Assembly (NCBI GenBank): GCA_910586595.1
Contig: CAJUJB010000010.1
Coordinates: 9,534-73,533, forward strand
Length of the DNA: 64,000 nucleotides
Reading direction: 5' to 3'
Source of the DNA: an uncultured Muribaculaceae bacterium
GTDB lineage: Bacteria; Bacteroidota; Bacteroidia; Bacteroidales; Muribaculaceae
Shown here: one piece after another, positions 1 to 64,000 of the stretch
Layout: every line of letters starts with the position of its first letter
How positions within the stretch are numbered: the first letter of the stretch is position 1
Made by a program: the position numbers and the translations under genes
Notes under the pieces: generated by a model
Database searches by the model: none
Told to the model about the DNA's origin: nothing
Seen by the model: only the letters and a program-made list of their open reading frames with translations

Positions 1-689
1 TGAAGGAGTTCAAGCGCCCCAACGTACTTTTCTCTTCTTCGGCCACTGTATATGGCGACGCTGAGGTTCTTCCCGTTACTGAGGAGACTCCCCGCCAGCC
101 GGCTACATCGCCTTACGGCAACACCAAGCAGATCGCTGAAGATATTCTCCGCGACTGCTGCCGCGCTTATGAAGGCTTCTTTGGCATAGCCCTCCGCTAT
201 TTCAACCCCATCGGTGCTCATCCCAGCGCGCTTATCGGTGAGCTTCCCCGCGGTGTACCCAACAACCTCATTCCTTTCGTTACCCAGACTGCTGCAGGTG
301 TGCGCGAATGCCTCTCTGTTTTCGGCAACGATTACGACACCCCCGACGGAACATGCCTCCGCGACTACATCGACGTTCTCGACCTTGCCAAGGCTCACGT
401 GGCCGCTGTAGACCGCATGGTTGATCACAAGATGAAAGAGAAATATGAGATCTTCAACGTCGGCACCGGCACTCCCGTCTCTGTGCTCGAGCTCATCACA
501 CGCTTCATGAAGGCTACCGGCGTTGACCTCCCCTATAAGATTGTAGGCCGCCGTGCCGGTGACGTTCCTGCCGTATGGGCCGACACCGCACTTGCCAACA
601 AGGAACTTGGCTGGAAGGCCGAGCGTGACCTCGACGACACTCTGCGTGCGTCGTGGAACTGGGAGAAACGTGTACGCGGCATCAAATAA
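1..689 (+). CDS. galE: UDP-glucose 4-epimerase, C-terminal part (5' end outside window)
   Basis: Frame 3 is open from nt 3 (KEFKRPNVLFSSSATVYGD...SPYGNTKQ, the SDR YxxxK motif) and continues into listed ORF 300..689. Stop is TAA at 687-689. Confidence 0.85.
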   Translation, partial: KEFKRPNVLFSSSATVYGDAEVLPVTEETPRQPATSPYGNTKQIAEDILRDCCRAYEGFFGIALRYFNPIGAHPSALIGELPRGVPNNLIPFVTQTAAGVRECLSVFGNDYDTPDGTCLRDYIDVLDLAKAHVAAVDRMVDHKMKEKYEIFNVGTGTPVSVLELITRFMKATGVDLPYKIVGRRAGDVPAVWADTALANKELGWKAERDLDDTLRASWNWEKRVRGIK

Positions 690-700
690 TAGCCTGTATC

Positions 701-1744
701 ATGCTTACTACAGCTAAATACCCCTCTCCCAAGGGTGAGATTACTCTCGTCACCATCACCAATGCCTCCGGCGCTTCGGTTGTGCTCAGCAACCTCGGCG
801 CAGGTATAGTGGAGGTGAATGTGCCTGACCGCGACGGCAAACTTGCCGACGTGGTGCTCGGTTATGCAAATCCTGCCGACTATATTGCCGACGGCCCCTG
901 CGCAGGCAAAGTGCCCGGCCGCTATGCCAACCGCATTGCCAAAGGCGACCTCAAGGTCGATGGCAAAGCTTATCAGCTCGAGATAAACAATGGCCCCAAT
1001 GCACTTCACGGTGGCTCGGAAGGCTTCCATAATCAGATCTGGACTATTGTGAGCGCTGAAGGAAATACCGTGGTGATGGAATACAAGGCCGCCGACGGTG
1101 AAGCAAATTATCCCGGTAATCTCACAGCCCGTGCAACTTACCGCTGGACCGATGCCAATGAGCTTGAGCTTACACTCGAAGCAACCACCGACGCCGCTAC
1201 GGTTGTGAACCTCACCAACCATGCTTACTGGAATCTTGCCGGTCATAACGCCGGCTCGGTGCTTGGTGAGAAGCTTCAGCTCAATGCATCGCAGTACCTG
1301 CCCACCGACAACACTCTGATTCCAGAAGGCGTGCTCGTGCCTGTGGCCGGTTCGCCCATGGATTTTACCTCCGCCAAAGCACTTGGTGACGAGATCAAGG
1401 TAGAATTCCCGGCTCTTGTCTATGGCAAGGGTTACGACAACTGCTGGGCTGTGGATAACTATACCCCCGGCAAAGTGCAGACCGTGGCCGTGCTCACCGA
1501 CGATGCCACCGGCCGTTGCCTCACGGTAGACTCCGACCAGCCTGGTGTGCAGATCTACACCGGTAACTGGCTCGCTGGCTGCCCCGCAAATAAAGCCGGT
1601 CGTGTATATGACGACTACGATGGTGTAGCCATCGAGTGCCAAGACTTCCCCGATGCGCCCCATAACACTGGCTTCCCCTCTACCGAGCTGCGCCCCGGAG
1701 AAAAATATTGCCGCCACATCAACTTTAAATTCACTGTATATTAA
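701..1744 (+). CDS. galM: aldose 1-epimerase (galactose mutarotase)
   Basis: ORF 653..1744 trimmed to the ATG at 701 (MLTTAKYPSPKGE), just after the galE stop. Mutarotase-like motifs are present: NALHGG, NLTNHAYWNL, DQPGVQIYTGN. Confidence 0.85.
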   Translation: MLTTAKYPSPKGEITLVTITNASGASVVLSNLGAGIVEVNVPDRDGKLADVVLGYANPADYIADGPCAGKVPGRYANRIAKGDLKVDGKAYQLEINNGPNALHGGSEGFHNQIWTIVSAEGNTVVMEYKAADGEANYPGNLTARATYRWTDANELELTLEATTDAATVVNLTNHAYWNLAGHNAGSVLGEKLQLNASQYLPTDNTLIPEGVLVPVAGSPMDFTSAKALGDEIKVEFPALVYGKGYDNCWAVDNYTPGKVQTVAVLTDDATGRCLTVDSDQPGVQIYTGNWLAGCPANKAGRVYDDYDGVAIECQDFPDAPHNTGFPSTELRPGEKYCRHINFKFTVY

Positions 1745-1747
1745 AAT

Positions 1748-2656
1748 ATGAAACCTACATTATTCATTCTTGCTGCAGGTATGGGTAGCCGCTACGGTGG
1801 CCTCAAGCAGCTCGACGGTCTGGGCCCCAACGGCGAGACCATCATGGACTACTCTGTATACGATGCAATCCAGGCTGGATTCGGCAAAGTTGTTTTCGTT
1901 ATCCGCAAGGATTTCGAGGCTGATTTCCGCGAAAAAGTACTCAGCAAATACGAAGGTGTTGTACCTACCGAAGTTGTATTCCAGTCAATCGACGCTCTTC
2001 CCGAAGGATACACCTGCCCCGCCGACCGCACCAAACCCTGGGGTACCAACCATGCCGTGCTCATGGGTAAGGACGCCATCAAAGAACCGTTTGCTGTAAT
2101 CAACGCCGACGACTTCTATGGCCGCGACGCATTCAAGGTAATCGCTGAAGATCTCATGCGTCCGCGCGACCGCAAGGGCGACTATTGTATGGTAGGTTTC
2201 CGCGTTGGCAACACCATGACCGAGAACGGCTCTGTTGCACGTGGTGTATGCGAGACTAAAGACGGCCTCCTCACCTCTGTTGTAGAGCGTACTGCCATCA
2301 GCTATGATCCCGAGCACCGCATCGTGTTCACCGACGAGAACGGCAAAGAACAGACTCTGGCTCCTACCACTCCCGTGTCGATGAACCTCTGGGGCTTCAC
2401 TCCCGACTTCTTCGAGTACAGCGACCGCGAATTCAAGAAATTCCTTGACCGAGACATCAATACTCCCAAGGCTGAATTCTTCATTCCCCTCTGTATCGAC
2501 GCCCTTATCAATGGTGGCGAAGCTACCGTTCGTGTGCTCGATACCGACTCGCGCTGGTTTGGTGTGACCTACAGCGCCGACCGCCCCGGTGTGGTTGATA
2601 AATTCGCTGAGCTTCACCGCGAAGGAGTTTATCCCTCGCCCCTCTTCAAGAAATAA
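1748..2656 (+). CDS. sugar-phosphate nucleotidyltransferase family protein
   Basis: N-terminal LAAGMGSRYGG matches the GxGxR signature of NTP_transferase enzymes. NADDFYG is also present. The gene starts 3 nt after galM. Confidence 0.6.
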   Translation: MKPTLFILAAGMGSRYGGLKQLDGLGPNGETIMDYSVYDAIQAGFGKVVFVIRKDFEADFREKVLSKYEGVVPTEVVFQSIDALPEGYTCPADRTKPWGTNHAVLMGKDAIKEPFAVINADDFYGRDAFKVIAEDLMRPRDRKGDYCMVGFRVGNTMTENGSVARGVCETKDGLLTSVVERTAISYDPEHRIVFTDENGKEQTLAPTTPVSMNLWGFTPDFFEYSDREFKKFLDRDINTPKAEFFIPLCIDALINGGEATVRVLDTDSRWFGVTYSADRPGVVDKFAELHREGVYPSPLFKK

Positions 2657-2700
2657 GCCGAGGTGTAACACCACATTAGCGGTTAAAGAATTTTAACTGC

Positions 2701-2734
2701 AAAGCCGCTCCGATAACACATTCGGAGCGGCTTT
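2701..2734 (+). terminator. hairpin terminator after the galE-galM-nucleotidyltransferase operon
   Basis: aaagccgctccg / cggagcggcttt, a 12-bp stem followed by a T-rich tail. Confidence 0.6.
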
Positions 2735-2871
2735 TCCTATTTTTATGTTGTAAAACATGTTTTGCCTTATCGTTCACGCTGATAGGTGTTTATATCCCAA
2801 AAAGTTCAAACCCTTAAGTAACATTTAGATTTTTTATCAAGGAAAAATTTCCGGAATTCGATGAAAATCGT

Positions 2872-2879
2872 TAATTTTG
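2872..2879 (+). promoter_or_regulatory. Bacteroidetes-type -7 box TAATTTTG upstream of ndk
   Basis: Exact TAnnTTTG match 43 nt upstream of the ndk ATG. Confidence 0.45.
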
Positions 2880-2921
2880 AGGCAATACCAATAGCATTAA
2901 CACGCATTAACACGCTCAACC

Positions 2922-3383
2922 ATGGAGCAGACATTTATAATCCTCAAACCTTCGACTATTACCCGTAGCCTTGTAGGCGACGTCATCACACGTTTCCAGC
3001 GCAAAGGCCTCATCATATCAGGCATCAAGATGATGCAGCTCAACGAAGAAATCCTCCGCGAGCACTATGCGCATCTTGTTGACCGTCCTTTCTTCCCCAC
3101 TCTCCTTAAGTCGATGATGGCTACACCGGTCATTGTGATGGTTCTCAAGGGTAAAGACGTGGTTCCGGTTGTCCGTGCCATGGTAGGTGCTACAAATTGC
3201 CGTGCTGCCGCCCCCGGCACTATCCGCGGTGATTTCGGTATGAGCGGTCAGGAGAACATAGTGCATGCCTCCGACAGCCCCGAAAATGCGGCAATTGAGA
3301 TTGCCCGTTTCTTCAAGCCTGAAGAAATTTTCGACTATGAGCCGCTGACTATGCCGGCTATCTACGCCCCCGACGAGCTTTAA
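2922..3383 (+). CDS. ndk: nucleoside diphosphate kinase
   Basis: 153 aa. Motifs TFIILKP, RGDFG and the NIVHASDS active-site His region are present. Confidence 0.9.
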   Translation: MEQTFIILKPSTITRSLVGDVITRFQRKGLIISGIKMMQLNEEILREHYAHLVDRPFFPTLLKSMMATPVIVMVLKGKDVVPVVRAMVGATNCRAAAPGTIRGDFGMSGQENIVHASDSPENAAIEIARFFKPEEIFDYEPLTMPAIYAPDEL

Positions 3384-3523
3384 GCGCGTCAGGTCGCTCG
3401 CCGGAGCACTCCGGCTTTATTCCATGGCCTTCGGGATCTCAAGCAAATTGCCGGAGTCTTGCAGGCCATGACCTCATTGTGATTAACTCTCTTCATCATT
3501 CCCACTCCAATCTCCGGACATTA

Positions 3524-4495
3524 ATGAAATCTACTATATTAGCACTCTCCACAGCCTTGCTTCTCGCCTTTGGCGCTTCCGCACAGAACTATCAGCTCCC
3601 CGACCGTCATGCTTCGCAGCACGACCAGTTGCTCGCCAACCAGGGTAATGCCGGTATTTCTGTGGAAAATACGACAAAGTATCTCGAAGAACTCTTCAAT
3701 GAGGAAGAGGAGCCGGAATTTGACATCTATACCGAGGGTTGGGACAGCAAACTTGTGAATTGCTATGCAGGTGTAGCTGTGCCTCAGACTGCCGATATCG
3801 ACGTATCGAAATTCGCCATTCCTCACCCCGGCTATATCACTTCGCCCTATGGCTACCGCAAACGTTTCCGCCGTATGCACAAGGGCGTCGATCTCAAGGT
3901 GAACATCGGCGACACCATCCGCGCCGCATTTGACGGTCGTGTACGCATCACCAACTTCGAGCGTCGCGGATATGGCTACTATGTTGTAGTTCGTCATACC
4001 AACGACCTCGAGACCGTATACGGTCACCTTTCAGGCTTCCTCGTTGAGCCGGGCGCATATGTCAAAGCCGGCGATCCCATCGCCCTTGGTGGTAATACAG
4101 GCCGCTCCACCGGCCCGCATCTTCACTTCGAGACCCGCTATATGGGATATGCCATCAATCCCTGCGCCATCTTCGATTTCGCCAATCAGACCACACATAC
4201 CGATACGTTTACGTTCGACAAGCGTACTTATCAGAATGCCCGCAACTACTCACCTGCGGCAAACAGCGAGTACGCCAAGCAGTATCTGAAAGATAATCCC
4301 ATCAAGCCTTACAAGGCAACCGCCTCTTCAGGAAATACGTCGAAGAGCTCTTCCGCAAGCTACCGCGTGCGCAAAGGCGACTCTCTCAGCAAAATCGCGT
4401 CGCGCAACGGCACCACCGTGGCCAAATTGTGCAAGCTGAACGGTATAAGCACATCTACCAAACTGCAGGTCGGACAGCGCCTGAAACTACGTTAA
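3524..4495 (+). CDS. M23 family metallopeptidase with C-terminal LysM domain
   Basis: ORF 3479..4495 trimmed to MKSTILALSTALLLAFGASA (signal peptide). M23 motifs HKGVDL and GPHLHFE are present. LysM region: YRVRKGDSLSKIASRNGTTVAKLCKLNGI. Confidence 0.85.
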   Translation: MKSTILALSTALLLAFGASAQNYQLPDRHASQHDQLLANQGNAGISVENTTKYLEELFNEEEEPEFDIYTEGWDSKLVNCYAGVAVPQTADIDVSKFAIPHPGYITSPYGYRKRFRRMHKGVDLKVNIGDTIRAAFDGRVRITNFERRGYGYYVVVRHTNDLETVYGHLSGFLVEPGAYVKAGDPIALGGNTGRSTGPHLHFETRYMGYAINPCAIFDFANQTTHTDTFTFDKRTYQNARNYSPAANSEYAKQYLKDNPIKPYKATASSGNTSKSSSASYRVRKGDSLSKIASRNGTTVAKLCKLNGISTSTKLQVGQRLKLR

Positions 4496-4501
4496 AACGC
4501 C

Positions 4502-4981
4502 ATGTTTAAAAAATTTCTTCTTATCGTAGCCTTTGTGGTGGCTCTCTGCATGCCATCGGCTATGGCTGACGAGCCTTCCGGCGTGTCAAAAGCCGATCTT
4601 CTGAAGGTATGTGAGAAAGTTCTCTCCACCCCTGTCTCCGACACAACCAAGGCAGCCACCCTCAGTAGCGTTTTGATTGCCTCTATTTCAGAGACCAAAG
4701 ATTATTCACTCCTGCTGGGTGATTGGGTGAAGCCGTTCACGTCTGTTGAAAACTCCACCCCCTGGCTTCTTTCCGCCTACATAGCGGCCGATACCAAGTA
4801 TGGCGTCGAGCATGGCCTCAAAACTTCCGATCTGAGCACCGTCAAAGCCGGATATGAAGGGGCAATCGAGTTCTATAAGGCGAATAAGAAAAATATAAAG
4901 GCCTCAAAAGAATTCAAGGCCCTGCTTAAGATGGACTCCGCTCAGCTTGACGAGTACATCGCATCTGTCTATAAACGTTAG
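4502..4981 (+). CDS. hypothetical secreted protein
   Basis: 159-aa ORF starting 6 nt after the M23 gene, with N-terminal signal peptide MFKKFLLIVAFVVALCMPSAMA. I recognise no family. Confidence 0.5.
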   Translation: MFKKFLLIVAFVVALCMPSAMADEPSGVSKADLLKVCEKVLSTPVSDTTKAATLSSVLIASISETKDYSLLLGDWVKPFTSVENSTPWLLSAYIAADTKYGVEHGLKTSDLSTVKAGYEGAIEFYKANKKNIKASKEFKALLKMDSAQLDEYIASVYKR

Positions 4982-5072
4982 TTTATAATCATCCCCCAAA
5001 CGGTACGGCGCTATAAATTCCACCGCATCGGCTCGAAGATCAAGTTTCGACAAACTGATTAATACAACACAA

Positions 5073-5102
5073 AAAAGGACGCTCACTCAGAAGCGTCCTT
5101 TT
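5073..5102. terminator. bidirectional hairpin terminator between convergent genes
   Basis: aaaaggacgc / gcgtcctttt stem flanked by an A-run and a T-run. Confidence 0.6.
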
Positions 5103-5154
5103 ATGTGTGAATTGAAGCCGGCTCGAGAGAGCTTGGGCCAGCAGATCTTTTGTA

Positions 5155-6530
5155 TCAGTTGAGCGGAATAAGTGATACGATTGCGCGGTTGGGATCGCTG
5201 AATATAATGTTATATTGTGCGGTCTTCAGGTCAACCGACACTGCCACCTTGTAGCCGTCCGACCGACGCGTACCTGTCATCTGGGCTTTGGCATGATTAT
5301 AGTCTGTTTCGATTGTTGTGATGTCGATTTCGTTGGCAAGACCCAAGTCTTTGTAATTGAACGTTAAGGTGATGGGGTCAAACGACACAACCTTGCATAT
5401 CTTGCTGTTTTCTCTCACGAGGCCATAGAAGCGTCCGTCATTGGCCAGATTCTCTTTCCATAGCATGATATTGCTGTCATTTCCGTCGTTATCCAGACGA
5501 CTGAATTTTTTTGTACGCTTGTCGAATATTATGTACCAGCCATATCTATCGTTCGTTTTGATAATCACTTTATCGGATGTCTCATACCAGGAGCTGAGAT
5601 AAACCTCGCCTAAAATCTCTGGAGACTCTAATTCTAATGGCTCGACGGTGCTTTGACCGTACGATGTTCCGATTGTTATAAGTTTAGGCTCGTGTGACAC
5701 CTCCAATAGAGCATCTTCAAGTATTACATATGAGGTGCGGTTATACGGGTTATTGATGGTACCGAAGGCGTCGTAGCCTCCATTGGGATAGATGATACCG
5801 GCTGTTTCGCCGGTTCGCAAGAGATTGTCGCTCCAGCAGGGTATAAAATAGATTGAAGTGGCTACCACGCCTCCCTTCATTGCGAAAACTTTTGGGTAAT
5901 CTCCGTATGCTATCGGAGAGCCGTCGGTGCTGAGTTGCTCCCAAGTGCCCTTGTTGTCAGAGAGGGTGATACGGCCTACATACCCAGGAAAATCGGTAGA
6001 GGACGTATAGAAACTTGCAAGCAGATGTCCGGCTCCGTCTTCAGTAAATCCCGATCCTATCGGCTCGAAACTTGCGGGATGGTTGGAGGGTCCGATACCT
6101 TTGGCGCTGAATACAAGACCGTCGCTTCGGCGGACAATCAGATTGAAGTACTCGTCAGTTGCGTATACTGGGTCGCCGTCGGCATCGTAGTAATCACACG
6201 CTACGAACGCAATGTAGTTTTCTGTCAGATTATAAACGTAAGCGGGCGATACCGTCAGATTCGACAGAGATTCCTTTCCGTCTTCATTTACAAAGACTCC
6301 CACGGCCGAGAGTTGACCATCGTCGCCAAGTTTGAACATTTTTGCGGTGCTGAAGTCACCATCGGTGGCTCGTGACTGCGCTGGGCTGAGCATTGTGAGG
6401 GCTTGGCTGTTGGCGAGGTCAAAACGTGTTATTGTTTTACCCCCCCTAATTCATCTGATTTGCAGGATGTTAAGCAGCTTGCGAGCAAAGCCGCCGCCAT
6501 CAGGCCGGTTGATAATTTGAAGTTGGTCAT
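5155..6530 (-). pseudogene. lipoprotein gene of unknown function, interrupted by a frameshift at a G7 homopolymer (phase-OFF allele, pseudogene or homopolymer sequencing error)
   Basis: The ATG at 6530 opens MTNFKLSTGLMAAALLASCLTSCKSDELGGVKQ* (lipobox LLASC), which stops at 6429. The 412-codon body ORF 5155..6393 is open in another frame right up to the G-run. One extra G would fuse the two. Confidence 0.6.
6440..6446 (-). repeat. G7 (C7 on + strand) homopolymer at the frameshift point
   Basis: ttaccccccctaa on the + strand. It lies immediately after the lipoprotein signal peptide codons. Confidence 0.9.
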
Positions 6531-6560
6531 AAATTGAGATTGAGATATGGTTTATTCTTA

Positions 6561-6568
6561 CAAAATTA
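6561..6568 (-). promoter_or_regulatory. -7 box TAATTTTG for the frameshifted lipoprotein gene, abutted by a T9 run (6570-6578)
   Basis: The minus strand reads cgtttttttttgTAATTTTGtaag, 30 nt upstream of the ATG at 6530. Confidence 0.45.
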
Positions 6569-6837
6569 CAAAAAAAAACGACAATCTATTTCTCTCCAGA
6601 AAAAAATTGGATTAGAGCAAGATAAGTAGTCATAAATCAGGTATAATTAGCTAAAAAACAAGTGTAGACCGCTAAGTAATCTATAATTCGCATGTATCTC
6701 GGCAGAGCATTAGTAACTTAGTTTAAGCAAATCGACCTATTCAGCAGTAATAGAGCCGCATGGCCTTGATAAGCAGGGAATGGTGCGGGGTATAAAATTT
6801 TCTTTTCCGCGCCGTCGTATTATGACGCGTTTTTTAC

Positions 6838-6845
6838 TACTTTTG
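6838..6845 (+). promoter_or_regulatory. -7 box TACTTTTG upstream of the DUF3298-like lipoprotein gene
   Basis: TAnnTTTG match 77 nt upstream of the ATG at 6922. Confidence 0.4.
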
Positions 6846-6921
6846 CAGCGTCAATAACGCGGAGGTGTTTAACTTACGGCTCCCCCGGGTGTTTATTATC
6901 TATAACCATCAACTTACAGAA

Positions 6922-7758
6922 ATGAAAAAGTCAAGCATCTCTCTCCTCGTTATAGCCGCGCTGGCCGCCTCTTTCGCCGCTTGCGACAGTGCCGATAAAT
7001 ATGCGTCAAATTCTATTGCGTTCAACCGGGTCGAGGCTGAGCAGGCCTATCGTCTCGTCGGTTCTGCAGAGGCTTATGAAACAGACGCCGACCTCAGCTA
7101 CGGATGCAAGGCCGATCTGCTTATGCCCACAGCTCTTTACGGTCAGCCTGTAGAGACGCTTCAGGATTCTATACTGCAGGCGGCTTTCGGTAAATACGGC
7201 AGCAATCACTCCGATGTAATCGCTCAGGCCCTGAAGGCTGAGGCTGCCGATCTTGACTATACTTTGGCCGATACGGTGATGCCTGACTCGGTGGTAAGCC
7301 AATATCCTAATTTCCTTACCCGTTTCGATGGATTTTCTTCAGTCGAGGGCGACCTGGAGACACTTACACCGAAGATTCTCTCGTATGCCGTGACTTTTTC
7401 CAATTATCTTCCTCGGGCTGCACATGGCATGTATGGCACCCGATATATCAACTATGACCTTACTGAAGGCAAGATCATATCTCTGAAAGATCTTTTCACT
7501 GCCGAGGGTCTGGCAGCTCTGCCCGATGCCATCCGCACTGCCGCCAAGCAGATGAAGGAAACGATCGGCGTGACTGATATAACCGGCCTCCCCGCTCAGG
7601 ATAATTTCTATATCACCGCCGGCAGCGAGGTAGTGTTCGCCTATCAGCCTTATGAAGTGGCCTCCTATGCCCAAGGCGAGATACAGATACCCATTCCTGC
7701 TTATCTGCTCTATGACTCGCTTACTCCGACGGGATTGCGTATCCTTCTCAACAACTGA
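6922..7758 (+). CDS. lipoprotein, DUF3298 (RsiV/PdaC C-terminal-like) family
   Basis: ORF 6865..7758 trimmed to MKKSSISLLVIAALAASFAAC (lipobox). AAHGMYGTRYINYDLTEGKIISLKDLF and FAYQPYEVASYAQGEIQIPIP resemble the DUF3298 consensus. Confidence 0.6.
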   Translation: MKKSSISLLVIAALAASFAACDSADKYASNSIAFNRVEAEQAYRLVGSAEAYETDADLSYGCKADLLMPTALYGQPVETLQDSILQAAFGKYGSNHSDVIAQALKAEAADLDYTLADTVMPDSVVSQYPNFLTRFDGFSSVEGDLETLTPKILSYAVTFSNYLPRAAHGMYGTRYINYDLTEGKIISLKDLFTAEGLAALPDAIRTAAKQMKETIGVTDITGLPAQDNFYITAGSEVVFAYQPYEVASYAQGEIQIPIPAYLLYDSLTPTGLRILLNN

Positions 7759-7822
7759 TAATGAACATTAGCCTTATGTAGGGTGTTTTGCTAAGAGAAG
7801 TCTAACAAAACACCCTACAATT

Positions 7823-8248
7823 ATGAATGCTAATCAGAAGGCGGCCGAAGCTGCCGCTAAAATATCGCAGGAGGCTGCACAGGTTTCAGCCAAAGCTGCC
7901 GACTATGCTGTAGAAGAACAAGCCAAAGCTGTGAAGGCTGATGCCGCCGCTGAGGTTGCCGATGCCAAGGCCAAGGCTGCGGAGGCTGTGGCTGCCGCCA
8001 AAGAAAAGGCTGCCGACATTGCCGCTGCTGCCAAGGATAAGGCCGCCCAGGCTGCCGCCAACATTCAGGACGCCATTGCTCAGCAACAGGAAGATCCGGA
8101 TTCAACCTATAATCAGGCTAAGGAAAAGGTGAGCGGTATCGCCGACAAGGTTCGCGACGTGACTGCAAATCTTGTTGACAAGGGCGCTGATCTGCTCGAT
8201 TCTCTGGCCGATAAGGCCCATGGCTTAGCCGATAAGATGGACAAGTAA
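7823..8248 (+). CDS. Ala/Lys/Asp-rich helical repeat protein (LEA/apolipoprotein-like low complexity)
   Basis: 141-aa ORF with KAAEAAAK / KAKAAEAVAAAKEKAADIAAAAKDKAAQAA periodic repeats and no signal peptide. Confidence 0.55.
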   Translation: MNANQKAAEAAAKISQEAAQVSAKAADYAVEEQAKAVKADAAAEVADAKAKAAEAVAAAKEKAADIAAAAKDKAAQAAANIQDAIAQQQEDPDSTYNQAKEKVSGIADKVRDVTANLVDKGADLLDSLADKAHGLADKMDK

Positions 8249-8264
8249 ATAAGACACATATAGA

Positions 8265-8303
8265 CAAGGCTCCGCAGCTGATCAGCCAGCTTGCGGAGCC
8301 TTG
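8265..8303. terminator. bidirectional hairpin terminator
   Basis: caaggctccgca / tgcggagccttg, a 12-bp stem between convergent gene ends (8248 and 8323). Confidence 0.65.
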
Positions 8304-8322
8304 ATTAATAGGGTCTCTGTCG

Positions 8323-11016
8323 TCAGATAGAGGTTTTTATAGTTGTCACACTGCCGTCGGCATGTGTGCGCTTGACTATGTATATACCCTTGGCTGGCTG
8401 CGTTACTTCGCGGCCTGAAAGATCGTAGTATGTGCGGGCAACAACCGGGCTCGGGTTAGTGAGGATAGATTCAAGGCCGGCGGCTTCGTCTACGATGTCG
8501 GAAACGGCCATAGCATCGAGCGCATAGTTGTAGATGCGGAGATCGTCAAGGTATCCGACGAAGAAATTATCACTGGCATTGGCGTTGCAGGCAATGTAGT
8601 TTACGGTCGGCTTGATGGCTGACAATGTCACTTCGGGAGAGAGGAGGGCAGAGCCAACCGCCACACCGTCGACATACAGCGTCATTTCGTCCTCTCCGAT
8701 TGTAGCCGCAAGGTGATGCCATTCCTTATCAAGAACCTCGCCCTCGACATTTAGGATGGCCCCTTTGTTTGAAGCGCTAAGAACCGGTTTCCCATCAATG
8801 GTGAAGCTGAGGCTGAGACCGCACGCCTCGCCATTGTTGAAATTGAAGATATATTGCGTCTGGCTGGCAGCTCCGCGACGAGCCCATGCAGCTACCGACA
8901 ACTCACGGTTACGGGCAATTGAGGTGGGGAGCTGGAGGAAATTGCCATTACCTCTGAGGCGGAGCGATTTTTCTGATTGCAGGCAGCCCGTACCGTAGGT
9001 ATTGGCCGTGCCGTCGGCATCGAGGTGATTGCCGCTCATATCGGCATGACTGTTTTCAAAGGTGTAGTGGGCAATGAGCGCGGGGGTGCCGGTGAAGCTG
9101 CCTGATGCAGATGATGTGCATGCCGACCGGTTGAGCGACTTATCTACCGCGCTTATTTTGTATAGGTATTCAACGCCGGCTATACCGGAGTTGTCGAGGA
9201 ATGAACACCCTGCAACATCGCGCGCTATAGTGTTGTATATGCCGTCAGATGCCTTGGCTCTGAGAATGGTGTAAGCAGCCACATCTTCCGATGCAGAAGG
9301 TGTCCATTCGAGCTGTACGCTCGCAATGCCGCTTGTTGCGGTAAGACCTGCGGGCGCGTCAGGGGCTACCGTCTCGCATGGAGCTCCTTCGGGCAGCAGA
9401 CGCCAGCGTTGCCGCGGGCTGTCGGAGTATTCTGCCTGACGTACGGCGATGCCGTCGGCCTGGCTATCCTCCCATACCTCGAGGCAGAGATTGCTGTGGC
9501 GGCTCAGGATGTGAAAATAACCGTCGCCGTCATATTTTAAATACCATTGTTCGTTTGCCCCGGTCGCACCGTTGAAGAGGATGATGCCGCCTCCGGCGTC
9601 AAGCGACCAGTTGAGGACGTCGAGTTTCATTTCCGGAGCGCTGGCCAAAGAGATGGTATAATAACTGAAGTCGCCTCCTATGGTGGTAGGAACGGGCTTT
9701 ACATCCCAGAGTTGGCTTCCGTCGCCTGAAAGAGTTTTCTGCACCAGTGGGGTGAGGTCGGCCGTGCCCCCGTCGGGTGTGAGCACCTTAAGGCTGTGTT
9801 GGTTCATGATGGCGTAGCGGCCGTCGGTGAGCGGGCGTACGTCTTCTCCGAAGCTGATGTCGACCACACACTCTGCGTTGGTCTGTCCGTCCTGATAGCC
9901 ATATCCTCCGGGGAGGTTTACAAGATACTCCCGGCTGGGGCCCTGTCCGTCGTAGTATACTTCTTCTCCGGTCGACACGAAGCGGAACGAGGATGGCTGA
10001 GCCTGCCGCTCTGATGTGCCGCAGAAAGCCTGGATTTTACCGGAGGGCGAACGGTAGACCGAGGCGGCAGTCCAAGCCGGCCGGTTTTCGGCGTAGGCGA
10101 GCCGTTCTCCAAAGCTGGCGCGGCAGAATTCACCGCGGGCATATTCGGCTGTACCCCACCAGATGCCTGTCTGCATGCCGTATTCAACCCCGACCATAGC
10201 CTCCATTACATTGTGGAGCTCGTCGGCTGTGGCATAGCGGCCATCTTCGCGTACGTGGGTGAAGAAGTCGGCATAGTGGTCGAAGTCTCCTGCAAGCTGG
10301 TGTGTGTTGCCTTCGTCGAGATACTCTTTGAGATAGTCATACCAGGGGGCTGCCTCGTCGCAATTCAGAGTGTTGCCGCCGCTGAGCCTTATCTCACCGT
10401 CGCTGAAGTGAGGGTACTCGGTCTTGAGCAAGCGTGCTATAGCAAGGAAGTCATCTTTTGAGCCTTGGTTATTGTATACGTAATCGGGTTCGTTGAGTGG
10501 AGATGCCGACACTACGTTCCATCCTTTATCCGCACACGATTTCATTGTGGCGTAGATGAGGTTGGCGTATGCGCGGCAGGCCACCGTGTCGGTGGCCGGA
10601 TTGGAGTAACGGGTATCGTATACATCGGCAGGGGCGTCGTTGTTGAGGGCGATGTCGACTCCTCCCTCGCCTTTTATGAGGCTCACCAGCCGCAGGCGTT
10701 CGCGAAGATTGGCTTCCAATGTCGGTGTGAGCGCTGTAGAGTCGGCCACCATCTCCCATGGCTGGAAAGAAACCCTTGCCACGCCTATGTTGTCGGCTCC
10801 GATATAAGAGACACCCCGGCGCATGTTGTCCTCGCTGGGCCAAGCTGTGTCGAGGCCCCAGAGTATCGGGAGGCTGGTGCCTGTGCTGTCGGTGTTGAAG
10901 AATAAAGTTCGGTCGGCGGGTGAGAGGGCCTGGAAGGTTGTCTGGAACTGCGCTTTGACATTCTGCGGTATTCCAGTGCCTAATAAGGCGATTGCGCAGA
11001 TAAGTGCGTTTTTCAT
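8323..11016 (-). CDS. secreted multidomain glycoside hydrolase-like protein: TIM-barrel GH-like domain + ricin-B lectin + FN3 + LamG/concanavalin-like + T9SS C-terminal domain
   Basis: 897 aa with signal peptide. NEPDY motif in the N-terminal domain. QxW-type ricin repeats (QLWDV, EQWYL, QRWRL). LDDLRIYNYAL is LamG-like. The tail YYDLSGREVTQPAKGIYIVKRTHADGSVTTIKTSI is T9SS CTD-like. Confidence 0.7.
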   Translation of the reverse strand: MKNALICAIALLGTGIPQNVKAQFQTTFQALSPADRTLFFNTDSTGTSLPILWGLDTAWPSEDNMRRGVSYIGADNIGVARVSFQPWEMVADSTALTPTLEANLRERLRLVSLIKGEGGVDIALNNDAPADVYDTRYSNPATDTVACRAYANLIYATMKSCADKGWNVVSASPLNEPDYVYNNQGSKDDFLAIARLLKTEYPHFSDGEIRLSGGNTLNCDEAAPWYDYLKEYLDEGNTHQLAGDFDHYADFFTHVREDGRYATADELHNVMEAMVGVEYGMQTGIWWGTAEYARGEFCRASFGERLAYAENRPAWTAASVYRSPSGKIQAFCGTSERQAQPSSFRFVSTGEEVYYDGQGPSREYLVNLPGGYGYQDGQTNAECVVDISFGEDVRPLTDGRYAIMNQHSLKVLTPDGGTADLTPLVQKTLSGDGSQLWDVKPVPTTIGGDFSYYTISLASAPEMKLDVLNWSLDAGGGIILFNGATGANEQWYLKYDGDGYFHILSRHSNLCLEVWEDSQADGIAVRQAEYSDSPRQRWRLLPEGAPCETVAPDAPAGLTATSGIASVQLEWTPSASEDVAAYTILRAKASDGIYNTIARDVAGCSFLDNSGIAGVEYLYKISAVDKSLNRSACTSSASGSFTGTPALIAHYTFENSHADMSGNHLDADGTANTYGTGCLQSEKSLRLRGNGNFLQLPTSIARNRELSVAAWARRGAASQTQYIFNFNNGEACGLSLSFTIDGKPVLSASNKGAILNVEGEVLDKEWHHLAATIGEDEMTLYVDGVAVGSALLSPEVTLSAIKPTVNYIACNANASDNFFVGYLDDLRIYNYALDAMAVSDIVDEAAGLESILTNPSPVVARTYYDLSGREVTQPAKGIYIVKRTHADGSVTTIKTSI

Positions 11017-11045
11017 GAATTTAGGTCAGGATAGAATATAAAGAC

Positions 11046-11084
11046 GCACCGCATCACTATGGTCGGGCACGTGTGATGCGGTGC
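11046..11084 (-). terminator. hairpin terminator after ackA
   Basis: gcaccgcatcac / gtgatgcggtgc, a 12-bp stem followed by a T-rich stretch on the minus strand. Confidence 0.6.
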
Positions 11085-11098
11085 GGTAGGTTACTGGA

Positions 11099-12304
11099 TT
11101 ATTTCTTCACGAGAGCCTCGGTGTCGCGGGCGATCATGAGTTCTTCGTCGGTGGGGATTACGCAAACTTTTACGCGTGAGCCGGCGGCAGAGATGACGGC
11201 CTCGGTGCCGCGGGTGGCCGCGTTGACGTCTTTGTCGAGTTCAACACCCATGAAGCCGAGGGTGGCGCAAACGTCGGCACGGAGTTTGGCCTGGTTTTCG
11301 CCAACACCGCCGGTGAAGACGATGATGTCGGCACCGCCCATTTCGGCTGCATATGCACCGATATATTTGGTGATACGGAGCTCATACATGTCAAGAGCGA
11401 GTTTTGCTCGTTCGTTTCCGGCTTCGATGGCAGCATCAATCTCGCGCATGTCGTTGCTGATGCCGCTGATGCCGAGCACACCACTTTCTTTGTTGATTAC
11501 GGTCTGGAGCTGGTCGGGGGTGAGGTGGTGCTTGTTCATGATGTAGATGAGGGCGCCGGGATCAACGTCGCCTACGCGTGTGCCCATCATGAGGCCTTCA
11601 ACGGGGGTGAGGCCCATCGAGGTGTCTACACATTTTCCGCCAACGATGGCAGCCATAGAGCCGCCGTTGCCGATATGGCAAGTGATGATGCGTTGTTTGG
11701 TGATGTCTACGCCGAGGAATTTGCATACACGCTCGCTTACATAGCGGTGGCTGGTGCCGTGGAAGCCGTAGCGGCGTACGCCGTCCTCGGTGTAATATTT
11801 GTAGGGGAGGGCGTACATGTATGCCTTGGCAGGCATAGTCTGGTGGAAGGCTGTGTCGAACACACCTACCTGGGGCACGTTGGGCATCAGAGCCGTGATT
11901 GCCTCGACGCCTGTCATGTTGGCAGGGTTGTGGAGGGGGGCCAGATCATAGCATTCGCGTACTTTGGCCTTGACGTCATCGTCGATGAGCACACTCTGGC
12001 TGAATTTTTCGCCGCCGTGCACGAGACGGTGACCAACGGCTTCAATTTCGTCGAAGCTCTTTATGCAGCCTTCCTTGGCGTCGGTGAGGTTGGCGAGGAT
12101 GGCTTTGATGGCATCCTTATGGTCGATAAGACCGAGCTCCACTACTTCTTTCGAGCCGTCGGCGCGCTTGAATTTGAGGAATCCGCCAGGAAGGCCGATT
12201 TTTTCAACGCCGCCTTCTGCCAGTGTGTCGGCATGCTCGCCTTCAAGGTCAATAAGCTTATATTTTACCGAGCTGCTGCCGGAATTAAGTACGAGGATTT
12301 TCAT
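11099..12304 (-). CDS. ackA: acetate kinase
   Basis: 401 aa. MKILVLNSGSSSVKYKL N-terminus plus motifs RYGFHGTSH and VFTGGVGEN. Confidence 0.95.
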   Translation of the reverse strand: MKILVLNSGSSSVKYKLIDLEGEHADTLAEGGVEKIGLPGGFLKFKRADGSKEVVELGLIDHKDAIKAILANLTDAKEGCIKSFDEIEAVGHRLVHGGEKFSQSVLIDDDVKAKVRECYDLAPLHNPANMTGVEAITALMPNVPQVGVFDTAFHQTMPAKAYMYALPYKYYTEDGVRRYGFHGTSHRYVSERVCKFLGVDITKQRIITCHIGNGGSMAAIVGGKCVDTSMGLTPVEGLMMGTRVGDVDPGALIYIMNKHHLTPDQLQTVINKESGVLGISGISNDMREIDAAIEAGNERAKLALDMYELRITKYIGAYAAEMGGADIIVFTGGVGENQAKLRADVCATLGFMGVELDKDVNAATRGTEAVISAAGSRVKVCVIPTDEELMIARDTEALVKK

Positions 12305-12308
12305 TGGT

Positions 12309-13322
12309 TCAGATGTTTTTAAGGCCGATAGCCTGGTTGCAGGTTATGATGATTGTCTTGTAGATGTCTTCGGGGAAGCAGCCGCGTGAGAGGTCGTTGA
12401 CGGGGGCTGCGAGGCCTTGAAGAACCGGGCCTACTGCCTGTACGCCGCCGAGACGCTGTACGAGTTTATAGGCGATGTTGCCTACTTCAAGGTTGGGGAA
12501 CACAAGCACGTTGGCGCGTCCGCTCAGAGGGCTGTTGGGGGCCTTGCTTGAAGCTACCGAGGGAACTATTGCTGCGTCGGCCTGGAGCTCGCCGTCGAGG
12601 ATGAGGTCGGGAGCGAGTTTGTGAGCAATCTCGGTGGCCTCGATGACCTTGTCGACGTTGGGGCTTTTTGCTGAGCCTTTGGTCGAGAAGGAGAGGAGGG
12701 CGACGCGAGGCTCGATGCCTGCGATGTCGCGGGCGGTGCGGGCGGCAGATACGGCGATCTGGGCGAGCTCGGGGGCGGTAGGATCGGGAACCACTGCGCA
12801 GTCTGCGAAGATGAGGATTCCGTCGGTGCCGAATTTCGAATCCTTCGGCAGTAGCATTACAAATGCACCGGATACGACGCTGATGCCGGGCTCAGTCTTG
12901 ATTACCTGGAAGGCTGCGCGGAGAACATTGCCGGTGGTGTTCATGGCTCCGGCCACCTGGCCGTCGGCGTCGCCGGCCTTGACCATAAGGCAACCGAGAT
13001 AGAGGGGGTTGGCTGTGGTGAGACGGGCTTCTTCCATTGTGATGCCTTTCGACTTGCGGAGCTCATAGAAAAGAGGCGCATAGCGGTCGATGACCTTTTC
13101 GTCGGCAGGGTCGACGATGGTGGCGCGGTCGAGGTGTGTGAGTTTGAGCTCGGCGGCCATGTTATGGATGTCGTCGGGGCTTCCGATGAGTATGATGTCG
13201 GCCAGTTCATCTGCGATGATACGGTCGGCTGCGGTGAGGGTACGGGGTTCAAGACCTTCGGGAAGCACTATGCGCTGACGGTGCTCATGTGCTTTGCGGG
13301 TGAGTTTTTCAAAAAGTTCCAT
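12309..13322 (-). CDS. pta: phosphate acetyltransferase
   Basis: 337 aa, 4 nt upstream of ackA. PTA_PTB-like motifs are present ([31 protein letters not shown]). Confidence 0.9.
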
Positions 13323-13353
13323 TGTCTTGCTGTTGCAAATGTGTTTTATGATG

Positions 13354-13361
13354 CAAAGTTA
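13354..13361 (-). promoter_or_regulatory. -7 box TAACTTTG for pta-ackA
   Basis: The minus strand reads gcTAACTTTGcatc, 32 nt upstream of the pta ATG. Confidence 0.45.
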
Positions 13362-13502
13362 GCTATTTTTGGGCTATCGGCGGATGCTTCGGACCGCATT
13401 TTTTAATTGTCAGGACAAACAATAATCGGGCGTCGGATGTTAGATAGTAAACGCCCCTGCGAGGGGCGTGGATAATGTTTCAACTGATTAAACTATACTC
13501 AA

Positions 13503-13673
13503 ATGCCCAGCTTAAAGACAGACAAACGTAACCGCGCCAGCGTATGGGTTGCCATCGGCGCGATATTCCTGATTATTCTCCTTATACTTTGGCTCACTTT
13601 CGCCGATTTGACCGGTAATACCGATGTGGCAGCCTTCCTGGCTCCGTATATCGTCAACAGCCCTGTGAGCTGA
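13503..13673 (+). CDS. possible small membrane protein (56 aa)
   Basis: Found by hand and below the ORF-track cutoff: MPSLKTDKRNRASVWVAIGAIFLIILLILWLTFADL..., one TM helix. I recognise no homology. Confidence 0.3.
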   Translation: MPSLKTDKRNRASVWVAIGAIFLIILLILWLTFADLTGNTDVAAFLAPYIVNSPVS

Positions 13674-13701
13674 TATAATCTCCTCTAAATAGTTTTAGAT
13701 T

Positions 13702-14007
13702 ATGAATGAACTTATTGCCATAACTCCCGAGCGCATCGGCTGGATAATATGGGCCGTATGGGTCGTGGTCGGCATTGTGGCGGCTCTCGTGGCTGCACGT
13801 TGCACAGGCCCCCGCACCTTCCTCTTCGATCTTATAATCGGGGTTGTCGCAGCCGTCCTTGGCGGCTATCTCAGCACTTGTTTCATCGGCGGAGGCCCCG
13901 TACAGCTTTTCCTCCTCTCGGTGCTTGGATCAGCATTTTTCGCAGCTGCCGCCCTGTGGATTACCGCTGCGCTGATCTCCCATTTCCGCAAGTCGGACGG
14001 GCTTTGA
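13702..14007 (+). CDS. GlsB/YeaQ/YmgE-type small membrane protein
   Basis: 101 aa with three hydrophobic Gly-rich helices (GIVAALVA, IIGVVAAVLGGYL) typical of the transglycosylase-associated family. Confidence 0.55.
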   Translation: MNELIAITPERIGWIIWAVWVVVGIVAALVAARCTGPRTFLFDLIIGVVAAVLGGYLSTCFIGGGPVQLFLLSVLGSAFFAAAALWITAALISHFRKSDGL

Positions 14008-14056
14008 TCAACCCTCCTGCATTTATTTGACTGTAATTGTGTGTTATAATATATAA

Positions 14057-14089
14057 AGAGTGCGCCGTCCGGTGAGGATGGCGCACTCT
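14057..14089. terminator. bidirectional hairpin terminator
   Basis: agagtgcgcc / ggcgcactct stem between convergent gene ends. Confidence 0.55.
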
Positions 14090-14110
14090 GTGCATTTTCT
14101 GCCGCTTCGA

Positions 14111-14662
14111 TTATTTTTTGAAGTAACGGTTGAAGAGGCCCTGGAAGCCGCGGCCGTGGCGAGCTTCGTCTTTAGCCATTTCGTGTACGGTGTCATGGAT
14201 GGCGTCGAGACCGAGTTCTTTAGCACGGCGTGCGATGCGCATCTTGTCTTCGTTAGCACCAGCTTCAGCAGCCATACGCTTTTCGAGGTTTGTACGGGTA
14301 TCCCATACGCATTCGCCGAGGAGCTCAGCAAATTTTGCAGCGTGCTCAGCTTCTTCGAATGCATAGCGCTTGAAGGCCTCTGCGATTTCGGGATAGCCTT
14401 CGCGGTCGGCCTGACGGCTCATTGCGAGGTACATGCCAACTTCACCGCACTCGCCGTTGAAGTGAGCGGTAAGGTCTTTGATCATTTCCTCGTCGCAGTC
14501 TTTGGCTACGCCGATTTCGTGCTCAGTAACGAATGTAAGCTCGGCTTCGGGGTCGAGTTCATTGAATTTGCTGCGGGGTGCGCCGCAGATAGGGCACTTT
14601 TCGGGAGCTTCGTCACCTTCGTGAACATAGCCGCATACGGTGCAGATGAATTTCTTTTTCAT
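14111..14662 (-). CDS. rubrerythrin family protein with N-terminal rubredoxin-like domain (reverse rubrerythrin arrangement)
   Basis: CTVCGYVH...CPICGAP lies at the N-terminus. A ferritin-like four-helix region follows with EEAEHAAKF and MAKDEARHG. Confidence 0.85.
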
Positions 14663-14714
14663 ATAAGTGAAATTTACGGAGTGTCGTTTATGTCAGTTTA
14701 TGTTGTGTAGTGAA

Positions 14715-15902
14715 TCAGGCAATGATACCGTGCTTGCGGAAAATCTTGGTGATCTTCTCAAGGGCTTCCTCAACCTGGGCGGGAGTGTGTGTGGCCATAA
14801 GGCTGAAGCGGATGAGGGTATCCTGAGGTGCTACAGCAGGCGATACAACGGGGTTGACGAAGATTCCTTCTTCGAGCAGCTCGCTGGTGATTGCGAATGT
14901 CTTGAAGTTGTCGCGGATATAGAGGGGGATGATCGGAGTTGATGTGTTGCCGATTTCAAAGCCGCGGCTGCGGAAGCCTTCGAGAGCCTGGTTGGTGAGC
15001 TTCCAGAGATTTTCCTGGCGCTCGGGTTCTTCGATCATGAGGTCGATAGCCTTGAGGGCTGCTGCCGTTGAGGCCGGAGTGATGCTCGCTGTAAAGATAT
15101 ATGAGCGAGAGTGGTGGCGGAGGAAGTTGGTAATCTCCTTGTCGGTGGCGATGAAGCCGCCCAGAGAGGCAAACGACTTGGAGAATGTACCCATGATGAG
15201 ATCCACGTCATCGCTTACGCCGAAGTGGTTGCAGACGCCGCGACCACCTTCACCGAAGACACCGATAGAGTGAGCTTCGTCAACCATGACGGTTGCATTA
15301 TATTTCTTTGCAAGCTCGGTGATGGCGGGGAGGTTTGCCACATCGCCTTCCATCGAGAACACACCGTCGGTGACGATGAGCTTGATTTTGTCGGGCGCAC
15401 ATTTCTGGAGCTGTTTTTCGAGCGACTCCATGTCGTTGTGCTTATATTTGAGCGATTGGCTGAACGACAGACGACGGCCTTCGATGATGGATGCGTGATC
15501 TTGCTCATCCCAGAGGATATAGTCTTCGCGACCGGTGAGAGTCGACACAACGCCGAGGTTTACACCGAAGCCTGTGGAGTAGATCATCACATCTTCCTTG
15601 CCGATATATTCGGCGATGCGTGCCTCGAGTTTCTTGTGGAGGTCGAGTGTGCCGTTGAGGAAGGGAGAGCCGGCACATCCGGTGCCGTATTTCTTGATGG
15701 CTTCGATTGCAGCCTCTTTGATGCGGGGGTCATTGACAAGACCTGTGTAGCAGTTGGATCCGAACATCAGCACGCGGCGACCATTGATGGTTACTTCGGG
15801 ATCCTGCTCCGACGATATGGCGCGGAAGTAAGGATAGATCCCGGCAGCTTTGGCTTCCTGGGGTGCGGTATATTTGGAAAGCTTTGCCTGTAGTGGTTTC
15901 AT
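14715..15902 (-). CDS. spt: alpha-oxoamine synthase; probable serine palmitoyltransferase
   Basis: 395 aa. GIYPYFR, MFGSNCYTGL, DEAHSIGVFG and the GTFSKSFASLGGF PLP-lysine motif are present. As far as I recall it closely resembles Bacteroides/Porphyromonas SPT rather than BioF. Confidence 0.7.
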   Translation of the reverse strand: MKPLQAKLSKYTAPQEAKAAGIYPYFRAISSEQDPEVTINGRRVLMFGSNCYTGLVNDPRIKEAAIEAIKKYGTGCAGSPFLNGTLDLHKKLEARIAEYIGKEDVMIYSTGFGVNLGVVSTLTGREDYILWDEQDHASIIEGRRLSFSQSLKYKHNDMESLEKQLQKCAPDKIKLIVTDGVFSMEGDVANLPAITELAKKYNATVMVDEAHSIGVFGEGGRGVCNHFGVSDDVDLIMGTFSKSFASLGGFIATDKEITNFLRHHSRSYIFTASITPASTAAALKAIDLMIEEPERQENLWKLTNQALEGFRSRGFEIGNTSTPIIPLYIRDNFKTFAITSELLEEGIFVNPVVSPAVAPQDTLIRFSLMATHTPAQVEEALEKITKIFRKHGIIA

Positions 15903-15982
15903 AGTTTACGGATAACGATTGGAAATAAACTATCTGAGCGGTTGCGCAGCCCCAGTCTGGACTGCCCTCTCGAGTCAGGCTG

Positions 15983-15990
15983 CAAAGTTA
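15983..15990 (-). promoter_or_regulatory. -7 box TAACTTTG upstream of spt
   Basis: The minus strand reads agTAACTTTGcagc, about 80 nt upstream of the spt ATG. Confidence 0.4.
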
Positions 15991-16072
15991 CTAAAAAAAT
16001 CTTAATGCGTTTAGCTCCGTTGGCTTTTTTTAAGGATAGAGCCGGGCTTGCTGTAGATATACATGGAAGAGC

Positions 16073-18757
16073 CTAACGGATTATGATTTTTTCTGCGTCA
16101 GGCCCCACACGCTTTATATAGAAGCCGGGTGTAAGCCGGTCAGGCTGCACTTGCCGTCCTTGCAGGGTGTGGTAAGTGGCTGTCTGTTCGATGTAGGTTT
16201 CCATGGGCAATGAGGAGAATTGCTCTATGTTTGCATCGGGCCCGAAAAGCGACCGATAGGCATTTGCAGAGCCTTCCGGCACCCGGATTCTGACAGATGA
16301 GGGCATTCTCACCGCGCCTCCTTCGTCACTCGGAACGGGTGGTACAGAACCCCGGAATTCTATCAGGTCGGTTTTGATGTCGAGGAATGCCTGAGGATGT
16401 ATCTCAGCCAGGGATGCCGGCAATGACAAGAATGGCAGTTCGGTGCTGTTGAATGCCCGGTCGCCTAACTTTATCACTCCTTCGGGCACGTAGAGCGACG
16501 AGGATGAAGTTGCGTACGCCATCCATCTTTCCGATATTTCGCCTTCGGGGGCATCGCTGATGGATTCGGTGTCTATGCGCCATTGTAAATCGAAGTCGAG
16601 GTCGTAGAAGGTCATTATATCCTCGAAATTGGTGCATGAAGGCGGTAGGGTGACTTGCTTTATTCCCACAGGCATGCGGCCGCCAAGAGACTCTACCCCG
16701 TCGGGAACGTTGAATACCTCGATACCGGTGCCGTAGAGGCTTATGGGTATGCGCTTCACTCCTTCGGCGAAACTGATTGTCTTGAGGTCCGGGCAACTTT
16801 GGCGATCGGAGATGAAGCCGCTCTGGAAAGGCTGAGTGGCCGGATGCCCGTCCATAAACCCTGCGTGGAACGCGATAGATTTTATCTTGGTTCCCGCCAG
16901 AGCCCCGTTGCCGAGCCAGACGAGATTCTCGCCGACGGGGAAATCGGTCACGCCCTGGCACCCCTTGAACGCGTCGGTTCCTACACTTTCGAGCTGGTTG
17001 AGAGATGAGAAACCGAAGCGCCCGGTGTTGCCGTCAAACGCATAATCGCCGATGATGCGTATTTTGGAGGGGAATTTTTCTATGCCGAGCACACCATTGC
17101 GGGCGAATGCCGATTCTCCGATCTCGATGGTGTTGTCGGGTAATTGGCATTCTTCAAGGGCGGTGGATATTACAAATGCCTTAGCCGAGACAGTAAGTGG
17201 CAGATCTGGGTCTCGTTCTTCAAAAGTGACTCTGCGCAGTTTGGCTGCCATTATCTCAGGTATCCGCCTTACTTTGGGGCCTACAGCCATTCGGGTTGCC
17301 GATTCGAATGTGAGCGACCCTTTGAGGTTGATGGAGTTGAGAAATACTGATGAAATGCCTGAGCAATGCAGGAAGGCCTCGCCGCCCACGGCTTCGAGGT
17401 TTTCCGGGAAAGTGAATTCTGTAAGGCTTGTGCAATATGTGAAGGCCTCCGAACCGATATCGCGGAGGCTCTCCGGTATATAGTCCAGCCAAAGTGAGCT
17501 GCAATTGGCGAAGGCTCTTGACCCGATAGTCTCTAAGCCCTCACTCCAGGTCACGGATGAGAGGGCCGAGCAGCTCTCGAAGGCACTCGCGCCGATGGTG
17601 CTCACACTCGATGGAATAGTGACATCTGTCAGCGTGCGCTTGCTCCGGAAGATTTCTCCCGCTAATGCGAGTGTGCCGTCTTTGATAATGACGTCCTTGT
17701 AATCACCGGTAGAGGAGTAGGCTGTTTTACCGAGATAAACCACTCCATAACTGTCGGCATGGCTGTTGTTTTTCAACCATGGGGTGCCTTCGAATGAGCG
17801 TTGACCGATATAAGCGACTGTCTCTGGCAGATTGACTGCGCTTAACTGCGAGCAGCCTGAGAAGGCAAATTCACCTACTGAGACGAGGCCCGGGGCGAAC
17901 TTTACTTCTGTAATTGCAGTATTCTGAGCCACGTAGGCAGGAATGGCCGTGAGCTTGCTCATATCGACGACACCACTTAGCTTGCTGTTGTCGAACGCAT
18001 ATTCGCCAAGGTACTCGATGGCGGAGAGGTCGATAGAGTTTATGCCGCATCTCCGGAAGGCCCCTTCGTCGATATGCCGTGGCGCAGCGGACAGACCGAC
18101 AGTCGCAGGACAAGAGTAAAATGCCTGGATGCCGATGGAGTCGACTGAGGCAGGAATGACAAGCGTCTTCATTGATGTGGCTCCCCCGAAGGCGCCACCT
18201 CCGACAAACCGCGGGCCTTCCGGCACGATGACTTCTTCGATTGTGGTATTGTTGGAGAATATATTCTCGCCGATGGATGGCAGCTGTGGTAAGACAACTT
18301 TATGATAGGCCCCCGTCTTGCAGAATGCTCCGGCATAATCGGCGCTGTAGTGATTGATGTTGAGTACCGCGGCCCCGAGAGAGTTTTCTCCCACGGTTTC
18401 TTCGATGTGAGGAGTATCGGAAATATAGTAATTGTAATAAATGTAAGTATTGGACGCATTCGTGCCGCCGTAAAGTGTGGCATAGCATTCTTCTCCGGCA
18501 ACCAATGTAGTGGCTGAAAGGTCAAGAGTCTGCACGGAAGCCAGCTGGCCGGTTGCCTCGCGGAGTAAAATCAGGTCATCGGCATTGAGAGGCCCGGCGA
18601 TTTTGAGAGATGTGATGCGCGATTGATCCACGCGGTCGAGTTCCCGGGCAAGCGTTCCAGCTTCAGTCAGAGTAAGCGATATGTCGCCATTTCCAGCCGC
18701 GGCAATCAACGGAAGGCTGGCAGAGAGAATGACGGTTAGTAATTTACTTGTGTTCAT
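16073..18757 (-). CDS. BspA-type leucine-rich repeat surface protein with T9SS C-terminal domain
   Basis: 894 aa with signal peptide. Repeats of the type IPSSVSTIGASAFESCSALSSV occur many times (LRR_5-like). Tail: YHTLQGRQVQPDRLTPGFYIKRVGPDAEKIIIR. Confidence 0.75.
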   Translation of the reverse strand: MNTSKLLTVILSASLPLIAAAGNGDISLTLTEAGTLARELDRVDQSRITSLKIAGPLNADDLILLREATGQLASVQTLDLSATTLVAGEECYATLYGGTNASNTYIYYNYYISDTPHIEETVGENSLGAAVLNINHYSADYAGAFCKTGAYHKVVLPQLPSIGENIFSNNTTIEEVIVPEGPRFVGGGAFGGATSMKTLVIPASVDSIGIQAFYSCPATVGLSAAPRHIDEGAFRRCGINSIDLSAIEYLGEYAFDNSKLSGVVDMSKLTAIPAYVAQNTAITEVKFAPGLVSVGEFAFSGCSQLSAVNLPETVAYIGQRSFEGTPWLKNNSHADSYGVVYLGKTAYSSTGDYKDVIIKDGTLALAGEIFRSKRTLTDVTIPSSVSTIGASAFESCSALSSVTWSEGLETIGSRAFANCSSLWLDYIPESLRDIGSEAFTYCTSLTEFTFPENLEAVGGEAFLHCSGISSVFLNSINLKGSLTFESATRMAVGPKVRRIPEIMAAKLRRVTFEERDPDLPLTVSAKAFVISTALEECQLPDNTIEIGESAFARNGVLGIEKFPSKIRIIGDYAFDGNTGRFGFSSLNQLESVGTDAFKGCQGVTDFPVGENLVWLGNGALAGTKIKSIAFHAGFMDGHPATQPFQSGFISDRQSCPDLKTISFAEGVKRIPISLYGTGIEVFNVPDGVESLGGRMPVGIKQVTLPPSCTNFEDIMTFYDLDFDLQWRIDTESISDAPEGEISERWMAYATSSSSLYVPEGVIKLGDRAFNSTELPFLSLPASLAEIHPQAFLDIKTDLIEFRGSVPPVPSDEGGAVRMPSSVRIRVPEGSANAYRSLFGPDANIEQFSSLPMETYIEQTATYHTLQGRQVQPDRLTPGFYIKRVGPDAEKIIIR

Positions 18758-18782
18758 GGTGCTCGGATAAAGGTGATGTCGA

Positions 18783-18790
18783 CAAAGATA
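18783..18790 (-). promoter_or_regulatory. -7 box TATCTTTG upstream of the LRR gene
   Basis: TAnnTTTG match on the minus strand, 26 nt upstream of the ATG at 18757. Confidence 0.4.
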
Positions 18791-18914
18791 AGGTAAATGC
18801 GTGGAATGGACAACTGGTTAACGATTGTTAACTTGCAAGTCGAAGGCTTCGATGGTCAATCACCTCCAAAAACGATTGGGATGAAAAGAATTTGCTCAAT
18901 TTCACAATTTTTTG

Positions 18915-18922
18915 TACCTTTG
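18915..18922 (+). promoter_or_regulatory. -7 box TACCTTTG upstream of the CapD-like gene
   Basis: TAnnTTTG match 52 nt upstream of the ATG at 18974. Confidence 0.4.
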
Positions 18923-18973
18923 CCGTCGCTTTTCAATTCATTATAATTTAAGTCCCATACCCGTTCAACGTAT

Positions 18974-21010
18974 ATGAAAAAGAAATTGCTTAAGGCGTTG
19001 GCAAACTCGTCTCTTGTCCGCAACTTTGTGGCCAAGCCTTCGCCTAAGTGGATGGTGCTGTTGGCTGATCTGATACTTATCACGTTCAGTTGCGCGCTTA
19101 CGCTCACGTTTGGAGCACATACCAATCATGGAGAGGGTTTCCTGTTTACTCCGTTTGCAAAGGCTTGCTTTGAATTTATTACCTATGCTGTGCTTGCGCT
19201 TGTGCTTGGCACGAGCCGTTACATTATCCGCCTTTCGGTGATCGAAGATACCTATCGTCTGGTTCTTCTTATCCTGTCGGCGTCGGCTGTCCTGAGCCTT
19301 GTTTCCCTGTGCACATATTTTATCGGAGGCTTCTTCTATTTCAGCTTCTGGAATATATTTGTTGTGGGCGTGATGTCGTTCTCGCTCATGCTGCTGATGC
19401 GTCTGTCGATCAAGTATCTTTATTTGCTGCTGTCAGGCATCTCGCAGACCAAGACCCGTGTCATCGTGCTCGGATCTGCCATCAACTCTTTCTTCCTCGC
19501 TTCAGCGCTTAAGAGTGAGTTTGAAGGCCGCTTTGACCCGGTAGCCTTGCTCAGTCTGTCACCCCGCAATATCGACAGCACGGTCAATGGTATTCCGGTC
19601 GTGCCCTTCGATGCCGACACTGTACCTGAGATATTCGAGTACTATAAATGCGATACTCTCCTTTTCCTCTCGACCCAGCTCGAACTGATGCGCAGCGGCA
19701 CAGCCGACGTATTCCTGCGCAACCATATCAAGCTCCTCATGCTTAATCAGGTCGAGGAGTTCGATGTGAACAGCAAGTCGATGCCTGCGCTGTCGACACA
19801 CGTACACAATATCCGTATCGAAGACCTGCTTGGCCGCGAACCTATCCGCACCGAGAACCCCACTATCCGTAGCGTCATCCGCGGTCAGACCGTGATGATT
19901 ACCGGCGCCGCCGGTTCGATCGGTAGTGAGATTGTACGTCAGGTAGCCGCCCTGGATGCGAGCGACATCGTCCTCCTCGATCAGGCTGAGACCCCTATGC
20001 ATGAGATGCAGCTCGAGCTCGAGGCTACCTTCCCCGATATGAAGATTCATCTGTTTATCGGCGACGTGGCCAACCGTGAGCGTATGGAGCATGCGTTCCA
20101 GAAATACCGTCCTCGCTACGTATTCCACGCGGCCGCTTACAAGCATGTGCCGATGATGGAGCGCAATCCGGCCGAAGCCGTCATGACCAATGTGTTCGGC
20201 ACAAAGAATATGGCCGATCTTTCGGTTAAATATGGCGTTGAGAAATTTGTGATGATTTCTACCGACAAGGCCGTGAACCCCACCAACGTGATGGGCGCCT
20301 CTAAGCGAATCGCCGAGATATATGTGCAGAGTCTCTTCTTCCATCAGCGTACTCAGGTTGACCGCGTGTCGACCCGCTTCATCACCACCCGTTTCGGCAA
20401 CGTGCTCGGCTCCAACGGCTCGGTAATACCTCTTTTCCGCAAACAGATCGAGCAAGGTGGCCCTGTGACCATCACTCACCGCAATATTATCCGTTACTTC
20501 ATGACTATCCCCGAGGCATGTTCGCTGGTGCTTGAGGCAGGATGTATGGGCCATGGTGGTGAGATATTCATATTCGATATGGGCCAGCCCGTGAAAATCT
20601 GGGATCTCGCCGTGCGCATGATTTCTCTTTCGGGCTTGCGCGCCGGTGAGGACATCGAGATTATCGAGACAGGCCTCCGCCCCGGTGAGAAACTCTACGA
20701 AGAGTTGCTCAACGAGAAAGAACGCACGATTGCCACCCACCACAAGAAGATTATGATCGCACGCGTGCGTACATATGACTATAAAGACGTACAGGAGCAT
20801 GTGGCTCGCCTTGAGGCTGCCGTACATGCAGGTGCCGGCCACGACATCGTTGCGGAGATGAAGCATATGGTGCCCGAGTTCAAGTCGAATAATTCGATCT
20901 GGCAGCAGGTCGATACCGAGATCAAGGATGCTCACAACGACTCTGACGATATGCACGAAATCGAAGTAAACCCCGAAGCGTTCGCTTCGGCGTCTAATAT
21001 CCGCAATTAA
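18974..21010 (+). CDS. membrane-anchored polysaccharide biosynthesis protein, CapD/WbpM/PglF-like NDP-sugar 4,6-dehydratase
   Basis: 678 aa. N-terminal TM helices are followed by the Rossmann motif VMITGAAGSIGSE and the SDR catalytic region AAAYKHVP. Confidence 0.8.
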   Translation: MKKKLLKALANSSLVRNFVAKPSPKWMVLLADLILITFSCALTLTFGAHTNHGEGFLFTPFAKACFEFITYAVLALVLGTSRYIIRLSVIEDTYRLVLLILSASAVLSLVSLCTYFIGGFFYFSFWNIFVVGVMSFSLMLLMRLSIKYLYLLLSGISQTKTRVIVLGSAINSFFLASALKSEFEGRFDPVALLSLSPRNIDSTVNGIPVVPFDADTVPEIFEYYKCDTLLFLSTQLELMRSGTADVFLRNHIKLLMLNQVEEFDVNSKSMPALSTHVHNIRIEDLLGREPIRTENPTIRSVIRGQTVMITGAAGSIGSEIVRQVAALDASDIVLLDQAETPMHEMQLELEATFPDMKIHLFIGDVANRERMEHAFQKYRPRYVFHAAAYKHVPMMERNPAEAVMTNVFGTKNMADLSVKYGVEKFVMISTDKAVNPTNVMGASKRIAEIYVQSLFFHQRTQVDRVSTRFITTRFGNVLGSNGSVIPLFRKQIEQGGPVTITHRNIIRYFMTIPEACSLVLEAGCMGHGGEIFIFDMGQPVKIWDLAVRMISLSGLRAGEDIEIIETGLRPGEKLYEELLNEKERTIATHHKKIMIARVRTYDYKDVQEHVARLEAAVHAGAGHDIVAEMKHMVPEFKSNNSIWQQVDTEIKDAHNDSDDMHEIEVNPEAFASASNIRN

Positions 21011-21013
21011 GAT

Positions 21014-21676
21014 ATGAAGAAATTTATTACAACTGTCTTGCTCGCGCTTGTGGTTAGCGCATCTTCTTACGCATTCGACATCAAGGATCTCTTTGGTGGA
21101 AAAGAGACTACTGAGACCGAAAGCACATCAGGATCTGATAATGGTTCGTCGGGTATTCTCGGCGCCATCGGCAGCTTTGTCAACAGCGTCACCGCCAACA
21201 GCAATTTCTCTGTCGACGACCTCGTAGGCACCTGGAACTATACCTCGCCTGCAGTGACCTTCGACAGCGAGAACGCCCTCAAGAATGTAGGCGGAGCCGC
21301 AGCTGCCACGGCAGTTGAGTCGAAGCTCGAGCCGTACTATACACGCCTTGGTTTTGACAAGACCAGCCTCGTGGTCGATGCTGACCATAATTTCACTCTT
21401 AAGATGGGTCTGCTCACACTCAAGGGCACCATTGAGAAAGATGATGAAGGTATGGTGTTCAGCTTCAGCGCCTTTGGTAAGGTTAGCCTCGGGCAGGTTC
21501 GTGCCAATGCCACCAAGTCGGGCTCTACGCTCAATCTTACCTTCGATGCCACCAAGATGGTGCAGCTTCTCACCAAGGTGTCGAGCGTGCTCAACAGTAC
21601 TGCGCTTAACACCCTCACCACCCTGCTGAATTCATACGACGGTATTTACATGGGCTTCAAGCTGAAAAAAGCCTGA
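21014..21676 (+). CDS. hypothetical secreted protein (tentatively DUF4923 lipocalin-like)
   Basis: 220 aa with signal peptide MKKFITTVLLALVVSASSYA. The family call is from memory only. Confidence 0.45.
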   Translation: MKKFITTVLLALVVSASSYAFDIKDLFGGKETTETESTSGSDNGSSGILGAIGSFVNSVTANSNFSVDDLVGTWNYTSPAVTFDSENALKNVGGAAAATAVESKLEPYYTRLGFDKTSLVVDADHNFTLKMGLLTLKGTIEKDDEGMVFSFSAFGKVSLGQVRANATKSGSTLNLTFDATKMVQLLTKVSSVLNSTALNTLTTLLNSYDGIYMGFKLKKA

Positions 21677-21699
21677 GCCTTACAAGAATAAATAAAATA

Positions 21700-21738
21700 A
21701 GCCGCGCGGTCTTTGACAATGTCAAAGGCCGCGCGGCT
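21700..21738. terminator. strong bidirectional hairpin terminator
   Basis: agccgcgcggtctttgac aat gtcaaaggccgcgcggct, a stem of about 18 bp between convergent gene ends. Confidence 0.75.
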
Positions 21739-21747
21739 CATTATTAT

Positions 21748-22527
21748 TCATTGTTCATTATTCATTATTATGTGTTCTCTGAGCTCAAGTGTGTTGCCGT
21801 CGAATACGGCGTAGGTCGAGAGGTCAATCCAGTTGCCGAGTATGATAAGGCGACATCGGTCGTTGATAGGCTCGTCAAGCGGAACGTGGTGATGTCCGAT
21901 GATGATATAGCGCAGATCATGATCGTCGGACGACAACTTGCGGGCAAAGACCTCTACGGCTGTGCGGGCTTTCGGGGTGAATTCCGGCAGGTTGGTCTTG
22001 CGGCTATGAGAACTCCAGCCATGGGCGAAGGGTAGTGTCCAGCGCGGGTGCAGCCCGGCGTAAAGTTTCTGGCATACCTTGTTGTGAAAAATACTGCGTA
22101 AGATTGTATACGATCTTGGCTGGCGTCCGAAGGTGTCGCCGTGGCCAAGGAAGAAATGTACGCCATCTATTTCCACAGGCACGCCACCGGCGTCGGTGTC
22201 GACTATGCGTATGCCTATCTCGTCGCGCAGGTAGTCGAAGAGCCATATGTCATGGTTGCCTATAAACCATACGATCTCCACGCCGCTGTCGGCAAGGCGC
22301 GCCAGTTCGCCAAAGAACCGTACATGCCCTCTTGGCACCACTGTACGGTATTCAAACCAGTAGTCGAGTATGTCGCCAAGCAGATAAATGGCCTTTGCGT
22401 TGGGGCCGATGGAGCGTAGAAATTTCACCACGCGCATCTCATGTGCGCGGGGATCGGCGATATAGCTCGCCCCGAGATGCACGTCGCTCAGAAAATATGT
22501 GAGCGTACGCTCCGGCTGGGATGTCAT
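21748..22527 (-). CDS. lpxH: UDP-2,3-diacylglucosamine diphosphatase
   Basis: ORF trimmed to MTSQPERTLTYFLSDVHLG. Calcineurin-like motifs are DVHLG, GDILDYW and GNHD. There is an ATGA overlap with the upstream gene. Confidence 0.8.
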   Translation of the reverse strand: MTSQPERTLTYFLSDVHLGASYIADPRAHEMRVVKFLRSIGPNAKAIYLLGDILDYWFEYRTVVPRGHVRFFGELARLADSGVEIVWFIGNHDIWLFDYLRDEIGIRIVDTDAGGVPVEIDGVHFFLGHGDTFGRQPRSYTILRSIFHNKVCQKLYAGLHPRWTLPFAHGWSSHSRKTNLPEFTPKARTAVEVFARKLSSDDHDLRYIIIGHHHVPLDEPINDRCRLIILGNWIDLSTYAVFDGNTLELREHIIMNNEQ

Positions 22528-22844
22528 AGCAGACCCAGCTCGAGTTTGGCTTCCTCGCTCATCATGTCCTGGTTCCATTCCGGCTCGAACACGATGTTGA
22601 CCGTGACTGATTTGACTCCTTCAACACTCTCGAGCTTCATGCGCACGTCTTCAAGAATGAAGTCGGCCATCGGGCAGTTGGGGGCGGTAAGTGTCATGTC
22701 CACGGTCAGGTCGCCGGCATCTGTGAGGTCGATGCGGTAGACAAGACCGAGAGAATATATATCGACGGGTATTTCCGGGTCGTAGACGGTGCGGAGCATC
22801 TCTACAACCTTTTCTTCTATTTTGAGGCGTTCTTCTGCGTTCAT
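22524..22844 (-). CDS. DUF59/MIP18-family Fe-S cluster assembly protein (SufT/PaaD-like)
   Basis: Trimmed to MNAEERLKIEEKVVEMLRTVYDPEIPVDIYSLGLVY. The TAPNCP cysteine motif is present. Confidence 0.75.
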   Translation of the reverse strand: MNAEERLKIEEKVVEMLRTVYDPEIPVDIYSLGLVYRIDLTDAGDLTVDMTLTAPNCPMADFILEDVRMKLESVEGVKSVTVNIVFEPEWNQDMMSEEAKLELGLL

Positions 22845-22902
22845 AATGAGCAAAATTACGAAAAAAATCATGTTTCGTTACCGATTTCTCCACTAAAAAT
22901 TG

Positions 22903-22910
22903 TAATTTTG
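22903..22910 (+). promoter_or_regulatory. -7 box TAATTTTG upstream of the outer-membrane barrel gene
   Basis: TAnnTTTG match 60 nt upstream of the ATG at 22970. Confidence 0.4.
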
Positions 22911-22969
22911 CACCCGCGGTGAGTCCATGAGCCGCCGTAAAACGCTGTACTTCAACAAAACCCACAGAT

Positions 22970-23617
22970 ATGAAAAAACTTCAAGTACTTTTACTCGCAA
23001 TTGCCGCCATTGCCGTCTCGGCCCTTCCGGCAGCCGCGCAGTTCCGATTCGGCCCTCGTGTCGGTGTGGCGGTCAACTCGATGCGTCTTAACAAAGACGT
23101 GTTCAACAACGACAATCGTGCCGGCTTTACCGGTGGTCTGCAGGCAGAGTTTACTATTCCGGTGGTGAATCTCGCGTTTGACCTCTCGGTGATGTATGTT
23201 CATCGCGTAAGCGACAGCAATGCAATCGGCACCGGTGCGAATGCCGACGACAACGCACTTCTGGAAGCCGATAACTTCAAGAAACGTGACTATATCGAGA
23301 TTCCTCTCAATTTCAAATATAAAATCGGCCTGCCGATCGTAGGTAAGATTGTATCGCCCTATATCTTCACCGGCCCCAGCTTCGCCTTCCTTGCCTCAAA
23401 GCGCGACATTACCGCTGCTTACCAGAACAAGGCATTCGACGTGGCATGGAACTTCGGTGTGGGCCTCCAGCTCTTCACTCACCTCCAGGTCGGCGCTTCG
23501 TATGGTCTCGGTATTACCAAGACTGTTGAGAAGCTCAACGTAGCCGGCATCACTTCCGGCACCCCCATCGAGGGCAAAAACAACTATTGGACTATTACAG
23601 CCGCTTGGCTTTTCTAA
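22970..23617 (+). CDS. outer membrane beta-barrel (porin family) protein
   Basis: 215 aa with a signal peptide, an alternating hydrophobic pattern and a C-terminal aromatic ending (AAWLF). Confidence 0.65.
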   Translation: MKKLQVLLLAIAAIAVSALPAAAQFRFGPRVGVAVNSMRLNKDVFNNDNRAGFTGGLQAEFTIPVVNLAFDLSVMYVHRVSDSNAIGTGANADDNALLEADNFKKRDYIEIPLNFKYKIGLPIVGKIVSPYIFTGPSFAFLASKRDITAAYQNKAFDVAWNFGVGLQLFTHLQVGASYGLGITKTVEKLNVAGITSGTPIEGKNNYWTITAAWLF

Positions 23618-23643
23618 TTTAATCCAAAACTCAAGAAATTGCA

Positions 23644-24453
23644 ATGAGACTAATTATTGAACCTGATTACGATCGCCTCTCCCGTTGGGCAGGCAACTAT
23701 GTTGCAGCCCGTATCAACGAAGCCAACCCCACTCCCGAGCACCCCTTCGTACTCGGTTGCCCCACCGGCAGCTCGCCTCTGGGCATGTACCGTCGTCTGA
23801 TCGAGCTTTACAAAGAAGGTAAAGTGTCGTTCAAGAATGTTGTCACTTTCAACATGGACGAGTATGTTGGCCTTCCCGAAGACCACCCCGAGAGCTATCA
23901 CAGCTTCATGTGGAACAACTTCTTCAGCCATATCGACATACCCAAGGAAAACGTAAATATTCTCAATGGCAACGCGGCTGATCTCGCTGCTGAATGTGCC
24001 CGCTTCGAAGACAAGATCAAGCAGTACGGTGGCATCGACCTCTTCATGGGTGGCGTAGGCCCCGACGGTCATATCGCGTTCAACGAACCCGGATCTTCGC
24101 TCACCTCACGCACTCGTGTGAAGACCCTCACTACCGACACAATCATCGCCAACTCCCGTTTCTTCGAGGGTAATGTTGACCTCGTGCCCAAGACAGCCCT
24201 CACCGTAGGTGTAGGCACAGTCATGGCTGCCCGCAGCGTAATGCTTATGGTCAACGGTCACAACAAGGCCCGCGCACTCCGTCACGGTGTTGAGGGAGGT
24301 ATCTCGCAGATGTGGACTATTTCTGCCCTGCAGATGCACCCGAAGGCAATCATCGTCGCCGACGATGCAGCTTGCGCCGAACTTACCGTAGGCACCTACC
24401 GTTACTTCCTCGACATCGAGAAAGATAATCTTGACCCCGATACTCAGCTTTAA
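23644..24453 (+). CDS. nagB: glucosamine-6-phosphate deaminase
   Basis: 269 aa. [10 protein letters not shown]..., [10 protein letters not shown] and [17 protein letters not shown] are present. Confidence 0.9.
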
Positions 24454-24470
24454 AGATTATAATTGAGAAT

Positions 24471-24522
24471 ATGAGACATAAAAGATGACGGACTCTCTGA
24501 CTCCGCATCTTTTATGTCTCAT
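24471..24522 (+). terminator. long hairpin terminator after nagB
   Basis: atgagacataaaagatg ... catcttttatgtctcat, a 17-bp stem followed by a T6 run. Confidence 0.75.
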
Positions 24523-24552
24523 TTTTTTATCTACACAATTCTATAGCACACG

Positions 24553-25962
24553 ATGGAGCTCATCAACGCCATCAACGATTTTCTCTGGACTTATGTCCTC
24601 ATAGCCGTCCTGCTTGGGGCAGGAATTTATTTCACTGTGCGCACACGCGGCGTGCAGTTTACGTATGTAGGCGAGATGCTGCGCTTGCTCGCCACCTCCG
24701 GTCGGCGCCACGACACACGTCGCGATCAACGGTTGCCGCATTCGCGGTCGATAAGTTCGTTTCAGGCATTCGCGGTGTCACTGGCAAGCCGTGTCGGCAC
24801 TGGCAATATAGCCGGAGTAGCCATAGCCATCGCCATGGGTGGCCCGGGTGCCGTATTCTGGATGTGGGTGGTGGCTATCGTTGGCTCAGCTAACGCCTTT
24901 GTGGAGTCGACGCTGGCACAGTTGTTTAAAGTTCACGGTGAGCATTCCTATCGTGGAGGCCCAGCCTACTATATTCTTAAAGGTATAGGCAGCCGATGGT
25001 ATGCCGTAACCTTCGCAGTGCTGATTACCATCACTTTCGGACTCGCCTTTAATTCAGTCCAGGCAAACACTATTGCCATAGCCATGCGCGGAACATTCGG
25101 AATCGATCCGATCTGGACCGCAGCCGTCTGCACGATATTCACTCTGGTAATCATCTTCGGCGGCATCCAGCGCATTGCGCGCTTCAACGAGTTGCTGGTG
25201 CCTGTAATGGCTATTTTTTACATTGTGCTCGCCCTGTATGTGGTGGTTACGCGCATCACATATTTCCCCCATGTGCTGTCGCTTATATTTGAGAACGCAT
25301 TCGGTCTTGATCAGGCTATGGGCGGTGGCGTAGGTATGGCCATGATAATGGGTGTGAAGCGTGGCCTGTTCAGCAATGAGGCTGGCGAAGGCTCTACGCC
25401 TAATGCTGCCGCTACGGCTGCCGTCACTCATCCGGTGAAGCAGGGCCTTATCCAGACCCTCGGAGTGTATGCCGACACTTTGCTGGTCTGCACAGCCACG
25501 GCATTCATCATTCTTTGCAGCGGTGTGTTCGACAGCGGTCTGACCGGAATTGAACTGACTCAGGCGGCTCTTGAGAATGAGGTGGGAAGTTGCGCTTCGG
25601 TGTTTATCGCTGTGGCCATACTCATGTTTGCCTTCAGCAGCATCATCGCCAACTATTATTATGGCGAGACTAACCTGGCTTTCATCCGCGAGAGCCGGGC
25701 ATTGCGGACATCATTCCGCCTCATTGTGGGTGGAGTCGTATTCCTCGGTTCGCTGGCGGCTCTTGACCTGGTGTGGGCATTGGCCGATATTACCATGGCG
25801 CTGATGACGCTTTGCAACATAATAGCCATACTCATACTCGGACGTTACTCCATCCGTTGTCTGGCCGATTACAAGGCGCAGCGTAAGGCTGGAAAAAATC
25901 CGGAGTATCATTCCTCTACAATCCCGTCGATCGCCCCAAAAACTGAATGTTGGAGCGACTGA
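24553..25962 (+). CDS. alanine/glycine:cation symporter (AGCS) family transporter
   Basis: 469 aa, polytopic. SSFQAFAVSLASRVGTGNIAGVA and GGPGAVFWMW motifs are present. Confidence 0.85.
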   Translation: MELINAINDFLWTYVLIAVLLGAGIYFTVRTRGVQFTYVGEMLRLLATSGRRHDTRRDQRLPHSRSISSFQAFAVSLASRVGTGNIAGVAIAIAMGGPGAVFWMWVVAIVGSANAFVESTLAQLFKVHGEHSYRGGPAYYILKGIGSRWYAVTFAVLITITFGLAFNSVQANTIAIAMRGTFGIDPIWTAAVCTIFTLVIIFGGIQRIARFNELLVPVMAIFYIVLALYVVVTRITYFPHVLSLIFENAFGLDQAMGGGVGMAMIMGVKRGLFSNEAGEGSTPNAAATAAVTHPVKQGLIQTLGVYADTLLVCTATAFIILCSGVFDSGLTGIELTQAALENEVGSCASVFIAVAILMFAFSSIIANYYYGETNLAFIRESRALRTSFRLIVGGVVFLGSLAALDLVWALADITMALMTLCNIIAILILGRYSIRCLADYKAQRKAGKNPEYHSSTIPSIAPKTECWSD

Positions 25963-25989
25963 TATAATTTATTGAAACTTAAAGCCATT

Positions 25990-26751
25990 ATGATTGACCA
26001 AATAATCGAGTGCGCCCGTGAGGCAGGGCGTCTGGCCATGACCCACTTCCGCAGCGGCCATGACCTCAAGAGGCACAATAAACTCAACGACAGTGATATA
26101 GTTACTATTGCAGATGCTGAGTGCGAGGCATACATTAAAAATTTTATCGCAACCAGATTTCCGGGCCATGCAATCCTCTCAGAGGAGTCGGGCGAAAGTG
26201 AAGGTGTGCCCGGAACCGGCTACCGGTGGGTGATAGACCCCATCGACGGAACCACCAACTTTTTCAGTGGTCTCCCCATCTGGGCTATCAGTATAGGCCT
26301 TGAACTCGATGGTGAGGCAGTGGCCGGAGTGGTCTACGCGCCTGCAACCGGTGAGCTGTTCCATGCGGTGCGGGGAGAAGGGGCCTATCTCAACGGTCAA
26401 CCGATCAAAGTCTCTGCCGAGACGGCGCTTGCCCGTTCGGTTGCTTGCACCGGTTTCCCGGTCGATAAAAATGTCAATCCTGATAATAACCTCGATAATC
26501 TTGCCCGCGTGCTGCCGCTGGTGCGCGACGTTCGCCGCTTCGGTGCGGCCTCGGTAGACATATGCTATGTGGCAGCCGGCTTTTTACAGGCCTACTGGGA
26601 GATGAACCTCCACGAGTGGGATGTATGTGCAGCCACATTTATACTCCAGGAGGCCGGAGGCGTATGCTCGCGTTTCCGTCAGGGTAGGGGAGTGTCGGTG
26701 CTGTGTGCCCCCGAGGCAATCCATAGTTTATTGACACCGCTTATAAAGTAG
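25990..26751 (+). CDS. suhB: inositol monophosphatase family protein
   Basis: ILSEESG, WVIDPIDGTTNF and WDVCAA motifs are present. The start could be 25972 or 25990. Confidence 0.8.
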   Translation: MIDQIIECAREAGRLAMTHFRSGHDLKRHNKLNDSDIVTIADAECEAYIKNFIATRFPGHAILSEESGESEGVPGTGYRWVIDPIDGTTNFFSGLPIWAISIGLELDGEAVAGVVYAPATGELFHAVRGEGAYLNGQPIKVSAETALARSVACTGFPVDKNVNPDNNLDNLARVLPLVRDVRRFGAASVDICYVAAGFLQAYWEMNLHEWDVCAATFILQEAGGVCSRFRQGRGVSVLCAPEAIHSLLTPLIK

Positions 26752-26855
26752 ATATGAAATAAGCCGGGAGGCCTCTTGTTATGGTGGGCTCCTATAAAAA
26801 CTTGTGGATAAGATAACTTTTCTCTGTGTTATTTGCTATTTTGAAATATTCTTTG

Positions 26856-26863
26856 TAGATTTG
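26856..26863 (+). promoter_or_regulatory. -7 box TAGATTTG upstream of higB
   Basis: TAnnTTTG match 27 nt upstream of the ATG at 26890. Confidence 0.4.
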
Positions 26864-26889
26864 CAATGTAAATCAGCAACCTGCACTAA

Positions 26890-27183
26890 ATGAGAATATT
26901 CACTGAAAAATCGATAAATGAATATGCGAAAGCTCATCCGCAATCCAAAACGGCATTGCAGGATTGGGTAAAAAAAGTTCGGCGAGCAGACTGGACTTGT
27001 CTTGCTGATATTAAGGAGACGTTCAATTCTGTGGACTATGTTGGAAATCAGCGTTATGTTTTCAATATAAAGGGCAACGATTACAGGTTGGTTGTTGTTA
27101 TTCAATTTAGACCTAAGTTCATCTACATACGTTTTATAGGTACACATAAAGAATACGATAGGATTGATTGTTCCACCATTTAA
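26890..27183 (+). CDS. higB: type II toxin-antitoxin system toxin, HigB family
   Basis: 97 aa. The pattern MRIFTEKSINEYAKAHPQSKTALQDWVKKVRRADW...NIKGNDYRLVVVIQF...IRFIGTHKEYDRI is typical of HigB_toxin proteins. Confidence 0.75.
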   Translation: MRIFTEKSINEYAKAHPQSKTALQDWVKKVRRADWTCLADIKETFNSVDYVGNQRYVFNIKGNDYRLVVVIQFRPKFIYIRFIGTHKEYDRIDCSTI

Positions 27184-27196
27184 TATAGATACTAGT

Positions 27197-27574
27197 ATGA
27201 CTAAAATTGAGAACGAAGTCCAGTATGAATGGGCAGTACAGCGCGTTGAGGAACTCCTGCCGTTGGTGGATGATAACACCCCGGAAACAGATAAGAACTA
27301 TATAGAGTTGGTACTTCTGTCAAACTTAGTGGCCGACTACTCGGACGAGCATTATGCAATAGGCGAACCATCGCTTGTTGATATGTTGAAACTCCGCATG
27401 TACGAAATGGGGCTCACCCAAGTTGGACTCTCGAAGCTCCTCGGCATAAATCCCTCTCGTATCAGCGAATATCTTTCCGGCAAAAAAGAGCCAACCCTCT
27501 CACAGGCCCGTATCATAGTTGAACGTCTGAATATCGATCCTGCGACGGTTTTAGGCGTGCACTACGGCACATAA
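27197..27574 (+). CDS. higA: HTH (XRE-type) antitoxin, HigA-like
   Basis: Trimmed to MTKIENE, 13 nt after the higB stop. HTH region: LTQVGLSKLLGINPSRISEYLSGKKEPTLSQARIIVERL. Confidence 0.7.
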   Translation: MTKIENEVQYEWAVQRVEELLPLVDDNTPETDKNYIELVLLSNLVADYSDEHYAIGEPSLVDMLKLRMYEMGLTQVGLSKLLGINPSRISEYLSGKKEPTLSQARIIVERLNIDPATVLGVHYGT

Positions 27575-27666
27575 TTCCGAAACTTCTGCCTTGGCGACAA
27601 TCTACAACGAGACTGCGTCAAACTTCATGGCATACCTTTATTTCATAACCTACTGAAAACATAAAA

Positions 27667-27700
27667 CAAAGCCTTGACTTCATTGCAAGTCGGGGCTTTG
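27667..27700 (+). terminator. hairpin after higA
   Basis: caaagcc...ggctttg outer stem with an inner gactt/aagtc stem. The T-tail is weak. Confidence 0.4.
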
Positions 27701-27750
27701 TTACGTCAAAAAAAAGGCCGTGCGTCTTCCGGCTTAGGATATATAAAAAG

Positions 27751-27787
27751 AAAAACGTCTTAGTCGAAGTGACTTAGACGTTTTTTT
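27751..27787. terminator. bidirectional hairpin terminator (3' of tRNA-Cys)
   Basis: cgtcttagtc / gacttagacg stem flanked by A5 and T7 runs. Confidence 0.6.
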
Positions 27788-27788
27788 G

Positions 27789-27859
27789 AGGTTCCTAGCA
27801 GAATCGAACTGCTGTAAACGGTTTTGCAGACCGGTGCCTAACCACTCGGCCAAGGAACC
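27789..27859 (-). tRNA. tRNA-Cys (GCA)
   Basis: Folded by hand. 71 nt, GGTTCCT/AGGAACC acceptor stem, anticodon loop CTGCAAA, T-arm AGCAG-TTCGATT-CTGCT, U73 discriminator (a Cys identity element). One C-U mismatch sits at the top of the anticodon stem. Confidence 0.85.
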
Positions 27860-27878
27860 TTGTTGTGGTTTGCGAGTG

Positions 27879-27886
27879 CAAAGTTA
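27879..27886 (-). promoter_or_regulatory. -7 box TAACTTTG upstream of tRNA-Cys
   Basis: The minus strand reads taTAACTTTGcactc, 20 nt upstream of the mature 5' end. Confidence 0.45.
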
Positions 27887-27993
27887 TATATTCTTTTCTT
27901 AAAAACCAAATTTTTTTTGAGTGGTTTGCATTTTTTGTGTTTTGGGCCCTGAAAAAAGAGTCTGGGCCCACTTGTCGTTCGGTCGTTTTTGCT

Positions 27994-28001
27994 TAATTTT
28001 G
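27994..28001 (+). promoter_or_regulatory. -7 box TAATTTTG upstream of the PASTA-rluD-aroE-yeiH-comEC gene string
   Basis: TAnnTTTG match 17 nt upstream of the ATG at 28018. Confidence 0.4.
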
Positions 28002-28017
28002 CAAAATCAAGCGGCAC

Positions 28018-28659
28018 ATGTCGCTTGTCGCCACTATGTCGAAGATTAAAGAAATATATAAGAAGCATCCGGTGTTGAGCAATCTTGTGTTCATCATCAT
28101 TACGGGCCTCCTCCTCCTCTGGGCCGTATTGCTATTCCTTGACTCATGGACCTTCCATGGAGCGACTGCCATTGTACCCGATATAAAACACAAGAGTTAT
28201 TCAGAGGCTTCGTCTACCTTGGCTGCAAACAGCCTCTCGATTGAGATTTCAGATTCGATCTACGACCGCAACATTGCCCCCGGCACCGTTGTTGAGTCAT
28301 GGCCCAAGGCTGGAGCTGTGGTGAAGGAAGGCCGTCAGGTATACGTGACCATCACGGCATTCTCTCCCAAGCAGGTCACAATCTCCATGCCTCTTACAGG
28401 CAATGTATCGTCGCGTCAGGCCATGTCATATCTCCGTGGCATAGGCATCACCGATATCCGACTGGAGACGGTTCCGTCGGAGTTTGCCGACCTCGTGGTC
28501 GGTGCTCGCTATGGCGACACTCCTCTTTCTGTAGGCTCGGTAATTCCTGTGACCTCAACCGTCACACTCCAGATAGGCACGGGCCCTGCGTCGGATGATC
28601 TCGACAGCCTCGAAGATGAGGAGACAATTGTGGAAGAGAATTTCGAAGCCTACGAATAA
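28018..28659 (+). CDS. PASTA domain-containing membrane protein
   Basis: One N-terminal TM helix followed by PASTA-like repeats (VPDIKHKSYSEASSTLAANSL...GTVVESWPKAG). The start may be 28036 (MSKIKE). Confidence 0.65.
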   Translation: MSLVATMSKIKEIYKKHPVLSNLVFIIITGLLLLWAVLLFLDSWTFHGATAIVPDIKHKSYSEASSTLAANSLSIEISDSIYDRNIAPGTVVESWPKAGAVVKEGRQVYVTITAFSPKQVTISMPLTGNVSSRQAMSYLRGIGITDIRLETVPSEFADLVVGARYGDTPLSVGSVIPVTSTVTLQIGTGPASDDLDSLEDEETIVEENFEAYE

Positions 28660-28671
28660 AAGATAATTGCG

Positions 28672-29751
28672 ATGGCAGAAGATTTTCTCCCGGAAGACGA
28701 GAGCCCTGAAGAAGGCAAGGTAATCGATATCGGCGGCACGGAGTACTACGAGCACTTCCGCTTTGTCGCCGACAAGGGCCAGGAGCTCCTGAGGGTCGAT
28801 AAATTCCTTGTGGCCCGACTCCAGAAATCGTCGCGTAACCGCGTGCAGCAAGCAGCCGAAGCCGGGTGTATACTCGTCAACGGCAAAGCTGTGAAGAGTA
28901 ACTACCGCGTGAAGCCCCTTGATGTGGTGCAGGTGGTTATGGATCGCCCGCGCTATGAATTTGAGATCGTCGCTCAGGATATTCCCCTCGATATTGTATA
29001 TGAAGACCGCTATGTGCTTGTGGTGAACAAGCCGGCCGGTCTGGTTGTCCATCCTGGCCATGGTAACTACGACGGAACACTCGTCAATGCCCTCGCATGG
29101 CACTTCAGGGATACCCCCGATTATGATGTCAATGATCCGCGTCTCGGTCTGGTTCATCGCATAGATAAAGATACCTCCGGCCTACTTGTCGTGGCCAAGA
29201 CTCCTGATGCCAAGACCGACCTCGGACGTCAGTTCTTCAATAAGACCACCAAGCGCGAGTACGTGGCAGTCGTATGGGGCCGTCCGGAACCTCCCGCAGG
29301 AACTGTGGCGACCAATATAGGGCGTAATCCAAAAGACAGGCTTCAGATGACCACCTTCCCGCTGGACGGAGAGGAGGGCAAGCGCGCTGTCACCCATTAC
29401 GAGACTATCGAGCCGCTGGGCCATCTTACCATGGTGAAATGCGTGCTCGAGACTGGCCGCACCCATCAGATCCGTGTCCATATGCGCTCGCTTGGACATC
29501 CTCTTTTCAATGATGCCCGCTATGGTGGCGACAAAATACTCCGTGGTGTGCAGTCGGCCGCTTACCAGGCTTTTGTCAATAACTGCTTCGACTTGTGCCC
29601 GAGGCAAGCCCTGCATGCGCGTACGCTCGGTTTCCGTCATCCGCATACTGGTGAGGAAATGTTCTTTACAGCCGATATCCCAGCCGACATGACGGCTCTG
29701 CTGGAAAAATTACGCCGCTACAACACCGGTTCTCCTCAGAAACAGCTATAG
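28672..29751 (+). CDS. rluD: RluA-family 23S rRNA pseudouridine synthase
   Basis: An S4-like N-terminal region (RVDKFL) is present, with the catalytic HRIDKDTSGLLVVAK and GRTHQIRVH motifs. Confidence 0.85.
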   Translation: MAEDFLPEDESPEEGKVIDIGGTEYYEHFRFVADKGQELLRVDKFLVARLQKSSRNRVQQAAEAGCILVNGKAVKSNYRVKPLDVVQVVMDRPRYEFEIVAQDIPLDIVYEDRYVLVVNKPAGLVVHPGHGNYDGTLVNALAWHFRDTPDYDVNDPRLGLVHRIDKDTSGLLVVAKTPDAKTDLGRQFFNKTTKREYVAVVWGRPEPPAGTVATNIGRNPKDRLQMTTFPLDGEEGKRAVTHYETIEPLGHLTMVKCVLETGRTHQIRVHMRSLGHPLFNDARYGGDKILRGVQSAAYQAFVNNCFDLCPRQALHARTLGFRHPHTGEEMFFTADIPADMTALLEKLRRYNTGSPQKQL

Positions 29752-29759
29752 ATATTTCT

Positions 29760-30548
29760 ATGACACATCCCGAACTCTCCACCACCGACTACGGCCTGAT
29801 AGGCCGTCCGCTCGGCCATTCTCAATCAAAGGCATTCTTTACGCGCCTCTTCGCTGAGCGAGGTTCCTCTGAGTCTTACGATAATTTTGAGCTCCCGGCC
29901 CTTACGCCAGAGGCTTTGTATGGGCTTGTACTTCTTAATCCGAAGCTTAAAGGCTTTAATGTCACGGCGCCATATAAAGAAGAGATAATTCAGTATCTCG
30001 ACCGGCTTACGCCTGAGGCCGAGCGTGTAGGCGCGGTGAACACGGTGAAGATTGTGCGCGACAACACCGGGCGCGTCACTGCCCTGATCGGTCACAATAC
30101 CGACGTCGAAGGTTTCCGGGAGAGTGTGCGGCCTATGGCCGAGAGCCTTCCTGCCGGAGCCGGCGCACTTGTGCTCGGCACCGGTGGCGCGTCGAAGGCT
30201 GTAGTTGAAGCACTGTCGCAACTCGGCGTGCCTTCTCTGAAGGTATCGCGGGCAAAGTCAGGCGAGGGTGTCATCGGCTATGGAGATATTGATGCCGCCA
30301 TGCTTGCATCGCATCCGTTGGTGGTCAATGCCACGCCTTTGGGAACAGCGCCCGCAATCGACACCTGTCCGCCGTTCCCGTATGAGCTGCTTGGCCCAGC
30401 CAATAGCTGCCACGATCTGGTCTATAATCCAGCGGAGACTGAATTTATGCGTCGTGCGTCAGCTGCCGGAGCTACTGTGAAAAACGGCCTCGACATGCTC
30501 CATCGTCAGGCGCTGGCATCCTTGAATTTCTGGAATAATAATCAATAA
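29760..30548 (+). CDS. aroE: shikimate dehydrogenase
   Basis: GLIGRPLGHSQSKAFF, NVTAPYK, NTD and GTGGASKA motifs are present. Confidence 0.8.
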   Translation: MTHPELSTTDYGLIGRPLGHSQSKAFFTRLFAERGSSESYDNFELPALTPEALYGLVLLNPKLKGFNVTAPYKEEIIQYLDRLTPEAERVGAVNTVKIVRDNTGRVTALIGHNTDVEGFRESVRPMAESLPAGAGALVLGTGGASKAVVEALSQLGVPSLKVSRAKSGEGVIGYGDIDAAMLASHPLVVNATPLGTAPAIDTCPPFPYELLGPANSCHDLVYNPAETEFMRRASAAGATVKNGLDMLHRQALASLNFWNNNQ

Positions 30549-30553
30549 AATAT

Positions 30554-31501
30554 ATGAAACAGACAGCAAGAATCGTCTACATTGCGCTTATTGCGCTGAT
30601 TCTCTTTCCTTTCGCCAACTTCGGGCTGCCTCAGATTTCGGCTCCCATAGCCTTGCTCTGCGGTCTTATTTTCGCATTTATTTTTCCTAATCCATGCCCG
30701 AAATTCAATAAGAAGACCTCCAAGTACCTTCTCCAGGTAGCCGTGGTCTGCCTCGGCTTCAATATGAATCTTCAGGAGTCGCTCAAGTCGGGCTCTGAGG
30801 GTATGCTATTCACCGTAGTGTCGGTGGTGGGTGTGATGTGCCTTGGCGTATTGCTTGGCTATTGGCTACACATCAACCGCAAGACATCCTACCTCATCTC
30901 GTCGGGTACGGCCATCTGCGGCGGCAGTGCCATCGCAGCTGTTGGCCCCGTTGTCAAGGCTGATGAAAATGAGATGGCTGTTTCGCTCGGAGTTATTTTC
31001 ATTCTCAATTCGATAGCCCTCTTCATTTTCCCGCCGCTCGGCCATCTGCTCGACATGAGCCAGCAGCAGTTCGGCACATGGGCCGCCATAGCCATCCATG
31101 ATACATCATCGGTTGTCGGTGCGGGTGAAATCTACGGAGAAGAAGCCCTGCAGCTTGCCACGCTCATCAAGCTTACACGTGCCTTGTGGATTATTCCTCT
31201 GGCTCTGGTCACCATGTTCATTTTCCGCGACAAGACCGCTAAAATATCCATCCCCTGGTTTATCTTTATATTCGTGCTTGCCATGGTGATCAACACCTAT
31301 GTGGCGCTTCCCGAGTGGTTTGTGACAACAATGGTTTGGATTGCCAAGCGCGGTATGGTGGTTACTCTGTTCCTGATTGGCGCTTCACTCTCGATGAAGT
31401 CTATCCGTCAGGTTGGCGTCAAGCCTCTGGTTCAGGCCGTGGCTTTATGGGTAGTGATCAGCATCTCGTCGCTCGCTGTAGTGCTCAACACCGTATCGTA
31501 A
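30554..31501 (+). CDS. YeiH/UPF0324 family putative sulfate exporter
   Basis: 315 aa, polytopic. SSGTAICGGSAIAA is typical of the family. Confidence 0.65.
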   Translation: MKQTARIVYIALIALILFPFANFGLPQISAPIALLCGLIFAFIFPNPCPKFNKKTSKYLLQVAVVCLGFNMNLQESLKSGSEGMLFTVVSVVGVMCLGVLLGYWLHINRKTSYLISSGTAICGGSAIAAVGPVVKADENEMAVSLGVIFILNSIALFIFPPLGHLLDMSQQQFGTWAAIAIHDTSSVVGAGEIYGEEALQLATLIKLTRALWIIPLALVTMFIFRDKTAKISIPWFIFIFVLAMVINTYVALPEWFVTTMVWIAKRGMVVTLFLIGASLSMKSIRQVGVKPLVQAVALWVVISISSLAVVLNTVS

Positions 31502-31505
31502 ACCG

Positions 31506-33434
31506 ATGGATCGTGTGGCGGCCCGGTGTCCGGCGCTGGCTCTGGCTTGTGCAGCCTTAGCCGCCACACTGCTTGCGGCCGGTCGGTCGTTGCCGGAGTT
31601 TGTTCTGGCTGGGCTGGTTTGCATCGTAGTTCCAATTATATTCCGCCATAACACCGGCGCACTGAAGGTTTTCCTCGGTGCGTCGGTCTTCGTATATTTA
31701 TGGACATTGTACCTCGCGCTGGTTCCCGTATCCGATTATTCAATCCACCAGTATACCGGAACCGTAGAGGAAATTACCGTAGGTGAGCGAGCCCAGACCG
31801 GACTTGTGGACGTCGACGGAATTGGTCGTGTGGGAATTGTTGTTATTGACATAGTTCCCGACATAGTGCCTGGCGACCGCATTGAGTTTACGGCTGCTTT
31901 GCAGCCTGCCAACCGATATGACGCCTTCCCATGGATGAGAATGAGCGCCATGGCAGCCCGTGCGCGGCGCGTTTCTGCGTCGGTTGTCCTTCCTCCGGGC
32001 GACATAACGGTGGTAGGGCACGATGACGGAATAGTCTACCGATTCGATTCTGTCAGGCGTCGAATTGCGGAAGCTGTATACGCCTCTCCGCTTAGCCCCG
32101 ATGCGTCGGCTCTTCTGGTGGCGTCATTTCTCGGCACGGGCGACAGCCCTCCCGCCATTAAAGATTCCTTCCGTGCAACCGGCCTCTCCCATCTGCTGTG
32201 TGTAAGCGGCTTCCACGTAGGCTTGGTGGCGGGTATCCTAGCCCTTATTCTGGCTCCGCTGAGGTTGTGGCGAGGACGACCGGGGCGACGGCTGCTGGCC
32301 GGAGTGACGCTGGTATGGCTCTATGCTATGGCGGTCGGATTTTCGCCATCGGTGGTGAGGGCATCCGTCATGATTACTGCCTATACGCTTGCGCGCATAC
32401 TCCAGCGGACACCGATGCCCGTTAATAATCTTTGTCTTGCCTTCTTTATGGTGCTTGCGGTCGATCCATACTGGCTATTTTCGGCAGGATTTCAATTATC
32501 GTTTGCCGCTGTGGCCGGATTGTTGCTGCTTGTGCCCAAGCTCAATCCCTTCGGCCATGACAGGCGTAATCTGCGCACATTGGCTAACCTTGTACTCGTT
32601 CCGTTGGTTGCCATGCTTGCCACGGCACCTGTAGTGCTCACATGGTTCCATAGTCTCCCTCTGTTTTCGGTTGTGGCCAATTCTGTCGGGGTGCTTATCT
32701 TCCCGGTGTTTATGATTGCCGGAGGGTTGAGTGTCGTGCTCTATGCTTTGGGGGTGCCCTCAGGCGTGTCGCTTGAAATAGCAGAATTGTGTCATCGCGC
32801 CGTAACGGCGCTGGCCGACAGGTTGGCCGACTTTGGCCTTGACTTCTCTTTCATGCCGGGAACCCTCACGGTTGTGGCTCTATCGGTGGGTCTGATTTCA
32901 TTGTGTGTCCTTCTTTATATCAAGCGAGGACGCCACTTCGCTGTGGCGGCTATATGTGTCTCTCTGCTGTGCACTGGGTGTGAGGGCACGCACGACCATG
33001 GCGTGTTGGTAATTGATGGCGACAGCCGGGGTATAAATATCGCGGTGGTCAACCCTGGGGCTGCAGAAATATATTCCAACCGCCGCGATGCCGCGACAGG
33101 AGCTGTGTTCGGTAGATTACTGCTTGATTATGGAGTGGAAGATGCCAACCTAAGCATTAATTCACTTAAACGGCACATAGTGGCGGAAAATAGGCTGGTT
33201 GCAGTGGCCGCCCGGGATTATGAACCCGATGAAGCATTGCAGCCCGATGTTTTGATTGTCTCGGCATCTTACCGAGGAGAGCCTTCATCACTATGGCAAA
33301 CCGAGCTCCCCACCTACGTCGTACTCGCCTCCGACATGACATATGAGCGCCGACAGACCTTGTCGTCTTACTTCACTGGCCTCGGGGCCCGCGTCACCGA
33401 TCTTCATACCGCCGCATTTATGGCTGAGCTGTAA
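31506..33434 (+). CDS. comEC: ComEC/Rec2 family competence membrane protein
   Basis: 642 aa. The competence-domain motif FRATGLSHLLCVSGFHVGLVAG is present. I saw no clear HxHxDH metallo-beta-lactamase motif in the C-terminal part. Confidence 0.8.
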   Translation: MDRVAARCPALALACAALAATLLAAGRSLPEFVLAGLVCIVVPIIFRHNTGALKVFLGASVFVYLWTLYLALVPVSDYSIHQYTGTVEEITVGERAQTGLVDVDGIGRVGIVVIDIVPDIVPGDRIEFTAALQPANRYDAFPWMRMSAMAARARRVSASVVLPPGDITVVGHDDGIVYRFDSVRRRIAEAVYASPLSPDASALLVASFLGTGDSPPAIKDSFRATGLSHLLCVSGFHVGLVAGILALILAPLRLWRGRPGRRLLAGVTLVWLYAMAVGFSPSVVRASVMITAYTLARILQRTPMPVNNLCLAFFMVLAVDPYWLFSAGFQLSFAAVAGLLLLVPKLNPFGHDRRNLRTLANLVLVPLVAMLATAPVVLTWFHSLPLFSVVANSVGVLIFPVFMIAGGLSVVLYALGVPSGVSLEIAELCHRAVTALADRLADFGLDFSFMPGTLTVVALSVGLISLCVLLYIKRGRHFAVAAICVSLLCTGCEGTHDHGVLVIDGDSRGINIAVVNPGAAEIYSNRRDAATGAVFGRLLLDYGVEDANLSINSLKRHIVAENRLVAVAARDYEPDEALQPDVLIVSASYRGEPSSLWQTELPTYVVLASDMTYERRQTLSSYFTGLGARVTDLHTAAFMAEL

Positions 33435-33596
33435 AATTTAGCCGTCTCCCGCGGCTGTCTCCATGGCTTCACTGACTCGAATTAAACAGCCCTTTAAAAC
33501 CAGCCTAAAATCGTATTTCATCAATTATATTTGCCATTTCCTGCATGTTTATGCATAAATCGGGGTTTATAATTTGCGAAATACTTATTTTGTAGC

Positions 33597-33604
33597 TATA
33601 TTTG
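33597..33604 (+). promoter_or_regulatory. -7 box TATATTTG upstream of the ATPase/RloB pair
   Basis: TAnnTTTG match 21 nt upstream of the ATG at 33625, inside the AT-rich island. Confidence 0.45.
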
Positions 33605-33624
33605 TTGCCTAAAATCCTTCTGTT

Positions 33625-34830
33625 ATGATTGTTGAATTCTCAATTAAGAATTTTAAATCTATCCGTTCTGAACAACGCATCAGCTTTGAGGCCTCCTCTG
33701 ATAATTATCTCTCGGAGGAGAGTACTGTGGAAGTAAAGAAAGGCATACGGCTTCTGAAGTTAGGCATAATCTATGGTGCCAATGCCTCAGGTAAGAGCAA
33801 TATCCTTCATGCACTTGATTATTTCAGAATGCTTGTTTGTTTTCAACCCACCGATCGTAATGAGCCGCTGGGTATTGTGCCGTTTCTTCTGGATGATAAA
33901 TCAGCTGACCAACACTCGGAAATGTCGATGTGCTTTTACCTTGACGGTGAAAAATATGTATTGTCCATTGAATTTGACAATGACCGTATTTATAATGAGG
34001 TACTTGTCGTCTATCTGTCGGCACGCCCTACCGAGTTGTATAATCGCAAATACAATAAAGACAATGATTCGTCTGAGATAACTTTCAGTTCAAAACTCGG
34101 ATTACTAAAAAAGAGCCAGCGCTTGATAGAAGGAAATACAATCAACAATCGTACAGTGCTGGCAGCTTTTAGCATAAGCAATGTGGAGTCGAGTCGATTG
34201 AATAAAGTTTATGATTTCTTTAATAAAACCCTCGAACCCATTATTGAGCCAAATTTGATATTGTCTCCGTTTATTCACCGTACTCTGGAAGGAGATAAGG
34301 ATGGTAGAGTCAAAGATTTTATATTGAGATTCCTCAAGGCATCAGATTTCAATATCAGCGGTATTGAGTGGAACCGTGGGCTCCCAGTGAGATTTCTGCA
34401 TAAGACCAATGATGGCATTCATACTTTGTCAGAAGATATGGAATCGACTGGCACACTTAGGTTTATGGGTATGAGCATCGTGCTGCAACATCTTCTTGAG
34501 CAAAACAAATTTGTGATAATGGATGAGGTTGAAAGTAGTATCCATTACGAGCTGTTGTCATATTTTTTGAAAGTGTTTCTTGTCAATGGAGAGAATCAGT
34601 CACAACTCTTGGTTACAACCCATGACATCAATCTTCTCAATGAAGATTTTATCCGGCGTGATCAGATATGGTTTACTGATAAAAATGAAGATGGTGAAAC
34701 TGAATTGAAACGTCTGACCGACCTCGGATTAAGTAAAAGATTATCGCCCTACAATGCCTACCGACAAGGAAAATTGGTCGATTTGCCATTTGTCGGAAGT
34801 GCATACCTTAACCTTAATGACGTTGAATGA
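33625..34830 (+). CDS. ABC/SMC-type AAA_21-like ATPase (AbiLi/RloA-like)
   Basis: 401 aa. Walker A GANASGKS (nt 33775-33798), signature-like ESTGTLRF, Walker B FVIMDEVESSIH and H-loop TTHD are present, with a helical insertion of about 220 aa between Walker A and the signature. Confidence 0.8.
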   Translation: MIVEFSIKNFKSIRSEQRISFEASSDNYLSEESTVEVKKGIRLLKLGIIYGANASGKSNILHALDYFRMLVCFQPTDRNEPLGIVPFLLDDKSADQHSEMSMCFYLDGEKYVLSIEFDNDRIYNEVLVVYLSARPTELYNRKYNKDNDSSEITFSSKLGLLKKSQRLIEGNTINNRTVLAAFSISNVESSRLNKVYDFFNKTLEPIIEPNLILSPFIHRTLEGDKDGRVKDFILRFLKASDFNISGIEWNRGLPVRFLHKTNDGIHTLSEDMESTGTLRFMGMSIVLQHLLEQNKFVIMDEVESSIHYELLSYFLKVFLVNGENQSQLLVTTHDINLLNEDFIRRDQIWFTDKNEDGETELKRLTDLGLSKRLSPYNAYRQGKLVDLPFVGSAYLNLNDVE

Positions 34831-35432
34831 TGAAAAAGAGAATTAGCATAGCCATTATCGGTGAGGGTGAGACTGAATGGTTTTACTTTGAGTCGCTGAG
34901 AGTTGCCAAAAGATACCCGTTTAAAGTGGCTCCAACGCTGGCTCAACACTCCGACATCGGTCACTTGGTGAAACTTGTGGAGCGATTCGTAAAAGAAGAT
35001 TTTGATCAGATATTCTGTTTGCTGGATATGGACCGCTTGTTAAGGGTTCCGAAGGAAATGCAGGTATATCTGAACGCAAAAAAGAAATATATCAAAGCCC
35101 GAGGCCCTAAAGTGTCATTTATAGAAACAAATCCATGTACTGAGTTTTGGTTCTTGCTTCATTTCTTGCCGGGGCTGACATCGAAGAACTATGCCACATA
35201 TGAGGACGTTCTTCCTGATTTGAGACGATATCTTCCCGATTACGATAAAACAAAACGTTATCTTGGCCGTACCAATCTATATCAGTACCTATGTCGGGAA
35301 GGCGACCTGTCGAGGGCTATGCAAAATTCAGAAATATTGAGAAAACTCAGCATGGAAAATCCGGAAGATTATCGGTCGTATTCGGAGATTCACCAAGTGC
35401 TGAAGGCTCTTGATGAATTTGCTAACAAATAA
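34827..35432 (+). CDS. RloB-like (Toprim-like) protein (AbiLii/RloB-like)
   Basis: 201 aa with an ATGA overlap onto the ATPase gene. IGEGETEWFYF, LLDMD and TNPCTEFWFLLHF match the RloB family consensus as I recall it (EGxxTE, DxD, NPCFElWlLLHF). Confidence 0.75.
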   Translation: MMKKRISIAIIGEGETEWFYFESLRVAKRYPFKVAPTLAQHSDIGHLVKLVERFVKEDFDQIFCLLDMDRLLRVPKEMQVYLNAKKKYIKARGPKVSFIETNPCTEFWFLLHFLPGLTSKNYATYEDVLPDLRRYLPDYDKTKRYLGRTNLYQYLCREGDLSRAMQNSEILRKLSMENPEDYRSYSEIHQVLKALDEFANK

Positions 35433-35485
35433 TCGTCAGTCGCTCTGCAAAACTAAATAAATTTGTTTTTGCCCTCGCTTATTCG

Positions 35486-35493
35486 TATTTTTG
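35486..35493 (+). promoter_or_regulatory. -7 box TATTTTTG upstream of tgt
   Basis: TAnnTTTG match 19 nt upstream of the ATG at 35512. Confidence 0.45.
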
Positions 35494-35511
35494 CAGGCTA
35501 AAACTCCGTCA

Positions 35512-36642
35512 ATGAAGTTCACACTCCAACATACATGCGCCGATTGTGGCGCCCGAGCCGGTCTTATCGAAACTGACCATGGCCCTATCCAGACTCCTAT
35601 TTTCATGCCCGTCGGTACGGTCGGTACCGTCAAGGGTGTCCATATGCACGAGCTCCGCGATGATATAAAAGCCCAGATAATACTCGGCAACACCTATCAT
35701 CTCTATCTGCGCCCGGGTATGGATACGATTCACCGGGCTGGGGGTCTCCACCGTTTCAACGGATGGGAACGCCCCATCCTCACCGACAGCGGCGGCTTCC
35801 AGGTTTTCTCTCTCAGTTCTAACCGCAAACTTACTGAGGAAGGTGCCCACTTCCGCAGCCATATCGATGGTTCTAAGCATCTGTTTACTCCCGAGAATGT
35901 GGTGGATATTCAGCGCACCATCGGATCGGATATAATGATGGCCCTCGACGAATGTGCCCCCGGTACGTCGGATCGGGCTTACACGCGCCGCAGTCTCGAC
36001 CTGACAAAGCGCTGGCTCGAACGTGGCTGGAAACACTATAAGGAGACTGAGCCGCTATACGGTCATTATCAGTCGTACTTCCCCATTGTGCAGGGCTGCA
36101 CTTACCCCGACATGCGTCGTGAGGCTGCCGAGCACGCAGCTGCCCTCGGTGCCGACGGATATGCGATCGGTGGCTTGGCTGTGGGTGAGCCGGCTGAGGT
36201 GATGTATGATATGATTGAGGTGGTGAATGAGGTTCTGCCTACCGACCGCCCCCGTTACCTGATGGGTGTGGGTACCCCGATCAATATTCTCGAGGCTATC
36301 GACCGCGGAGTGGATATGATGGACTGTGTGATGCCTACCCGCAACGGCCGCAACGGCACTCTGTTCACCCCCGAAGGTACCATGAACATGCGCAATGCCA
36401 AGTGGGCCAACGATTTCTCTCCCCTCTGGCCCGACGGCCCCTCGATTGTTGACCAGGTCTATACCAAGGCCTATGTGCGCCATCTCTTTATTGCCAATGA
36501 GTTGCTGGCCATGCAGATAGCGTCCATCCATAATCTCGCCTTCTATCTCTGGCTCGTGGGCGAGGCCCGCAAGCACATAATCGCCGGAGATTTCCATGCG
36601 TGGAAGACCGATATGGTTCAGCGCCTGGGTCGTCGACTCTGA
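35512..36642 (+). CDS. tgt: tRNA-guanine transglycosylase (queuine tRNA-ribosyltransferase)
   Basis: Trimmed to MKFTLQHTCADCGARAGLIETDHGPIQTPIFMPVGT. LTDSGGFQVFSL, GGLAVGE and CVMPTRNGRNG are present. Confidence 0.92.
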   Translation: MKFTLQHTCADCGARAGLIETDHGPIQTPIFMPVGTVGTVKGVHMHELRDDIKAQIILGNTYHLYLRPGMDTIHRAGGLHRFNGWERPILTDSGGFQVFSLSSNRKLTEEGAHFRSHIDGSKHLFTPENVVDIQRTIGSDIMMALDECAPGTSDRAYTRRSLDLTKRWLERGWKHYKETEPLYGHYQSYFPIVQGCTYPDMRREAAEHAAALGADGYAIGGLAVGEPAEVMYDMIEVVNEVLPTDRPRYLMGVGTPINILEAIDRGVDMMDCVMPTRNGRNGTLFTPEGTMNMRNAKWANDFSPLWPDGPSIVDQVYTKAYVRHLFIANELLAMQIASIHNLAFYLWLVGEARKHIIAGDFHAWKTDMVQRLGRRL

Positions 36643-36655
36643 TATTACGCCGCAT

Positions 36656-37732
36656 ATGTTCAAGCTGCTCGACAAATACATCATACGCAAGTTCCTCGGA
36701 ACTTATATTTTCGCCATCATATTGCTGCTGGCGATTGTGGTGATGTTCGACATCAACGAGAAGCTCGATTCATTCGTCAAGGCTCCGCTCAAGGCAACCA
36801 TATTCGACTATTTTCTCAACTTCCTGCCATATTTCGCCAATCAGTTCTCGCCGCTGTTCACCTTCATTGCGGTGATATTCTTCACCTCCAAGTTGGCCGG
36901 CAACAGCGAGATTATAGCCATGCTGTCCACGGGCATGAGTTTCAAGCGCTTGCTCCGCCCATATATGGTGTCGGCCGCCATCATTGCGGCCGCAACCTTT
37001 GTGCTCAGCGCCTACATCATTCCTCCGGCCAATGTGAAGCGTATCGACTACACAAATACATATGTGAAGAATAAGCGCGTCGACTATGGCTCCAATATCA
37101 TTCTCATGGTGGCGCCTGGGCAGATTGCCTATATGAGCCGCTACGACAACATAAGCAAGACCGGACACCGCTTCTGGCTCGAATCGTTCGATGAAGACAA
37201 GCATCTCACTTCGCGTCTCACTGCTCAGACTATCAAATGGGATACTCTTTACCAGTGGAAGATATTCGACTATGTGCAGCGCGACTTCCGCGACGACCGC
37301 GAGTATATCCAGAAAGGCCGTCAACGCGATACGAGCATAGCCTTCGAGCCACGCGACTTCCTCATTTCGTCGCTCGACCATGAGAAAATGACCTCGCCTG
37401 CCCTCGACGAGTATATCCGCCGCCAGAAGATGCGTGGAGTGGGCAATATACAGACATTCGAGGTGGAGCGTGAGCGCCGCTATGCCATGACGGCGGCCGC
37501 TTTTATCCTCACCGTCATTGGCATGACCCTGTCGGTGAAAAAACAGAAGGGCGGCATGGGGCTCAACATCGGCATAGGCCTTGTGCTGAGCTTCAGCTAT
37601 ATCCTCTTTATGACCATCACCCAGACCTTCGCCATTTCCGGCCTCACGTCGGCATTCGTGGCCATGTGGATTCCCAACTTTATCTACACCATTATCGCTA
37701 TAGTGCTTTATCGCCGCGCCTCGCACGGTTAA
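36656..37732 (+). CDS. LptF/LptG family LPS export permease
   Basis: Trimmed to MFKLLDKYIIRKFLGTYIF, the typical YjgP/YjgQ N-terminus. Six TM segments flank a periplasmic domain. Confidence 0.8.
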   Translation: MFKLLDKYIIRKFLGTYIFAIILLLAIVVMFDINEKLDSFVKAPLKATIFDYFLNFLPYFANQFSPLFTFIAVIFFTSKLAGNSEIIAMLSTGMSFKRLLRPYMVSAAIIAAATFVLSAYIIPPANVKRIDYTNTYVKNKRVDYGSNIILMVAPGQIAYMSRYDNISKTGHRFWLESFDEDKHLTSRLTAQTIKWDTLYQWKIFDYVQRDFRDDREYIQKGRQRDTSIAFEPRDFLISSLDHEKMTSPALDEYIRRQKMRGVGNIQTFEVERERRYAMTAAAFILTVIGMTLSVKKQKGGMGLNIGIGLVLSFSYILFMTITQTFAISGLTSAFVAMWIPNFIYTIIAIVLYRRASHG

Positions 37733-37830
37733 ATGCGCCCTTGGCGGTTATAGGGCCAAGTATAAACGTTAAATTTGACCCAAAAAGAAATTTTTAAGTG
37801 AAAAAGTTTGGCACTTTGCAAAAGAGTGTA

Positions 37831-37838
37831 TAACTTTG
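37831..37838 (+). promoter_or_regulatory. -7 box TAACTTTG upstream of a T9SS cargo gene (long leader of about 130 nt)
   Basis: TAnnTTTG match 138 nt upstream of the ATG at 37976. Confidence 0.35.
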
Positions 37839-37975
37839 TCCTCGTTGAAGGTCTGTCCGCATGCCACACGCTTCAAAAACCCCTGCGGCACCTTCGGCCC
37901 CGCCTTTCTCCAATAGGAGCTATGGCTTGAAATACAATTTCTTAGATTTGTTTAATTACTCACAATCGCATTCGC

Positions 37976-39244
37976 ATGAAAAAACTTTACACACTTCTTG
38001 CATCTGCACTTCTCGTGGTTTCGGCTTCGGCTGGCGCCCCTATGCAGAAGACAATCAGTGCGAATATCGACGCACCTGTAGTCGATATGAGCAAGGCTGT
38101 AATCACAGAGCGTAATACAGACCACAACGCATTCCAGGCTCGTCATAACTCAGTGAAAAGATTCCGCGCCCAGGCTGCCGACGAGCCCACACTCGTTGAA
38201 GACAGCCGCCTCGCTGGCGACTACATGTCGTACTCACTGGGTGTTTTCCCTAATGACTCTACCCAGAGCTGGGGCGTGAGCATGGCACAGATTGAAGAGT
38301 ACTCAAACGGCGCTGTAATTGTTTACGGCCTCTTCGACCCCGATAACTACATGGTTGGTAAATTCGATGAAGCAAAAAAACAGATTACCCTCAATTCATT
38401 TGCAACAACCTGCCCCCGCACAGAGCAAAATGCCCTCGGCCAGTGGGTTGAAACCGACACTGTAATTTCTGTTGGTGCTGTTTCCTTGGAGACCGGTTAT
38501 GGAATGGATCTCGTATTTGATGTTGATGTTGACAATCACTACCTTTCATGGTCTGCTTCCGACAATGGCGTACAGTTCCTTGATGCCGTTTTCGTATTCG
38601 TCCGTCATAAAGATGATCCCCAAGAGGATGAAGTTGATGAGGCATTCTACTTCATGAATATCAATGCTGGTTGGAACTCTCTTATCCAGTTCGCGCTGAA
38701 ACCCAATACTCCTACCAACCAGTACAACCAGTGGTACATCTATGCTGAGCATTCTGATGACCTTCGTGAGATAAATGTATCTAACGTATTCGGTGGCTTC
38801 TTCATTCCTTCTTCTGCCACCAACCACAACTTCACCATCCAGGTGAGCGAAGATCTCACAACTGCTGTTGCTGAAGACCAGGTTGCGCAGTCGTTCTCTG
38901 ATGGTGACTACCTCCTCTGGGATGGTGACCTGGAAGACACTATCGTTAACTTCGAGGTTGGTAACGGTACTCTTAGCGGACAGCCTATCGGTATGCTTAT
39001 GGCCAGCTCATTTGCAGCCGCACCTCTTCTCAAACCTGAAGAAGACGCGCTCATTTACTACAACCCCGTCTTCGCCTTCCTTGATTTCTTCTTCGATAAT
39101 TCAGGCGTTGAATCAGTGACTGTAGCCGACGAAAATGCCCCCGTTGAATACTTCAACCTCCAGGGCGTACGCGTTGCAGAACCCGAAAACGGTCTCTACA
39201 TCCGTCGTCAGGGCAAGAATGTAAGCAAAGTATTCGTGAAATAA
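37976..39244 (+). CDS. hypothetical secreted protein with T9SS C-terminal domain
   Basis: 422 aa with signal peptide MKKLYTLLASALLVVSASA. Tail: EYFNLQGVRVAEPENGLYIRRQGKNVSKVFVK. I do not recognise the body. Confidence 0.6.
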   Translation: MKKLYTLLASALLVVSASAGAPMQKTISANIDAPVVDMSKAVITERNTDHNAFQARHNSVKRFRAQAADEPTLVEDSRLAGDYMSYSLGVFPNDSTQSWGVSMAQIEEYSNGAVIVYGLFDPDNYMVGKFDEAKKQITLNSFATTCPRTEQNALGQWVETDTVISVGAVSLETGYGMDLVFDVDVDNHYLSWSASDNGVQFLDAVFVFVRHKDDPQEDEVDEAFYFMNINAGWNSLIQFALKPNTPTNQYNQWYIYAEHSDDLREINVSNVFGGFFIPSSATNHNFTIQVSEDLTTAVAEDQVAQSFSDGDYLLWDGDLEDTIVNFEVGNGTLSGQPIGMLMASSFAAAPLLKPEEDALIYYNPVFAFLDFFFDNSGVESVTVADENAPVEYFNLQGVRVAEPENGLYIRRQGKNVSKVFVK

Positions 39245-39265
39245 TCCACAATACGATATAAATGA

Positions 39266-39300
39266 AAAAGGCGTGTTCCGCTCGTGGAACACGCCTTTTT
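39266..39300. terminator. bidirectional hairpin terminator
   Basis: aaaaaggcgtgttcc gctcgt ggaacacgccttttt between convergent gene ends. Confidence 0.75.
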
Positions 39301-39321
39301 CAGCTTCACGCAGAAATATTT

Positions 39322-39708
39322 TTACAGGCTGCGTGTGATGAAATATGCGAGGTAGAGCATGAGGAAACCTACAGCTATGCTGGCTACGGCGTAGAGCAAT
39401 GCCATAGCTTGCCCCTGCGAGCTGATGAGGAGATAATTCTCGTTGATAAAAGTTGAGAAGGTGGTGAAGCCTCCGCAGAGCCCCACGGTAAGAAATAGTC
39501 TGGCACTCTCTGGGAGGTTGAAGCCCCGGTCAATCAAGCCGTAGATAAGGCCGATAATGAAGCATCCGGCAACATTTACTATGAAGGTGCCGAGCGGAAA
39601 GGAGCCGTGCCACTGCGCCTGCACTGCCCGCCCTACCAGATACCTGGCCATGCCACCGATGGCACTGCCCGCACCGATGGCGATCAGGTTGGCTAAGAGT
39701 TGATTCAT
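39322..39708 (-). CDS. crcB: fluoride efflux channel CrcB/FluC
   Basis: 128 aa. GGMARYLV..., FPLGTFIVNVAGCFIIG and GGFTTFSTF are present. Confidence 0.85.
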   Translation of the reverse strand: MNQLLANLIAIGAGSAIGGMARYLVGRAVQAQWHGSFPLGTFIVNVAGCFIIGLIYGLIDRGFNLPESARLFLTVGLCGGFTTFSTFINENYLLISSQGQAMALLYAVASIAVGFLMLYLAYFITRSL

Positions 39709-40418
39709 TTTGAAGGCTGAGTCAGCAGACGGTCGATAACCGGCATGAGTACCGACTCCATCACCAGATAGCCGTCGCGGTTAGGATGAACCGCCGGAGT
39801 ATCGGTGGCGTAAGCCGGATTGAGGCCCGAGCCGTCGGGGGTGAGCATGGGTGTGAAATAGTCAAGGTAATCAAGACTGTTGGCTTCGGCGTAGGCTTTG
39901 ATTCGGGCGTTAAGACTGCGGATTACCGGCATCGGGTCGGGTAGATCAGGTCGCCAGGAGAAACCGGCAGCGGGAAGGCACGAGGCAAGCACTATTGTGA
40001 TGCCGTTAGCTTGAGCAAGCTCGACCATCGACACTATATTGCCGAAGGTAAAATCTTCGTCGTAAGGCCCGGTGTTGAGGGCTATGTCGTTTATGGCGCC
40101 GTTAATGACCACGATAGCCGGTTTCAGCTCGAGTACGTCGGAGCGGAAGCGCAGCAGAAATTGGGTTGTGGTCTGGCCGCTTATGCCTCGGCCTATGATA
40201 GACGAATGTTCCTCAAAAAATTCGGGATGGCGCACCGGCCAGTGATCAGTGATTGAGTTGCCCATAAGCACCACCCGCTGTGAATCGGCCGGGAGTGCCT
40301 TTACGGCCTTGTTGGCCTCGCTGTAGCGGGCTATATTGGCTAAGTTCAGCGAATTTGTCTGGGCGGAGACAGCTAATGATGCTGCGCACAGCATGGCGCC
40401 CAAAAAGAGTTGTTTCAT
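39705..40418 (-). CDS. SGNH/GDSL hydrolase family protein
   Basis: Signal peptide present. Block I VVLMGNSITDHW, block II GISGQTT, block III GAINDI. The DxxH block is not clearly seen. Confidence 0.7.
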   Translation of the reverse strand: MKQLFLGAMLCAASLAVSAQTNSLNLANIARYSEANKAVKALPADSQRVVLMGNSITDHWPVRHPEFFEEHSSIIGRGISGQTTTQFLLRFRSDVLELKPAIVVINGAINDIALNTGPYDEDFTFGNIVSMVELAQANGITIVLASCLPAAGFSWRPDLPDPMPVIRSLNARIKAYAEANSLDYLDYFTPMLTPDGSGLNPAYATDTPAVHPNRDGYLVMESVLMPVIDRLLTQPSK

Positions 40419-40435
40419 AGTATAAAGTGATATTT

Positions 40436-40846
40436 TTAACCTACAATGGTAGCCACAATTGTGCGTGGGCCTCCATAGTCGCGGAATTCACATAGGTAGA
40501 TTCCCTGCCAGGTGCCGAGGTTCAGCCGCCCGGAGGTGATGGGGAGAGTCAGTGTAGAGCCTACAATGACAGCCTTTGCATGGCTGGGCATGTCGTCGGG
40601 CCCTTCGTCGGTATGCAGGTAGAAAGGTGCGTTTTCAGGCACAAGCCTGTCGAAAATCATGCGTAGGTCATGACGCACGTCCGGGTCGGCGTTCTCATTC
40701 AAGGCCAGGGCTGCCGAGGTGTGCTTTATCAACAGATTCAGCAGGCCGGCCTCAGGCAGCTCCGGGAGCTGCCTGAGAATCTCGCCTGTGATGAGATGTA
40801 TACCTCTGGGAAAAGGTCTCAGAGTGATGGTAGTCTGGCTTATCAT
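40436..40846 (-). CDS. yjbQ: YjbQ/UPF0047 family protein (secondary thiamine-phosphate synthase)
   Basis: 136 aa. HTSAALALNENADPDVRHD and LGTWQGIYLCEF motifs are present. Confidence 0.8.
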   Translation of the reverse strand: MISQTTITLRPFPRGIHLITGEILRQLPELPEAGLLNLLIKHTSAALALNENADPDVRHDLRMIFDRLVPENAPFYLHTDEGPDDMPSHAKAVIVGSTLTLPITSGRLNLGTWQGIYLCEFRDYGGPRTIVATIVG

Positions 40847-42282
40847 GCCTGGTGGTCTTCGGCATATGCCGTGTGAGGATCAAGCCCCGTACCGTCGAAG
40901 CAATGTGTGCAGACGCGGCACTTGGGGAGGCCGATGCTTGCCACGAGGTCTTCAATGGTGCTGAACTTGAGGGTGGTGAGCCCGAGTCGGCGGGCAATTT
41001 CGGCCACCATACGCTCATACTCCGGAGTGCCGGTGCGGGCGTAGCGCTCGAAGTCGGTGAAGTCTTCGCCTTCAAAGTCGCGGATTATCTGGCGTGATAT
41101 AAGCTCGAGGTCGCTCTTAGATGCGGAAAAACCTACAAAGGGGCAGCCGTAGACCAGAGGCGGACAGGAGATGCGGGCATGAACCTGACGGGCACCACCC
41201 TCGAAGAAGGTGCTTACGTTGTCGCGCAGCTGGGTGCCTCGCACGATGGAGTCGTCGCAGAATACGACGCTTTTGCCGTCCAATATGGCCCGGTTGGGGA
41301 TGAGTTTCATCTTGGCCACGAGGTTGCGTCGACTTTGGTTGCCGGGAGTGAAGCTGCGTGGCCAGGTAGGGGTATATTTCAGCACGGCACGTTGATATGG
41401 TATGCCGCGGCCTTCTGAATATCCGAGGGCGAAGCCCACACCGGAGTCAGGTATGCCACATACGCAGTCGGCTTCGGTCGGATCGGCGGTGCCCATCATG
41501 CGGCCGGCTGATTCGCGCATTGCTTCGGCGTTGATGCCGTTGTAGTCGCTGGCCGGGAAGCCGTAGTAGACCCACAGGAACGAGCAAATCTGCTCGCGGC
41601 GTGCCGGAGGCTGCATTTGCTCGACGCCGTCGGCGCGCAGGCGCACAATCTCGCCGGGGCCGAGGTCGCGGAGGCGGCGGTAGCCGAGGTTAGGGAAGGC
41701 GCAGGTCTCGCTGGTGGCTGCATATCCGTCTTCCTTCTCTCCGATCACAATAGGTGTACGGCCCAGATAGTCGCGGGCCGCGATGATGCCGTCTTCGGTG
41801 AGTATGAGTATAGAGCACGACCCTTTGATCTTGCGGTATACGAGATTGATGCCGTCGACGAAGGTCTCGCCCATGTTGATGAGCAGAGCTATAAGTTCGG
41901 TCTGATTGATGGTGTTGGCCGACAGCTCGCTGAAGTGCATGCGCTTATCGAGCAACTCGGTCGCAATCTCGCGCGTGTTGTTGACCTTGGCTACCGACAC
42001 CACGGCATAACGGCCGAGGTGTGAGTTGACAATAATCGGCTGCGGGTCGGTGTCGCTTATCACGCCCAGCCCTTGATTGCCGACAAAGCGGTCGAGTTCG
42101 TCTTCGAATTTAGATCGGAAATAATCACGCTCGATAGAGTGGATCGTACGGTTGAACCCCTTCTCGGGGTCGAAGGTCACCAGGCCGGCGCGCTTGGTGC
42201 CAAGATGTGAATTATAGTCCGTGCCGTAGAATACTTCGTTGATACACGGTTTCTTAGAAATTGCCCCGAAAAAGCCGCCCAT
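40843..42282 (-). CDS. amidophosphoribosyltransferase-like protein (PurF paralogue type beginning MGGFFG, no N-terminal Cys)
   Basis: ORF 40843..42549 trimmed to the ATG at 42282, downstream of its -7 box. The PRPP loop VVFCDDSIVRGTQL and a C-terminal CRVCTHC cysteine cluster are present. Confidence 0.75.
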   Translation of the reverse strand: MGGFFGAISKKPCINEVFYGTDYNSHLGTKRAGLVTFDPEKGFNRTIHSIERDYFRSKFEDELDRFVGNQGLGVISDTDPQPIIVNSHLGRYAVVSVAKVNNTREIATELLDKRMHFSELSANTINQTELIALLINMGETFVDGINLVYRKIKGSCSILILTEDGIIAARDYLGRTPIVIGEKEDGYAATSETCAFPNLGYRRLRDLGPGEIVRLRADGVEQMQPPARREQICSFLWVYYGFPASDYNGINAEAMRESAGRMMGTADPTEADCVCGIPDSGVGFALGYSEGRGIPYQRAVLKYTPTWPRSFTPGNQSRRNLVAKMKLIPNRAILDGKSVVFCDDSIVRGTQLRDNVSTFFEGGARQVHARISCPPLVYGCPFVGFSASKSDLELISRQIIRDFEGEDFTDFERYARTGTPEYERMVAEIARRLGLTTLKFSTIEDLVASIGLPKCRVCTHCFDGTGLDPHTAYAEDHQA

Positions 42283-42317
42283 AAGAGTGCTGTTTTTATT
42301 GGTTTGGAATTTTGCCG

Positions 42318-42325
42318 CAAAATTA
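42318..42325 (-). promoter_or_regulatory. -7 box TAATTTTG for the purF-like/yjbQ/SGNH/crcB operon
   Basis: The minus strand reads cgTAATTTTGcgg, 36 nt upstream of the ATG at 42282. Confidence 0.45.
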
Positions 42326-42390
42326 CGAAAAAACTCCGTACTTTTAAAAAAAATTATAGGGCGCATCGATTGATTCCGGTCGGGATTGTT

Positions 42391-42398
42391 TATTTTTG
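42391..42398 (+). promoter_or_regulatory. -7 box TATTTTTG upstream of the PfkB kinase gene
   Basis: TAnnTTTG match 69 nt upstream of the ATG at 42467. Confidence 0.4.
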
Positions 42399-42466
42399 CA
42401 CGACGGCCCACGAGGTGTAAACCTTTGTCTGTAATGGCACGTTTAGCAAATAAATTCTTGTTAGCT

Positions 42467-43348
42467 ATGAGTAAAAAAACTGTAGGTATCGGCGAGGCCC
42501 TCTGGGATATGCTGCCGGACGGAAAGAAAATAGGTGGCGCACCCGCCAACTTTGCTTATCATGTGGGTCAGTTCGGGCTCGACAGCGTGGCTGTCAGTGC
42601 CGTAGGCGATGATTCACTCGGTCGTGAACTGCTCGATAATTTCGATGCCCGGAAGATCAATTATCAGGTTGCCGTTGTGCCATATCCTACCGGAACCGTG
42701 CAGGTCGAGGTTGATGCCGCAGGCATTCCATCGTATGACATAAAGGAAAATGTGGCCTGGGATAATATTCCTTTTACCCCCGAGCTTGAAGAGCTCGCAC
42801 GCAACACGGCAGCCGTATGTTTCGGCTCGCTGGCGCAGCGCAATGTCGTGTCTCGGCAGACCATCGCCCATTTCCTCGATTCGATTCCGGCATCAAATGA
42901 TGCGCTTATCGTATTTGACATAAATCTCCGTCAGGGATTCTTTACCAAAGACCTCATCGAGGAATCGATGAAGAGATGCAACATACTCAAGATAAATGAT
43001 GAGGAGCTGGTTGAGGTTAGCCGTCTTTTCGGCTTGCCTGGAATTGACCTGGAGGAGAAGTGCCGTGTCATTCTTGCCTCTTACAATCTTAAGGCCCTCA
43101 TACTCACATGCGGAGTCAACGGCAGCTATGTATTCACTCCCGGTGAGATGTCGTATCTTCCGACTCCGACGGTCGCCGTGGCCGATACAGTCGGTGCCGG
43201 CGATTCATTTACGGCAGCCTTCATAGCTTCGCTGCTCCAAGGGGCAAGTGTGCGCCGTGCCCATGAGAAGGCCGTGGAGACATCGGCATTCGTGTGCACT
43301 CAGCATGGCGCAATGCCAATATTACCTCCCTCGCTAACCCGATTATAA
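42467..43348 (+). CDS. PfkB-family carbohydrate kinase (fructokinase-like)
   Basis: Trimmed to MSKKTVGIGEALWDMLPDGKKIGGAPANFAYH. The C-terminal DTVGAGDSFTAAF motif is present. Confidence 0.75.
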   Translation: MSKKTVGIGEALWDMLPDGKKIGGAPANFAYHVGQFGLDSVAVSAVGDDSLGRELLDNFDARKINYQVAVVPYPTGTVQVEVDAAGIPSYDIKENVAWDNIPFTPELEELARNTAAVCFGSLAQRNVVSRQTIAHFLDSIPASNDALIVFDINLRQGFFTKDLIEESMKRCNILKINDEELVEVSRLFGLPGIDLEEKCRVILASYNLKALILTCGVNGSYVFTPGEMSYLPTPTVAVADTVGAGDSFTAAFIASLLQGASVRRAHEKAVETSAFVCTQHGAMPILPPSLTRL

Positions 43349-43373
43349 ACATAAACCTTTTTATATTTCACAT

Positions 43374-43829
43374 ATGCAGATAGGAGACACTATTCCTGCC
43401 GTGCTCGGCAAAGACGCCGACGGCAATACGGTGGAGGCGGCAGCTTTTGCCGGCAAACCACTCATAATCTATTTTTATCCGAAAGACAATACCTCAGGGT
43501 GTACAGCCGAAGCCTGCTCGATCCGCGACGGTTACGGCGAGTTGCGCGCACTGGGCTATGAGGTGATTGGCATAAGCAAGGATTCTCCGGCCAGCCATGT
43601 GCGCTTTGCCGGTAAATATGAGTTGCCGTTCACTTTGCTGAGCGATGAGTCGACCGAGGTCAACCAGGCTTTCGGCGTATGGCAGAAAAAGAAGATGGCC
43701 GGGCGAGAATATATGGGAACCGTCCGCACCACATTTATCACCGATGCCGACCACCGCGTGACTCACATCATAACCAAGGTAAACACCAAGGATGCCGCAG
43801 GTCAACTTCTGGAAGTGATCAAAGGTTGA
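43374..43829 (+). CDS. bcp: thioredoxin-dependent thiol peroxidase (peroxiredoxin Bcp)
   Basis: 151 aa. The peroxidatic Cys context is FYPKDNTSGCTAEA. Confidence 0.85.
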   Translation: MQIGDTIPAVLGKDADGNTVEAAAFAGKPLIIYFYPKDNTSGCTAEACSIRDGYGELRALGYEVIGISKDSPASHVRFAGKYELPFTLLSDESTEVNQAFGVWQKKKMAGREYMGTVRTTFITDADHRVTHIITKVNTKDAAGQLLEVIKG

Positions 43830-43844
43830 CAGAGATATAAAAAA

Positions 43845-43876
43845 CGACGGGTCGAAGAAATTTCTTCGGCCCGTCG
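43845..43876. terminator. bidirectional hairpin terminator
   Basis: cgacgggtcgaagaaa / tttcttcggcccgtcg (one G-T pair) between convergent gene ends. Confidence 0.65.
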
Positions 43877-43903
43877 GTCTATCTTAAGCGGACTATATGT
43901 GCG

Positions 43904-46132
43904 TCAACGGATACTGAATTCTACAGGGGCAGCTTCGCATAGCGAAGAATTGTCGACCCACAGGTGGAATTTACCCGGCTCGATGATGCGCTCGCCTTTT
44001 GCATTGTGGAAGGCAAGTTCATCGGCTGTGAGTGTGAAGGTCACGTTGCGTGACTCGCCGGGGGCAAGTGTGAATTTCTCGAAGTGCTTGAGTTCTTTCA
44101 CTGGGCGTGTGAGCGAGCCAACGAGGTCGCGCACGTAAAGCTGGGCAACATCCGACGCTGCGACAGAGCCAGTGTTGGTCACCTTGCAGGTCACGGTGAT
44201 GGAGCCGTCGGCAGCCATCTCGCTTGCGCTTAGCTCGGGAGCTCCATACTCGAAGGTTGTGTACGACAATCCATATCCAAATGGGTATAGCGGCGCCACG
44301 CCTGCGTCGAGGAAGAAACTTGTGCAGCCGGTAGATGTCTGGCCGGCCTCAAGAGGAATATCGCCGATAAGTGTGATTTCGTTGGCCGGGCGTCCGGTAT
44401 TTTTAGCCGAGTAATAGAGCGGGAGCTGACCTACCATGCGCGGCAGCGACACGGGAAGTTTGCCACCGGGCGAAACTTCTCCGGCAATTATGCGGGCGAG
44501 GGCAGCCCCACCCATTGTGCCGGGATGGAAAGAGCAGAGCAGGGCGTCGCTGAGTCGGCTCTCTGTCGGCAGTGTGAGCGGTCGGCCAGCCATGACTACG
44601 GTCACGATAGGCTTGCCTGCGGCTTTCAAGGCCTCGAGATAGGCCGTCTGGGCTCCGGGAAGGCTGATGTCGGCGCGTGAGTGGGCTTCGCCCGAGAGTA
44701 CGGCCTCTTCGCCTGTGAAATAAAGTATGACGTCGGCATCGCCTGCGGCCTTGACTGCGGCTGCGAAGCCGTCGGTGCTCAGGTCGCGGCTATAAGCCAG
44801 ACCGGGCATGTAGATGACCGCATCGTCGCCATATTTTTCGCGCAGGGCCGCCAGAGGTGTGACGGTATGGCTTTTTTCACCATCGAAACTCCATGTGCCG
44901 CACTGGTCGTGCGGTGCGTCGGCCATAGGGCCGGTGACGAATATCTTCTGGCTGCCTTTCAACGGTAGAATGCCGTTATTTTTAAGCAATATGGTACTCT
45001 CCTCTACAGTGCGTTGTGCCGCCTCGAGCGCCTCAGGCGTATAGAAGGCTGATGCGTCGGACTTGGGCGCGTAAGGATTGTAGAAGAGGCCCAGCTCCAT
45101 CTTGAGCCGCAGCATATTGCGCACCATATCGTCGATGGTTGCCTGCGACACTTTGCCTTCCTCAACGAGTTTGGCCAGATTAGGAAGGTAGGCATAGCTC
45201 TCCATGTCGACATCGACACCTGCGTTAGCGGCTTTACGGGCTGCATCGGCCATGTCTTCGCAGAAGCCATGGGGAATCATTTCGCGTATCGAGCCCCAGT
45301 CGCTGACCACAAGACCATTCCAGCCCCAGCTGTCGCGCAGCAGGTCGCGCAGCAGATACGAGTTGCCCGACGAGGGTACGCCGTTTATCTCATTGAATGA
45401 GCACATGAATGTGGCAGCTCCGGCATCGGCCGCCTGCTTGAATGGAGGCAGGTAGACGTCGTGGAGCAGTACATCGGGAATCCATGTCGTGTTATAATCG
45501 CGTCCGCTTTCGGCCGCGCCATAACCGGCGAAGTGCTTGACGCAGGCAGCCAACGCGTCGGGCGACGACAAATCGTTGCCCTGATAGCCACGCACCGCGG
45601 CCTCACCCATAGCGCCGGTCAGCACAGGATCTTCGCCGTAACCTTCTGCAATTCGGCCCCAGCGTGCATCGCGGGCAATGTCGACCATGGGAGAGAATGT
45701 CCAGCGTACACCTGTCGAGGTTGCCTCTTTGGCGGCTATGCGCGAGCCTTCTTCAACCAGGGCTGGATTCCACGTGGCCCCCTGACCCAGAGGAATGGGA
45801 AATATGGTGCGGAAACCGTGGATGACGTCGCGGGCGAAAACCAGCGGAATTCCGAGGCGACTCTTCTCTACAGCGTCGTGCTGCAGGCGCGAGATTACCG
45901 TGGGATCTACTTCGTTGAGTACTGAGCCTGCTGTGCCTTTGGTGGCGGCCTCCGACATGCGTGGCGAGTAGCCGTCGCCGGAAATCTGGTTCAGCTGCCC
46001 GATTTTTTCTTCCTGTGTCATACGGCTCAGCAGATCTTCGATTCTGGCTTCCTGATCAGGTGTGAGGGCATAAGCGCCTGCTGCAAGCATAAGGCCGGCA
46101 GCTGCAATAAGTGACTGTAGGGATGTATTCAT
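43904..46132 (-). CDS. bglX: GH3 family beta-glucosidase
   Basis: 742 aa with signal peptide. KHFAGYG and the nucleophile region GLVVSDW are present, along with a C-terminal FnIII-like domain. Confidence 0.85.
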   Translation of the reverse strand: MNTSLQSLIAAAGLMLAAGAYALTPDQEARIEDLLSRMTQEEKIGQLNQISGDGYSPRMSEAATKGTAGSVLNEVDPTVISRLQHDAVEKSRLGIPLVFARDVIHGFRTIFPIPLGQGATWNPALVEEGSRIAAKEATSTGVRWTFSPMVDIARDARWGRIAEGYGEDPVLTGAMGEAAVRGYQGNDLSSPDALAACVKHFAGYGAAESGRDYNTTWIPDVLLHDVYLPPFKQAADAGAATFMCSFNEINGVPSSGNSYLLRDLLRDSWGWNGLVVSDWGSIREMIPHGFCEDMADAARKAANAGVDVDMESYAYLPNLAKLVEEGKVSQATIDDMVRNMLRLKMELGLFYNPYAPKSDASAFYTPEALEAAQRTVEESTILLKNNGILPLKGSQKIFVTGPMADAPHDQCGTWSFDGEKSHTVTPLAALREKYGDDAVIYMPGLAYSRDLSTDGFAAAVKAAGDADVILYFTGEEAVLSGEAHSRADISLPGAQTAYLEALKAAGKPIVTVVMAGRPLTLPTESRLSDALLCSFHPGTMGGAALARIIAGEVSPGGKLPVSLPRMVGQLPLYYSAKNTGRPANEITLIGDIPLEAGQTSTGCTSFFLDAGVAPLYPFGYGLSYTTFEYGAPELSASEMAADGSITVTCKVTNTGSVAASDVAQLYVRDLVGSLTRPVKELKHFEKFTLAPGESRNVTFTLTADELAFHNAKGERIIEPGKFHLWVDNSSLCEAAPVEFSIR

Positions 46133-47313
46133 TTTTTTGTGAAAGGAAATTCAATCCAGGTGGCCCGTTTCCATAGATATTCGAGAGGGCCGTGGGAGTG
46201 GTTGTTAACCCAGATGCGGCATAGAATGTACTGCACTACGAAGATGGCGATGCCCACACATATGCTGGCGGTGATGCCGAGGTGGAGGAAGAGCCCCCAA
46301 TGGTAGAAGAGGGCCGAGCCGATGATGCCCTGGGTCACGTAGTTGGTCATGCTCATGCGGCCGTAGGGGATGAGGGCGCTCAGCCAGCGGCTGATACGAC
46401 GCGTACGGTAATATCCGAAGAGTACTCCGCTGACAAGCACAAGCATGAAGCAGAATTTGGCGAGCGAGGAGAAAATAAGTTTCAGAGGGGTGAGAAGATT
46501 GGGATTCTCCACATAGTTGCCTATCATGGAGGTGAGGCCGTTGAGGGGGAAGAAACATATCAGGGCAATGGCCAGTACGCGCCCCCAGCCGGGCAGAAAT
46601 TCGGCTTTGAACCAGCCGCGACGGCCGATGAGCATACCGATCATGAACAATGAGGCGGTCTGGAATACACGGCCATTCTCCCAAGCCCAGCCTAAAGAGG
46701 CCAGCTGCCCTTCCCAGAGGTTGACTTTTACAGTCTCCCAGAAACTGCCACCGCTCTGCACGGCGAAGGTTGCCGCCCACATCGAGCCGGTGTCAAGTGC
46801 CGGGAGGACATAGTCGGGCGATGAGGCCGCCCGTATAACTTGCCATATGCATACCGGCTGAATCATACAGATGGCTGCCAGAGCAATGATCCAGCGGTCG
46901 GAGAGACGGCATACCGCCACGAGCACAAATCCGGTTAGTGCATACAGCACCAGCACCTCTCCGGTGAAGAATGCGGCGTTAAGCTGCCCGATGAGGAACA
47001 ACAGGAGGAGGCGCCAGCAGAACCGTGCCCTGAAGTCGCGGCCACGCATGCGCTGGTTGTCGTGCTGGATGAAAAAACTGAATCCGAAGAGCAATGCGAA
47101 TATGGCATAGGCTTTGCCGCCGAAGGCGAAGAAGAGCGAATCCCAGATCGCCTTATCGGTGAAGTTGAGCCATGTGCTTTGGGTAGCCGGGTCGGGGAAT
47201 GAATAGAAGTTGAAGTGCTCTATGGAGTGGAGGAGGATAATGGCAAGCACGGCAAAGCCGCGCAGCACATCGGCTGCGTCGACTCTGGCGTGTCGTTTGA
47301 TGGATGAGGTCAT
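46129..47313 (-). CDS. DUF418/DUF1624-type polytopic membrane protein (HGSNAT/YeiB-like putative acyltransferase)
   Basis: 394 aa. The N-terminus RVDAADVLRGFAVLAIILLH is typical of this family. About 10 TM segments. There is a 4-nt overlap with bglX. Confidence 0.55.
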   Translation of the reverse strand: MTSSIKRHARVDAADVLRGFAVLAIILLHSIEHFNFYSFPDPATQSTWLNFTDKAIWDSLFFAFGGKAYAIFALLFGFSFFIQHDNQRMRGRDFRARFCWRLLLLFLIGQLNAAFFTGEVLVLYALTGFVLVAVCRLSDRWIIALAAICMIQPVCIWQVIRAASSPDYVLPALDTGSMWAATFAVQSGGSFWETVKVNLWEGQLASLGWAWENGRVFQTASLFMIGMLIGRRGWFKAEFLPGWGRVLAIALICFFPLNGLTSMIGNYVENPNLLTPLKLIFSSLAKFCFMLVLVSGVLFGYYRTRRISRWLSALIPYGRMSMTNYVTQGIIGSALFYHWGLFLHLGITASICVGIAIFVVQYILCRIWVNNHSHGPLEYLWKRATWIEFPFTKK

Positions 47314-47315
47314 TA

Positions 47316-48614
47316 TCAGTGGAGACGTGAATATGAATATCCGAAGCGCTCGAAGGCTGCACGGTCGAGAGCCTCGCGGTCTTCGGGCTTGGCGATGGAG
47401 ATGAGCAGCTTTGCGCGCTCAGGCAGGCTCTTGCCTCGAAGATTGACGGCACCATGCTCGGTCACCACATAGTTCGACTGGAAGCGGGTGGTGACTACAC
47501 CGGCGCCGGGCGTGAGGGTGGGCTTTATCTTGCCCATGCCCTTGGTGGTGGTCGATGTCATTGCCAGGAACGACAAGCCGCCTTCGCTGCGTGAGGCGCC
47601 GTAGACAAAGTCGTGCTGGCCGCCGACACCTGAGAAAATGCGTGTGCCTATCGAGTCGGCGCATATCTGGCCTGTAAGGTCTATCTCGAGGCATGAGTTG
47701 ATGGCCATCACCTTGGGATTCTGTGCGATGATAAACGGATCATTGGTCCAGGCAACGTCTTTAAATATCATGTCTTGATTGTAATCCATGAGTTTGTAGA
47801 GGTTGCGGGAGCCTAATGCGAGGCAAGCCACCGACTTGCCTGGATATACCTTCTTCATCGAGTTGTCGATGACTCCACTCTCGATCAGAGGCAGAACTCC
47901 GTCGGTCATGGCTTCGGTGTGCAAGCCGAGATGGCGATGGTCGCGCAGAGCGCGTATCACGGCGTTGGGTATGCCGCCGACACCGATCTGGAGCGTAGCT
48001 CCGTCAGGAATCAGTTCTGCAATGGCATTGCCGATGGCGGTTTCTGCCGGGCCCGGCTCGGGGGTGGGAACCTCGACGAGAGGATCGTCTACCAGAACCG
48101 CCGCATCAATGCGCGAGATATGCACGACCGGGTCACCGTAGCTGAATGGCATGTGTGGATTGAGCTGGGCTATGATCACGCGTGCGCACTCGGTGGCTGA
48201 GGTTGCCAGGTCGGCCGAGACACCGTAGCTCACATACCCGTCTTTGTCGGGCATGGAGCAGTTGAGCAGCACTACGTCGACGGGCCATGTGCCGTCGCGG
48301 AATAAAGCCGGAACCTCGCCCAGGAAGCGAGGGGTGGTGGCTCCGTAGCCTTCGGCTATCCAGCGGCGCACGTTGTTCGACACAAAGCATGTGTCGACCA
48401 GAAACGAATCCTTGAACTCGGGGCGGCAGTAGGGAGCCTCGCCTTTGGCCACGGAGAAGCCGGAATAGAGAGTTACGTCGCGCAGCTCATGACCGCGTCG
48501 CGCCATTGCTTCAACAAGTGTCTCAGGCACCGAGGTGCTGCCCTGGATGTAGACGTGGTCGCCGCTCTTGATGAGTTTTACGGCCTCGTCAGCCGATACA
48601 GTTTTCAAGTTCAT
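47316..48614 (-). CDS. acetyl-CoA hydrolase/transferase family protein (4-hydroxybutyrate/acyl-CoA:acetate CoA-transferase-like)
   Basis: Trimmed to MNLKTVSADEAVKLIKSGDHVYIQGSTSVPETL. SGVGGQHDF and VVTEHG motifs are present. Confidence 0.8.
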   Translation of the reverse strand: MNLKTVSADEAVKLIKSGDHVYIQGSTSVPETLVEAMARRGHELRDVTLYSGFSVAKGEAPYCRPEFKDSFLVDTCFVSNNVRRWIAEGYGATTPRFLGEVPALFRDGTWPVDVVLLNCSMPDKDGYVSYGVSADLATSATECARVIIAQLNPHMPFSYGDPVVHISRIDAAVLVDDPLVEVPTPEPGPAETAIGNAIAELIPDGATLQIGVGGIPNAVIRALRDHRHLGLHTEAMTDGVLPLIESGVIDNSMKKVYPGKSVACLALGSRNLYKLMDYNQDMIFKDVAWTNDPFIIAQNPKVMAINSCLEIDLTGQICADSIGTRIFSGVGGQHDFVYGASRSEGGLSFLAMTSTTTKGMGKIKPTLTPGAGVVTTRFQSNYVVTEHGAVNLRGKSLPERAKLLISIAKPEDREALDRAAFERFGYSYSRLH

Positions 48615-49944
48615 GCTCAGCAGGGGTGGTTTGTGTGGTGGGGAAGTCGCGGTGGAAGGCTTCGAGGCGAGTCTTGAGGTGGTGGAATATATCGTCGGAC
48701 GACAGCATCGACACACATACCCTCACTCCGTCGCGGTGGCTGCCGGTCGAAGACAGGGGGATGGTAGACACTCCGTAGCGGAGCAGTTCTTCCTGCAGGC
48801 GGTCGCCGGTCATGCCAGGATAGCCTACGGTGAAGAAGAATCCGTCGGAGATGGGGTTGCCGTCGTCGTCGCTGTATACGAGGTGGAAGCCGTTGGATGT
48901 GAAGAGTTCTTTGGCCTGGGCCGCGCGACGGCCGTATTCGCGTGCCGCGTCGACAAAATCGAGGGTGCCGTCGGCTGCCGCTCCGAGCATTGCTGCAAAT
49001 GCATGCTGAGCCGAATGACATACGCCCGACGATGCGCAATAGAGCACGCCGAAGATGTATGCGTCGCCGAAGGCCGGCATATCGTAGAATGATGCCAGAT
49101 AATCATAGCGGCGGTCGTAGACAGCCGGGCTCATGCAGACCATAGCTATACGTTGGCCGGCGTAGCTGAATATCTTAGAGGCTGATACGAAGAGTATGTA
49201 TCGGTCGGTATATCGGGCGATGGTCGGGATATAAGGCTCGGTATAAGGCACGCCATAGCGCTGGCGGAAGTCCATGCCGAGATAGGCGAGGTCTTCCATG
49301 ATTATCACATCGTATTTCTCAGCCATGCGGGCGAGGATACGGTATTCGGTGTCGGTGATGTTGATCCAGGCCGGGTTATTGGGTGTGCTGTAGACGATGG
49401 CGGTAATGTTTCCTTTTGAGAGGATGGCCTCGAGCCTCTCTTCGAGAGCTTCGCCGCGGCAGTCGTAGACATCGAGCGATTCTTGCTTCAGTCCGAGCAG
49501 CTTTGCCTGATGATGCTGTGCAGGGAAGCCCGGGTCAAGGAACAGGATGGTGTCTTTGCCGGGCAGGCGCTGGCCCATGAGCAGGAACATGGTGAAGGTG
49601 GCCTGCATCGAGCCTACTGTAGGCACAATGCAGCGGCCGGGAAGGTCGATGTCGAGGAAAGCCTTCAGAAACCGGCTTCCGTTCTCCTTGAGCTGCGGGA
49701 TGCCGGCGATATTGGGGTACTGGTTGGCGATGCCACCGAGGAGGGCGCGATGCTCCGCCTCAATGCCGATCTGCGATGCCGGTAACCCGGGATTACCCAT
49801 CTCAAGATGTACGACCGGCACGCCCAGATGTGGCTCGAGGCGTGTGCTCAGGGCGAGAATCTGACGTATGGTGGCGGCTCCGATGTGCGGGATGTCCATG
49901 GCGTCCATCTCGCGTCGGAGTACTTCGTGGGATACTGGTTTCAT
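48589..49944 (-). CDS. PLP-dependent aminotransferase (class I/II)
   Basis: 451 aa. NNPAW and the SASKIFSYAGQR PLP-lysine motif are present. The 3' end overlaps the CoA-transferase start by 26 nt. Confidence 0.75.
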   Translation of the reverse strand: MKPVSHEVLRREMDAMDIPHIGAATIRQILALSTRLEPHLGVPVVHLEMGNPGLPASQIGIEAEHRALLGGIANQYPNIAGIPQLKENGSRFLKAFLDIDLPGRCIVPTVGSMQATFTMFLLMGQRLPGKDTILFLDPGFPAQHHQAKLLGLKQESLDVYDCRGEALEERLEAILSKGNITAIVYSTPNNPAWINITDTEYRILARMAEKYDVIIMEDLAYLGMDFRQRYGVPYTEPYIPTIARYTDRYILFVSASKIFSYAGQRIAMVCMSPAVYDRRYDYLASFYDMPAFGDAYIFGVLYCASSGVCHSAQHAFAAMLGAAADGTLDFVDAAREYGRRAAQAKELFTSNGFHLVYSDDDGNPISDGFFFTVGYPGMTGDRLQEELLRYGVSTIPLSSTGSHRDGVRVCVSMLSSDDIFHHLKTRLEAFHRDFPTTQTTPAEHELENCIG

Positions 49945-49973
49945 AATGATGATGAAATGGTAGATCTAACGGA

Positions 49974-50546
49974 TTAAACAGAGGCTGCCCGGCCTGCACG
50001 GAAGGCTGCGAGATTACTTTCGACAATTTTTTCGCCCTTGGCTCCGAAGACGGTGCGGATGCCTTCTTCAATCTTGTCGCATCCGATGGCGATGAAGGGA
50101 GAGGCTGCGCCGAGGAGAATCATGTTGGATGAGCGGGGCGATCCGAGTTCGCGCGCCATGGCATCCATGTCGAAGGCCACGGTGCCCGGACGCCCTTCGA
50201 GATCTCCCAGAATGGCTTCCAGGTCAGGGTATGAGGGGATGTTGACGAAAGGTACGGTGTTGGTGATGATGCGGCCTTCAGGAGCGAGCCACTGGAGGTA
50301 ACGCAGGGCTTCCATAGGCTCGAGCGATACGATAAGATCGGCTCCGCGCAGAGGTATGAGGTCGGCTGCTATAGGCTCGGAGCTCAGACGGAGACACGAC
50401 ATTACGTCGCCTCCGCGCTGGCTCATTCCATGCACTTCGGCCTGCTTCAGATATAGGTTTTCAGAGAGTGCGGCCGCGCCGAGCACTGTGGCTATCGATA
50501 GAATGCCCTGGCCTCCGACGCCGGCAAGTATTATGTCGGTTTTCAT
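49974..50546 (-). CDS. iorB: indolepyruvate:ferredoxin oxidoreductase subunit beta
   Basis: 190 aa. The MKTDIILAGVGGQGILS...HGMSQRGG pattern matches the 2-oxoacid:ferredoxin oxidoreductase gamma domain. Confidence 0.8.
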   Translation of the reverse strand: MKTDIILAGVGGQGILSIATVLGAAALSENLYLKQAEVHGMSQRGGDVMSCLRLSSEPIAADLIPLRGADLIVSLEPMEALRYLQWLAPEGRIITNTVPFVNIPSYPDLEAILGDLEGRPGTVAFDMDAMARELGSPRSSNMILLGAASPFIAIGCDKIEEGIRTVFGAKGEKIVESNLAAFRAGRAASV

Positions 50547-50573
50547 AATAATGTGATGCTGGATGTGTATGGA

Positions 50574-52193
50574 TTATTTTTTCTTGGCATGGCGGCGTGC
50601 GGTCTGGATACATTCGCGGCGCGAGATAATCACCGACAGGCCTTTGTAGGCGAATTCTTCTGTAAAGAGACGCTTCATGTCTTCGAAGTTCTTCGGGAGG
50701 GAGTCGATGGTTTTCAGGTGGGCCGGATCGGTGCCGAGACCGAGGCATATCTCCTCGAGTTTGCCGGTGCCTTGCGAGTCCTGGCCGCCTGTCATGCCGG
50801 TAGTAAGGTTGTCGGAGATTATGACGGTCATGGGGGTGTTCTCGTTTATCGCGTCGAGTAATCCGGTCATGCCCGAGTGAGTGAAGGTAGAGTCGCCGAT
50901 TATAGCCACGGCGGGATGCTGGCCAGCGTCAGCGGCGCCTTTGGCCATGGTGATGGAGGCACCCATGTCGACAGTGGTGTCGAGTGCGTTGAATGGAGCG
51001 AGGAAGCCGAGGGTATAGCAGCCGATGTCGCCGAATACTTTTGGATTTGAGAAGTCTTCGAGGGCGGCGTTGAGGGCGGCGTATACATCGCGGTGACCGC
51101 AGCCCTGGCATAAGGCCGGTGGACGGGGCACTACGAGGGGATGGGGCTCAGGAGCCATGGGCACGAGCTTGTCGCGCATCTCGGGGAAAAGACGGGCCAC
51201 ACCTTCGGCAACGGAGTCGGGTGTAAGCTCACCGGTGCGCGGCAGTATGCCGTCGAGTTTACCGTATACCTTAAGGCCACGGTCGAGCAAGCCGCGGAGG
51301 GCCGACTCAATTACCGGCTGACCTTCTTCGGCCACAAGTATTGCCTCACACTCGTCGGCAAGACGGGCAACAAGCTTTTTGGGGAGGGGGTACTGCGAAA
51401 TTTTGAGCACCGGGAACGGGCACTGCCCTTTGAAGCACTCGGCCACATAGTTGGCGGCGATTCCGGATGCGAGTATGCCTATGCGGTGGTCGGGAGAGTC
51501 GGTATACTTGTTGAATGGCGACTCTTCGGAGAGACGTTCCATCTCTTTGCGGTCTTCGAGCAACTGGCGGTAACGTACGCGCGAGTTTCCGGGCATAAGC
51601 ACCCATTGACGTGGATTGGAGGGATATGATATTTCGTTCTGTGCGTCGGCTTCATTCTGGCAATTGACTACTGCACGGGAGTGGGCGAGACGTGTCACCA
51701 TACGCACCATCACAGGTATGCGCAGTTTCTCCGAGAGGACGAATCCGTATGCGCCCATGTCGTAGGCTTCCTGCTGGTCAGACGGCTCGAGCACCGGCAC
51801 GATGGCGAAGTCGGCGTAGAAACGGGAATCCTGTTCATTTTGCGAGGAGTGCATCGAGGGGTCGTCGGCAGAGATGACGAGCATGCCTCCGTTAGCTCCG
51901 GTCATTGCAGAATTTACAAAAGGATCGGCGGCCACGTTGAGACCTACGTGCTTCATGGATACCATGGTGCGTTTGCCGCAGAACGACATACCGAGAGCTT
52001 CTTCAAGCGCGGTTTTTTCGTTTGATGACCAGTGGGAATGTATGTTTCTTTCCCGGGCCACAGGCGAAGCCTGCACAAATTCGAGAATTTCTGTGGATGG
52101 GGTGCCAGGATAGGCATAGGCCCCCGATAGTCCTGCGTTGATGGCTCCTAAGGCCAGAGCCTCGTCGCCAAGAAGGAGTCGTTTGGTGTTCAT
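50574..52193 (-). CDS. iorA: indolepyruvate:ferredoxin oxidoreductase subunit alpha
   Basis: Trimmed to MNTKRLLLGDEALALGAINAGLSGAYAYPGTPSTEI (alternative start 52214). The TPP motif GDSTFTHSG and a CQGCGH region are present. Confidence 0.85.
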   Translation of the reverse strand: MNTKRLLLGDEALALGAINAGLSGAYAYPGTPSTEILEFVQASPVARERNIHSHWSSNEKTALEEALGMSFCGKRTMVSMKHVGLNVAADPFVNSAMTGANGGMLVISADDPSMHSSQNEQDSRFYADFAIVPVLEPSDQQEAYDMGAYGFVLSEKLRIPVMVRMVTRLAHSRAVVNCQNEADAQNEISYPSNPRQWVLMPGNSRVRYRQLLEDRKEMERLSEESPFNKYTDSPDHRIGILASGIAANYVAECFKGQCPFPVLKISQYPLPKKLVARLADECEAILVAEEGQPVIESALRGLLDRGLKVYGKLDGILPRTGELTPDSVAEGVARLFPEMRDKLVPMAPEPHPLVVPRPPALCQGCGHRDVYAALNAALEDFSNPKVFGDIGCYTLGFLAPFNALDTTVDMGASITMAKGAADAGQHPAVAIIGDSTFTHSGMTGLLDAINENTPMTVIISDNLTTGMTGGQDSQGTGKLEEICLGLGTDPAHLKTIDSLPKNFEDMKRLFTEEFAYKGLSVIISRRECIQTARRHAKKK

Positions 52194-52272
52194 AGTATTC
52201 AAGGTTTCTGTCATAATCCGGCAGGCGGCGCACAGCGGAATGGCATACGTCTGCTTTGGTGGGATATTTGCG

Positions 52273-52280
52273 CAAAGATA
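52273..52280 (-). promoter_or_regulatory. -7 box TATCTTTG upstream of iorA
   Basis: TAnnTTTG match on the minus strand, about 60-80 nt upstream of the candidate iorA starts. Confidence 0.4.
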
Positions 52281-52492
52281 GGAAATAATCCTCACTTAAG
52301 CAAGATGTATTTTCATTCAGGCATGATTTAATGTGGTTGATAAGGTATGCACAAGCATATTGTCAGAAATGATGTTGCGGATTGCTGAATTGGGCGCCCC
52401 CGGGTGACTTTATGTAAGCCATAGCCTCGGGTATGAGCCGCCCGGCAAAGCGGTTTGAGCCGTAGAACAAAGTCGGTGCGATATATTTTTGG

Positions 52493-52500
52493 TATATTTG
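52493..52500 (+). promoter_or_regulatory. -7 box TATATTTG upstream of the AraC-family gene
   Basis: TAnnTTTG match 22 nt upstream of the ATG at 52522. Confidence 0.45.
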
Positions 52501-52521
52501 CAGTCTAAAACAGAATGCAAT

Positions 52522-53346
52522 ATGGAACAGTTGAAGGTGCTTGATTATTCCAATGTTTTTATCGCCAGTTATTTCACTGACGACAGGGAGTGTGCGCATC
52601 CCAATGCAGAGCATACGTTGATATATATCGTGTCGGGCGAGCTGGAAATCACCGATAAGGGAAAGAAGTCGATACTTCATCCAGGCGAATGTGCGTTTAT
52701 GCGCCGCGACAACAAGATGTTGCTTCAGAAAAGGGTGAAGGACGGGGTTCCCTACCATTCCGTGGTGTTGAAATTCAACCGTAAGTTCTTGCGCGAATTT
52801 TTCTCAGGCATTGATAGAAAATCCTTACCGGAAGTGGCTAAACGCAATAAAAAGAGCCTGACTCTTCTGCCAGCAAATCGACCGGATATACGCAGCCTGT
52901 TTGAGTCGATTTTGCCATACTTTGACTCGGAAGTTAGACCGGCAGATGCGCTGTTACAGCTGAAAATGACAGAAGGACTTTATGTATTGCTCAATACCGA
53001 CCCTGATCTTTATGCCTCATTGTTTGACTTTACTGATCCTTGGAAAATAGATTTGCTTGAATTTATGAACGAGAATTATATGGAGGAGCTCTCGATGGAA
53101 GAAATGGCAAGTTACACAGGCCGAAGCCTCGCTTCGTTCAAGCGCGATTTCAAGAAGGTAAGCGACCTCTCGCCCCTGAAATGGATTATCAATCGTCGCC
53201 TGGAAGCTGCCTATGAATTGATCAGACAGGGGTGTGTCAATATTACCGACGTATGTTATAAGGTTGGATTCAAAAATCTCTCACATTTCTCAAAAGTATT
53301 CAAGGAGAAATATGGCATGGCACCTACCGCACTTGTAATCGCATAA
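52522..53346 (+). CDS. AraC family transcriptional regulator (cupin-like N-domain + HTH)
   Basis: Trimmed to MEQLKVLDY. C-terminal HTH_18-like region: SLASFKRDFKKVSDLSPLKWIINRRLEAAYELI...VGFKNLSHFSKVFKEKYGMAP. Confidence 0.8.
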   Translation: MEQLKVLDYSNVFIASYFTDDRECAHPNAEHTLIYIVSGELEITDKGKKSILHPGECAFMRRDNKMLLQKRVKDGVPYHSVVLKFNRKFLREFFSGIDRKSLPEVAKRNKKSLTLLPANRPDIRSLFESILPYFDSEVRPADALLQLKMTEGLYVLLNTDPDLYASLFDFTDPWKIDLLEFMNENYMEELSMEEMASYTGRSLASFKRDFKKVSDLSPLKWIINRRLEAAYELIRQGCVNITDVCYKVGFKNLSHFSKVFKEKYGMAPTALVIA

Positions 53347-53350
53347 TTTT

Positions 53351-53875
53351 ATGGAAGAGATAAGGATTGATTGTTCAAACCAGAGTGCCGAAGAATTGGC
53401 TTTGGCGAAGCGGCAGGCTCAGCTGATATTCAAGCTGAACCATACCATGCCGATGACCGATGAGTATGACGCGCTTGTGCATGAGATATTCCCGGATATG
53501 GGAGAAGGCAGCCGTATAAATACTCCCTTGACTGCCGTGCGCCCCCACATGGTGAAGATCGGTCGAAATGTAGTAGTTATGAACGGCTGCCTGATGATGT
53601 CGGCCGGTGGAATCACGATAGAGGATGAGGCATTGATCGCCGCCAATGTGCAGCTCATCTCCAACAACCATGACCTCCACAATCGTAATATTATCACCTG
53701 CCGCCCTATACGCATCTGCCGCAAAGCATGGATTGGTGCCGGAGCGACGATATTACCGGGTGTCACGGTCGGTGAAAATGCTGTGGTCGGGGCGGGGAGT
53801 GTTGTCACCCGCGATGTGCCGCCAGACACAATAGTGGCAGGCAATCCCGCACGTATTATAAAAAAGATAGATTGA
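53351..53875 (+). CDS. hexapeptide-repeat sugar O-acetyltransferase (maltose/galactoside acetyltransferase family)
   Basis: 174 aa. The left-handed beta-helix repeats end in WIGAGATILPGVTVGENAVVGAGSVVTRDVPPDTIVAGNPARII. Confidence 0.8.
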   Translation: MEEIRIDCSNQSAEELALAKRQAQLIFKLNHTMPMTDEYDALVHEIFPDMGEGSRINTPLTAVRPHMVKIGRNVVVMNGCLMMSAGGITIEDEALIAANVQLISNNHDLHNRNIITCRPIRICRKAWIGAGATILPGVTVGENAVVGAGSVVTRDVPPDTIVAGNPARIIKKID

Positions 53876-53957
53876 GCTTAACAACAAACATATTTGAGCC
53901 TCGCAGCAAACCCGCTGCGGGGCTTTGTCTGTAATTTTGCATCAGAAAATCAAACTG

Positions 53958-54536
53958 ATGCAGACTATGGATGATATATTTGAAAAAGATCTGAGTGGCG
54001 AAATGGTGTCGCCCAATGACGCGGGATATGAGCAGCTCATTACTGACATATTTGCCACCATGAAAATTGCAACTGAGATGAATTCGGGCTACAAAACACC
54101 CGAAGAGGTCCACGAGTATATGGGGCGCATACTTGGAAAACCGCTCGACGACACGACAACTGTCATTCCACCTTTTTACGTAGATTACGGCAAGCCTGTC
54201 TCTATCGGTAAGGGGTGTTTCATTCAGCAATGCTGCACGTTTTTCGGCCGTGGCGGGATCACGATCGGAAACGAGGTGTTTATAGGCCCGAAATGCAACC
54301 TTATAACCATCAATCACGACCCTGACCCCGACAATCGCAGTGCGACATACGGTCGCCCGATTGTGATTGAGGATAAGGTGTGGATTGGTATAAACTCAAC
54401 TATCCTGCCAGGTGTGAAAATCGGCTATGGAGCAATTGTCGGGGCGCAGAGTGTAGTGACACATGACGTACCTCCGATGACCGTCGTTGCCGGTAATCCG
54501 GCACGCATAATCAGAAAAATAGAGTTGAGCCGATGA
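53958..54536 (+). CDS. second hexapeptide-repeat sugar O-acetyltransferase (tandem paralogue)
   Basis: WIGINSTILPGVKIGYGAIVGAQSVVTHDVPPMTVVAGNPARII is present. The start is 53958 or 53967. Confidence 0.8.
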   Translation: MQTMDDIFEKDLSGEMVSPNDAGYEQLITDIFATMKIATEMNSGYKTPEEVHEYMGRILGKPLDDTTTVIPPFYVDYGKPVSIGKGCFIQQCCTFFGRGGITIGNEVFIGPKCNLITINHDPDPDNRSATYGRPIVIEDKVWIGINSTILPGVKIGYGAIVGAQSVVTHDVPPMTVVAGNPARIIRKIELSR

Positions 54537-55678
54537 AAACTGAAGGAATAAGCCGCCGCGGTTTCCTGAGGGTGGCCGCTGCTGTGGGAGCTGCATTCGC
54601 AATTGAGCCAACGCTCAACAAAGTCCAGGCAGCCGAGCAGTTAATCTCTGGCAAGCATATCGTGAAGAATCCAGATATGCAGTATCGCACGCTCGGCAGC
54701 GGGCCGGCAGCTTTTGAAGTGTCGGCACTTGGATTTGGCGTGATGGGTATGACCTACAACCGCAGTCAATATCCCGATAAAAAAATGCGGCAACGTGTAA
54801 TAGCCGAAGCTGTCGACCACGGGGTCACTCTTTTTGACACGGCGATAATATACGGGCCTCTTAACAATGAGGAATTCACAGGCGAAGCGCTCGCCCCGTA
54901 TAAAAACCGCGTAAACATAACTACAAAATTCGGTCATGAGGTCATTGATGGCAAAGCCACCGGTCGGCAGGACAGTCGCCCTGAGACAATCCGTCGCTAT
55001 TGCGAGGGCTCACTGCGACGGCTGGGTATAGACTCCATTCCGATGTTCTATCAGCACCGCTTTGACCCTAATACACCTATTGAAGAGGTTGCCGGTTGTA
55101 TCGGCGATTTGATCAAGGAGGGCAAGGTACAGCGGTGGGGCTTGTGCGAGGTGAGTTCCGAGACAATCCGCAAGGCTCATGCCGTAACTCCTGTCACGGC
55201 AATTCAGAGTGAATATCATCTCATGCACCGCCTCGTTGAAGAAAATGGTGTTCTCGATACCTGCAGGGAATTGGGCATAGGCTTTGTGCCTTACAGCCCG
55301 CTCAACCGGGGGTTCTTGGGTGGTTGTATCAACGAATATACTGTATTCGATACGAGCAACGACAACCGCCATACGCTGCCGCGTTTCGAGCCCGACGCAA
55401 TGCGCCAGAACTATCGTATAGTGAATGTCCTCCAGGATTTCGGTCGCACACGCGGTATGACTTCTTCTCAAGTTGCCTTAGGTTGGCTCCTGCACAAAGC
55501 ACCATGGATTGTGCCGATACCGGGAACTACGAAAATCTCGCATCTTGAAGAAAATCTACACACCTTCGCCTTCGTACTTGCTGACAGTGAATGGAGCGAA
55601 CTTGAACGGCGCGTGGCCGCCATACCCGTGGTTGGAGACCGCTATAATGCCGAACAGCAGAAACAGGTAGGACATTGA
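54533..55678 (+). CDS. aldo/keto reductase with twin-arginine (Tat) signal peptide
   Basis: 381 aa. The N-terminus MKTEGISRRGFLRVAAAVGAAFA matches the S-R-R-x-F-L Tat motif. The AKR body includes LFDTAIIYG and FYQHRFD. There is an ATGA overlap with the preceding gene. Confidence 0.85.
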   Translation: MKTEGISRRGFLRVAAAVGAAFAIEPTLNKVQAAEQLISGKHIVKNPDMQYRTLGSGPAAFEVSALGFGVMGMTYNRSQYPDKKMRQRVIAEAVDHGVTLFDTAIIYGPLNNEEFTGEALAPYKNRVNITTKFGHEVIDGKATGRQDSRPETIRRYCEGSLRRLGIDSIPMFYQHRFDPNTPIEEVAGCIGDLIKEGKVQRWGLCEVSSETIRKAHAVTPVTAIQSEYHLMHRLVEENGVLDTCRELGIGFVPYSPLNRGFLGGCINEYTVFDTSNDNRHTLPRFEPDAMRQNYRIVNVLQDFGRTRGMTSSQVALGWLLHKAPWIVPIPGTTKISHLEENLHTFAFVLADSEWSELERRVAAIPVVGDRYNAEQQKQVGH

Positions 55679-55706
55679 GCTGCATAACACATTAAAAAAT
55701 ACATCT

Positions 55707-56507
55707 ATGAAGAAATTTACACTTACTATGGTTGGCCTGCTTTGTGCAGTAGCCGCTAATGCAAAAACTCTTGTGGCATATTATAGTTACACCAACAATG
55801 TTGAGAAAATTGTAAATGCCTTAAGTTCTCAGATCGAGTGCGATGTACTGGAGGTCGAACCTGCGGAAAAGGGGCTTGACTATGCCGCAAACAACTACGC
55901 CATCGGCAGTGCCCAGATAGCTGCCATACGCAACAATCCGGATGATGCGTCGTCATATCCGGCTATCGATAATGTCGATGTCAATATGGACGACTACGAC
56001 ATGGTGATCATTGCATGCCCCCTCTGGTGGAGTCAGATGGCTGCACCATTCCAGACATTCCTGTTTAAATATGGCGATCAGATGGCCGGGAAGAATATAG
56101 GAGTCATCGTATCAAGTTCGAGCAGCGGCATAAGCGGTGTTGTGGCGGATGCGCAGCGGCTTATACCTGAGGGTAATTTCATTGAACCAACCTTGTGGAT
56201 ACGTTCTTCCCAGACATCCGGAGCCGCCTCTCTCATATCGGAATGGCTCACAGACATAAATTACAACGGTCTAACGTCGGCCTTGGCCTCGGTAGCTGGC
56301 GGCAACGATTTTGAGATTGTTGCCTCAAACGGAATGATTGGTGTCAATGGAGATTTCAATACCTTGGTACTCTATGACTTCGCAGGAAATAAGGTGGCTG
56401 AGACTGCCGGCGCGCCGGTTAACACTGATGCGTTTCGCCCCGGCATCTATATAGCTCACGCTAAGAAGGGTACGCATACAATAACCCGTAAAATTAATAT
56501 ACGATGA
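55707..56507 (+). CDS. flavodoxin-like (Flavodoxin_4-type) protein with Sec signal peptide and T9SS C-terminal domain
   Basis: Signal peptide MKKFTLTMVGLLCAVAANA. KTLVAYYSYTNN and VIIACPLWWSQMAAPFQTFL resemble Flavodoxin_4. The tail LVLYDFAGNKVAETAGAPVNTDAFRPGIYIAHAKKGTHTITRKINI is CTD-like. Confidence 0.6.
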   Translation: MKKFTLTMVGLLCAVAANAKTLVAYYSYTNNVEKIVNALSSQIECDVLEVEPAEKGLDYAANNYAIGSAQIAAIRNNPDDASSYPAIDNVDVNMDDYDMVIIACPLWWSQMAAPFQTFLFKYGDQMAGKNIGVIVSSSSSGISGVVADAQRLIPEGNFIEPTLWIRSSQTSGAASLISEWLTDINYNGLTSALASVAGGNDFEIVASNGMIGVNGDFNTLVLYDFAGNKVAETAGAPVNTDAFRPGIYIAHAKKGTHTITRKINIR

Positions 56508-57604
56508 GGTGGCGCTGGATTGCTATAATACTCCTTCTCCCCCTTATCATATTCACCGGTTGCGGTGATGGAGATAATGAACCGCAGCCGGTGGTGCCAG
56601 AGCAATCTGGGAGTGCAGACGATGACTTGGGCGACGAAGATTCTACCGCCATTTCTGAAAACAGCAAAACCCTTATTGCATATTTCAGCAGGTGGGGAAA
56701 TACCCCATATCCCGCTGATGTCGATGCCTCCACCGGAGCAAGTATACAGATACGAAATGGTGTGCGGCAGGGAACGACACAGATCATCGCCGGGTATATC
56801 CAGTCTGCTGTAGGAGGAGATATACATCTGATAGAAACGGAGACTGCTTATCCTATTGATTTCGATGTTGTGCGCGAGCTCAACCACTCGGAAATGGCGT
56901 CAAATTATCTGCCGCCATTGAAAAGTAAGGTTGAGTCCATGGATGGATATGAAGTGGTGTTTGTCGGCTATCCCGTATGGGCGACTGATGCTCCACAAGC
57001 AATCAAGGCCTTCCTTTCGTCTTACGATATGAGCGGTAAGACAGTCATACCGTTCTGCACACACGATGGATACGGCGCCGGTCGGAGTTATTCGACCGTA
57101 GCTGAGGCCGCTGTCGGAGCCTCAACCCTTGAAGGTATCGCAATCCTCGCGTCTGAGGTTCCGGAGGCAGAAGACCGGGTGAAGGAATGGCTTGGAACTA
57201 TCGGCATTGAGCGTGCTGACTCAAGCATGTCTGTAACAGTGTCGGTTGATGGGAGAACTTTTGAAGCTGAATGGTATGATACGCCTTTGGCGAATGAGAT
57301 ACGGGCAATGTTTCCCTTGAAGGCGATATTGGGCAGGTATGGTAACCGCGAATATTACGGGGCGATGCCAACCCGGCCACAAAACATTGAAGAGGGTCAG
57401 CTTACCTTTAAAAATGGCGACATAACCTATTGCCCGACAAACAATACTATCGCAATTTTCTATGGTCAGGCCGACGACCCCAAAATGGGTAAATTGAGTA
57501 TGGGAATTATTCCTGTAGGGCGTGTGACCTCTTCACTTTCACCGTTTGACGAAATGGGCTCCCGACTTGAATTTACATTTGATAATGCCGCCTCTGACAA
57601 TTGA
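56504..57604 (+). CDS. lipoprotein fusing a flavodoxin-like (Flavodoxin_4-type) domain to a cyclophilin-like domain
   Basis: Lipobox IIFTGC. SKTLIAYFSRWGNT, VFVGYPVWATDAPQAIKAFL and GKTVIPFCTHDGYG are present. C-terminal TVSVDGRTFEAEWYDTPLANE...GDITYCPTNNTIAIFYGQ resembles the Cyclophil_like2 pattern. Confidence 0.55.
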   Translation: MRWRWIAIILLLPLIIFTGCGDGDNEPQPVVPEQSGSADDDLGDEDSTAISENSKTLIAYFSRWGNTPYPADVDASTGASIQIRNGVRQGTTQIIAGYIQSAVGGDIHLIETETAYPIDFDVVRELNHSEMASNYLPPLKSKVESMDGYEVVFVGYPVWATDAPQAIKAFLSSYDMSGKTVIPFCTHDGYGAGRSYSTVAEAAVGASTLEGIAILASEVPEAEDRVKEWLGTIGIERADSSMSVTVSVDGRTFEAEWYDTPLANEIRAMFPLKAILGRYGNREYYGAMPTRPQNIEEGQLTFKNGDITYCPTNNTIAIFYGQADDPKMGKLSMGIIPVGRVTSSLSPFDEMGSRLEFTFDNAASDN

Positions 57605-57866
57605 GCGGCCGGCCGGTAACTCTTGGGTATCTATTTTGTGTTGTTCAAAAATTCTTTTTAATTATTGATGTGCTAATTAGAATAAAGGAAGACTGACGAC
57701 CAATTATATTTCGTTTTTTATACTGCACAACAGGAAGGCGGCCATGCTGTCGGTCTTGCCGGTGCGTAGCCCTGCGACGATAATGGTGGTGTTCGCGCCT
57801 ATATGCTGCGTAAGTCGTTGGTCTTGTTAAAGTAAACTTTCTTGGCGGCCATTGTAATTTTTCGCT

Positions 57867-57874
57867 TAAATTTG
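57867..57874 (+). promoter_or_regulatory. -7 box TAAATTTG upstream of two small membrane-protein ORFs
   Basis: TAnnTTTG match 34 nt upstream of the ATG at 57908. Confidence 0.35.
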
Positions 57875-57907
57875 CGTCTAATAAGAAACCCTAAAAATCA
57901 GCACATT

Positions 57908-58072
57908 ATGGTTAAACATTGGTATGTCTACCTTATAATCGCGGCAGTGGCAGAGCTTTTATATATGCTTTGCGACAAATACAAATTTATCAAATCGAAG
58001 CCATTACGCACGATTATCGTGATTTTTGTTGCCTCATTCATCTGTTGGGGTATTTACGACCTCTTTGTTTGA
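57908..58072 (+). CDS. small two-TM membrane protein (54 aa), unknown function
   Basis: ORF 57842..58072 trimmed to MVKHWYVYLIIAAVAELLYMLCDKYKFIKSKPLRTIIVIFVASFICWGIYDLFV, downstream of a -7 box. Confidence 0.4.
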   Translation: MVKHWYVYLIIAAVAELLYMLCDKYKFIKSKPLRTIIVIFVASFICWGIYDLFV

Positions 58073-58109
58073 GGTAAACAAGGTATCTAATTCAATAATA
58101 GACACATCA

Positions 58110-58283
58110 ATGGGAACATCATTCAAAATCTTAATGGCTATTCTCGGTGTTTTGTCAGCGATGAATATGATTATATCCTATAATCAAAAGCCGTCAAAAG
58201 TCCGCACGTTTGGTGTGTGGTTCAACGGAATAGCTCTTGCATTTATAGCGGTTGCTTTAATAATTGACCTCGTTATGAATTAG
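58110..58283 (+). CDS. small two-TM membrane protein (57 aa), unknown function
   Basis: ORF 58026..58283 trimmed to MGTSFKILMAILGVLSAMNMIISYNQKPSKVRTFGVWFNGIALAFIAVALIIDLVMN. Confidence 0.4.
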   Translation: MGTSFKILMAILGVLSAMNMIISYNQKPSKVRTFGVWFNGIALAFIAVALIIDLVMN

Positions 58284-58360
58284 TGTTCTTCCGCTCTATC
58301 TCTTTGGTGAACAAGTGCGCCCGGCAATACTTCTATTGTGTTCGGTGTTGGCATAAAATT

Positions 58361-58404
58361 AAAGAGGCTGCGTCATAATTAAACTTTATGACGCAGCCTC
58401 TTTT
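58361..58404. terminator. bidirectional hairpin terminator (3' of tRNA-Ala and of the small ORFs)
   Basis: aaagaggctgcgtcata ... tatgacgcagcctcttt, a stem of about 17 bp with a T-run. Confidence 0.7.
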
Positions 58405-58407
58405 GTG

Positions 58408-58481
58408 TGGAGTACAGCGGACTCGAACCGCTCACCTCGACACTGCCAGTGTCGCGCTCTAGCCAGATGAGCTAGTACCCC
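58408..58481 (-). tRNA. tRNA-Ala (GGC)
   Basis: Folded by hand. 74 nt, GGGGTAC/GTACTCC acceptor stem with the G3:U70 Ala identity pair, anticodon stem CGACA/TGTCG, loop CTGGCAG, T-arm AGCGG-TTCGAGT-CCGCT, A73. CCA is not encoded. Confidence 0.9.
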
Positions 58482-58495
58482 TTTCGATTGCGATG

Positions 58496-58503
58496 CAAAG
58501 TTA
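58496..58503 (-). promoter_or_regulatory. -7 box TAACTTTG upstream of tRNA-Ala
   Basis: The minus strand reads tcTAACTTTGcatcg, 15 nt upstream of the mature 5' end. Confidence 0.45.
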
Positions 58504-58622
58504 GAAATATTTTTTTGAATGACCTCAGAATTTAACGTATTTAATATATGTTAATATTTTTATACTGATTTTAGAATTGCGGTTCGTTTTTTTGTAGTAC
58601 CTTTACCGACACAATTATTATC

Positions 58623-59801
58623 ATGATGAACAGAATTGCAAAAACTCTTTTAAGTCTCGCTCTTCTGGCTGTGGCCGTGGTGTCGTCAGCCCAGGAGCAG
58701 GTAGTGGTGGGCGCGGCCCGCTTAGACCAGTATGTGCCTCAGCTGAAGGGCAAAAAGGTGGCACTATTCTCTAACCATACCGGTATGGTAGGTGACCGTC
58801 ATACGCTTGATCTCCTTCTCGACGCAGGCGTTGAAGTTGTAACCCTCTTTTCGCCGGAACATGGCTTCCGCGGCACCGCTGATGCCGGTGAGCATGTGGC
58901 CAGTGGCGTCGACGAGCCGACGGGCATACCTATCGCGTCGCTATATGGCTCGAAGAACGACCGCATGCCTTCGAAAGAGATTATGGATAGTTTTGATGTA
59001 ATTGTGAGCGACATCCAGGACGTAGGTCTCCGTTATTATACCTATTACTGCACAATGGTTGACCTGATGAATGCCGCAGCTAAATATGGCAAGGATTTCG
59101 TGGTGCTTGACCGCCCTAATCCCAACGGCATGTATATCGATGGCCCTATTCTGGATATGAATTATCAATCAGGGGTCGGTCGTCTTCCTATCCCTGTCGT
59201 GCATGGCATGACCTTAGGCGAGATTGCCCAGATGGTCAACGGCGAGGGCTGGCTTCGCGACGGAGCCAAGGTGAATCTTACGGTTGTTCCTTGCGAGAAC
59301 TATACTCACCAGACCCGTTACCGTCTGCCTATCGCACCGTCGCCTAACCTGCGCACGATGCTGTCGATCTACCTTTATCCCTCAGTATGTTATTTTGAAG
59401 CCACTCCGGTAAGCCTTGGCCGCGGTACCGACATGCCATTCGAGGTATATGGTCATCCCGACATGAAAAACCGTAGCTTCGAGTTCACTCCACGCAGTGT
59501 GCCCGGCGCCAAGAATCCTCCTCAACTCGATCAGCTCTGCCATGGTGTAGATCTCCGCACCGTCACCGAGGAAGAAGCCATTGCCCAGGGCATCAATCTC
59601 GAATACCTTATCGACGCTTACCGCGACCTGGGTATGGGAGATAAATTCTTCCGTTCTTTCTTCGAACTTCTTATCGGCCGTGGCGACATCCGTCAGATGA
59701 TTGAAGACGGCAAGAGTGCCGCCGAGATAAAGGCCACATGGGCCGGCGACGTAGAGAAATTCCGTCAGCAGCGCAAACCTTACCTTCTTTACGCAGAGTG
59801 A
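58623..59801 (+). CDS. DUF1343 family protein (NamZ-like exo-beta-N-acetylmuramidase)
   Basis: 392 aa with signal peptide. VALFSNHTG, LFSPEHGFRG, DIQDVGLRYYTY and VLDRPNP motifs are characteristic of DUF1343. Confidence 0.8.
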   Translation: MMNRIAKTLLSLALLAVAVVSSAQEQVVVGAARLDQYVPQLKGKKVALFSNHTGMVGDRHTLDLLLDAGVEVVTLFSPEHGFRGTADAGEHVASGVDEPTGIPIASLYGSKNDRMPSKEIMDSFDVIVSDIQDVGLRYYTYYCTMVDLMNAAAKYGKDFVVLDRPNPNGMYIDGPILDMNYQSGVGRLPIPVVHGMTLGEIAQMVNGEGWLRDGAKVNLTVVPCENYTHQTRYRLPIAPSPNLRTMLSIYLYPSVCYFEATPVSLGRGTDMPFEVYGHPDMKNRSFEFTPRSVPGAKNPPQLDQLCHGVDLRTVTEEEAIAQGINLEYLIDAYRDLGMGDKFFRSFFELLIGRGDIRQMIEDGKSAAEIKATWAGDVEKFRQQRKPYLLYAE

Positions 59802-59802
59802 T

Positions 59803-61278
59803 ATGAGCTTACCTGTAATTGTTATTATTACCATCGCGGCATATTTCGTGCTGCTGATGGCTGTGTCGTACTTCGCTTCACGCGGCAGCGACAACTCAAC
59901 ATTTTTCACCGGCAACCGTAAGGCTCCGTGGCTTATGGTGGCCTTCGCCACCATGGGTGCCGCAATTTCCGGCGTAACCTTTATTTCCGTGCCAGGCATG
60001 GTGGTTGCCAAGGGCTATGCATACCTTCAGATGGTGCTGGGCTTCATCGTGGGTTATTTCGCCATCGCCTTCGTGCTGCTGCCCCTCTTCTACAAGCGTA
60101 ACCTTATCTCAATCTATGGGTACCTTGAAGAGCGTTTCGGCCGCTCGACCTATCGTGCGGGCGCATGGTTTTTCTTCATTTCGAAGATGCTCGGCGCGGC
60201 AGTGCGGTTCCTGGTGGTATGCGCAGTGCTTCAGCTTCTGGTCTTCTCTCCGCTTCATATTCCTTTCATCTTCAACGTCATTGTCACCATCGCGCTGATC
60301 TGGCTCTATACGGTGCAAGGCGGTGTGAAGAGTGTGATATGGACTGATACATTGAAGAGCTTCTGCCTTATCATGTCGGTGGTTCTCTGCATTTACTTCG
60401 TGGCCCAGAACCTCGGTTATTCCTTCGGCGAGCTCACCTCGGCTATTTCCGAGCACTCGACTTCGCGCATGTTCTTCTTCGATAATCCCAAAGAGGGAAC
60501 CTATTTCTGGAAGCAGTTCCTCGCCGGTGTGTTTATGGCAATAGCCACCAATGGCCTCGATCAGGATATAATGCAGCGTAGTCTCGCGTGCAAAGACGCC
60601 CGCCAGAGCCAGAAAAACCTTATCGTCGGCGGCATCACACAGTTCTTTGTCATCGCCCTTTTCCTCCTTCTGGGTACACTTCTGGTGATCTTCATGGACA
60701 GCAAGGGCATAGCTCATCCTGAGAAGAGCGACGAGATTTTCGGTATGGTTGCCACGCACCCCGATGTGCCTATCATCGTAGGCATCCTGTTTGTGCTCGG
60801 TCTTATCTCGGCAGCCTATTCAGCCGCCGGCTCGGCGCTTACGTCGCTCACCACCTCGTTTACAGTTGATATTCTTGGGGCTCATAAGACTCAGGACGAC
60901 AAGAAACTGACCCGTACGCGTAAAGGCGTCCATCTGGCTATGTCGGCCGGAATGGGTCTGGTAATCATTGCATTCTATTATCTGAGCGACCAGGATGCCA
61001 TCTCGGCTGTATATACTCTGGCATCATATACCTATGGCCCGATTCTCGGTCTGTTTGTATATGGCATGTTCTGGAAGAAGCCTGTTCACGACCGTTGGGT
61101 ACCTGCCGTGTGTGTGGCTGCCCCATGCTTGTCTTGGGCACTCCAGCTCGGGCTCAAGGAGTGGTTTGGCTATGAGACGAGCTTCGAGCTGCTGATCATG
61201 AACGCCATCCTGACTGTGATTGGTCTTCGTCTTCTCTCGATTGGCCGTCAGCCAGCTCCCGCGGCGGGCAAAGCCTGA
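59803..61278 (+). CDS. sodium:solute symporter family transporter
   Basis: 491 aa, polytopic, starting 1 nt after the DUF1343 gene. The SSF-like N-terminus is STFFTGNRKAPW. Confidence 0.8.
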   Translation: MSLPVIVIITIAAYFVLLMAVSYFASRGSDNSTFFTGNRKAPWLMVAFATMGAAISGVTFISVPGMVVAKGYAYLQMVLGFIVGYFAIAFVLLPLFYKRNLISIYGYLEERFGRSTYRAGAWFFFISKMLGAAVRFLVVCAVLQLLVFSPLHIPFIFNVIVTIALIWLYTVQGGVKSVIWTDTLKSFCLIMSVVLCIYFVAQNLGYSFGELTSAISEHSTSRMFFFDNPKEGTYFWKQFLAGVFMAIATNGLDQDIMQRSLACKDARQSQKNLIVGGITQFFVIALFLLLGTLLVIFMDSKGIAHPEKSDEIFGMVATHPDVPIIVGILFVLGLISAAYSAAGSALTSLTTSFTVDILGAHKTQDDKKLTRTRKGVHLAMSAGMGLVIIAFYYLSDQDAISAVYTLASYTYGPILGLFVYGMFWKKPVHDRWVPAVCVAAPCLSWALQLGLKEWFGYETSFELLIMNAILTVIGLRLLSIGRQPAPAAGKA

Positions 61279-61296
61279 TGCATATACCGGTGGCGC

Positions 61297-62193
61297 ATGG
61301 CTCGTAATCTGTTCAACCGCTATATCTGGCTCGTCGATACAATCCGACGATATGGCCGTATAACGCGCAGCGAACTGGATGCCTGCTGGCGCCGCTCTCC
61401 GTTTTCATCAGGTGAAGGCTTGCCTCGCCGTACCTTCTGCAACTACCGCGATGCGGCGCAGGAGATGTTTGACATAGAGATAAAATGCGACCCTTCAACC
61501 TTCGAGTATTATATCGAAGGAGGTGCCGATGCTCACTCCGAGAGTGTAACCGACTGGTTGCTCAACTCTGCTGTGACTAACGAGGTTCTCTCTGGCAGCC
61601 GCGATATTGCGTCGCGTATCTTTCTGGAGAATGTGCCTTCGGCCAGGGAATTCCTCGCGCCGGTTATCGATGCCTTGCGCGGCAACCGCATAATTAAATT
61701 TGACTATCATCCCTATACGCGCTCTATGGCTACCCCCGATGTGGCCATAGAGCCTTATTTTCTTAAAATCTTCCGCCAACGCTGGTATGTGACAGGCCGT
61801 AATGTATCCGACGGTCGCATCAAGACGTATGCGCTCGACCGTATGACGGCCTTGCGTATCCAGTCGGAGACTTTTACGCCCGACCCTGCATTTGATGCAG
61901 AGGAATATTTCAGGTATTCCTTCGGCATTGTCGCAGATGGTGGCGAAGTGAAGGAGGTGGTGCTTAAGGTCGATCCGCGCCAGGCCAAGTATTTTCGGGC
62001 GTTACCCCTCCATCACTCGCAGGAAGAGTTTGTGCACGATAGTTTCTCGATATTCCGGTTCCGGCTGCGGTTAACTCAGGACTTTGTGGAGGAGCTTCTC
62101 TCGCATGGGCCGCGCGTGACGGTGATGGAGCCCCCGGAGCTGCGGGCTATGGTCAAGACCGAGCTTTCTGAAGCCCTGAAGGGCTACGAGTAA
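61297..62193 (+). CDS. WYL domain-containing putative transcriptional regulator
   Basis: 298 aa. N-terminal wHTH-like region NRYIWLVDTIRRYGRITRSEL. Central WYL-type region IKFDYHPY...EPYFLKIFRQRWYVTGR...KTYALDRM. Confidence 0.7.
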   Translation: MARNLFNRYIWLVDTIRRYGRITRSELDACWRRSPFSSGEGLPRRTFCNYRDAAQEMFDIEIKCDPSTFEYYIEGGADAHSESVTDWLLNSAVTNEVLSGSRDIASRIFLENVPSAREFLAPVIDALRGNRIIKFDYHPYTRSMATPDVAIEPYFLKIFRQRWYVTGRNVSDGRIKTYALDRMTALRIQSETFTPDPAFDAEEYFRYSFGIVADGGEVKEVVLKVDPRQAKYFRALPLHHSQEEFVHDSFSIFRFRLRLTQDFVEELLSHGPRVTVMEPPELRAMVKTELSEALKGYE

Positions 62194-62220
62194 GGCTATT
62201 CTATTGTCTGAAAATATAGC

Positions 62221-62255
62221 GGGCTGCACGGTAGATGTCTCTACGGCGCAGCCCG
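62221..62255. terminator. bidirectional hairpin terminator
   Basis: gggctgc...gcagccc outer stem with an imperfect inner stem, followed by a T6 run. It lies between convergent gene ends. Confidence 0.55.
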
Positions 62256-62278
62256 TTGTTTTTTAGGAATGACGGGTA

Positions 62279-62797
62279 TTATTCAGCAGCCAGAGGTGCG
62301 GGCTGGTTATATACGCGTGTGGCGAGTTCCTGGTCGAGCATGAAGAGGGCGAGACCGTTGTCGCCTACGAGTTTGAGGCGGTCGATGAGGTTCTGTGCAG
62401 TTTCTTCTTCCTCTACCTGCTCGGCTACGAACCAGTCGAGTTTGCCACGGGTGGCGTAGTCGTGTTCCTGCTCTGCAAGTGCGTAGAGGGCGTTGATCAT
62501 GGCAGTAACCTTTTCTTCGTGCTCGAGGGTTGCCTCGAAGGCTGCCAGAGGAGATTCCCATGTGGTGGGAACGGCTTCGATGGCTTTGAGTTCTACGCGG
62601 CCACCGCGTGAGAGGAGGTAGTTGATGAAGATTTCGGCGTGAGCCTGTTCTTCCTTGAATTGGATGCGGAACCAGTTGGCGATGCCTGTGCGGCCTTCGG
62701 CCTCGAAGTGCATACCCATGGAGAGGTAGAGGTAAGCCGACCAGAATTCGGCATTGATCTGCGCGTTGAGCGCGTCTTGAATCTTAGGACTGATCAT
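62279..62797 (-). CDS. ftnA: ferritin (non-haem)
   Basis: 172 aa. The ferroxidase-centre pattern is NAQINAEFWSAYLYLSM...EEQAHA...LEHEEKV. Confidence 0.85.
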   Translation of the reverse strand: MISPKIQDALNAQINAEFWSAYLYLSMGMHFEAEGRTGIANWFRIQFKEEQAHAEIFINYLLSRGGRVELKAIEAVPTTWESPLAAFEATLEHEEKVTAMINALYALAEQEHDYATRGKLDWFVAEQVEEEETAQNLIDRLKLVGDNGLALFMLDQELATRVYNQPAPLAAE

Positions 62798-64000
62798 TTC
62801 TGTATGTTTTTAAGTTGAATGTTTTCGGTTGGAGTATCTTTTTTTATCGCGAGGCCGATAGGGCGCCTATGGTCTGCCGAGCGGTCGAGCAGATGCTCGT
62901 ACGTGAAATTCTCGGTGAGTCCTGTGGTGTCGGCTGTGGCATGGATGAGTACCATTGTGCCTGCCGGACATGTGGCCGCCTCTTCGAGTGAGCTTATCGG
63001 GCGGATGCGGTCGTGAAGGTAGAAGTTGAGTGAGTAGAGGCGATATGTGTCGAGGGTGTAGATGGCTGCCTCAGGGTCGGCAGAGAGGCGTTCGACGGCC
63101 TTGAGGTCACTCTTGGGGTTGAGCACAGCGGGCATGCCCACCGCCACATATGCCAGATACAATGCCCACACCGTTACGCAGGTATGGCCGATGGGGCTGT
63201 GGCGGTTGATAATCCATGCCACGCCTGCCCCCAATGGGATGACAAGCAGTATGTATCCCCACCAGGGTATAGGGCTGAGCTGGAGCCAGGGTTGTGGGAA
63301 AATCTGAAGTGCCACAATAGCCAAGGGGGCGATTACTGCGAGTATGGCCATGAACCAGGCGAAGAATTTCACTGGCTTGATTGCCCTGGTATTATCCAGG
63401 AGTGAGGTTATGCCATAGCATATGAAGGGGTAGGCGGGCAGGAGATAGACTGAGCGCTTACTCTCCGGAATGCAGTAGAATCCGACCACGAGCACGGCGG
63501 CGCACAGGCTGAGCAGACCGGCCGGCTTTAATGGTTCACGTCTGAATTTGCGCGCCGAGAAGCACGAGGCGAGCAGGAATATAGTCCAAGGCAGGAGACC
63601 TGCGATGAGTGTTATGAAGTTATACCATATGGGATTGGTATGGCTGCCATACGACATGTTGCCGGTCAGACGTCCGATATTCTCTTCCATCATAAGGTCG
63701 TAGAAGTGGTCACCCCCACGCTGCCAGGCTTCGTAGAACCACCATGCCGGCAGAACAAGCGCCAGGGCCGACAACCCGAGCATTTTTGCAAGCGTGGGCC
63801 AGAAACGGTCGCCCCGCAGCAGGCGGTAGACGCCTATCACAAAGCAGGGCAGAAGAGCTCCAACCGGCCCTTTGGTGAGTGTGGCGCAGGTGAGCAAGGC
63901 CCATACGGCCACATATAGCCAGCGTTTGCTTCGTGGGCGGTGCTCGCGTATATAGTACATGAGGTAGATGGCTCCGACCATGCAGGCCGTGAGCACCATG
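62794..64000 (-). CDS. GT-C fold glycosyltransferase, family 39/ArnT-like (N-terminus outside window)
   Basis: Open to the window edge and polytopic. TKGPVGALLP is typical of PMT_2/ArnT-like enzymes. There is an ATGA overlap with the ferritin start. Confidence 0.6.
   Translation of the reverse strand, partial: MVLTACMVGAIYLMYYIREHRPRSKRWLYVAVWALLTCATLTKGPVGALLPCFVIGVYRLLRGDRFWPTLAKMLGLSALALVLPAWWFYEAWQRGGDHFYDLMMEENIGRLTGNMSYGSHTNPIWYNFITLIAGLLPWTIFLLASCFSARKFRREPLKPAGLLSLCAAVLVVGFYCIPESKRSVYLLPAYPFICYGITSLLDNTRAIKPVKFFAWFMAILAVIAPLAIVALQIFPQPWLQLSPIPWWGYILLVIPLGAGVAWIINRHSPIGHTCVTVWALYLAYVAVGMPAVLNPKSDLKAVERLSADPEAAIYTLDTYRLYSLNFYLHDRIRPISSLEEAATCPAGTMVLIHATADTTGLTENFTYEHLLDRSADHRRPIGLAIKKDTPTENIQLKNIQK

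What the first reader, a model, noticed from the sequence alone, without database searches (positions are those of the whole stretch)
6429..6580. Lipoprotein gene split from its signal peptide by a G7 run, with a T9 run touching its -7 box: a candidate slipped-strand phase switch
On the minus strand, the ATG at 6530 encodes a textbook lipoprotein signal (MTNFKLSTGLMAAALLAS-C) that runs into GGGGGGG (6440-6446) and stops 3 codons later. The 412-codon body ORF (5155-6393) is open in the neighbouring frame right up to the run (AGG GGG GGT AAA ACA...), with a TGA immediately 5' of it. Adding a single G (G8) gives TTA GGG GGG GGT AAA ACA and fuses signal peptide to body in one 458-codon lipoprotein. 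As written, the body has no export signal. A second homopolymer (T9 on the coding strand, 6570-6578) abuts the TAATTTTG -7 box and could change promoter geometry. No other gene in the window shows a frameshift, which argues against generally poor homopolymer base-calling.
Basis: seen in the sequence. Interest (0 to 1): 0.65.

Follow-up and report, generated by a model that had tools for sequence, protein, structure and literature searches.

The report
Poly-G on/off switch in lipoprotein gene
A run of G's just after the export signal of a surface-lipoprotein gene in a mouse-gut Muribaculaceae bacterium changes length (7, 8, 9 or 10 G) between otherwise identical strains, so it works as the slippage-type on/off switch known from pathogens, here in a gut commensal group known so far for DNA-inversion switches.

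Summary
On the minus strand, ATG 6530 opens a lipoprotein signal peptide that meets G7 (6440-6446) and stops at TAA 6429-6431. The 412-codon body is open in the next frame, and one more G fuses the two.

It is neither an assembly error nor a dead gene. Contigs from 12 independent mouse-gut samples carry G7 (3), G8 (2), G9 (5) or G10 (2) with no other change in 601 nt. Over 20 kb the tract is the only indel. Technical replicates agree, and the nearby T9 never varies.

The exact 458-aa G8 ("on") product exists in public assemblies. Orthologues and paralogues in other Muribaculaceae carry a G6-G9 tract at the same site, some on and most off. All have intact bodies (dN/dS about 0.1-0.3). Some alleles have the tract broken up (GGAGGAAGT) and are locked on. 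A 30%-identical paralogue in another species varies G7/G8/G9 in the same way.

Best reading: a slipped-strand contingency locus that gates a predicted surface-exposed beta-propeller-like lipoprotein of unknown function. The T9 promoter idea is not supported.

The mechanism is known. The taxon and gene family are new: my literature searches found only inversion-type switching described for Bacteroidales.

The parts
6561..6568 (-). Bacteroidetes-type -7 promoter box TAATTTTG, 30 nt upstream of the ATG
   Evidence: The TANNTTTG pattern search found 50 matches against 24.9 expected, and this is one of them. The same box is present in orthologues. Its role as a promoter is inferred.
6570..6578 (-). 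T9 run one base upstream of the -7 box; not variable
   Evidence: It is the longest A/T run in the window. It is T9 in all contigs of 12 samples and in 4 further loci. Orthologues in other species have T5 or T7 at this place.
6462..6530 (-). Start codon, signal peptide and lipobox up to the conserved Cys23 (LTS-C)
   Evidence: Translation. Cys23 is conserved in P0002, P0003, P0005, P0008 and in the split orthologues.
6450..6461 (-). K-S-D-E directly after the lipidated Cys: a motif like the lipoprotein export signal, predicting surface exposure
   Evidence: The acidic pair lies at +4/+5, as in C-X-K-(D/E)2-X of Lauber et al. 2016 (PMC5080379). Orthologues have ESDD, ESDE, KSDD or NSDE. Surface exposure itself is inferred.
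6440..6446 (-). Poly-G tract (G7 here, an OFF length); ON lengths are G5/G8/G11
   Evidence: Lengths seen in Logan contigs of 12 samples are G7, G8, G9 and G10. It is the only indel in 20 kb. G8 loci are L023-L026.
6429..6431 (-). Premature TAA that ends the 33-codon signal-peptide ORF in the G7 (and G10) frame
5155..6439 (-). Body of the lipoprotein (all-beta, beta-propeller-like), in the frame reached with G8; stop codon at 5155-5157
   Evidence: The ORF is open from 6450. Full-length homologues of 449-468 aa exist. dN/dS is 0.1-0.3. The AF2 model has pLDDT 79.6 and pTM 0.79. Foldseek gives only generic propeller hits.
5073..5102 (-). Intrinsic terminator-like hairpin plus T run, closing a monocistronic unit

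Best explanation
This is a simple-sequence contingency locus. A hypermutable poly-G tract sits 5-7 codons after the lipidated cysteine of a monocistronic lipoprotein gene. The tract gains or loses G's, most likely by slipped-strand mispairing during replication. That moves the about 430-codon body in or out of frame with the signal peptide.

With G8 (or G5/G11) the cell makes a 458-aa lipoprotein. Its Cys-K-S-D-E start predicts export to the cell surface. With G7, G9 or G10 translation stops after 31-34 codons, and the body, which has no conserved start or export signal of its own, is not made. The window shows the G7 OFF state.

Shown: the tract-only length polymorphism, its effect on the reading frame, the existence of ON and OFF alleles in one strain background, and conservation of the tract in related genes. 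Inferred: slippage as the mutational mechanism, reversibility and rate, surface exposure, and an adaptive bet-hedging role (for example against IgA or phage).
For: 1. Twelve mouse-gut samples from four studies carry G7 (S1, S2, S4), G8 (S5, S8), G9 (S3, S6, S7, S9, S10) or G10 (S12, S13), with zero other differences in 601 nt.
2. Lengths differ within single studies, and between X10 (G8) and X11 (G9), which share the same SNPs.
3. Over window 1-20000 the tract is the only indel. Five A/T runs of 7 or more and a G6 in that stretch do not vary.
4. Technical replicates agree (X1=X2, X3=X4). Depth reaches 313x.
5. The exact 458-aa G8 product is in public collections (P0015, P0017). Its loci L023-L026 have G8, T9 and only 1-4 SNPs in 2.17 kb.
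6. The same site in orthologues at 45-66% identity carries G6 (L009), G7 (L004), G8 (L002 OFF, L008 ON) or G9 (L003, L013, L019). L008 (ON) and L013 (OFF) are about 100% identical in protein.
7. Locked-ON alleles with GGAGGAAGT occur in the same species group as L004/L019.
8. A 30%-identical paralogue in another species varies between G7, G8 and G9, with at most 1 mismatch in 1 kb of flanks, and also between samples.
9. All OFF bodies are intact, and dN/dS is about 0.1-0.3.
10. Pure-G encoding is not a codon-usage effect. GGG makes up 8.4% of Gly codons, and no Gly-Gly pair out of 90 is GGG-GGG. A distant family member encodes GGGGG as GGCGGCGGAGGCGGC.
Against: - Only assembled contigs were available, not raw reads, so mixtures of lengths within one sample, and therefore switching within a population, were not seen directly. 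The only hints are contig breaks exactly at the tract in X13 and X16, and both are low-depth.
- No RNA or protein data exist.
- Switching rate and reversibility are unknown. G7-G10 is at the short end of tracts that switch fast in Campylobacter or Neisseria.
- ON alleles are a minority: 2 of 12 samples, and roughly 5 contigs against 66. Drift of a dispensable gene could also give this.
- One relative (L005) has a decayed tract and is frameshifted.
Confidence: 0.85

Rival explanations
1. The tract is a mutational hot spot in a gene that is dispensable in the mouse gut. It slips, but there is no selection for switchability. Populations drift among lengths, and the gene is on its way to loss.
For: OFF lengths predominate. 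L005 has a decayed tract and a frameshift. The function of the protein is unknown.
Against: The tract is kept as pure G at the same site in genes whose synonymous sites are saturated, even though GGG is the rarest Gly codon and G/C runs are depleted. No OFF allele has a second lesion in more than 400 codons, and dN/dS is 0.1-0.3. ON alleles recur in the same strain background.
Confidence: 0.08
2. Recoding: the split gene is expressed from a fixed tract by programmed ribosomal frameshifting or by transcriptional slippage on the G run. On this view the DNA state is not the switch.
For: Homopolymer runs can cause RNA polymerase slippage (general knowledge). Some leaky expression from OFF alleles cannot be excluded with these tools.
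Against: The required shift differs between alleles of the same strain (G7 and G10 need one frame change, G9 the other) and between orthologues. In-frame G8 alleles and tract-free in-frame alleles exist. There is no conserved slippery heptamer or downstream structure, because the flanks differ between orthologues.
Confidence: 0.04
3. Sequencing or assembly artefact: the true tract is one fixed length, and homopolymer miscalling produces the apparent variation and the frameshift.
For: Homopolymers are error-prone on some platforms, and only consensus contigs were seen.
Against: Replicate runs of the same sample agree. Consensus depth reaches 313x and 517x. The T9 130 nt away and all other runs in 20 kb are invariant. 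Independent assemblers and archives (NCBI, ENA, Logan) give the same set of lengths.
Confidence: 0.02
4. Plain fixed pseudogene.
For: The window's allele is out of frame, and the annotated product lacks an export signal.
Against: In-frame alleles occur in the same strain. The body is intact and under purifying selection.
Confidence: 0.01

Closest known systems
Intragenic poly-G contingency loci of Neisseria meningitidis (hmbR, hpuAB, nalP, mspA) and Campylobacter jejuni (PMC3786947, PMC3723659, PMC8355987, PMC6321876)
   Same: A G/C homopolymer lies in the 5' part of the ORF of a surface or secreted protein. ON/OFF switching is by frameshift. Tract length differs between otherwise identical isolates, and the tract is conserved in orthologues.
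   Different: The host is a commensal gut Bacteroidales (Muribaculaceae). The gene is an uncharacterised lipoprotein family. The tract lies exactly at the junction between export signal and mature body. Observed lengths are short (6-10). Rate and phenotype are unmeasured.
Invertible-promoter and shufflon phase variation of Bacteroides (capsules, SusC/SusD; as reviewed in PMC11868660)
   Same: The order of bacteria, the niche and the target class (surface structures) are the same, and the presumed bet-hedging role is the same.
   Different: The mechanism is entirely different: site-specific recombinases and inverted repeats there, against a repeat-length frameshift here. My searches found no repeat-based phase variation described for Bacteroidales or Muribaculaceae.
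Variable surface lipoprotein families of Mycoplasma (Vlp, Vsa, Vpma; PMC2268961)
   Same: Multigene families of surface lipoproteins are switched on and off independently, and some use homopolymer tracts.
   Different: The Mycoplasma tracts are mostly in promoters (poly-A) or the switching is recombinational. The proteins are unrelated repeat proteins. Here the tract is inside the coding sequence and the protein is a beta-propeller-like fold.
   Same: It is the same gene family and the same site. It appears to be my locus L002/L011 (P0012, 414 aa, G8).
   Different: It is a different species and paralogue. The present window adds a population series (12 samples, four lengths, ON and OFF in one strain).

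Membership tests
Simple-sequence-repeat contingency locus (translational phase variation by slipped-strand mispairing) | Uninterrupted homopolymer of about 7 or more bases inside the 5' part of a coding sequence | tested here: met
   G7 at 6440-6446, codons 29-31 of a 458-codon gene. It is the only G/C run of 7 or more in 64 kb.
Simple-sequence-repeat contingency locus (translational phase variation by slipped-strand mispairing) | Tract length differs between otherwise identical genomes, with the tract as the only variable site | tested here: met
   G7/G8/G9/G10 occur in 12 samples. There are 0 other differences in 601 nt, and the tract is the only indel in 20 kb.
Simple-sequence-repeat contingency locus (translational phase variation by slipped-strand mispairing) | Length changes toggle an intact ORF between in-frame and out-of-frame, and both states are found in nature | tested here: met
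   G8 gives the 458-aa product, found exactly in public data. G7/G9/G10 truncate after 31-34 codons.
Simple-sequence-repeat contingency locus (translational phase variation by slipped-strand mispairing) | Tract conserved in orthologues or paralogues despite sequence divergence | tested here: met
   G6-G9 at the same site in L002, L003, L004, L008, L009, L013 and L019. G7-G9 in paralogue B (L014, L020, L021).
Simple-sequence-repeat contingency locus (translational phase variation by slipped-strand mispairing) | High-frequency, reversible switching within a clonal population | not testable with these tools
   Only consensus contigs were served, not raw reads. The contig breaks at the tract in X13 and X16 are only a weak hint.
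Simple-sequence-repeat contingency locus (translational phase variation by slipped-strand mispairing) | Protein present in ON cells and absent in OFF cells | not testable with these tools
   No RNA runs hold the locus, and there are no proteomics data.
Bacteroidetes surface-exposed lipoprotein (lipobox plus lipoprotein export signal) | Signal peptide ending in a lipobox cysteine | tested here: met
   LTS-C23, conserved in homologues.
Bacteroidetes surface-exposed lipoprotein (lipobox plus lipoprotein export signal) | Polar or positive residue followed by two acidic residues within +2 to +6 of the cysteine | tested here: met
   C-K-S-D-E compared with C-X-K-(D/E)2-X and SDDDD (PMC5080379). Most of the 117 family representatives show an S-D-D/E type start.
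Bacteroidetes surface-exposed lipoprotein (lipobox plus lipoprotein export signal) | Demonstrated exposure on the cell surface | not testable with these tools
   Needs protease shaving or antibody labelling.
Programmed ribosomal frameshift / transcriptional slippage gene | A fixed frame offset and a conserved slippery signal across alleles and orthologues | tested here: not met
   The offset differs between G7/G10 and G9 alleles and between orthologues. In-frame and tract-free alleles exist.
Pseudogene | Accumulation of further disabling mutations and relaxed constraint | tested here: not met
   All OFF bodies are intact over 404-430 codons, and dN/dS is 0.1-0.3.
Promoter-spacer homopolymer switch (for the T9) | Tract length varies between strains | tested here: not met
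   T9 in every contig and locus of this species.

The most novel reading that the evidence does not exclude
Muribaculaceae, and perhaps other gut Bacteroidales, may carry a repeat-based 'phasome'. In this reading, a family of surface beta-propeller-like lipoproteins has several copies per genome, and each copy is gated independently by its own poly-G tract, placed after the lipobox, inside the signal peptide, or in the promoter. This would give combinatorial surface variation as a second layer beside the well-known invertase switches. The in-vivo ON/OFF ratio would be set by host IgA or phages.
Probability: 0.35. Interest if true: 0.75.

Novelty: new member of a known kind. Interest (0 to 1): 0.6.

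Why it matters
Phase variation in gut Bacteroidales is described, in the review I read (PMC11868660), as a matter of invertible promoters and shufflons. Repeat-driven contingency loci are regarded mainly as a trait of pathogens, and the same review asks whether that is only a sampling bias.

Here a commensal of the mouse gut shows a textbook poly-G switch. Its natural ON and OFF alleles are readable straight from public metagenomes. This has several consequences:
- It offers a tractable marker for bottlenecks and for selection (IgA, phage) on Muribaculaceae in mice.
- It warns annotators that the 412-aa 'protein without signal peptide' is an artefact of the OFF state.
- It flags a small lipoprotein family with no matching Pfam or NCBIfam model (117 clusters at 50% identity) as a probable variable surface antigen.

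Tried and rejected
Searches that gave no answer:
- Pfam, NCBIfam and PDB sequence searches gave no family for the protein.
- Foldseek gave only generic beta-propeller matches with TM 0.2-0.4, so no function can be taken from it.
- No RNA-seq run holds the locus.
- Runs X17-X20 had too little coverage to read the tract.
- Runs X23-X26 showed no variation at the paralogue's tract; all were G9.

Ideas rejected:
- The T9 as a second switch, because it is invariant.
- That Gly-run linkers in the wider family are all poly-G tracts. P0045's GGGGG is encoded GGCGGCGGAGGCGGC.
- That the internal Met at 6393 is a real start. It is not conserved: orthologues have A, I or T there, or use another Met.

I therefore could not do a genome-wide census of G/C tracts or count paralogues in the window's own genome.

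Literature searches found no description of repeat-based phase variation in Bacteroidales or Muribaculaceae. This shows absence from the held library, not proof of absence.

Full report
**1. The observation**

On the minus strand the gene reads ATG (6530) MTNFKLSTGLMAAALLASCLTSCKSDELGG-VKQ-stop. The G run is at 6446-6440 and the TAA at 6431-6429. The frame that holds the 412-aa ORF (6393-5155) is open upstream as far as the TGA at 6453-6451 and reads AGG GGG GGT AAA ACA through the tract. One extra G joins the two into 458 codons.

A Bacteroidetes -7 box, TAATTTTG, lies at 6568-6561. It is preceded by one G and then the T9 (6578-6570). A hairpin plus T run at 5102-5073 closes the unit. The gene is therefore monocistronic.

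The G7 is the only G/C run of 7 or more in the 64-kb window, against about 8 expected from composition. The T9 is the longest A/T run. GGG is the rarest glycine codon (8.4%), and none of 90 Gly-Gly pairs in long open frames is GGG-GGG. The pure-G stretch is therefore not a by-product of codon usage.

**2. The fused reading is the real gene**

A search with the read-through protein found the window's own 412-aa product (P0001, on 46 contigs). It also found full-length relatives of 449-468 aa that carry the signal peptide in frame: P0002, P0003, P0005, P0007 and P0008, at 51-65% identity. The exact 458-aa G8 product is itself on record in NCBI, ENA and Logan assemblies (P0015), as is a 458-aa variant (P0017). 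Their loci (L023-L026) have G8, an unchanged T9, and only 1-4 SNPs in 2.17 kb relative to the window.

**3. The tract varies; the surrounding sequence checked does not**

The organism is a mouse-gut bacterium. All holders are mouse-gut metagenomes. Relatives are labelled Muribaculaceae.

I laid Logan contigs of public runs on 6200-6800:

| Tract | Samples (runs) |
|---|---|
| G7 | S1 (X1, X2), S2 (X3, X4), S4 (X6) |
| G8 | S5 (X7), S8 (X10) |
| G9 | S3 (X5), S6 (X8), S7 (X9), S9 (X11, depth 313), S10 (X12) |
| G10 | S12 (X14), S13 (X15) |

There was no other difference in the 601 nt. Further points:
- Replicate runs of one sample agree.
- Lengths differ within single studies (P2: 9, 7, 8, 9; P3: 9, 8, 9).
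- Over window 1-20000 the tract is the only indel in four runs, beside 1-3 SNPs.
- X10 (G8) and X11 (G9) share the same SNPs, so the tract changes within a strain lineage.
- Five A/T runs of 7 or more and a G6 in that stretch never vary.
- In two low-depth runs the contigs end exactly at the tract. This fits mixed lengths but is weak evidence.

G7 and G10 share one OFF frame (…GGVKQ* and …GGGVKQ*). G9 is the other OFF frame (…GGG*). G8 is ON.

**4. The tract is conserved in relatives, in both states**

DNA around homologues shows the following at the same site:

| Locus | Tract | State |
|---|---|---|
| L004 | G7 | OFF |
| L019 | G9 | OFF |
| L006, L007, L010, L015 (same species group as L004/L019) | GGAGGAAGT, tract interrupted | locked ON |
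| L008 | G8 | ON |
| L013 | G9 | OFF |
| L009 | G6 | OFF |
| L002/L011 (human-gut MAG UMGS401, first paralogue) | G8 | OFF |
| L003/L012 (UMGS401, second paralogue) | G9 | OFF |
| L005 | GGAGGGC, decayed | OFF |

L008 and L013 have protein bodies about 100% identical. P0007 and P0008 have no tract.

A subfamily at 30% identity has its tract inside the signal peptide (…VLVLGGGTSC). It reads G9 ON in L014, G7 OFF in L020 and G8 OFF in L021, with at most 1 mismatch in 1 kb of flanks. Between samples it reads G9 in six runs and G8 in two, one of these at depth 517.

All OFF alleles keep 404-430 intact codons. Pairwise dN/dS is mostly 0.1-0.3, rising to 0.3-0.7 among the closest pairs.

A distant family member encodes its GGGGG linker as GGC GGC GGA GGC GGC. 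The glycine linker is thus a protein feature of the family, while its pure-G spelling is a DNA-level feature of particular clades.

**5. The protein**

No Pfam, NCBIfam or PDB sequence match was found. The AlphaFold model is all-beta (pLDDT 79.6, pTM 0.79). It resembles beta-propellers only in a generic way.

A profile search of 1.84 billion representatives finds just 117 clusters. Nearly all have a lipobox followed by an acidic S-D-D/E type start. The window's C-K-S-D-E places the acidic pair at +4/+5, as in the experimentally defined export signal C-X-K-(D/E)2-X (PMC5080379). I therefore infer a surface-exposed lipoprotein.

Gene neighbourhoods differ between species, and some genomes have tandem copies.

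**6. Mechanism and rivals**

The best-supported mechanism is slipped-strand mispairing at the poly-G tract, which toggles translation of the mature protein (confidence 0.85).

Shown:
- the polymorphism;
- the frame logic;
- natural ON and OFF alleles in one background;
- conservation of the tract.

Inferred:
- slippage as the cause;
- reversibility and rate;
- surface exposure;
- adaptive value.

Rivals:
- A tolerated hot spot in a dispensable gene (0.08).
- Recoding by ribosomal or transcriptional slippage (0.04). This is contradicted by the different offsets among alleles and by in-frame alleles.
- An artefact (0.02).
- A plain pseudogene (0.01).

**7. The T9**

The T9 is invariant in every contig where the G tract varies, and orthologues have T5 or T7. 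It is a T-rich promoter-proximal stretch, not a second switch.

**8. Comparison with known systems and novelty**

The switch works like the intragenic poly-G loci of Neisseria and Campylobacter. It meets every sequence-level criterion of that class. The culture-level criteria could not be tested.

In Bacteroidales, the review I read describes only inversion-based phase variation (PMC11868660). Five searches found no repeat-based case in Bacteroidales or Muribaculaceae.

I re-derived that locus independently.

Verdict: a new member of a known kind, well supported, of moderate to good interest.

**9. Limits**

Only consensus contigs were available, not raw reads.

Noticed in passing
L022:233-240: A 25%-identical member of the same lipoprotein family has a G8 run about 20 nt upstream of its -7 box TAACTTTG. 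The run is in the promoter rather than the coding sequence, so it may be a transcriptional version of the same switch. It comes from a single contig with low coverage.
   Followed up: no
L002/L011 and L003/L012 (MAG UMGS401, human gut): One human-gut genome carries two paralogues of the gene at different chromosomal sites. Both have the tract (G8 and G9) and both are OFF in the assembly.
   Followed up: partly
L010:900-1010; L007:3040-4353: In the species group with locked-ON alleles, the family is tandemly duplicated. Another member ends just upstream of L010's gene, and a 449-aa ORF follows L007's gene.
   Followed up: no
L005:1440-1480: One relative has GGAGGGC in place of the tract and is out of frame, with an otherwise intact body. 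It is either a decayed switch caught OFF or an error in a short Logan contig.
   Followed up: no
window 5103: The window has A where all four laid runs have T, next to the terminator stem of the lipoprotein gene. It is the only base at which the window differs from all four of the runs laid over 20 kb.
   Followed up: no
window 14200-14430: In run X10 a contig over the serine-palmitoyltransferase-like gene differs at 54 positions, mostly spaced three bases apart. This points to a second, related strain or species in that sample.
   Followed up: no
L014:502-508; L003:2989-2995: Two further G/C runs of 7 lie near family genes. One is in frame inside an upstream T9SS-type glycosidase-like ORF, and the other lies between convergent genes. 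Their variability was not examined.
   Followed up: no
window 6865-7758: The divergently transcribed neighbour is also a lipoprotein (DUF3298, lipobox FAA-C). It has its own -7 box at 6838-6845 and no homopolymer tract.
   Followed up: partly

Follow-up and report, generated by a model that had tools for sequence, protein, structure and literature searches.

A two-gene island between comEC and tgt of a mouse-gut Muribaculaceae bacterium as a probable AbiL/RloAB-type anti-phage module

Between comEC and tgt of a mouse-gut Muribaculaceae bacterium lies a two-gene island of about 2 kb, considered here within a stretch of 64,000 nucleotides (the window). comEC ends at 33434, as read from the sequence, and is followed on the + strand by an AT-rich leader and promoter region (33435-33624; GC 0.368), by ORF1 (33625-34830), encoding a 401-aa ABC/SMC-type ATPase of the AbiLi type that is the proposed sensor or regulator, by ORF2 (34827-35432), encoding a 201-aa RloB-family protein of the AbiLii type that is the proposed metal-dependent nuclease effector, both being assigned with Pfam and PADLOC, and by a short AT-rich spacer (35433-35485) that forms the right end of the insert, with native sequence from 35486 onward. 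The two genes overlap in the ATGA at 34827-34830, which is read directly and agrees with the coupling described in an earlier note on this DNA. GC content is 0.38-0.42 in the island as against 0.53-0.57 in the flanks; by gene it is 0.393 for ORF1 and 0.419 for ORF2 vs. 0.557 for comEC and 0.562 for tgt, with the same fall at GC3. The AT-rich block of that note stands, measured at about 39% GC against about 55% in its flanks, as do the limits the note gave, the comEC end at 33434 and the tgt promoter at 35486. The tgt box TAnnTTTG occupies 35486-35493, and the true start codon of tgt, an ATG, is at 35512; the box with its CAG, and then ATGAA(A/G)TTCAC, are common to the window and to the island-free junctions of loci L012 and L023.

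The neighbours of the window copy are aroE, a PF03601 membrane protein, comEC, tgt and lptF/G, and the closest tRNA gene (27788-27859) is some 5.6 kb upstream. No defence island or mobility gene was found around this copy, nor an integrase among its called neighbours, an hsd or other restriction-modification (R-M) gene within about 6 kb on either side, a helicase gene in the island, or meaningful direct repeats flanking it; the lack of hsd genes, integrase and repeats had been remarked on before. A 15-nt inverted pair (33278-33292 and 35396-35410) was considered as possible mobile-element ends and rejected, since its arms lie inside the comEC and ORF2 coding sequences and by our estimate chance alone would yield about 0.2 such pairs. 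No + strand terminator is seen inside the island, after ORF2, or between comEC and the cassette, and Rfam searches of leader and spacer for non-coding RNA gave chance matches below threshold only.

The leader carries a proximal -7-type box, TATATTTG, at 33597-33604 and a distal copy of it at 33526-33533, so that the -7 box attributed to the island from the start is joined by a second; the palindrome TGCAT-GTTT-ATGCA (33542-33555) lies between them. From the published Bacteroidetes TAnnTTTG consensus, these boxes are predicted to act as promoter. DNA homology with three bare modules (L089, L093 and L103) starts at 33513-33571, and the proximal box is kept, together with a TGCA-N4-5-TGCA dyad, in four modules of differing genomic context; the native predicted promoter of the cassette is narrowed to about 110 bp.

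ORF1 encodes an intact ABC/SMC-type ATPase. It matches Pfam AAA_21 (4.3e-27) and AAA_15 (1.6e-9) and the PADLOC AbiLi model PDLC02335 (1.2e-69, 232.9 bits), with weak RecF and SMC_N matches besides. The motifs listed in the earlier note are where it placed them, GANASGKS at residues 51-58 (with K57), ESTGT at 273-277, FVIMDEVE at 296-303 and TTHD at 331-334, and the Walker A residues G51-K57, the signature-like E273, S274, G276 and T277, the Walker B D300 and E301 and the H-loop H333 are invariant in 36 homologs. The AlphaFold2 (AF2) model (pLDDT 85.8) resembles Rad50 and SMC heads and the defence ATPase PtuA in Foldseek, with E about 1e-10 to 1e-11. Of the "long helical insertion" claimed for this protein, the model retains some 80 aa of helical structure (residues ~160-240), which do not amount to a coiled coil of Rad50 length. 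The C-terminal tail of the protein (S374-Y394) is modelled at low confidence and is strongly conserved.

The protein encoded by ORF2 is an intact member of the RloB family in which the acidic residues of an E-G-x-x-E ... D-x-D set are conserved. It matches Pfam RloB (PF13707) over model positions 1-195 of 195 (1.2e-28; 101.1 bits, the gathering cut-off being 31.5), and its sole PADLOC match is AbiLii, PDLC02337 (3.8e-19); the Pfam and PADLOC searches thus give for each gene the family that had been proposed for it. The RloB model is matched by all 67 of 67 diverse homologs. EGETE (13-17), DMD (67-69) and NPCTEFWFLLHF (102-113) are found as previously described; in the deep alignment of those 67 homologs G14, E17, D67, D69 and Y139 are invariant and E13, E106 and K141 are conserved in at least 90%, so that of the acidic set first put forward E13, D67 and D69 hold, joined by E17, while E15 does not. 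One related variant (L186-L188) keeps an intact ATPase beside an RloB protein with an in-frame deletion of residues ~31-141, by which the DxD, E100 and E106 are lost; this fits ORF2 as a dispensable or toxic partner.

Whether the ORF2 protein has a Toprim fold is a question on which motifs and strand topology agree and nothing else does. Its AF2 model (pLDDT 76.9) has an N-terminal beta-alpha-beta-alpha-beta-alpha-beta domain in which a strand at 7-12 is followed by E13 and a strand at 61-67 ends in the DMD, giving the Toprim/OLD-type layout of a Glu after strand 1 and a DxD after strand 3 in a four-stranded alpha/beta domain. Foldseek found nothing significant in the PDB (best E 9e-3, to generic alpha/beta folds) and nothing significant for Toprim in BFVD; two hhalign runs of the family against GajA were non-significant, three profile searches of PDB sequences with the ORF2 family gave no match, and relatives of neither protein were detectable among PDB sequences. 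The sequence bridges offered by the homologs are weak, DUF4276 in 9 of 67 and OLD-like_TOPRIM in two of 67 at E 0.19.

Comparison with relatives bears on where the pair came from. It was found beside tgt in 0 of 80 related Muribaculaceae species, and the comEC-tgt junction of L012 is empty, with a 25-bp gap, which agrees with the accessory rather than core character expected of the block. The left junction is not alignable to that of L012, whose ComEC is only 38% identical; a closer island-free relative was sought in the ComEC 90% cluster of 6 members, where one variant has a 190-bp gap before a downstream gene truncated by the end of the contig, as would be expected with the island present. 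In the species of the window every sampled strain has the pair, with the sequence identical across many assemblies, and with the cassette so fixed no presence/absence polymorphism is seen within the species. The cassette alone (33513-35425) is common at the DNA level to modules in unrelated chromosomal contexts. Taken with the low GC, the lack of the pair beside tgt in 80 species and the empty L012 site, this sharing marks the cassette, by sequence comparison, as foreign to the host chromosome and horizontally acquired.

These data make it hardly credible that the genes are a housekeeping pair for DNA repair or chromosome maintenance, a Rad50/RecF/SbcC-like ATPase with its nuclease, possibly linked to comEC. 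Such a role could draw on the Rad50 and SMC heads among the best structural matches of the ORF1 model, on the weak RecF and SMC_N matches and on the placing of the cassette on the comEC strand with no terminator between, but a pair that is missing at this locus in 80 related species and from the empty L012 junction, that has a foreign base composition and its own conserved predicted promoter, that is found in many unrelated contexts, on plasmids and phages among them, and whose ATPase has no long coiled coil is poorly suited to it. Equally hard to credit is an inactive leftover of an earlier transfer, without function today. The related module without an RloB core and the loss of any mobility genes could be taken that way; against this, both reading frames are intact with every predicted catalytic residue present, the promoter region is conserved, the sequence is identical in many assemblies, and pN is low relative to pS (pN 0.11-0.15 for ORF1 and 0.10-0.17 for ORF2, with pS above 0.8 in both, the two values being given instead of a dN/dS ratio because synonymous sites are saturated). 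These substitution patterns show purifying selection on both genes.

The AbiLi ATPase, the AbiLii protein and their same-strand adjacency with the ATPase first, which make up the PADLOC definition of AbiL, are all found here. The window pair is an ordinary member of the catalogued AbiL/RloAB family, and standard defence annotators would call it. The AbiL/RloAB-type reading of the earlier note is upheld by the matches to AbiLi (1.2e-69) and AbiLii (3.8e-19) and by the accessory status of the island. We put at about 0.75 the probability that the island is a horizontally acquired two-gene AbiL/RloAB anti-phage module acting in an abortive-infection or toxin-antitoxin-like mode.

The prototype of AbiL (AbiLi/AbiLii) is that of Lactococcus lactis plasmid pND861. 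The window pair shares with it a two-gene operon with the ABC-type ATPase first and the RloB-type protein second, both PADLOC models matching, and differs in having a Bacteroidota rather than a Firmicutes host and a chromosomal site between core genes rather than a place on a plasmid. Phage resistance is conferred by the L. lactis prototype according to Deng 1999, as cited in PMC13064643.

In the wider family, surveyed as 84 related loci with context, the ATPase lies directly upstream of RloB in every locus where the contig allows, bar L161 and L173-L175, the last three having a fragmented ATPase. The module is a cassette of a promoter and two genes that are always neighbours, most often overlapping or separated by a few bases, and that are inherited together, with parallel identity ladders for their proteins. 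Its settings include defence islands, plasmids, integrative elements and one prophage, with tyrosine integrases in 14 of the 84 loci; the ~60%-identical human-gut Bacteroidales pairs are on integrase-bearing elements and plasmids. In these human-gut relatives the gene directly downstream belongs to Gabija in 23 loci, Thoeris in 9 and PDC-S06 in 7, and is HamA (Hachiman-type) in 4. Plasmid pPvulCL10_1 of P. vulgatus carries the pair ahead of TIR-SIR2-TIR genes and of one whose annotation is retron-system HNH endonuclease, and on a 3.7-kb ColE1-type plasmid of E. coli it is the sole cargo. Since the window copy itself lies outside any defence island and lacks mobility genes, the argument from defence context is borrowed from these relatives, which are only about 60% identical to it.

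In 34 of the 84 loci a type IIG R-M enzyme is encoded downstream, a few genes from the pair, and the RloB family took its name from type I R-M loci (PMC10440598), both of which might suggest an accessory that modulates or backs up a restriction system elsewhere in the genome, as with rloA/rloB of Campylobacter. ORF2 does match the RloB model end to end and has its ATPase partner, as in RloA/RloB of C. jejuni, but the Campylobacter genes belong to a type I hsd locus, and the window copy has neither hsd nor any other R-M gene within about 6 kb on either side; many copies are bare two-gene modules, and in the mobile-element loci a variable cassette separates the pair from the R-M gene, which suggests neighbouring, independent systems. 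We regard such an accessory role as quite improbable.

Closer to the anti-phage reading is that of a selfish toxin-antitoxin, or addiction, module with no part in phage defence, the ORF2 toxin being neutralised by ORF1 and loss of the pair being costly. In NetFlax, AAA-ATPase/RloB and AAA/TOPRIM_OLD pairs belong to the type II toxin-antitoxin network, some of them validated by toxicity-neutralisation assays (PMC10440598); as sole cargo of small mobilizable plasmids the pair would suit their stabilisation, every sampled strain of the species has the cassette, and the variant with its RloB core deleted keeps the ATPase. A single-copy chromosomal cassette has nothing to stabilise, however, relatives sit within arrays of bona fide defence systems, and the phage resistance reported for the L. 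lactis prototype also speaks against it. Nor are toxin-antitoxin and abortive-infection modes mutually exclusive, PARIS being both (PMC13064643). Addiction without defence is in our estimate unlikely.

As to how an AbiL/RloAB anti-phage module might work, AbiL is grouped among ABC-ATPase plus TOPRIM systems (PMC11464382, PMC13064643, PMC10440598), and the best mechanistic analogy is PARIS, with its sensor ATPase, sequestered nuclease, tRNA cleavage and abortive infection (PMC11464382, PMC13064643). Like the window pair, PARIS splits an ABC ATPase from a small acidic-motif effector, but its effector is of the AriB type, with DUF4435, whereas ORF2 matches AbiLii and RloB only, with no AriB or DUF4435 match in PADLOC or Pfam; the PADLOC "AriA" matches of the 401-aa ORF1 protein look like generic AAA_21/AAA_15 similarity, and AbiLii superposed on AriB gave a poor fit in a published comparison (PMC13064643). 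With hhalign the ORF1 family aligns to the ATPase of Gabija GajA from the signature through Walker B to the H-loop (E 5e-5), and the spacing from E-G-x-x-E to D-x-D is similar in ORF2 and OLD/GajA (54 vs. 51 residues); in contrast to OLD/GajA, ATPase and effector are separate proteins here, no UvrD-type helicase (GajB) is present, and the effector similarity is statistically undetectable by Foldseek or hhalign. The ORF1 model superposes on PtuA of Septu and of retron-associated PtuAB (8eea, 8ee4, 9l7p) at E ~1e-10, but the PtuA profile match is only 4.9e-7 and the partner is of the RloB type rather than the HNH nuclease PtuB. For MADS, ORF1 scores 27.3 bits against the MAD3 ATPase model NF047739, below its cut-off of 420.

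By analogy with PARIS (AriA/AriB) and P2 OLD, the ORF1 protein most likely senses infection and restrains or activates the RloB effector; it would oligomerise, bind ORF2 and hold it inactive until a phage-derived cue shifts the state of the ATPase and ORF2 is released or activated. ORF2 might then cleave nucleic acid of the host, the phage or both as a Toprim-like nuclease requiring Mg2+, with growth arrest ahead of phage release as the presumed outcome. Because AriB and P2 OLD are tRNases, the best guess at its substrate is for now the anticodon loop of tRNAs; DNA nicking, as in Gabija, would be the alternative.

The position next to tgt invites the further idea that ORF2 is an anticodon-loop nuclease linked to queuosine-modified tRNAs, for example sensing or exploiting their Q-modification status during infection; were it so, the adjacency to tgt here and to queC in L097-L101 would not be chance. 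Those are two of about 65 distinct contexts, and neither tblastn nor blastp brought up another tgt or queC neighbour in the 84 context loci, and none was seen in four more chromosomal contexts of the window's clade. With no such recurrence we treat the link as coincidence and consider it very improbable.

The locus leaves the kind of system unchanged; it is a candidate useful for work on the mechanism of AbiL and no discovery by itself. What it provides is a compact, intact Bacteroidales representative of AbiL with a clean empty-site comparison, and no Bacteroidales example turned up in the searchable literature, as the earlier note had surmised. That note also took the trigger and effector chemistry of AbiL/RloAB to be unresolved, a view shared by the 2026 review PMC13064643, in which the family is among the ABC-ATPase plus Toprim-like defence families with trigger, substrate and architecture unsolved. 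On mobile elements of human-gut Bacteroidales the ~60%-identical pairs hold the first place, as the constant cassette of defence islands that otherwise vary, and this gives the family a bearing on the dynamics of phages and their hosts in the gut.

On sequence evidence, the pair between comEC and tgt is shown to be a foreign, self-promoted and tightly coupled ATPase-RloB unit that evolves under purifying selection, retains its catalytic motifs and belongs to a family found in defence islands. ORF1 (33625-34830, forward strand, 401 aa) and ORF2 (34827-35432, forward strand, 201 aa) are joined by an ATGA overlap. Upstream, comEC (31506-33434) is separated from ORF1 by an AT-rich leader of 190 bp that carries TATATTTG at 33597-33604 and a second copy at 33526-33533, while downstream a TAnnTTTG box (35486-35493) stands in front of the tgt start codon at 35512. 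The block has a GC of about 0.39 where its surroundings have about 0.55 (0.393 for ORF1 and 0.419 for ORF2 vs. 0.557 for comEC and 0.562 for tgt), with GC3 shifted in the same direction. No integrase was found near the island and no repeats of note flank it; the nearest tRNA gene, a tRNA-Cys (27788-27859), lies about 5.6 kb upstream. The layout described in the earlier note is thus borne out in each respect: the two coupled ORFs, the AT-rich block between GC-richer genes, the end of comEC, the island's own -7 box, the tgt promoter, and the absence of integrase and flanking repeats. A HigB-toxin/HTH_3 antitoxin-like pair (26890-27574) lies next to the tRNA-Cys, some 6 kb ahead of the island, and its sequence matches, at 100% identity, the genes that carry the HigB_toxin and HTH_3 annotations in comparison locus L182.

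ORF1 gives the match to Pfam AAA_21 that the earlier note had proposed as a check (4.3e-27), matches AAA_15 as well, and is called AbiLi by PADLOC (1.2e-69). Across 36 homologs there is no variation in the Walker A motif, the signature-like ES-GT, D300/E301 of Walker B or H333 of the H-loop; all motifs claimed earlier for the two proteins proved to lie at the residues assigned to them. The predicted structure (pLDDT 85.8) matches Rad50/SMC heads and PtuA, the defence ATPase of Septu and retron complexes, with E of about 1e-10. Near-invariant in homologs is also the C-terminal tail, S374-Y394 (34744-34806; SPYNAYxQGKLxxLPFxGxxY), which is disordered in the AlphaFold model (confidence 59 over residues 381-390, and below 50 from residue 388) and may act as a docking peptide, either for RloB or in oligomerisation. 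The ATPase of the Muribaculaceae clade lacks about 33 helical-region residues of its 432-aa human-gut relatives, near residues ~247-256, between DFNI and F-HK.

ORF2 matches Pfam RloB along the full length of the model (1.2e-28), likewise as proposed, and its sole PADLOC match is AbiLii (3.8e-19); neither gene has an NCBIfam equivalog. The RloB family numbers 2,124 clusters at 50% identity. Among 67 diverse homologs, 25-51% identical to ORF2, five residues never vary (G14, E17, D67, D69 and Y139), and conservation reaches 90% or more at E13, E106, W108 and K141. The structural model (pLDDT 76.9) has an N-terminal beta-alpha-beta-alpha-beta-alpha-beta domain followed by a helical C-terminal half, with E13 directly after strand 1 and the DMD motif closing strand 3. 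Motif pattern and strand order are those of a Toprim domain, but statistical support for the relation is missing in the hhalign and Foldseek runs. The spacing is close to that of GajA from neighbouring cassettes (E498-G-x-x-E502 and D549-x-D551, 51 apart, vs. E13-G-x-x-E17 and D67-x-D69, 54 apart). Against GajA, hhalign gave E-values of 0.68 and 0.19 and aligned a single segment, precisely the EGxxE stretch. Foldseek against the PDB reached 9e-3 at best, to generic alpha/beta folds, a BFVD search returned only an "RloB-like protein", and no PDB sequence was retrieved by profile searches. Scanned member by member against Pfam, the homologs offer weak bridges to DUF4276 (9 of 67, best 1e-4) and OLD-like_TOPRIM (2 of 67, 0.19).

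The claim that the block is accessory rather than core is upheld by comparison with relatives. Within the source, an uncultured mouse-gut Muribaculaceae species, all 24 contigs with identical Tgt that were read share the neighbourhood, island included, and 128 blocks of the collection have an entry for the identical ORF1; a strain with variant ComEC has the same 190-bp gap and then a gene truncated by the contig end. Near tgt in 80 other species (Tgt 77-94% identical), neither ORF was found (0/80). In L012 the site is empty: PF03601, comEC and tgt follow one another with a 25-bp gap, and the comEC stop lies inside the tgt -7 box. Homology to empty junctions restarts at 35486, so the insert spans about 33435-35485. 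In L023 the space between comEC and tgt is taken by a multi-pass membrane protein of 513 aa. Muribaculaceae keep tgt and lptF/G together, but the upstream neighbour varies in most species (L009-L088), the commonest being a 303-aa protein (21 of 71 loci); on this comparison, the side upstream of tgt is a synteny breakpoint or a place prone to insertion. Between L012 (comEC at 4065-5975) and the window, the PF03601 protein is 90% identical, Tgt 91% and LptF/G 91%, ComEC only 38%; ComEC identity to L023 and L032 is 36-39%. Either comEC evolves extremely fast or it has been replaced in this lineage.

DNA similarity to four or five bare two-gene modules in unrelated chromosomal settings is confined to 33513-35425, with its left edge 55-110 bp upstream of ORF1 and its right edge at the ORF2 stop codon, and in each of these hosts the pair is GC-poorer than its surroundings. 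Leader conservation covers the proximal -7 box and, some 50 bp ahead of it, a dyad of the form TGCA-N4-5-TGCA, shared by four modules from different genomes: the window, where the palindrome reads TGCAT-GTTT-ATGCA (33542-33555), and L089, L093 and L103. The dyad may be an operator, with no regulator gene inside the cassette. Modules of the 401-aa-ATPase clade sit beside SusC/D and DUF4369, Impact_N and a HAD hydrolase, a fimbrial operon, an Asp-Al_Ex transporter or a Schlafen-like helicase, and no recombinase accompanies them in these settings. Pairs of AbiL type have inserted twice independently beside queuosine-pathway genes, tgt (35512) in the window and queC (4679-5335) in L097-L101; as this is not repeated in the other ~63 contexts examined, we rejected the adjacency as meaningful, and it is probably coincidence.

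Scanning metagenomes yielded 80 loci, the majority from human gut and about 60% identical, whose 432-aa ATPase has the ~33 extra residues. Wherever the contig permits, RloB is immediately preceded by the ATPase gene, except in L161 and three fragmented copies; the flanks form about 65 distinct combinations. Immediately downstream are Gabija (GajA/GajB in two variants, 23 loci), Thoeris (ThsB-ThsA-ThsB, 9), PDC-S06 (7) or HamA (4); 34 of the 84 loci include a type IIG Eco57I-like R-M enzyme, and many have tyrosine integrases and DUF5045 genes upstream of the pair. In human-gut Bacteroidales (L102-L181, e.g. L112, L121, L129 and L144), ATPase-RloB is the constant first cassette, followed by a swappable second one (Gabija, Thoeris, PDC-S06, HamA, or unknown proteins of 481, 313 or 589 aa) and, after that, a type IIG R-M gene in convergent orientation. 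The arrangement resembles a defined defence hotspot carried by an integrative element, and uncharacterised systems may be represented among the unnamed second cassettes (clusters 8, 22 and 29). Elsewhere, an annotated P. vulgatus plasmid carries ATPase-RloB-TIR-SIR2-TIR and then an HNH endonuclease gene with a retron-system annotation, the pair is the sole cargo of a 3.7-kb E. coli ColE1-type plasmid, and a Klebsiella prophage has an RloB gene.

Compared with three bare-module relatives, both genes have pN of 0.10-0.17 and pS above 0.8 (saturated). L186 (7206-7469), L187 and L188 carry a module 84% identical to that of the window, with an intact 401-aa ATPase and an RloB reduced to 87 aa by in-frame loss of residues ~31-141, including the DxD, E100 and E106. 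Such loss of the acidic core is the pattern expected if RloB were the toxic effector. By analogy with PARIS (AriA/AriB), the ATPase would be sensor and restrainer and RloB a metal-dependent nuclease effector, the outcome being abortive infection, as in PARIS. The most plausible substrate would be tRNA, since AriB and P2 OLD are tRNases according to published work; DNA nicking is the alternative. A 2026 review (PMC13064643) regards PARIS-like action of AbiL and RloAB as still to be determined.

By PADLOC criteria, the pair is an AbiL system. It differs from PARIS in having no DUF4435, from Gabija in its split domains and lack of a helicase, and from Septu in having no HNH; its MADS score, 27 bits, falls short of the cut-off of 420, and it lies outside any hsd locus, unlike the Campylobacter-type Rlo arrangement and as claimed at the outset. 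It is therefore of a known kind. No Bacteroidales or Muribaculaceae AbiL turned up in the searchable literature, in agreement with the earlier note. Standard annotation tools would label the pair automatically, and the Pfam and PADLOC matches, conserved motifs and defence-island relatives all favour its overall reading as an AbiL/RloAB-type two-gene system with a putative role in phage defence.
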